Below, piece after piece: positions 1 through 29,538 of a stretch of DNA of 29,538 bases. The stretch is from Candidatus Altiarchaeota archaeon (GTDB lineage: Archaea; Altiarchaeota; Altiarchaeia; IMC4; SCGC-AAA252-I15). A program made the position numbers and the translations under genes. Under the pieces are notes generated by a model. The model ran no database searches, had not been told where the DNA came from, and saw only the letters and a list, made by a program, of their open reading frames with translations. The stretch is taken from positions 1 to 29,538 of the forward strand of contig JAZDMS010000030.1 in assembly GCA_043800705.1 (NCBI GenBank). The letters run 5' to 3'. How positions within the stretch are numbered: the stretch's first letter is position 1; every line of letters starts with the position of its first letter.

Positions 1-123
1 ATACTCGGAGGTTTGACCAATAATCTACCTGGTGGTAGCAGCCTGCCATGCTGCAACCTCCTTGGAATGCTGCCTCTGGCGGCATTGACAGCGGCTTTAG
101 GCAAAGCAAAGTGGCTCCTATGA
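1..123 (+). CDS. 3' end of a surface protein with a Cys-containing C-terminal membrane anchor (partial, not in ORF track)
   Basis: Frame 1 reads ILGGLTNNLPGGSSLPCCNLLGMLPLAALTAALGKAKWLL then TGA at 121-123. The Cys + hydrophobic + basic tail resembles those of 360..1220 and 4811..7711. Confidence 0.7.
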   Translation: MLGGLTNNLPGGSSLPCCNLLGMLPLAALTAALGKAKWLL

Positions 124-217
124 AGTTTGGATATACTGAGATATGTGTGTGGTACCTCCATCTATAACCTCTTTTATCCTCTCATATCCAAGAGTAGTAC
201 AGAAACACGGAGTGCTT

Positions 218-250
218 GTACCCGCTGAAAGGAAGCCCGATCGGGGCGTC
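218..250 (+). repeat. Intergenic motif copy R1
   Basis: GTACCC-N14-CGATCGGGGCGTC. The 13-nt core at 238-250 is identical to 2638-2650 and 4556-4568. Confidence 0.85.
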
Positions 251-359
251 TAATAATTCGACATATCGAAAACGCTTTTCCTCAACGTTTTTTTTAAAGA
301 AATGACGAATTGTATGGAGTATACTGAATTATATAGACCTACTATTAATTCTATTCTGG

Positions 360-1220
360 GTGGATTGTATGGTTTCGGTTAAGCGCCTTTTTGCAGGGTT
401 TGCCGTTGTTTTTCTAATTGCGTCTTTTGTTTCTTCCGATGAGTTGGATCCTATGCCTCCGTTTTACCTGAACCTGAAGTTTAACGCTGGAGGTGCAGCT
501 GATGATAAGACTGCAATCACCACATACTGCGGTTTTTGGAGTTTGCTCAATCAGGGTTACGGTCCACTTAAGTTGCAGGTGGACAAAGACGGCAATATCG
601 ACAACCATTATGAGACTTGGACCGAAATGATGGATGAGAAAACCAAACAAAAAGTGAGGGATTACGGCGACTTGCATATCGTCGGAAAATACGTCAACGG
701 GAGGATAAGGGGGACATGGACGTACAAATACGAGCAGCATCTGACCCGTGGCGGCGTACCACAAGATAGGTTTTATACTGGGGAAGGGGACTTCTACACA
801 ACGGAAATATACTGGGATTCCGGCTATGCAGATGGGCTCCTTGAGGGAAAAATGACCCGCACAATACATGACTGGGCAGCATACGGGACCCCACAACAGC
901 GCCAAACAGAGCATACGGAGACAACAGATGTCAAATATACCTGGGTAGGACGCCGTCCCATGGAAAAGTGCGGAGACGGAAAATGCCAGAAAGATGCGGG
1001 GGAGGGTTGGGACACATGTTGCAGAGACTGCGGATGCAAGAATAAGGGCATTGATAAATGCGATACCTCCGTCGTCCCGGAAGGAAAATGCCCGGGATTA
1101 GACATAGACCGTTTTTCGAATGGATTCTATCATGCTTTATGTGACAAGAATTTAGGGCTCGTATTACCATTAATCTCGTTTATATCAGCTCTCGCATTAA
1201 AAATAACAAGACTATACTAA
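360..1220 (+). CDS. Secreted/surface protein with Cys-rich CGDGxC module and C-terminal anchor
   Basis: N-terminal signal peptide; CGDGKCQKDAGEGWDTCCRDCGC; tail CDKNLGLVLPLISFISALALKITRLY. Start is GTG 360 or ATG 369, with TTATATA at about 329-335. Confidence 0.85.
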   Translation: MDCMVSVKRLFAGFAVVFLIASFVSSDELDPMPPFYLNLKFNAGGAADDKTAITTYCGFWSLLNQGYGPLKLQVDKDGNIDNHYETWTEMMDEKTKQKVRDYGDLHIVGKYVNGRIRGTWTYKYEQHLTRGGVPQDRFYTGEGDFYTTEIYWDSGYADGLLEGKMTRTIHDWAAYGTPQQRQTEHTETTDVKYTWVGRRPMEKCGDGKCQKDAGEGWDTCCRDCGCKNKGIDKCDTSVVPEGKCPGLDIDRFSNGFYHALCDKNLGLVLPLISFISALALKITRLY

Positions 1221-1260
1221 AATCTGATATAATAAAACTAAGAGATGCTGGTTCTACCTC

Positions 1261-1317
1261 CCCCGGCACTATCGGGGCGGCGTTAGCCGGGTTCATTTCC
1301 TCTTTCGGGATTTGAAC
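1261..1317. terminator. GC-rich hairpins between convergent genes (possible terminator)
   Basis: CCCGGC/GCCGGG (1262-1291), alternative CCCCG/CGGGG, and GTTCA...TGAAC (1291-1317), lying between the stops at 1220 and 1319. Confidence 0.3.
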
Positions 1318-1318
1318 G

Positions 1319-1852
1319 CTATATTTTGCCTTGTGCCTTAAGTTTTTTCAACCACTCGGATACTTCTTTTTGCGCGTTTTTTGCGTTTCCGCCGCGGATT
1401 GCAAGGCCGTCGAGGACGGTTGACTTCCGGCAAGTCTCCTTTATTTCTTCCACGCTTCTTCCCAGTTGGCTTCCTTCGTGGGTGCAAAAAGGCGCGATGA
1501 TCTTTCCATAAAAGTCGTATTCCATCAAGAAAGATGCGACCGGCCGGGGAAACGTGCCCCACCAGTTCGGGTAACCCAAGAATATCACTTCGTACGAATC
1601 CATGTCTTTCACATGGCCGGTAAGCATTGGTCTGACGTTGTCGCGCAGTTCTTTCTGTGCAACCTTCGTGGTTTCCGTATAATCTGCGGGATAGGAAGTT
1701 ACTGTTTCGATGCGGAAAACATCGCCGTCCGTCATCTCCTGAATCATCTTTGCCACCACTTCCGTGTTGCCGACTGGCAAATCCACAATGCTTTCGCCGG
1801 CAAAGTTGTTGCCTTTACGTGAAAAATAGGCTATCAGAGTTTTCTCATCCAT
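1319..1852 (-). CDS. Flavodoxin
   Basis: KTLIAYFSRKG...GNTEVVAKMI, IFLGYPNWWGT, PFCTHEGS. Start is probably MDEK at 1852 behind GGGAG; the ORF-track extension to 1963 overlaps the upstream gene. Confidence 0.93.
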   Translation of the reverse strand: MDEKTLIAYFSRKGNNFAGESIVDLPVGNTEVVAKMIQEMTDGDVFRIETVTSYPADYTETTKVAQKELRDNVRPMLTGHVKDMDSYEVIFLGYPNWWGTFPRPVASFLMEYDFYGKIIAPFCTHEGSQLGRSVEEIKETCRKSTVLDGLAIRGGNAKNAQKEVSEWLKKLKAQGKI

Positions 1853-1869
1853 TGAAATCATGCTCCCTA

Positions 1870-2505
1870 TTAATCCCGGATAAAATTTGTGAAGACATTT
1901 TTCTCCATCGTAGGTAGTGGTACGCCGGCCTTTGCGCCTGCTTCTTTGATTTTCAGAAACCATGCCATATTCCGGGCGAGGACGCGCATGGTCTGCAGTC
2001 CCTCCAGGTCTTTTTTCACATCTTCCGGCTTGGCGCCGCGGACCATGTTCCAGTAGCGGGAAGAGATGACCGGCATCTGCGATATTGTGAAGTACTTGTT
2101 CAGCTGGTCAAAGGTGGCGGTTGTCCCTGCTCTCCTGGCTGAGACGACTGTCGCCGCCGGTTTTAGGTAAAAGGATTTCCGGTTGGATTGCATGTCTGCA
2201 TAAAATAGGCGGTCCATGAAGGAGGTGATTGCGCCGCCTGCGGCGGCATAATGCACCGGCGACCCGAAGACAAATCCATCCGCATCTTTGGCAAGGTCGA
2301 GGAAGTCGTTGACGCAATCGTTAAAGACGCAGCGCCCAGTCTTTGCGCAGGATTTACATGCAATACAGCCGGCCAAAGGCTTTGTTCCAATCTGGAATAT
2401 CTGTGTCTCTATTCCCCCGGCATTCAATGTTTTTGAAACTTCTTCAAGGGCAGTGTAAGTACAGCCATTGGGGTGGGGGCTGCCATTTACCAACAAAACG
2501 TTCAT
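1870..2505 (-). CDS. Iron-sulfur flavoprotein / NADPH-dependent FMN reductase family protein
   Basis: MNVLLVNGSPHPNGCT; CIACKSCAKTGRC (Cx2Cx2Cx5C); DGFVFGSPVHYA; SARRAGTTATFDQLNKYF. Start is probably ATG 2505. Confidence 0.93.
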   Translation of the reverse strand: MNVLLVNGSPHPNGCTYTALEEVSKTLNAGGIETQIFQIGTKPLAGCIACKSCAKTGRCVFNDCVNDFLDLAKDADGFVFGSPVHYAAAGGAITSFMDRLFYADMQSNRKSFYLKPAATVVSARRAGTTATFDQLNKYFTISQMPVISSRYWNMVRGAKPEDVKKDLEGLQTMRVLARNMAWFLKIKEAGAKAGVPLPTMEKNVFTNFIRD

Positions 2506-2616
2506 ATTAATCCTAACCACTTAACACGTATTAAGTGTTTTCAGCAATTTTTTCCTTACCAAAAGTGGCGTATTTTGTCTTTTTTATAATCAAAGAGCCT
2601 ATGTGTCATTAGGAAT

Positions 2617-2650
2617 GAACCACGTTGGCCGGCAGCGCGATCGGGGCGTC
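2617..2650 (+). repeat. Intergenic motif copy R2
   Basis: GAACCA-N15-CGATCGGGGCGTC. Confidence 0.85.
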
Positions 2651-2770
2651 TTTCTATGGGGCTATACATAAGGGGAAAAAAGACGCGATTAGACAGCTAT
2701 AGTAGGCCGTGACAAATAGTGGTCTCCGTGTATAACCTGTTACTTCTTAACCTGATAGAGTGGACTTCTT

Positions 2771-3004
2771 CGCCGACGTAACATAACTCGTCGGCGTGAC
2801 AGAACATAACATAGTCAGTTGGTGTGGGAGAGATAGTCGTAGGTCGGAGGGCTAGGTAGCCTGCCCCCGCAGAGGGAGGCCTTCCTGAAGACTACTGCGT
2901 AGGAAAGCGTAGCGGAAGGGGCGAAAACCGTTCAAGTTAAGGGTTCAGACATGGTAATCATGGTTACCAATACGTAACCCTAACGGTTATAATGGGCGGT
3001 AGTC
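2771..3004. ncRNA. Candidate structured RNA or ssDNA element, family not recognised
   Basis: No ORF of 60 aa or more. Stems CGCCGACG/CGTCGGCG, CCTTCC/GGAAGG, AACCGTT/AACGGTT enclosing AGGGTT/AACCCT, and long-range GACTACTGC/GCGGTAGTC. Confidence 0.4.
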
Positions 3005-3282
3005 ATAATTAAACGGAGAATATTTGCGGAATACAATCCTAGGCTCTGGCTATTCACAGGAATTACGACCCACTAGCGTTAACTTTTTCCCCGAGATACC
3101 AGCCGACCAATCATTCTCTGCTCAGACCCCCTATCCCGGAACATCCCCTGCAGGCTGCGATAGCTTGGACGGACTATATCGTAATCCGGTGACAGAACCC
3201 CCCCAAATGAACAATTCTCACGAAAGAGCCGAATTGACAATAAGACACTATACAATAATCAAAATGGATAGAGGTGAAGAAT

Positions 3283-3993
3283 ATGCTTAGGAGCTTGAAA
3301 AGTATGATGGAGTATGCATTAAAGGCAGAGGATGGAGACATAGGTTCAGTAATCGACTTCTTTTTCGACGATGCGGAATGGAAGATGAGATTCATGCAGG
3401 CAGACACGGGAGGATGGCTGCAAGGTAAGAAGGTCCTTATTTCCCCTGAGTCTATCGGAAATATAGACTGGAGAGACATGAAAGTCCCAGTGAACCTATC
3501 CAAGGATAAAATACGCGAGAGTCCTGAGTTTAAGTTTGCCGACCCAATGAGGCGCCCCCAGTGGGAGATGATTTGCAAGTATTACGGTTGGAATGTAGAC
3601 TGGTACAATTCCAGCGCCACACTCAGGAGTTTGAATCAAGTGAGCAGTTATAAGATTCACGCAAGGGACGGTATGTTAGGGAACATAGACGACATGATAC
3701 TCGAGGATGAGACGTGGACCATAAGGTATTTTGTCGTCGACATCAGCGGACTCCTCTTCGGCAAAAAAGTCCTTATGTCACCGCAGTGGGTAGACGAATT
3801 CGTTGATGAAGGCAAGGAAGTACGCCTTGACGTCATGAAGGACAAGGTGAAGTCTTCGCCGATTTACGACCCGGATAAACCCATCAACAGGGAATACGAG
3901 GCGGTCGTCTTCGATTACATGGGCAAACCAAGTTACTGGAGGGATGTAAAAAGCTCGCAAAAGAAAAACGCAGCAGGCAAAACCACGAAATAA
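3283..3993 (+). CDS. PRC-barrel domain protein (two PRC-barrel repeats)
   Basis: MLRSLKSMMEYALKAEDGDIGSVIDFFFDDAEWKMRF...DTGGWLQGKKVLISP, with a second repeat IHARDGMLGNIDDMILEDETWTIRYFVVD. GAGGTG lies upstream; start is ATG 3283 or GTG 3274. Confidence 0.92.
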   Translation: MLRSLKSMMEYALKAEDGDIGSVIDFFFDDAEWKMRFMQADTGGWLQGKKVLISPESIGNIDWRDMKVPVNLSKDKIRESPEFKFADPMRRPQWEMICKYYGWNVDWYNSSATLRSLNQVSSYKIHARDGMLGNIDDMILEDETWTIRYFVVDISGLLFGKKVLMSPQWVDEFVDEGKEVRLDVMKDKVKSSPIYDPDKPINREYEAVVFDYMGKPSYWRDVKSSQKKNAAGKTTK

Positions 3994-4092
3994 TACTCGA
4001 TAAGAAATATTTTTGAACTTTAAGATTTCGTATTTCTTATCGTTAATTTTATTGCCGTATTTTTTCCCATTCTGGGGGGTGCGGCTTGTTTT

Positions 4093-4172
4093 TTTATCCG
4101 ATAAAGCGCAGAAGACTACCTCCTTTAGATGGTAGCTGAATGCATGGGACACTTCTGCGCTTTATGGATAAA
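4093..4172. mobile_element. Palindromic element made of two head-to-head IS200/IS605-like left ends
   Basis: TTTATCCGATAAAGCGCAGAAG (4093-4114) is inverted at 4152-4172 with one bulged base, around an inner hairpin CTACC/GGTAG. 4093-4143 matches 23918-23968 at 42/51 positions without gaps. Confidence 0.6.
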
Positions 4173-4199
4173 TACCGCGCGTTTAGGTCGCGGATATTT

Positions 4200-4381
4200 A
4201 TTTTTTTTAGGTTACTGCGTCTCCTCTCAACGTCCGGTTGGATGATTCTCCTGCAAAGAGACGGATCCTTAAGTTGGGCTGCCCTCGCGGACCAGCAGAT
4301 GTCCCTGTCTATGTTGTAGAAAAACTTAGAGCAGTTAACCCCGGAAGTTCCTGTGGTCGTAGTAGTGGCAGCGCAAGGCAA
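4200..4381 (-). pseudogene. Fragment of a Cys-repeat surface protein
   Basis: TTTTTGTSGVNCSKFFYNIDRDICWSARAAQLKDPSLCRRI resembles DxCxxxxAxxxKDxxLCxxI repeats. There is an in-frame stop just upstream and no signal peptide. Left boundary is approximate. Confidence 0.45.
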
Positions 4382-4536
4382 GCCTCATTGCCAATAAACC
4401 TTAGGATAACTGATATAAACTATCAATCCTCTCTCTTGCAGATGAATATATTTTTCGACCGCTTTATCCGAGTTCCGTCATCAATTAACAACCTTTGATT
4501 TATATTTTTGTAATGCATATTTTTAAAAAGAGATTC

Positions 4537-4568
4537 GAACCCAGTAAAGGAATTCCGATCGGGGCGTC
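4537..4568 (+). repeat. Intergenic motif copy R3
   Basis: GAACCC-N13-CGATCGGGGCGTC. Confidence 0.85.
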
Positions 4569-4659
4569 CGTAGAAACGCTTAATTATGTGTTATATTTGG
4601 TTTTTAGGCTGTATTGTTGATTTTTCCAGGTTGGCGGGGCTTCGAACCCACTTATTCAG

Positions 4660-4746
4660 TTAGTTATTATCTGTTGTTTGTCGTCGGGGTGGTGGTGGTA
4701 GTGTGAATATTATTGTGGTTCCTTTGTCTACTCCTTCGCTTTCCAT
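4660..4746 (-). pseudogene. Remnant C-terminus of a histidine kinase ATPase domain
   Basis: Reads MESEGVDKGTTIIFTLPPPPRRQTTDNN*, matching the terminal ESxGxGKGTxFxFxLP strand of HATPase_c. The upstream in-frame sequence is unrelated. Confidence 0.55.
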
Positions 4747-4810
4747 CTTCCTTTTTTGCGGCTGGCATTCTTCGATTTGAATTTTTATCCGGTGATGTTG
4801 TTTTGTTATC

Positions 4811-7711
4811 ATGGGTAGACTTATTGTTTGCTTGATACTTTTTCTTATACTTCCCTTGTTTGTCTGCGCTCAGGCGTGGACAGACTGCGCCGGCAATGTC
4901 GCATGGGGTGGCGCAGAAGCGAAGTCAAATGCGGCCGGCCTCTTTATGGAGATGCCTGAGGGCATCTATTACCTGCAGGCTGTCAAGGTCAAATTCTATG
5001 TCAATGACCTGAAAATCAGAAAAGACGCTAAGGCCTTGCAGTTCTCCTCTGAGGGCAGGTTTTATCCCCTATCGGATAAGCCGATTTATGGAACTAACGA
5101 CTTCCACCAGGTCATGAAATACAGCGGGGAGCAGACGTTCGAGGTCGGTTTCAGGAACTGGGACACATTCGAGCAGACTATCCCAGCGCACGTTTACTTC
5201 TACGACGTTCGCGCATACCCGGTCGGGGCCAAGCTAGCCGAGTATACTGTGCAGAAGAACAACGCGAGCTCCGACTGGTACGGGTGGAATTGCGTGCAGA
5301 AGAGGTTGGGCGAGGCCCTCTGCAACGGTGCGACTGAATGCGACGTCTGCCTCAAGATCTTGGGGGAGGTGGCGCGCCAATACAAGTCACTGCCTTCGCA
5401 GGTCACGGTCGCATCCCCGTCATACGTCCCGTACACTGCGCAGCCAGAGAATGGGAAGAAGAACACGGCGGTCGCCAACTTCTACTTTGGCAAGTCGGAC
5501 CAGGCGACAGGCTGCCACAAGAACTACGGCGTGCAGATACTGGCGATGCAAACGACCATAGCCGAATTCATGAAGACAGAGATGCAGTTGGCGGGCACAG
5601 ACGGGAAGAAAAAAGACACATCGCCGCTGGGCGGAAGCACGTCCGGGAAAGCCTACGAGGTACGCTGGGAGGACGCTAAAGCTGAAAACTTCCCCTGCGC
5701 CGGGGTAGCATGCGACTCCAACCAGAACTATAGGGGGCGCATCGACACAATAACCGAGATGACTCCGGCCGGCAGCGGAACGTATCAAATAATCCAAAGC
5801 GTCTCCGACTGCAACAAACCAGGCAGCATAAAGTCCGCAATCGACGGTGCGGTAACAGATGCCCGCAAATCCCTGGCAAGCTACAAGATCACGGGAGACC
5901 CTAAAACTGACTTCAAAAGCAAGGTCTGCTACTGGCCGGCCGCTAACGAATCCAACAACGCCACCGCAAGTATACAAGGGTACGTCTACTACGTCGACTA
6001 CACACAGGGGGGCGGAGTCAACATGCCGATAAAGAACGCGTACGTTGTGTTCAGATATGCTGACAAGAGTGGGGTCCGGCACGAGGATGACAAGAAGTTC
6101 AGGACTGAGACCGACGACAAGGGTTTCTTCAGCTACGAGAACAAGAACATGTTCGCCATAGGGAACAAGCTCGACATACTGGTAGATTTCAACAACAGTC
6201 AACATAAGGTGTCGGTCAGTAGTAATAGGGGGGACCGGAGGATACTACATTTCATTAGGGGCGCCGACACGCAGGACAAGAAATTTGAAAATTATCAGAT
6301 GAACTTACGTGAAAGCCAGTTCTATGAACTATCAGAACTCGGAAGGTTATACGCCGAGGTATTGAGGGCCGTCGAATTCAAGGAGAACGTCCTAAAGCTC
6401 ACGGGCACGGTGGCGGAGAGCGTCCACATCGACCTAAACGACGGTACATGGCATTCCATCGAGACGAACAGCCCCACATCCAGATACCCCCCCGGCATAT
6501 GGATTAGGGCGAATAACGCTGAATTCGATGATTGGACTGCACCCATCAACAGGGAATACCATGAATACTGCCACCACATTTATTACGCGGAGCTTGAAAA
6601 CCCCACCGAGCAGGCAAGACGTCAGGCAGGCACGTTCCACGCAGGCTATTCAGTGAATCCCGACACGGACAGCGCCCTTACAGAAGGCTGGGCCGAGTTC
6701 TGCGCCCTGATGATTAGTAAGCACTACGGCGGAGGCAGCACGGGATTATATCCGGTTGGCGGCAGAAACACCGAATGGAATATTGAGGCGAATTACAAGA
6801 TAGACGAGAAGAATAACTTCGCTGCCGAGGAAATCTCCATCGCAGGTGTACTCCTCGACCTTGAGGACTCTGGCGAAGATTACGGAGGCTCCGATGACGA
6901 CCCAGTTTCGCTTGGACTCGACGAAGTCTGGAAGGTGTTCTCAACACCCCGAGATTACGGAGACGGAAAAGGGGTTAGACATATCTGGTACGCCCGAGAC
7001 CTATACCTCGCATTCCACAGCCTGAACGACCCACGCCTTGAGGGCAGGTTCAAGGCAGGCAGCAACCGCACCAATCTCGAACAGGTATTCATACTCCACA
7101 ACATCTTCCAAGACAAGAACAACGACTCGAAATACCAGGAGGGTGAGGTACCAGGGTACTCTGGCAAGTACGGGAACCTGAGGATGGACGCGACCAGTCA
7201 GGATGGTACCGAACTTGTCATGGACGTAACCGACCAGAACGGTAAAAAGTTCGGTGGACTCTACGCGGACGTCGACGTTGCGTTCGCAGAACCAAACAAG
7301 AAACTATCCTACAAGTACCGGTTACCGGTGATTGACGGACAAATCGCGGTCCCCCTGCCACCCCACGACTACGACACGATAGTGACGGTCACAGCAGTCC
7401 AGGGAGGCACGAATAACAAGGCAACGAATTCGTTCAAAATCACGACGAATGAGATGTTCGAAAAACTCGATCCTAAGAAGCCGATGGGCACCTACAAGGC
7501 GACCGTGAAGACCGCTGATGTCTCCTGCAAGAAGGACGACGAATGCATGTTTTACCGTGCAGGAAACGCATGTAAAACCGGTAAATGTGTGACAGGGACG
7601 GTGAAAAACACGGCAGAGGCTTCGACAAACTCTCCATGCAGTTGCATACCCCCTTTAACAGCACTACTAGCAGGACTCACTGCAGCAGCCGTGAGAATCA
7701 TCAAAGTGTAG
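4811..7711 (+). CDS. Large secreted zinc metallopeptidase-like surface protein with C-terminal anchor
   Basis: Signal peptide; HEYCH (HExxH) at 6560-6574; downstream ALTEGWAEF (candidate third ligand Glu at 6683); tail SPCSCIPPLTALLAGLTAAAVRIIKV. Confidence 0.88.
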   Translation: MGRLIVCLILFLILPLFVCAQAWTDCAGNVAWGGAEAKSNAAGLFMEMPEGIYYLQAVKVKFYVNDLKIRKDAKALQFSSEGRFYPLSDKPIYGTNDFHQVMKYSGEQTFEVGFRNWDTFEQTIPAHVYFYDVRAYPVGAKLAEYTVQKNNASSDWYGWNCVQKRLGEALCNGATECDVCLKILGEVARQYKSLPSQVTVASPSYVPYTAQPENGKKNTAVANFYFGKSDQATGCHKNYGVQILAMQTTIAEFMKTEMQLAGTDGKKKDTSPLGGSTSGKAYEVRWEDAKAENFPCAGVACDSNQNYRGRIDTITEMTPAGSGTYQIIQSVSDCNKPGSIKSAIDGAVTDARKSLASYKITGDPKTDFKSKVCYWPAANESNNATASIQGYVYYVDYTQGGGVNMPIKNAYVVFRYADKSGVRHEDDKKFRTETDDKGFFSYENKNMFAIGNKLDILVDFNNSQHKVSVSSNRGDRRILHFIRGADTQDKKFENYQMNLRESQFYELSELGRLYAEVLRAVEFKENVLKLTGTVAESVHIDLNDGTWHSIETNSPTSRYPPGIWIRANNAEFDDWTAPINREYHEYCHHIYYAELENPTEQARRQAGTFHAGYSVNPDTDSALTEGWAEFCALMISKHYGGGSTGLYPVGGRNTEWNIEANYKIDEKNNFAAEEISIAGVLLDLEDSGEDYGGSDDDPVSLGLDEVWKVFSTPRDYGDGKGVRHIWYARDLYLAFHSLNDPRLEGRFKAGSNRTNLEQVFILHNIFQDKNNDSKYQEGEVPGYSGKYGNLRMDATSQDGTELVMDVTDQNGKKFGGLYADVDVAFAEPNKKLSYKYRLPVIDGQIAVPLPPHDYDTIVTVTAVQGGTNNKATNSFKITTNEMFEKLDPKKPMGTYKATVKTADVSCKKDDECMFYRAGNACKTGKCVTGTVKNTAEASTNSPCSCIPPLTALLAGLTAAAVRIIKV

Positions 7712-7787
7712 AACACACAAACATAGTATGTCCTCAGTCTATCTGCGATAGGTTCATATAGTCTCTTGCGTAATTAGGTATGAGAGA

Positions 7788-7863
7788 TGAACCCAAACGC
7801 CTAACTCCTCCCCCAAAACGGTTGGGCGTTGAACCCGTTCGCCTAAAGCGCGATCTGGGCGTC
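7788..7863 (+). repeat. Intergenic motif copy R4 with a degenerate tandem unit
   Basis: GAACCC-N14-CGATCTGGGCGTC at 7831-7863 (one core mismatch), preceded by TGAACCCAAACGCCTAAC...GTTGGGCGTT at 7788-7830. It lies between convergent genes. Confidence 0.8.
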
Positions 7864-7982
7864 TCTTATCACCCAAACCGGTCCTTGTATGATCCTACGA
7901 TTGGGCTGCCACAACCAGAAAGCTGTGCAAAATCCTGGCAGAGTCGTTGTGGCATGTGTTTGGGTTCAGGCGTGATTTGTCT

Positions 7983-8648
7983 TTATCGGTTTCCTTTGTG
8001 GAGCGTCCTTTTGACCTCATCATACGACGTCTTGCAGTAGTACGTCATCCAGCTGACAATAGCGAACCATTTGAGCCCGTCTTCATACAGGTACTGCCAG
8101 GTGGATACTGCGTTATAGATCTGGTCAAAAACTAGCGAGCCGCCGAAGAGGAGGATGGCAGCGAGCAAAATCACGTAATCGGTCGCCTGGAGTACCGACC
8201 TAAACCAGTAGGCGTAGGCGGCGAATACGAGCCCATAGACTCCAAAGGTGATTATCTCAGTGATATTGAATAGGTACGGGGCGATGGTCTCATGGACAAG
8301 GAACAGGTCATCGACCAGGAGTATCAGCGTGATGAAGCCGGATGCCAGAAAAAAACCCGCATGGTTATTCCTTTTGCCGAAGCGCTTGACTATGGCCGCA
8401 GTATAAAAGCACACGGCTGCGGTGGCGGCCCACATGAGTACGCCCAGGTTAGAGTACACGCCGACGAAGGGGCTCATCCTCATCAGGTATGTGGGGTCCC
8501 TGGTCAGGTTGCCGAAATTGACCCCGCTACGATGGGAAAAAAAAACCCCCGCGCCCAGCAAAACAAACGCCGGCAAATAGAAGGCCGCCACCCATCCGCG
8601 GGCCGCCTTAAGCTGGTGCCTGACGCTTAAAACCATATGTCCTCTCAT
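7983..8648 (-). CDS. Integral membrane protein, about 6 TM segments
   Basis: Hydrophobic segments with conserved-looking polar motifs RDP..PFVGVYSNLG, LLVDDLFLVHE and YEDGLK. Confidence 0.85.
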   Translation of the reverse strand: MRGHMVLSVRHQLKAARGWVAAFYLPAFVLLGAGVFFSHRSGVNFGNLTRDPTYLMRMSPFVGVYSNLGVLMWAATAAVCFYTAAIVKRFGKRNNHAGFFLASGFITLILLVDDLFLVHETIAPYLFNITEIITFGVYGLVFAAYAYWFRSVLQATDYVILLAAILLFGGSLVFDQIYNAVSTWQYLYEDGLKWFAIVSWMTYYCKTSYDEVKRTLHKGNR

Positions 8649-8753
8649 TATGTATGGGTTAAAATAAGCTAAGAAATGGCGTCTTCATACTGGCAGACGA
8701 TTGACTGGGGGCAGATTAGGGTGCTTTTATGTTCCAACGGGGAATTAGGGGCT

Positions 8754-9458
8754 ATGAAGGGATTAATTGCATTGGTATTAGCGTCTTTAGTGCTTGGCTG
8801 CGTCACCTCCTATAACAGCGAACTATCAGTCGGTGTCAACGGGTCGGCCTCATTCAATAAGTCGTTCGGGACTCAGACGACCCAGCTCAAGAAGGCGGTC
8901 ACCACAACTCTGGCCGAGACGGTCCCAACGACGACCGTCACGGCTGAGATTCTGCCCACCACCACGACAACACCTGCTGGGGAGGTCCTGGCGGCCACCG
9001 GCATCGGGTTGACGTTCACGCCCGACAAGGAGACGGTCGCGTTGAGCGAGAAGTTTTGGGAGGACCTGATGTTCACGAACCTCGATTCAGCGAAGAACTA
9101 CTCAGTCGTGATCCACACGTATTCCCCTGGCGGATGGGGCGACGGGGGGCAGGATGTCAACATCGCCTTCGCCGACTCGTTTGCCCGCGAAAACGGCATA
9201 ACGACTTTCGGCTTCGGGATGCCGATTACGCCGTTCACCCACAAGGAGGATGGATACGCCTCGGAGATGGAGTATTTCACCCGGAAGGGCGAACATCACT
9301 ATGACATAAGCGTCTACGACTGCACCCTCATAGAGCAGACGACGGGCGCCGAGAACTGCGGCCGCGGCAAGCGCCTGATAGGCGAGTATGAGAACCCCGA
9401 CGTATGGAATGGCCAGCAGGCAGTATTCCACTTGGACAAGGTCATAACCGTGACCTGA
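8754..9458 (+). CDS. Putative lipoprotein with Thr-rich linker
   Basis: MKGLIALVLASLVLGC lipobox from ATG 8754 (in frame with the 8676 ORF); TTT-rich stretch. Confidence 0.8.
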   Translation: MKGLIALVLASLVLGCVTSYNSELSVGVNGSASFNKSFGTQTTQLKKAVTTTLAETVPTTTVTAEILPTTTTTPAGEVLAATGIGLTFTPDKETVALSEKFWEDLMFTNLDSAKNYSVVIHTYSPGGWGDGGQDVNIAFADSFARENGITTFGFGMPITPFTHKEDGYASEMEYFTRKGEHHYDISVYDCTLIEQTTGAENCGRGKRLIGEYENPDVWNGQQAVFHLDKVITVT

Positions 9459-9518
9459 GCGCGAAGTAGGCTAGTAAAGGAGCGTTCCCCCGGCATTTGA
9501 GCGGTCATATCGCGTCGT

Positions 9519-11768
9519 CTATGTCGTTAGCTTCTGTGCCAGGCGGTTTTCGAGTATCTTGGTCAGGGATAAGGACCAGTTTTCTCCTGAGGCGATGCCC
9601 AGCTTTCCGAGCTCGTCCGGACTCGGCCTCCTGAATCCGATTCCATCGGAGACCATGATGCCGCTGTCGCCTTTGTTCAGGCCCCAGTCGGTGTTTTGCG
9701 GGTCGGCGGGTGCGGCCAGATTAGGGTCTATTTTCTCGGCTCCTGGGCTTTTCGGGTCGTATACGTCGTCGATGCTGTAGATCACGGTCAGGGCTTTGGG
9801 ATTCCTTTCCCTGGCGATCCTCAGGACGGTTCTCCCGGTCCGCCCTATGCATTTTTCCTCATCTTCTACGGCCTTAGCCAAGTGTGGGGCCTCGAGGACG
9901 TAGTCCGAGACGACCGCGTCGAAGGGGGTCTCGCTTGCCTTCAGGAATTCGTTCACTGTCGTGCATACGACTGCTTCGATCTTGCCGCCGAATGTGCCGT
10001 CCAGCATTTCCTTGAACATTTCCGGGAATTCCCTGAAGTCGTCGACGAGGATGACCCGAGCCTTCGCAGGGCCGCTGGAGGTTTTAAGCGGTTCCGCCTC
10101 GCGGACTCTGCCGGTAGCCTTCGGAGGCTCATCGTCATCGGCATATCTCATAGCCCTCGAATACGGGATTCCGGCGGGTTTAGCGGTCTCGGTTGCCTCG
10201 CCTTCGGGTATGAAGATTGTGGCGCCGGTGCTCTCCCCCCGCTTTTCGAACTGGAGGAAGCCGGGGACGTTGGGGAGGATGTCGGCCATCAGGCTTTTCA
10301 GCCCGGTGCCTCCGGTGCCGAATGCGCTTTCGCCGAGGACTGATGTGTCTCCGCGGTTCAACGCCTCCATCATGTGTCCCTCCATCTGGCGGCCGTTGTT
10401 GTGTATCGCGAGGTAGACGAATTTGCCTTTGACGCCTGCAGCCTGGAAGAATTCCATTGCTGCCGGCGGCAGGCTATTCCGGGAGAAGGAGCAGCCTGTT
10501 ATGCCGACCTCAGGCTTTTCCGCCTGTTTCGCGGCCTTGCAGGCGTTGGTTACGAGTTCGCAGAATGCGGTGTCGAAGAGGACGGGGTCCACGTTCGCTG
10601 ATCCGACGTCCTCCCAAGGGGCCCTGTATCCTATCTGGACGGAGTGCATCGAACTCAGATTGGGAAGGACCGCAGCCATGTATTCGGCTATGTTGACCTG
10701 CGTCCTCTCCCTCTTTTTGGAGTTGCGGTAGTATCCGAGTGCCGAATCATAGAGTTTGAAGAGTCCGGGCGCGTATTCGGCGGCGGCTGCGCCCAATCCG
10801 TCGTGTTGGCGGGAGGTTTGGGCGACGAGGTCTCTGCAGAGGAGGAGCCTGTTCAGGAGCGCATGGGCGTTGGGGTGCGATGATCCCGCCGCAATCATGA
10901 GGCTCTCGAAGGAGAACCTCTTGCCCGTGTTCTCGGCCTCAACGGCTTCGACCGCCTTTCTCAGGGTCTCATTGCCTGCGTATCCGGGTTCCTGTTTCGC
11001 CCTCCTTGCGAACCTGTTGAAGAACATGAAGAAGTCGTTCCCCGCCCCTTCAAGCCTCGAAATCCAGTACTTGGTGGGTGTAGTCTCCCTCCTGCCCACG
11101 TTCAATCCCGCTAGTATGTCCTTTATCAAGGCTCCGACGACGCTTTCTAGCGGGCTTATCTTCTGGCCGAGCTTTTCAGCCTCCCTGCCGGAATGAAGCC
11201 TGACGATGTCGAGCCTCGCTGCGAGGATGTCGAAGTTGTCTCCTTTGCACATGAAATCCACGAGGACGGGAAGTCCTGGGACTGCAGCGATCTGTCTCAA
11301 CTCCCTGTCTTTGAGCTCCGCCGTGTATACTCCCCTGATTATGCCCTCGGTTATCTGCTCTCTTGCGGCGACGGTTTCGGGGTTCGACCAGCTGCCGGAC
11401 CTCACGACCGTCGGGACGACGAGCCTGTTTTCCCCGAGGTATGCGAGGACGCCTTCGCCGTGGATCTCGTCGGGCTTGTCCCCAAGGCAGAAGTCGAGGA
11501 CCATGCAGTCGACTGCCCTCTTGGACAGTATGTCCGTTGCCTCCTTACCGCTCCTTGCCTCGAGGAAGACGGCATCCTTGTAATGCCTTCCAAGCTCCTT
11601 TATGGTCATCTCCCGGGTCAAATCGTCGTCTTCAACGACCAGGATCGTAGGAGCCGCCCGTAGCGGCTTCAGGGAGTCGGGAACCTCGAGCCTTGGAGAA
11701 GGCTTCAGCAAGTCGTCGACGGAGGTTCGGACATCCGCAACGACATGGGCCTTTGGAGTGGGTTGCAT
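9519..11768 (-). CDS. Divergent hybrid kinase: REC - HisKA-like/HATPase - REC
   Basis: N-terminal ILVVEDD...MVLDFCL; AHALLNRL; ELVTNACKA (N box); IHNNG; GTGGTGL; C-terminal VILVDD...VVSDY. Confidence 0.82.
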   Translation of the reverse strand: MQPTPKAHVVADVRTSVDDLLKPSPRLEVPDSLKPLRAAPTILVVEDDDLTREMTIKELGRHYKDAVFLEARSGKEATDILSKRAVDCMVLDFCLGDKPDEIHGEGVLAYLGENRLVVPTVVRSGSWSNPETVAAREQITEGIIRGVYTAELKDRELRQIAAVPGLPVLVDFMCKGDNFDILAARLDIVRLHSGREAEKLGQKISPLESVVGALIKDILAGLNVGRRETTPTKYWISRLEGAGNDFFMFFNRFARRAKQEPGYAGNETLRKAVEAVEAENTGKRFSFESLMIAAGSSHPNAHALLNRLLLCRDLVAQTSRQHDGLGAAAAEYAPGLFKLYDSALGYYRNSKKRERTQVNIAEYMAAVLPNLSSMHSVQIGYRAPWEDVGSANVDPVLFDTAFCELVTNACKAAKQAEKPEVGITGCSFSRNSLPPAAMEFFQAAGVKGKFVYLAIHNNGRQMEGHMMEALNRGDTSVLGESAFGTGGTGLKSLMADILPNVPGFLQFEKRGESTGATIFIPEGEATETAKPAGIPYSRAMRYADDDEPPKATGRVREAEPLKTSSGPAKARVILVDDFREFPEMFKEMLDGTFGGKIEAVVCTTVNEFLKASETPFDAVVSDYVLEAPHLAKAVEDEEKCIGRTGRTVLRIARERNPKALTVIYSIDDVYDPKSPGAEKIDPNLAAPADPQNTDWGLNKGDSGIMVSDGIGFRRPSPDELGKLGIASGENWSLSLTKILENRLAQKLTT

Positions 11769-11945
11769 ATGGATAATTGGGAAACACCGCTATTTTACCG
11801 CAAATATCCTCGCATACCTGGATTCGGGGCCTCTTGACATATCCTTCCTCTAGGATGGGAAAACCGCGAAATACCTCGGGGGTGGTTTCCGTTCATGGGC
11901 TGATGGTCTGGGGTTTTTAATATCCTATCTGTCAATATCCTCTCT

Positions 11946-12572
11946 ATGGGCTTTGTTCGATTGTTTTTTGTCTTGTCGTTTTTAACTTTAGCGGTCTGCG
12001 CTACCACCGAAGAGACCCTTCTGCAGGGTTATGTCAGGGATGGCAGCACAGGTAGGAGCATGGCGGGCGTTAATGTGGAAGTCTACACGAGCAAGGATCA
12101 CACCAACGCGGTGGCTTCATCGAAGACCGACCAGAGGGGTTTCTACTCCGTGACAGTACTGCCTGGCGAGTACTATGATGTCTACCTCCGCCTCGGCGAT
12201 GTGAACCCTAACCAGAGGACAACCGAGCCTGCAGAGGCCGGTGGACTCTATACGCTGAATTTCAACATAGCTTCCGAGTCGTCCTACAACAGTTCCGTCG
12301 TGGAAAAATACGGTTTCGTCGTGGTTGTCGCCGTCGCATTCCTGATCCTCGCCGTCATACTCGCCGATCAGTTGTTTTTCAGGAGGGCCAGGAAACCTAG
12401 ACTCGGGGACTTGGAGCGGCAACGTGACCAGATAAAGGAGATGCTAGAGCTCGCCAGGGTGAAATACCACCATAGGGAGATGGACGAGCAGAGCTTCAGG
12501 GAGATAACGAGGAGCCAGCAGGAGAAACTCATCGAAATCGAGTCTAAGATAAAGGGGATAACCGGCAAATGA
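11946..12572 (+). CDS. Membrane protein with carboxypeptidase-regulatory-like beta domain, TM helix and coiled-coil tail
   Basis: Signal peptide; LQGYVRDGSTGRSMAGVNVEV...TDQRGFYSVTVLPGEYY; TM FVVVVAVAFLILAVILA. Overlaps the next gene by ATGA. Confidence 0.85.
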   Translation: MGFVRLFFVLSFLTLAVCATTEETLLQGYVRDGSTGRSMAGVNVEVYTSKDHTNAVASSKTDQRGFYSVTVLPGEYYDVYLRLGDVNPNQRTTEPAEAGGLYTLNFNIASESSYNSSVVEKYGFVVVVAVAFLILAVILADQLFFRRARKPRLGDLERQRDQIKEMLELARVKYHHREMDEQSFREITRSQQEKLIEIESKIKGITGK

Positions 12573-13645
12573 AACATATGCTCGTCATCATACTGCTGTC
12601 GGCGATGGCGGCATTTGCTTCTGGCACCTCGATGGTCGTGATACCTCCATGCTGCGGCAGCTGCATCTGTTCCGTCGAAGGAGACTGTTCCCTATGTCCG
12701 AACTGCCGTTGGGCCACGGCCGGATGCATGCCTTCCAATCCCGGATGCTGCGGCGACTGCAGCTGTATAAGCCCTGGTGAATGCCAGATGTGCGGATGCT
12801 GTTTGGAACCGTCGACATTCAGGTGTCAGCCTTGCACGACGACCACATCGACTCTGAGCCCGTCGTCGACGTCCTCGACGTCGTCCACCCTGAGGAGGAT
12901 CATCACGACGACGACCTCGACCCTATACCGGCAACCGACCGTGGATGAGCTGCTTCCGCCGACAACGACAACGACTATGTCGACGAGTTCGACCACGGTG
13001 ACGACGACGTCTGCGACGACGTCCTCCACTGCCTCTTCGACGACGTCGACGGCCTCTACGGTCCCGGCGCCATCGTGCGATGACGGGCGGCAGAACCAGG
13101 GCGAGGATTGGATCGACTGCGGCGGGCCTTGCGACAGGTGCGGCATCCCCGACGTCTCAGCCGTCGTGGAGAATCCGCCATTCGTCGCCAGGGGGGACCC
13201 GTTCACTGTGACCGTTAGCCTGAAGTCGAACCAGAGCGGGCCGTACAGCATCCGTCTCTATCTGCCGGTGGGTCTGGAGTCGAAGCCGGAGAGGAACGTC
13301 TATCTGTGGTCCAATAGGGGCGTTTCCGTGGATTACTCCGTCCTGGCTGCGGACTATGCGGATGATGGAAGCCATGACCTGGATGTCGGGGTATGGGACG
13401 TCCGCGGCTTGGAGGTTGCCGGGGCGAAGTCGAATGTCACCGTCGAGGAGCCTATCGTCTTGGGCCCCCTGAAGCTGCCAAGTCCCGAAGAGATTAAAAG
13501 AAGGATAAAAAATGTCCAGGAGAAACTGGTGCGATTGGTCAACAATACTACTAGAATATTATACTCGACCTCGCGGTTGTGGGTCGTACTGCTACTGATC
13601 CTGCTGTTTCTCTTTTACCTCTACCTTACGCGCATCAGGAAATAA
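12569..13645 (+). CDS. Cys-rich, Thr/Ser-stalk membrane-anchored protein
   Basis: Signal peptide; two CCGxCxC repeats; T/S linker; CDDGRQNQGEDWIDCGGPC; beta-rich domain; C-terminal TM plus RIRK. Confidence 0.85.
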   Translation: MKHMLVIILLSAMAAFASGTSMVVIPPCCGSCICSVEGDCSLCPNCRWATAGCMPSNPGCCGDCSCISPGECQMCGCCLEPSTFRCQPCTTTTSTLSPSSTSSTSSTLRRIITTTTSTLYRQPTVDELLPPTTTTTMSTSSTTVTTTSATTSSTASSTTSTASTVPAPSCDDGRQNQGEDWIDCGGPCDRCGIPDVSAVVENPPFVARGDPFTVTVSLKSNQSGPYSIRLYLPVGLESKPERNVYLWSNRGVSVDYSVLAADYADDGSHDLDVGVWDVRGLEVAGAKSNVTVEEPIVLGPLKLPSPEEIKRRIKNVQEKLVRLVNNTTRILYSTSRLWVVLLLILLFLFYLYLTRIRK

Positions 13646-13712
13646 TGAGTCCATGGGATTGCACGGCATAGCCAAAGGATTATTAACCCTTTGATACGAC
13701 TATTAGTATGTA

Positions 13713-16106
13713 ATGGCGCGGATTCTCGAAAGTAGGGTTTTGTGCATCCTTGCCATCATATCCTTTTCCGTGCTTTTTTCCGCAGCCGCAGTCCAGGCAA
13801 GGGATTCTTCCACTACGACGACCACCTTCTCTAAGTATGCGTTTGTCTCATCGACCATCAGCATTTGGCGTTTTCCGACGACAACGTCTACGGGCAAGGC
13901 GACCTCGTCGTCTACGACGACCACGACCATGAGGAAGGCCTCCTCCACCACCTTGAAGCTGACGACCGTGACCTTTAGGCTGTATTTTACAACGACCACG
14001 ACGTTGGCGAAGAGGAGTTGCCTAAGTTACTGCGGTAACGGCACATACTACGATAACGGGACGTTGAGCCTGAAAGGGGGATGCCAATACAGGGCTACGA
14101 AGTGCCTACTAGGCTGCGACGTGGGCTCCAAGGCGTGCAAGATCCTCAGCATCCAGAGGCCCAATATAAGCGTGGTATCGGCAATCGATATCGACAAGGA
14201 CGGTGTTATCGCAAATGACAACTGCCTGCTTGTGGCTAACGCCGGACAAGAGGACCCGGACGAGGACGGTGTCGGAGAGGCCTGCGACAACTGCCCTGCG
14301 ACATGCAACGGCACCCAGTGCGCGCAGATCGGGATAACCCACTCCTGCAATACATGCTGGGACATCGGCTTCGATAGCTTCTGCCGCTACTGCTGCTGTT
14401 TGGCCACGGCCAATCCGGACCAGGCCGACTCCGACGACGACGGGGTCGGAGACGTATGCGACACCTGCGAAGGGACCGCGCCCGGTTCGGAAGTCAACGG
14501 TTTCGGGTGCGTGGGCTGCGTCGACTCCGACGGCCCGGACAAATACACGGCCGGAAACGTCGCAACCAACACGGGCGGCGCGATCTCGGTGCAGCACACC
14601 GACGAATGCGTCGGCAAATACACTGTCACAGAATACACGTGCACTGACGCCGGAGAACTGCATAGCTCCAACCTCGCGTGCGGCGCAGGATACTACTGCC
14701 TAGGCGGCAGATGCTGTCAGGACAGCGACGGAGACGACATATGCAACGGGGTGGACAACTGCCCCGACCTCGTCAATCCCGGCCAGGAAGACGGCGACGG
14801 CGACGGCGTGGGAGACGTATGCGACAGCTGCCCCGAATCGGCTGGGCCGCAGACCGACAATGACGGCGACGGACTCGGGAACGTATGCGACAACTGCGTC
14901 AACACGCCTAATCCTGGCCAGGAGAACTTCGACGCCGACACGTTCGGAAACGCATGCGACAACTGCGACAACGTCCCGAATCCGGGCCAGACGGACTCAG
15001 ACGGCGACGGAGTAGGAAACGCCTGCGACAACTGCCCCGATAATCCCAACCCGGGGCAGGAAAACTCGGACGGCGACGGACAGGGAGATCTCTGCGACTG
15101 CGACGACGAAGTCAGAAGCCCGCAGGAGGTGGGTATCGACTGCGGCGGCCCGTGCGAGGCGTGCACAGGATGCTCCAAATACATCTACAACGGCGACCCT
15201 GAAGACAAGATAAATATCGTCTTCGTGAGGGACGAAGACTACGCCGGGAACCAGGCGCAGTTCACGACCGACATACAGAACCTAATCAACAACGGATACC
15301 TCGCCAACCCGATATTCACGAACAATGCCTGCAAGTACAACATATACTTCCACGACGGGGAGGGGGACTACGAAGGGGTGTGCGAGAAATGGGACCTGCC
15401 CGCGGACTTCGACGAGGACTGCCCGTTCTCGAACACCGCAGTGATAGTCTTCAGGGGTGCGGAACGCGCCTGCAGGAACGGCGACCGCTTCTCCGTGAAA
15501 TTCAACGCCCCCAACACCCTGCTTCACGAATCGGGCCACGCCCTCTTCGGCCTGAGGGACGAGTACTGCTGCGACGGCTCGTCGTCCGAGGGGGGCGGGA
15601 CATGCAAGAACACCTTCAACAGCCAGGCCGCATGTGTCGCATACGCGAACGCCCACGGCCTTGATGACGCCGATTGCTTCCTGTTCTGCCCGAGCGTCAA
15701 ATGCTGGCCGAAGTCTGCGGCGCAACAGCAGGCCTGCAGAAACAACTATGCCGCAAACGGCAAAGCCGACAAGGACTACGAGTGCTCCTGCGAGGACTAT
15801 GCGCAGGAGACGGGGATGGACGAGGACGAGTGCGTCGACGGGCAGGCCGCGGACTGCTCCGGCCTGTGGACCGTCCACTGGCAGGGGCGGGGCATCGCGG
15901 CCCCGGACCTCGGAACACACTCGCCGAACTGGTGCGACTACCGCAGCGGCGGAGTGCAGGAGTGCTGCGGCGACCACTGGCAGATAGATCCAACCCCCTA
16001 TAACCCGGCTAATCCGGGCAATTGTGTGATGAAGAGCGGCAACCAGTACGGTCCTGCATGCGACCTTTGCGGGGACGAATCATTCGACGAGATACCTGCA
16101 TGTTAA
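13713..16106 (+). CDS. Thrombospondin type 3 repeat protein with M64-like metallopeptidase domain
   Basis: Repeated DNCP..NPGQ.DxDGDGVGDxCD; GDPEDKINIVFV; KYNIY; LLHESGHALFGLRDEY (HExxH at 15525-15539); CVMKSG..YGPAC. Confidence 0.88.
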   Translation: MARILESRVLCILAIISFSVLFSAAAVQARDSSTTTTTFSKYAFVSSTISIWRFPTTTSTGKATSSSTTTTTMRKASSTTLKLTTVTFRLYFTTTTTLAKRSCLSYCGNGTYYDNGTLSLKGGCQYRATKCLLGCDVGSKACKILSIQRPNISVVSAIDIDKDGVIANDNCLLVANAGQEDPDEDGVGEACDNCPATCNGTQCAQIGITHSCNTCWDIGFDSFCRYCCCLATANPDQADSDDDGVGDVCDTCEGTAPGSEVNGFGCVGCVDSDGPDKYTAGNVATNTGGAISVQHTDECVGKYTVTEYTCTDAGELHSSNLACGAGYYCLGGRCCQDSDGDDICNGVDNCPDLVNPGQEDGDGDGVGDVCDSCPESAGPQTDNDGDGLGNVCDNCVNTPNPGQENFDADTFGNACDNCDNVPNPGQTDSDGDGVGNACDNCPDNPNPGQENSDGDGQGDLCDCDDEVRSPQEVGIDCGGPCEACTGCSKYIYNGDPEDKINIVFVRDEDYAGNQAQFTTDIQNLINNGYLANPIFTNNACKYNIYFHDGEGDYEGVCEKWDLPADFDEDCPFSNTAVIVFRGAERACRNGDRFSVKFNAPNTLLHESGHALFGLRDEYCCDGSSSEGGGTCKNTFNSQAACVAYANAHGLDDADCFLFCPSVKCWPKSAAQQQACRNNYAANGKADKDYECSCEDYAQETGMDEDECVDGQAADCSGLWTVHWQGRGIAAPDLGTHSPNWCDYRSGGVQECCGDHWQIDPTPYNPANPGNCVMKSGNQYGPACDLCGDESFDEIPAC

Positions 16107-16107
16107 A

Positions 16108-16731
16108 ATGGATAAACGGACGATAATGGCGGTTTTGGCGCTTGTGGTGATATCCCAGGCGGTTTATGCCGAGCAGGACTACCGGAAGGCCGTCGTAGTC
16201 CATTTGACGGCGAGGAAGGGTAGCGTCACAATGGACGAAGCCAAGATCGTGTACGGGACGGCGCCCGGGTTTTTGCCCGACCACGTCGACGACGGGTCCT
16301 TGAAGCTGGTCGCGAAGACCGACAAAGGCGACGTGTGGTGGGCTAGGATCATACAGAATCCGAGATACTGCCAGATCGCGGACGAAGGCGACCTGGACGA
16401 AAACACCCCCCACTACGTCACAAAGGAATCCAGCGGCTTCACCGTCGTTCTGCCGTTCAAACGCAGCCTGCGCTCCCTGACGGTCTATGGCTACGACGAC
16501 GGGAATGCGATGGGCAGCTTCGACCTGTCCGATGCGGCCGACACATTCTGCAAAAAACAGGTCTACGATCCGGACTGCCGCGGGGGAACCGCGGCGACGA
16601 CCTCGACGACTCTCAAAAGCCCTCAGACCACGACCTCCACCACATTGCGTCCCCAGCCTCCACGGGTTGGCGGCGGGGGAGAGAGTATTGCCAGCGGCGT
16701 ATTGAACTTCCTCAGGGGAGTCTTCGGGTGA
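16108..16731 (+). CDS. Secreted protein translationally coupled to the M64-like peptidase
   Basis: Starts 1 nt after the upstream stop; signal peptide; Thr-rich linker; amphipathic tail IASGVLNFLRGVFG. Confidence 0.83.
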   Translation: MDKRTIMAVLALVVISQAVYAEQDYRKAVVVHLTARKGSVTMDEAKIVYGTAPGFLPDHVDDGSLKLVAKTDKGDVWWARIIQNPRYCQIADEGDLDENTPHYVTKESSGFTVVLPFKRSLRSLTVYGYDDGNAMGSFDLSDAADTFCKKQVYDPDCRGGTAATTSTTLKSPQTTTSTTLRPQPPRVGGGGESIASGVLNFLRGVFG

Positions 16732-16774
16732 CTGCCCCCGGATTGGTTCGTCGACACAAGGACTCGACACGAAT

Positions 16775-17485
16775 CTATCCTATCTTGGCCGATTCCGTCA
16801 TGTTCTGGAAAATCGGCAGGTATTTCTCGTATAACGGTGTTTGCGCCTTGTACGTCATCGCATACGTGTGGGTGTTGTAGTATACGATGTATTCGAGGAC
16901 TGTGATCCTGTCCTTGCCTTCCTTTGCTGTGTAGGCGTGCCTTATCGTGATTTTGCCGTCGATTGTGTCGTTGGTCACCGACGTCTGCATGTATCCGACG
17001 CCCAATTTTTTCTGCTCCGCGTTCGTCTCATAGGCGAAGTCTTCGGCGGACGGCTGGACTGTGAATTTCCCGTAGACTATCTTCACCGTGGCGGCGCCTC
17101 GGGAGGTGTTTCCGTCCTCCGGGCTGTAGAATCCTACTATCTCATCCTCTTTCGCCTGCTCGGTCATACTCCAGGCGAGGGGGTATTTGATGCTGACGCC
17201 GTAAAGGCTGCTTGTGTATACAATATATTCGTCGTGCGGGACGTACTGTAGGGTGGTTGTCGTAAAGGTCGTGCTCGTCGTCGTGGTGGTAGAGGATGTG
17301 GTGGTTGTCGACGTGGTCGTAGTCGTTGTGACCGGTTTGTCGCGGTCGCAGATGTTGTCGCCGTTCTCATCAAGGCAGCAGCCGTTCCCGACGAGGATAT
17401 ACGGCGTATTGCACACCGGATTCTCTGTCAGGCAGCCAGAGAGTATGGCGACAATCCCCACTAAGGCAATCGCCCGCGAAAACAT
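16775..17485 (-). CDS. Lipoprotein with GCCLD module, Thr stalk and PsbP-like domain
   Basis: ILSGCL lipobox; CNTPYILVGNGCCLDENGDNICD; YTSSLYGVSIKYPLAW and YEKYLPIFQNMTESAKI. Confidence 0.85.
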   Translation of the reverse strand: MFSRAIALVGIVAILSGCLTENPVCNTPYILVGNGCCLDENGDNICDRDKPVTTTTTTSTTTTSSTTTTTSTTFTTTTLQYVPHDEYIVYTSSLYGVSIKYPLAWSMTEQAKEDEIVGFYSPEDGNTSRGAATVKIVYGKFTVQPSAEDFAYETNAEQKKLGVGYMQTSVTNDTIDGKITIRHAYTAKEGKDRITVLEYIVYYNTHTYAMTYKAQTPLYEKYLPIFQNMTESAKIG

Positions 17486-17506
17486 GTAATACCTTTCTAA
17501 CGCTAC

Positions 17507-17514
17507 TATATAAA
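17507..17514 (-). promoter_or_regulatory. Archaeal TATA box for 16775..17485
   Basis: TTTATATA on the minus strand, about 22 nt before the ATG at 17485. Confidence 0.55.
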
Positions 17515-17549
17515 CCGGTATCCCTCCTGCAAAGCCTGCGAGAAAACTC

Positions 17550-25968: not shown

Positions 25969-26036
25969 TCTGAAGAGGCCTACCTTTTATACCTTGTTAT
26001 GCACAGTATATAATATTTCCTCTGCGTTAATTAAAG

Positions 26037-29000
26037 ATGAGTTTTATCTCTGGACATTTACCAGTCGGTGGCAAAGGTTCTCCCATCATTGTCCTTTTCA
26101 TCTGCTTCCTCGCCCTGCTTGTCATAGTCGGCATGCTCTTCTTCAACACAGCCACCCCCACCGGGGCGGCGGTTGCGGCCTCCTATAAGGTCGAGTTCGC
26201 CTCGGAGCCCCAGGGCGCTTACGTATCCGTTGACAAGCTGCAAAACCGGATAACCCAGACACCAGACGCCTGGTATCTCACCCCTGGAGAACATAAAATC
26301 TTCTTCTACAAGGCCGGATACGTGACATATGAGACGACCGTGAACGTCGCAGGCTCCGGCACGAAGGTGACCGCGACACTCACACCCTTCCAGACGACGA
26401 CAACTTCGACAACCATTAGAACCACAACGTCGACGACAACAAGCACCACCATCCAATCTTCAACGACAATGACTACCCTCGATGGTTATTCAAAATCTGA
26501 CATCACGCCGGATGGACTCGATGGTGAAGGAATCTCCCAGGCGCTGAAAACGGATATCCTCCGACTTTCGACGGACAGGCGCATGGAATTGAAAGCCAAA
26601 CTTGAGGGTTTTCGGAAAAAAATCAGGGAAAAGGGGGTAAAATGGACCGCCGGCTACACATCCAAATCAATCCTATCCGAGGAAGAACAGAAGAGACTCT
26701 GCGGCGTGCTCGGTTTGCAGGCCGTTCAAGAGATGCAAACCCTCAAGTCCACCTCATCAATGTCATCCGTCTCTTCAGTCAACTCGCCCATCTCGTTTGA
26801 CTGGCGAAACAGACATGGCCAAAATTACGTCTCGCCAGTACGTGACCAAGGACAGTGCGGCAGCTGCTGGGCATTCGCATCACTTGGGGCGTTTGAGGGG
26901 TCAATCACGAGCTATTACAACCAACCCGCATTAATCAAAGACCTGTCAGAACAGGAGATAATTTCGTGTTTCTACAAAATGGGCTGCTGTGGGGCTACCG
27001 CATCCAAGGTGGAGGAGTTATTCTCCACCCATTTTGTTAACAACGGCACCCCCTCTGAACAGTGTTTCCCCTACCAGGCATGCGACAGCAGCCACCAGTA
27101 TTGCTTCGCCTCGTTCAAGGACGGAGACATATGTGCGGATATGATAGATTGTTCGACAAAATGCTCCGATTGGCCGCAGAATGCATGGAAGACCAGGAGC
27201 TATGTTAAGGTTGGATTAAACAGGGAATCGCTCAAACAGGCCATTGGATACTACGGTCCTATAGAGGTTTTCATGATAGTATATGAAGACTTCCTAGCTT
27301 ATACCGGGGGGATTTACTCACACACGTCATTATTCCAAAAAGGGGGGCATGCGGTCACACTCGTCGGCTGGGGGCGTGAAAACGGAGTCGAGTATTGGAT
27401 TTCTAAAAACTCGTGGGGGACAAGCTGGGGCGAAAACGGTTTTTTTAGGATAGCAATGGGAGACTCGGGGATAGATTCCATGGCGGCCCTTGCCGTAGTA
27501 GAACCGATACCATCGACCGGAACACCGCCGCAGAGGATGTGCTTCAACAACGACAACGACGAATTCTGCAACTGGGGCGCGGGCCCAAAACCTGCGACCT
27601 GCCCCACAAACTGCGGGGATATCCAAGACTTCGACGACAGGGTCTTTGGAACCTATGAGATCTGCGAGAACCAGGTTGACGACGACTCCGACGGTCAAAT
27701 AGACTGCGCCGATTCGGCGGACTGCCCTGAGTCAACCTTCTGCGACAGCGCTCATATTAAGGCATGCAACAGTGTTGGAGCGTGCATGCCATTCGAAAAC
27801 TGCGAGACCACAGGGGACGAAGACGGGGACGGGCTAGCCGACTGCATGGACGCAACCAACTGTCCAAAAGGCACGTTCTGCAACCAAGCGCATACCCTCC
27901 TTTGCAATCCGGCCAGGGTCTGCAAACCCCCTGAAAACTGTGAAACGGTCGGCGACGAGGATGGAAACGGCCAAGCCGACTGCGCCGATTCGGCTGCCTG
28001 CCAAGACGGGGCAATCTGCAACCAGGCCCACACCAGAGTATGCGCGGGTGGAAATTGCATAGCAGCGGAAATCTGCTCGGCCCAGGGGGATGAGGATGGC
28101 GACGGTCTCGCAGACTGCATGGACCAGCAGGATTGCAACGGCAGGATATGCGACGCCCAACAAAAGAAGACCTGCATTAACCAGGACTGCAAAGTAACCG
28201 GACTCCCTGTCATGACATATCCATGGTATCCTGGACACCTCGATATTTCGGATAACAAGCTGGTGTTCGAGCTGTACGTGCAGAGTGCGTCTCAAATCTT
28301 CGTTTACGATGTATCTGGAAACAGCACGCTCCAGATCACTTCCAGTGAGATTGATCAGAAGATGCCCCGGATCTCGGCGAACAGGATAGTGTGGCAAACG
28401 TATCCAAAAGCCAGCCTAAACGTTCCAAACAGAGTAGTCTCTTATGACCTGCAAACAGGGGCTCAAAGCACGTTAACGTTGACTGACTTCTACCCTTTTT
28501 ACCCAGACGTAGACGGGGACATCGTTGTTTATTCAGATGACCGGACGATAGCGTTCCCAGGAACCGACACTGACCCAAACTCCGACATCTATCGGTACGA
28601 TTTTTCCACCAGCCAGGAACGGCAGATAACTACGAATCCGCAAGCACAAGAAAAACCCACGTTATCAGGCAGCAAAGTAGTATACACAGACCTTAGGGAT
28701 GGCTATGACATCTACTTATTCGATACGGCTACTGGCATCGAACAGAGGCTGACCACAAGCTCTGCCGACCAATTCGACCCACAAATAGACGGAAAACACA
28801 TAGTATGGGTCGAGGGAGTAATAAGTTCCATATATGACCCCTGGTCCATCTACCTTTACGACATCGATACCAGTCAAACCAGGCGGATATCGTCAGGATC
28901 GAGGAGCCATTCCGCCAGAGTCTCGGGGAATAAAGTGGCTTGGCTGCAGGCCTCATCATCCGGAGCATACGACCTATTCCTGTACGACATCCCAACCGGG

Positions 29001-29538
29001 CAGACCACCCAGTTGACCGCGGGCGCCTTGAAAATAAGTTCCAATCCAGCCATCGACAGGAGGCACCTGATGTGGGCAAGCGGGCAAACACTGTACCTCT
29101 ATTCACTGCCCCAACAAACGCAGAATGAGGACTGCACGACCACAGGGGACGAGGACGGCGACGGCCTGGCAGACTGTTCCGACACAGTCGACTGCCCTGC
29201 CGGAGCCTTCTGCAACAGCGCCCACACCAAGCTGTGCAACGCGCAAGGCGCCTGTGTTGATGGTACTGCCACAACCACGACAACAACGACTACCACGACC
29301 TCGACAACGACGACCCTCTCCGGAGGCTGCAGCGGCAGCCCAGCATACCAGATAACAGACACAGATTATTGTAGCGACCAGTACGGCAGCGGATACACCT
29401 GTGACCAGGTCTCTAACGGAAACACCTACGACTACTGGTTCGGACAAGGCACCGGAACCCCGAAATGGACTTACGGAGACCTGGGTTCGGTGAAATGTGT
29501 GAGTGCAGTCCGTGCATGGGTCTACTCGGGTTATGTGC
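26037..29538 (+). CDS. Large surface protease, partial: TM/signal - PEGA - Thr stalk - C1A papain - Cys/Asp repeats - beta-propeller - Thr stalk - probable discoidin-like domain (missing from ORF track because it runs off the end)
   Basis: ATG 26037 MSFISGHLPVGGKGSPIIVLFICFLALLVIVG; FASEPQGAYVSVD...LTPGEHKIFFYKAGY (PEGA); FDWRN...PVRDQGQCGSCWAF (Cys 26865); GGHAV (His 27348); KNSWG (Asn 27408); QxxPxIxGxxIVW repeats. All motifs checked are in the same frame up to the window end. Confidence 0.93.
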   Translation, partial: MSFISGHLPVGGKGSPIIVLFICFLALLVIVGMLFFNTATPTGAAVAASYKVEFASEPQGAYVSVDKLQNRITQTPDAWYLTPGEHKIFFYKAGYVTYETTVNVAGSGTKVTATLTPFQTTTTSTTIRTTTSTTTSTTIQSSTTMTTLDGYSKSDITPDGLDGEGISQALKTDILRLSTDRRMELKAKLEGFRKKIREKGVKWTAGYTSKSILSEEEQKRLCGVLGLQAVQEMQTLKSTSSMSSVSSVNSPISFDWRNRHGQNYVSPVRDQGQCGSCWAFASLGAFEGSITSYYNQPALIKDLSEQEIISCFYKMGCCGATASKVEELFSTHFVNNGTPSEQCFPYQACDSSHQYCFASFKDGDICADMIDCSTKCSDWPQNAWKTRSYVKVGLNRESLKQAIGYYGPIEVFMIVYEDFLAYTGGIYSHTSLFQKGGHAVTLVGWGRENGVEYWISKNSWGTSWGENGFFRIAMGDSGIDSMAALAVVEPIPSTGTPPQRMCFNNDNDEFCNWGAGPKPATCPTNCGDIQDFDDRVFGTYEICENQVDDDSDGQIDCADSADCPESTFCDSAHIKACNSVGACMPFENCETTGDEDGDGLADCMDATNCPKGTFCNQAHTLLCNPARVCKPPENCETVGDEDGNGQADCADSAACQDGAICNQAHTRVCAGGNCIAAEICSAQGDEDGDGLADCMDQQDCNGRICDAQQKKTCINQDCKVTGLPVMTYPWYPGHLDISDNKLVFELYVQSASQIFVYDVSGNSTLQITSSEIDQKMPRISANRIVWQTYPKASLNVPNRVVSYDLQTGAQSTLTLTDFYPFYPDVDGDIVVYSDDRTIAFPGTDTDPNSDIYRYDFSTSQERQITTNPQAQEKPTLSGSKVVYTDLRDGYDIYLFDTATGIEQRLTTSSADQFDPQIDGKHIVWVEGVISSIYDPWSIYLYDIDTSQTRRISSGSRSHSARVSGNKVAWLQASSSGAYDLFLYDIPTGQTTQLTAGALKISSNPAIDRRHLMWASGQTLYLYSLPQQTQNEDCTTTGDEDGDGLADCSDTVDCPAGAFCNSAHTKLCNAQGACVDGTATTTTTTTTTTSTTTTLSGGCSGSPAYQITDTDYCSDQYGSGYTCDQVSNGNTYDYWFGQGTGTPKWTYGDLGSVKCVSAVRAWVYSGYV
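27657..28200 (+). repeat. Four tandem 135-138 bp coding repeats, with a fifth copy at about 29127
   Basis: ExC...GDEDGDGxADCxD..C..G..CNxAH units start at 27657, 27795, 27933 and 28068. Confidence 0.85.

Follow-up and report, generated by a model that had tools for sequence, protein, structure and literature searches.

Described systems of stacked elements

The account of PYG1 in Pyrococcus yayanosii describes a single 21.4-kb island with 44-bp repeats at a tRNA-Gln gene, and integration of this type yields one complete and one partial tRNA copy (PMC9897764). The locus analysed here is alike in being edged by direct repeats that represent a partial tRNA copy, as produced by a tyrosine integrase; compared with what is described of PYG1, it differs in its ten repeats with exact runs of 7-18 nt, its blocks of 0.95-3.3 kb, tRNA-Asp as the tRNA concerned, and the lack of an integrase in the assembled arrays (PMC9897764). 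The tycheposons of Prochlorococcus, as portrayed in bioRxiv 10.1101/2020.12.28.424599, use as integration site a tRNA situated at the island's near end. The likeness lies in neighbouring elements separated by a partial tRNA only, and in degenerated remnants and further partial tRNAs dispersed in the island. Tycheposons are bacterial, and in that work most of them encode an integrase and a replication module themselves, whereas the present blocks are without such modules and some arrays lie away from a tRNA.

Streptococcal CIMEs are reported to have kept attL and attR and lost their integration genes, with tandem stacking by later insertions at att sites (PMC5704250). Integrase-less, att-flanked modules stacked at one att specificity are found here as well. 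According to the same source, CIMEs originate from Firmicutes elements that are conjugative or mobilizable, and cis mobilisation was shown for them; the present modules are far smaller and more numerous. With integrons as outlined in bioRxiv 10.1101/2022.02.06.479319, which are known in archaea too, the locus has in common that short accessory blocks are strung into arrays, that a recombination site with a conserved core closes each block, and that assemblies break at such arrays. It differs from the integrons outlined there in that the core is a tRNA end, without folded attC hairpins, and no IntI is encoded beside the array.

The locus had been called non-integron in a sequence-only reading, and this stands, as no canonical attC was found. 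Integron cassettes mostly hold one promoterless ORF in one orientation; the blocks here contain one to three genes in both orientations. The single PF00589 match of the genome, a Xer-like protein of 259 aa at the end of contig C17, reached 168.6 bits in two stretches against TIGR02249, below the cut-off of 265; it lies on a different contig and does not count as an IntI beside the array.

The motifs are very probably tRNA-Asp attachment-site (att) repeats, left by serial site-specific integration by a tyrosine integrase. This reading follows from the agreement of the core with the 3' end of tRNA-Asp, together with integrase-bearing elements bordered by the core in relatives. The locus belongs to a familiar type of genomic island, with an unusually fine division into blocks, and comes from an archaeon that has been little studied. 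Direct repeats identical to a tRNA gene end are present with runs of up to 18 nt; an integrase beside the att site is absent here and present in the relatives G014, G031 and G040.

Motif copies and the end of tRNA-Asp

The window comprises the entire contig C41 of the assembly (29,538 nt; Table 1). A scan with the 13-mer CGATCKGGGCGTC gave four exact matches on the + strand, reading CGATCGGGGCGTC at R1-R3 and CGATCTGGGCGTC at R4, so that the four same-strand motifs of the earlier reading, with a core exact three times and with one mismatch once, were reproduced. At up to two mismatches seven matches were obtained in the window, the three non-motif ones carrying two mismatches each; shuffled sequences gave a mean of 2.02 matches, and 0 of 100 reached seven. 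Spacings from R1 to R4 were 2400, 1918 and 3295 nt. Scans and profile agreed with the earlier statement that the remainder of the window holds neither an inverted nor a further copy. The description of all copies as intergenic held for R1-R3, which fall between ORFs of at least 50 aa, and less clearly for R4, which overlaps a putative 86-aa ORF (7780-8040) without family match.

Table 1. Positions of sites, blocks and selected genes in the window, and of the related copies on contig C4.
Feature	Position	Strand	Remarks
Site R1	212..252	+	element with G(A/T)ACC(C/A) box 218-250; core 238-250
Block 1	253..2610		between R1 and R2
286-aa Cys-rich protein, block 1	360-1220	+	N-terminal hydrophobic stretch by eye; no family match
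Flavodoxin_4, block 1	1319-1963	-	
FMN_red (Isf-like), block 1	1870-2520	-	
Site R2	2611..2652	+	element 2617-2650; core 2638-2650; 13 nt identical to tRNA-Asp 3' end and flank
Block 2	2653..4529		between R2 and R3
PRC-barrel protein, block 2	3274-3993	+	
Repeat fragments, block 2	3988-4340		repeat also at 23918-23968 and on contigs C2, C14, C42
Site R3	4530..4569	+	element 4537-4568; core 4556-4568; 14-nt exact run to tRNA-Asp end
Block 3	4570..7741		between R3 and R4; GC 52-55%
966-aa protein, block 3	4811-7711	+	N-terminal hydrophobic stretch by eye; no Pfam/NCBIfam family match
Site R4, long form	7742..7864	+	element 7831-7863; core 7851-7863, one mismatch (T)
DDE transposase	24996-25898		17 kb from array
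Six C4 copies, contig end	69302-69264, 67669-67630, 66714-66675, 64241-64204, 62907-62868, 61249-61210	-	found by profile

In the entire assembly of 2,003,634 bases the 13-mer occurs four times, every time in the window. A profile of the 44-nt element found exactly ten copies in the genome, the four of the window and six on contig C4, the next best match reaching only E=0.31; the genome-wide search that had been proposed thus kept the 13-mer to the window and added the six C4 copies through the profile. The ten same-strand cores delimit eight blocks of 0.95-3.3 kb, none with an integrase. Blocks of this size are far below the usual size of integrative elements. The long form of R4 (about 120 nt) contains TGAACCC-N3-CGCCTAA twice and shares 81-83% identity with two copies on C4. 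R4 is the final copy, followed by the rest of the contig, and two genes to its right are each without match in ten relatives.

The core CGATCGGGGCG is invariant and equals the last 11 nt of the tRNA-Asp(GTC) of relatives, comprising the last three T-stem nucleotides, the seven that form the 3' strand of the acceptor stem, and the discriminator G. ARAGORN predicted a tRNA-Asp(GTC) with the end ...GGGTTCGAATCCCGATCGGGGCG in record L074 and, in intron mode, tRNA-Asp(GTC) genes with the same end in the same-genus genome G002 (L066 c[8657,8821], 89-nt intron) and in G040 (L076 c[1563,1686]). This identity is a direct observation, and it replaces the earlier notion of an unknown, non-tRNA cassette signal by the tRNA-Asp(GTC) 3' end, a classic target of tyrosine integrases. 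At R1, 15 nt (CCCGATCGGGGCGTC) are identical to the G002 tRNA-Asp 3' end plus two flanking nucleotides, and at R3 19 of 20 positions agree by eye with AAATCCCGATCGGGGCGTC of the tRNA-Asp locus. Exact runs against the G002 end were 15, 13, 14, 7, 8, 18, 10, 14, 11 and 11 nt for the ten copies; about four of the ten match over only 7-10 nt and about seven over at most 13 nt. Runs of 7-10 nt are short for an att site. The minus-strand GGTTC(A/G) looks like a T-loop; the tRNA sequence accounts neither for the conserved GAACC box nor for the long form of 120 nt.

No tRNA-Asp with the core as its 3' end was found in this assembly. A 'tRNA-Asp' call by ARAGORN in intron mode at C14:124359-124455 has a 3' end unrelated to the core and, read by eye, is a putative tRNA-His(GTG) with a canonical 37/38 intron, G-1 and C73. 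The heads of both arrays are without a tRNA-Asp gene in assembled sequence, and on the side where tRNA-Asp and integrase are expected, each array reaches the end of its contig. The neighbours of the C4 array and of several G003 arrays are ordinary genes, not tRNA genes.

The blocks are accessory, horizontally acquired DNA, as supported by low GC (46-49% in block 1, 55% in the genome), proteins without relatedness to one another, two genes without match in relatives, and the end of synteny at the HDAC gene. Synteny with relatives stops exactly past this gene, where the C4 array starts; a search for synteny breaks at the motif had been proposed as a check. Gene content across the motifs is not conserved in relatives. 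The truncated gene scraps noted beside R3 proved to be the fragments of a repeat, which is probably related to group II introns.

Integrases and arrays in relatives

Integrases adjoining the core were observed directly in relatives, whose records are titled Altiarchaeota, the phylum label used here. In G014, 9.8 kb lie between a 22-nt copy of the tRNA-Asp 3' end and a second core, and this interval holds a 350-aa Phage_integrase protein; in G031 and G040, integrases of 397 and 420 aa are located directly downstream of the tRNA-Asp 3' end. The three proteins are homologous (30-54% identity). In record L091 a tRNA-Asp is convergent beside an integrase and the exact core is absent; a named Altiarchaeota record encodes an integrase 91% identical to that of G014, with tRNA-Asp 494 nt off. 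Among 58 related integrase loci across archaea, a co-oriented tRNA ends at most 700 nt upstream in 18, and counting in intron mode at the same loci found an upstream co-oriented tRNA in 14; the union places 22 of the 58 just downstream of a tRNA gene. Judged by these positions, the integrase family of G014, G031 and G040 targets tRNA genes.

The present genome shows neither an integrase of this family nor a fragment of one, and neither the window nor the C4 tail encodes a site-specific integrase beside its att sites. The suggestion that the enzyme is encoded elsewhere agrees with these results, as no matching recombinase was found in the window or the assembled genome. A Phage_integrase match was obtained in none of four same-genus genomes.

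In G002 the tRNA-Asp is followed by a 439-aa Fic gene and, 1.6 kb downstream on the same strand, by a core direct repeat; this locus shows how an array of this kind starts. In G000, G001 and G003 a core copy comes after RsgA, and the cargo beyond this core differs among the three genomes; the RsgA-adjacent core is a hot spot. A Fic module was found in three contexts (G003:C4, G003:C45 and G000:C2) in copies that are 73-80% identical; homology ends 3-6 nt past the module's own core, and on its left the module begins 90-120 nt beyond the upstream core instead of at the core itself. A 48-nt arm (82-92% identical) forms the terminus of the integrase-bearing 9.8-kb element of G014, of the Fic-only 1.6-kb module of G002 and of an empty 85-nt remnant in G001. 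This remnant and the differing cargo after RsgA are indirect signs of insertion polymorphism. Of a second arm type, 45 nt long with the core at its end, 18 occurrences score at least 24 bits, and their cargo is unrelated; BLAST found nine copies in G003 alone. Toxin-antitoxin and Fic genes are frequent in the array cargo. Toxin-antitoxin cargo is common in integrons.

Integration model and alternative readings

We infer recombination at the cores, and its order, as follows. A tyrosine integrase would recombine the core on a circular element (attP) with a chromosomal core (attB), which would be the tRNA-Asp gene or an earlier core copy. Every insertion would leave a core direct repeat and thereby give rise to the same-strand array of core, block, core and block. 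The variable 20-110 nt left of each core may be the arm supplied by the incoming element, and the small integrase-less blocks may be decayed remnants or satellite modules that use an integrase in cis or trans. The tRNA-Asp and integrase of this genome probably sit in the assembly gaps that adjoin the two arrays, to the left of position 1 in the window and to the right of C4:70194. The earlier view of the motifs as recombination scars bounding acquired blocks is upheld by the tRNA-Asp identity of the core and the integrases at the core in relatives.

As a special case of this reading, with which its odds therefore overlap, a dedicated cassette platform is conceivable, though rather doubtful. 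The integrase-less 1-3-kb modules would themselves be mobile, each with its own 45-120-nt arm and tRNA-Asp core, and would be served by a tRNA-Asp-specific tyrosine integrase encoded elsewhere, which would capture and reshuffle them in trans at tRNA-Asp and at secondary cores such as the RsgA/HDAC hot spot. Such a platform would be integron-like in logic, with a double-stranded, tRNA-mimicking site in place of folded attC hairpins, and would stock toxin-antitoxin, Fic and surface-protein genes. The three contexts of the Fic module, with homology ending just past its own core, the 48-nt arm shared by three different elements, the recurrence of the second-type arm with unrelated cargo and its nine copies in G003, and the cargo rich in toxin-antitoxin and Fic genes argue for it. 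Against it stand the left boundary of the Fic module past the upstream core, the genes facing both directions inside blocks and the lack of Phage_integrase in the same-genus genomes; moreover, the Fic copies are, by their divergence, old, so that recent movement is not demonstrated. If the small modules move on their own, the arrays would amount to a cassette platform built on tRNA-type sites.

Three readings without integration at a tRNA site were weighed against serial integration. A structured RNA or single-stranded DNA element, either an attC-like hairpin or a tRNA-like processing signal, is very unlikely: the long form does give a stable + strand fold (-33.3 kcal/mol, z = -4.22, matched by 0 of 200 shuffles), but for the three short copies of the window neither strand folds better than shuffled sequence (z -0.41 to +1.93), compensatory pairs number 0 of 31 among three long copies and 0 of 3 among 16 second-type arms (consensus -1.97 kcal/mol), no Rfam match was obtained in window 1-9000 (E<=5) or the C4 tail (E<=1), and RYYYAAC/GTTRRRY end boxes are absent by eye. 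Even less credit is given to a promoter-adjacent operator or conserved 5' leader of a local regulon, in which GAACC-N14-CGATCGGGGCG would be the binding site of a regulator, placed directly after a TATA box. In several copies, inspection by eye shows AT-rich or CATATA-like boxes some 25-30 nt before the GAACC box, and a co-oriented gene follows six of the ten copies after 110-375 nt; yet four of the ten precede the 3' end of a gene, GAACC-N12-18-CGATCKGGGCG matches once in the phylum's 60 other genomes, and both the tRNA-Asp identity of the core and its place at the borders of integrase-bearing elements in relatives speak against an operator. The ends of an IS, MITE or HUH (IS200/IS605-type) transposon have the lowest probability of all. 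Single-strand orientation and the lack of terminal inverted repeats suit an HUH element, to whose right end the motif had been likened, but the search for a Y1 HUH gene gave no Y1_Tnp (PF01797) match in the genome, and the likeness was abandoned; the ten copies are confined to two contig ends, not scattered in both orientations as for an IS or MITE, and the DDE transposase of the window is distant.

Under the reading as tRNA-Asp att repeats, an apparent new cassette signal is replaced by a precise identity, which explains the assembly breaks at both arrays and predicts a tRNA-Asp, and perhaps also an integrase, in the gaps. One literature search found no account of integration targeted to tRNA genes in this phylum, whose islands can now be mined with an att core, arms of three types and an integrase family. 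Among the cargo so far are toxin-antitoxin pairs, Fic, and Cys-rich proteins whose N-terminus carries a hydrophobic stretch.

Distribution of the sites in the window and the genome

A motif search of the window returned four exact copies of the core CGATCKGGGCGTC, all on the plus strand and each between ORFs (see table). The sequence-only reading had described four intergenic copies on one strand; they were recovered where it had placed them, and in excess of shuffled expectation, as near-matches to the core averaged 2.02 over 100 shuffles and none of the 100 had as many as 7. Outside the 33-nt motif the flanks of the four copies did not align. The GC content of window positions 1-5000 was 43-49%, compared with 55% for the genome.

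The assembly comprises 2.0 Mb in 43 contigs, one of which, C41, is identical with the window. The genome-wide search suggested by the sequence-only reading showed the exact 13-mer to be confined to the window, with no further copy in the 2.0 Mb. Once the core was relaxed, the end of contig C4 gave further copies, every one of them on the minus strand. A profile of the 44-nt element, for which the next match had E=0.31, gave exactly ten copies for the genome, four in the window and six on C4. At the right, the window and the start of contig C6 share a 105-nt overlap, so that the contig continues rightward; for the left end no overlap was found.

The C4 array starts directly after a conserved histone-deacetylase gene, and the synteny of relatives breaks off at the same point. 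The site was absent from the histone-deacetylase-flanking loci of four related genomes (G001, G003, G005 and G006) and of 4 metagenome contigs. The blocks between copies span 0.95-3.3 kb and have unrelated gene contents, including flavodoxin with FMN reductase, a PRC-barrel protein, RsgA, a MazE/PIN pair, a SHOCT protein, an ICMT-like methyltransferase, and large and small Cys-rich proteins with N-terminal hydrophobic stretches. A 966-aa protein of the window was unrelated to a 964-aa protein of the same-genus genome G003.

The fourth window site (R4) and two C4 copies form a long version of about 120 nt, with 81-83% identity. It contains two direct copies of TGAACCC-N3-CGCCTAA and one inverted CGCCCAA; its plus strand folds well (z = -4.22), and covariation was absent among the three copies. 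A search of 40 relatives with the 131-nt long form gave no match below E 0.01. The long form may, questionably, represent an arm with putative binding sites.

Coordinates of the features discussed, in the window and in other contigs and genomes
Feature	Location	Strand	Remark
Exact core, R1	window 238	+	
Exact core, R2	window 2638	+	
Exact core, R3	window 4556	+	
Exact core, R4	window 7851	+	
Long form	window 7742-7864	+	includes R4
Long form	G000:C4 67751-67629	-	this genome
Long form	G000:C4 61332-61209	-	this genome
tRNA-Asp(GTC) call	C14:124359-124455	-	this genome, ARAGORN intron mode
Xer-like recombinase	G000:C17:142-990		this genome
Xer-like recombinase	G023:C5:478		phylum genome
Xer-like recombinase	G024:C22:506		phylum genome
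Xer-like recombinase	G008:C56:579		phylum genome
Tandem 54-nt units	L074 (G031:C102) 1653-1760		just upstream of tRNA-Asp
Fic module	L071 6599-6700, 7560-7620		TGTAGTCATAT repeats
Fic module	G000:C2 41270-42290		TGTAGTCATAT repeats
Repeat fragment	window 3988-4340		upstream of R3
Repeat fragment	window 23918-23968		
Group II intron domain V/VI	window 24116-24189	+	Rfam match
DDE_Tnp_1 transposase	window 24996-25898	-	IS element
Genes without match	window 7983-8648		
Genes without match	window 9519-11768		
Surface/secreted proteins	window 11946-22728		likely
Surface/secreted proteins	window 26037-29537		likely

The core as a tRNA-Asp end and the associated integrases

The bare 11-mer CGATCGGGGCG, searched over the 61 genomes of the phylum, occurred as same-strand pairs 1-2 kb apart in the same-genus genomes G002 and G003. 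At locus L074 a tRNA-Asp(GTC) ending in ...GACTCGGGTTCGAATCCCGATCGGGGCG was called by ARAGORN, and intron mode added tRNA-Asp genes in G002 (89-nt intron) and in G040. From these calls the core corresponds to the last three T-stem bases, the 3' strand of the acceptor stem and the discriminator base. Compared with the tRNA-Asp gene of G002, each of this genome's ten copies contains an identical stretch of 7 to 18 nt, and the TC following that gene is also present in the four window copies. The tRNA-Asp of L074 is immediately preceded by two 54-nt units in tandem. Both consist of a repeat of the tRNA's first ~22 nt and a spacer, and they may be 5'-side repeats.

In relatives, integrases are located at this end. 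In G014 a 350-aa Phage_integrase lies between two cores 9.8 kb apart, one of them part of a 22-nt stretch copied from the tRNA-Asp end, with a PIN/MazE pair and another site just past the element. In G031 and G040, integrases of 397 and 420 aa directly follow the tRNA-Asp end. The three enzymes are mutually homologous, and a scan with their alignment, using one genome per species, gave 58 loci. The closest are from Altiarchaeota, and one of these is 91% identical to the G014 enzyme and has a tRNA-Asp 494 nt away. A co-oriented tRNA ending at most 700 nt upstream of the integrase was found at 18 of the 58 loci (14 with intron mode; 22 for the union), and these tRNA genes belong to many tRNA species. 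The family is tRNA-targeting.

Neither a tRNA-Asp with the core-type 3' end nor an integrase of this family is present in the assembly of this genome. ARAGORN found no tRNA in the window or in the C4 tail. A tRNA-Asp called in intron mode on contig C14 requires an intron within the anticodon and has a 3' end unrelated to the core; the gene is instead a putative tRNA-His(GTG), its sequence being compatible with G-1, C73 and a 22-nt intron in the canonical 37/38 position. Introns occur in many tRNA genes of the phylum (21 calls with ARAGORN defaults versus 34 in intron mode). The tRNA-Asp gene, with the 3' end ...CCCGATCGGGGCG, should be located at the contig ends from which both arrays point away.

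Recombinase genes had been named as a further check. One tyrosine recombinase was identified, Xer-like and at the very end of contig C17, while serine recombinases and Y1 HUH transposases were absent from the genome, as were reverse transcriptases. This gene was the single match of the G014 integrase in the genome (30% over 150 aa), and the 443-aa neighbour of that integrase had no match. Several genomes of the phylum encode an Xer-like recombinase of ~260-280 aa close to a contig end, at a distance of about 500 nt, as if the DNA upstream of these genes were hard to assemble. The Xer-like neighbourhoods of G023, G024, G026 and G028 contained no arrays and no tRNAs.

Formation of the arrays and alternative readings

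In the most probable scheme, an integrase would recombine the core of a circular element with the chromosomal core, and every integration would leave a direct repeat behind; serial events of this kind would give a same-strand array, in which the sequence left of each core would be the arm of an incoming element. Parallels are known: tRNA islands of archaea (PMC9897764); islands seeded at a tRNA, whose elements are separated by partial tRNA copies (tycheposon preprint); and CIMEs, which are att-flanked, integrase-less and stacked by accretion (PMC5704250). Judged by titles and the openings of abstracts, the Altiarchaeota literature retrieved on integrases and tRNA genes contained nothing on this topic. 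The view of the sites as scars of repeated acquisition was right in spirit, but the signal itself is an already known one, a tRNA-Asp end. The observation is real, and the biology behind it is of an ordinary kind, though the phylum is under-described.

A more interesting possibility is that the small modules are themselves mobile and behave as cassettes. A Fic module occurs in three contexts, its homology ending 3-6 nt past its own core; a common 48-nt arm ends the 9.8-kb integrase-bearing element of G014, a 1.6-kb Fic module of G002 and an 85-nt empty remnant of G001; and in three genomes a core follows RsgA, the cargo behind it differing from one genome to the next. However, the Fic module copies are no more than 73-80% identical, their left boundary lies 90-120 nt past the upstream core, and an integrase (PF00589) was found in none of the four same-genus genomes. 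In the Fic modules the gene is preceded by three direct TGTAGTCATAT repeats and followed by an inverted pair, which are probably the module's own operator.

Other functions were also considered. A role as promoter or leader was abandoned after the core had been identified as the end of a tRNA. An origin (ORB) or replication terminator (Ter) was considered since the arrays would face apart if C4 and C41 abut; it was abandoned on the same grounds. The ends of these contigs show no overlap. The sites are not attC-like, being conserved by sequence rather than structure. Rfam gave no family match at any site. In viral contigs, GAACC with the 13-mer core matched 40 contigs once each, against ~33 expected by chance (hand estimate); none had two matches, and profile matches were weak (n=9).

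Arrays in relatives and further features of the contig

G002 has a Fic gene after its tRNA-Asp and then, 1.6 kb downstream, a direct repeat of the core. A second arm type, GT(A/T)TCCCCCACCTAAACCGAACA-N3-TGTTCTAGTCCCGATCGGGGCGAA, occurs at 9 or more sites in G003. Five of them, 0.7-1.4 kb apart, form a run extending to a contig end, with Fic, an MNT/HepT pair, DUF7557 and unknown genes as cargo. This arm type is represented here by one C4 copy and a degenerate copy on C2. The exact 13-mer had 5 matches across 40 relatives, each single, and the GAACC...core pattern, searched at the levels of order, class and phylum (60 other genomes), had one match, in G041. A response-regulator gene of the window has a G003 ortholog 1.2 kb from an array; no synteny is claimed for the window array, as the neighbourhoods are otherwise rearranged. 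For a candidate 'empty site' adjacent to aldolase II, homologues in G000 (this genome) and G001 were only 48-50% identical.

The group II intron match scored 43.7 bits (gathering score 40). The repeat fragments, also present on C2, C14 and C42, are inferred to be intron-related, and the intron copies look ORF-less or decayed since an RVT_1 reverse transcriptase is absent from the genome. The transposase lies 17 kb from R4 and is unrelated to the sites. Two genes past R4 had no match in 10 relatives. Two response-regulator genes are located in the rest of the contig, which also encodes many likely surface or secreted proteins, among them proteins with thrombospondin type 3 repeats, with VWA plus a phospholipase A2-like domain, and with a papain-like protease plus a PEGA domain.
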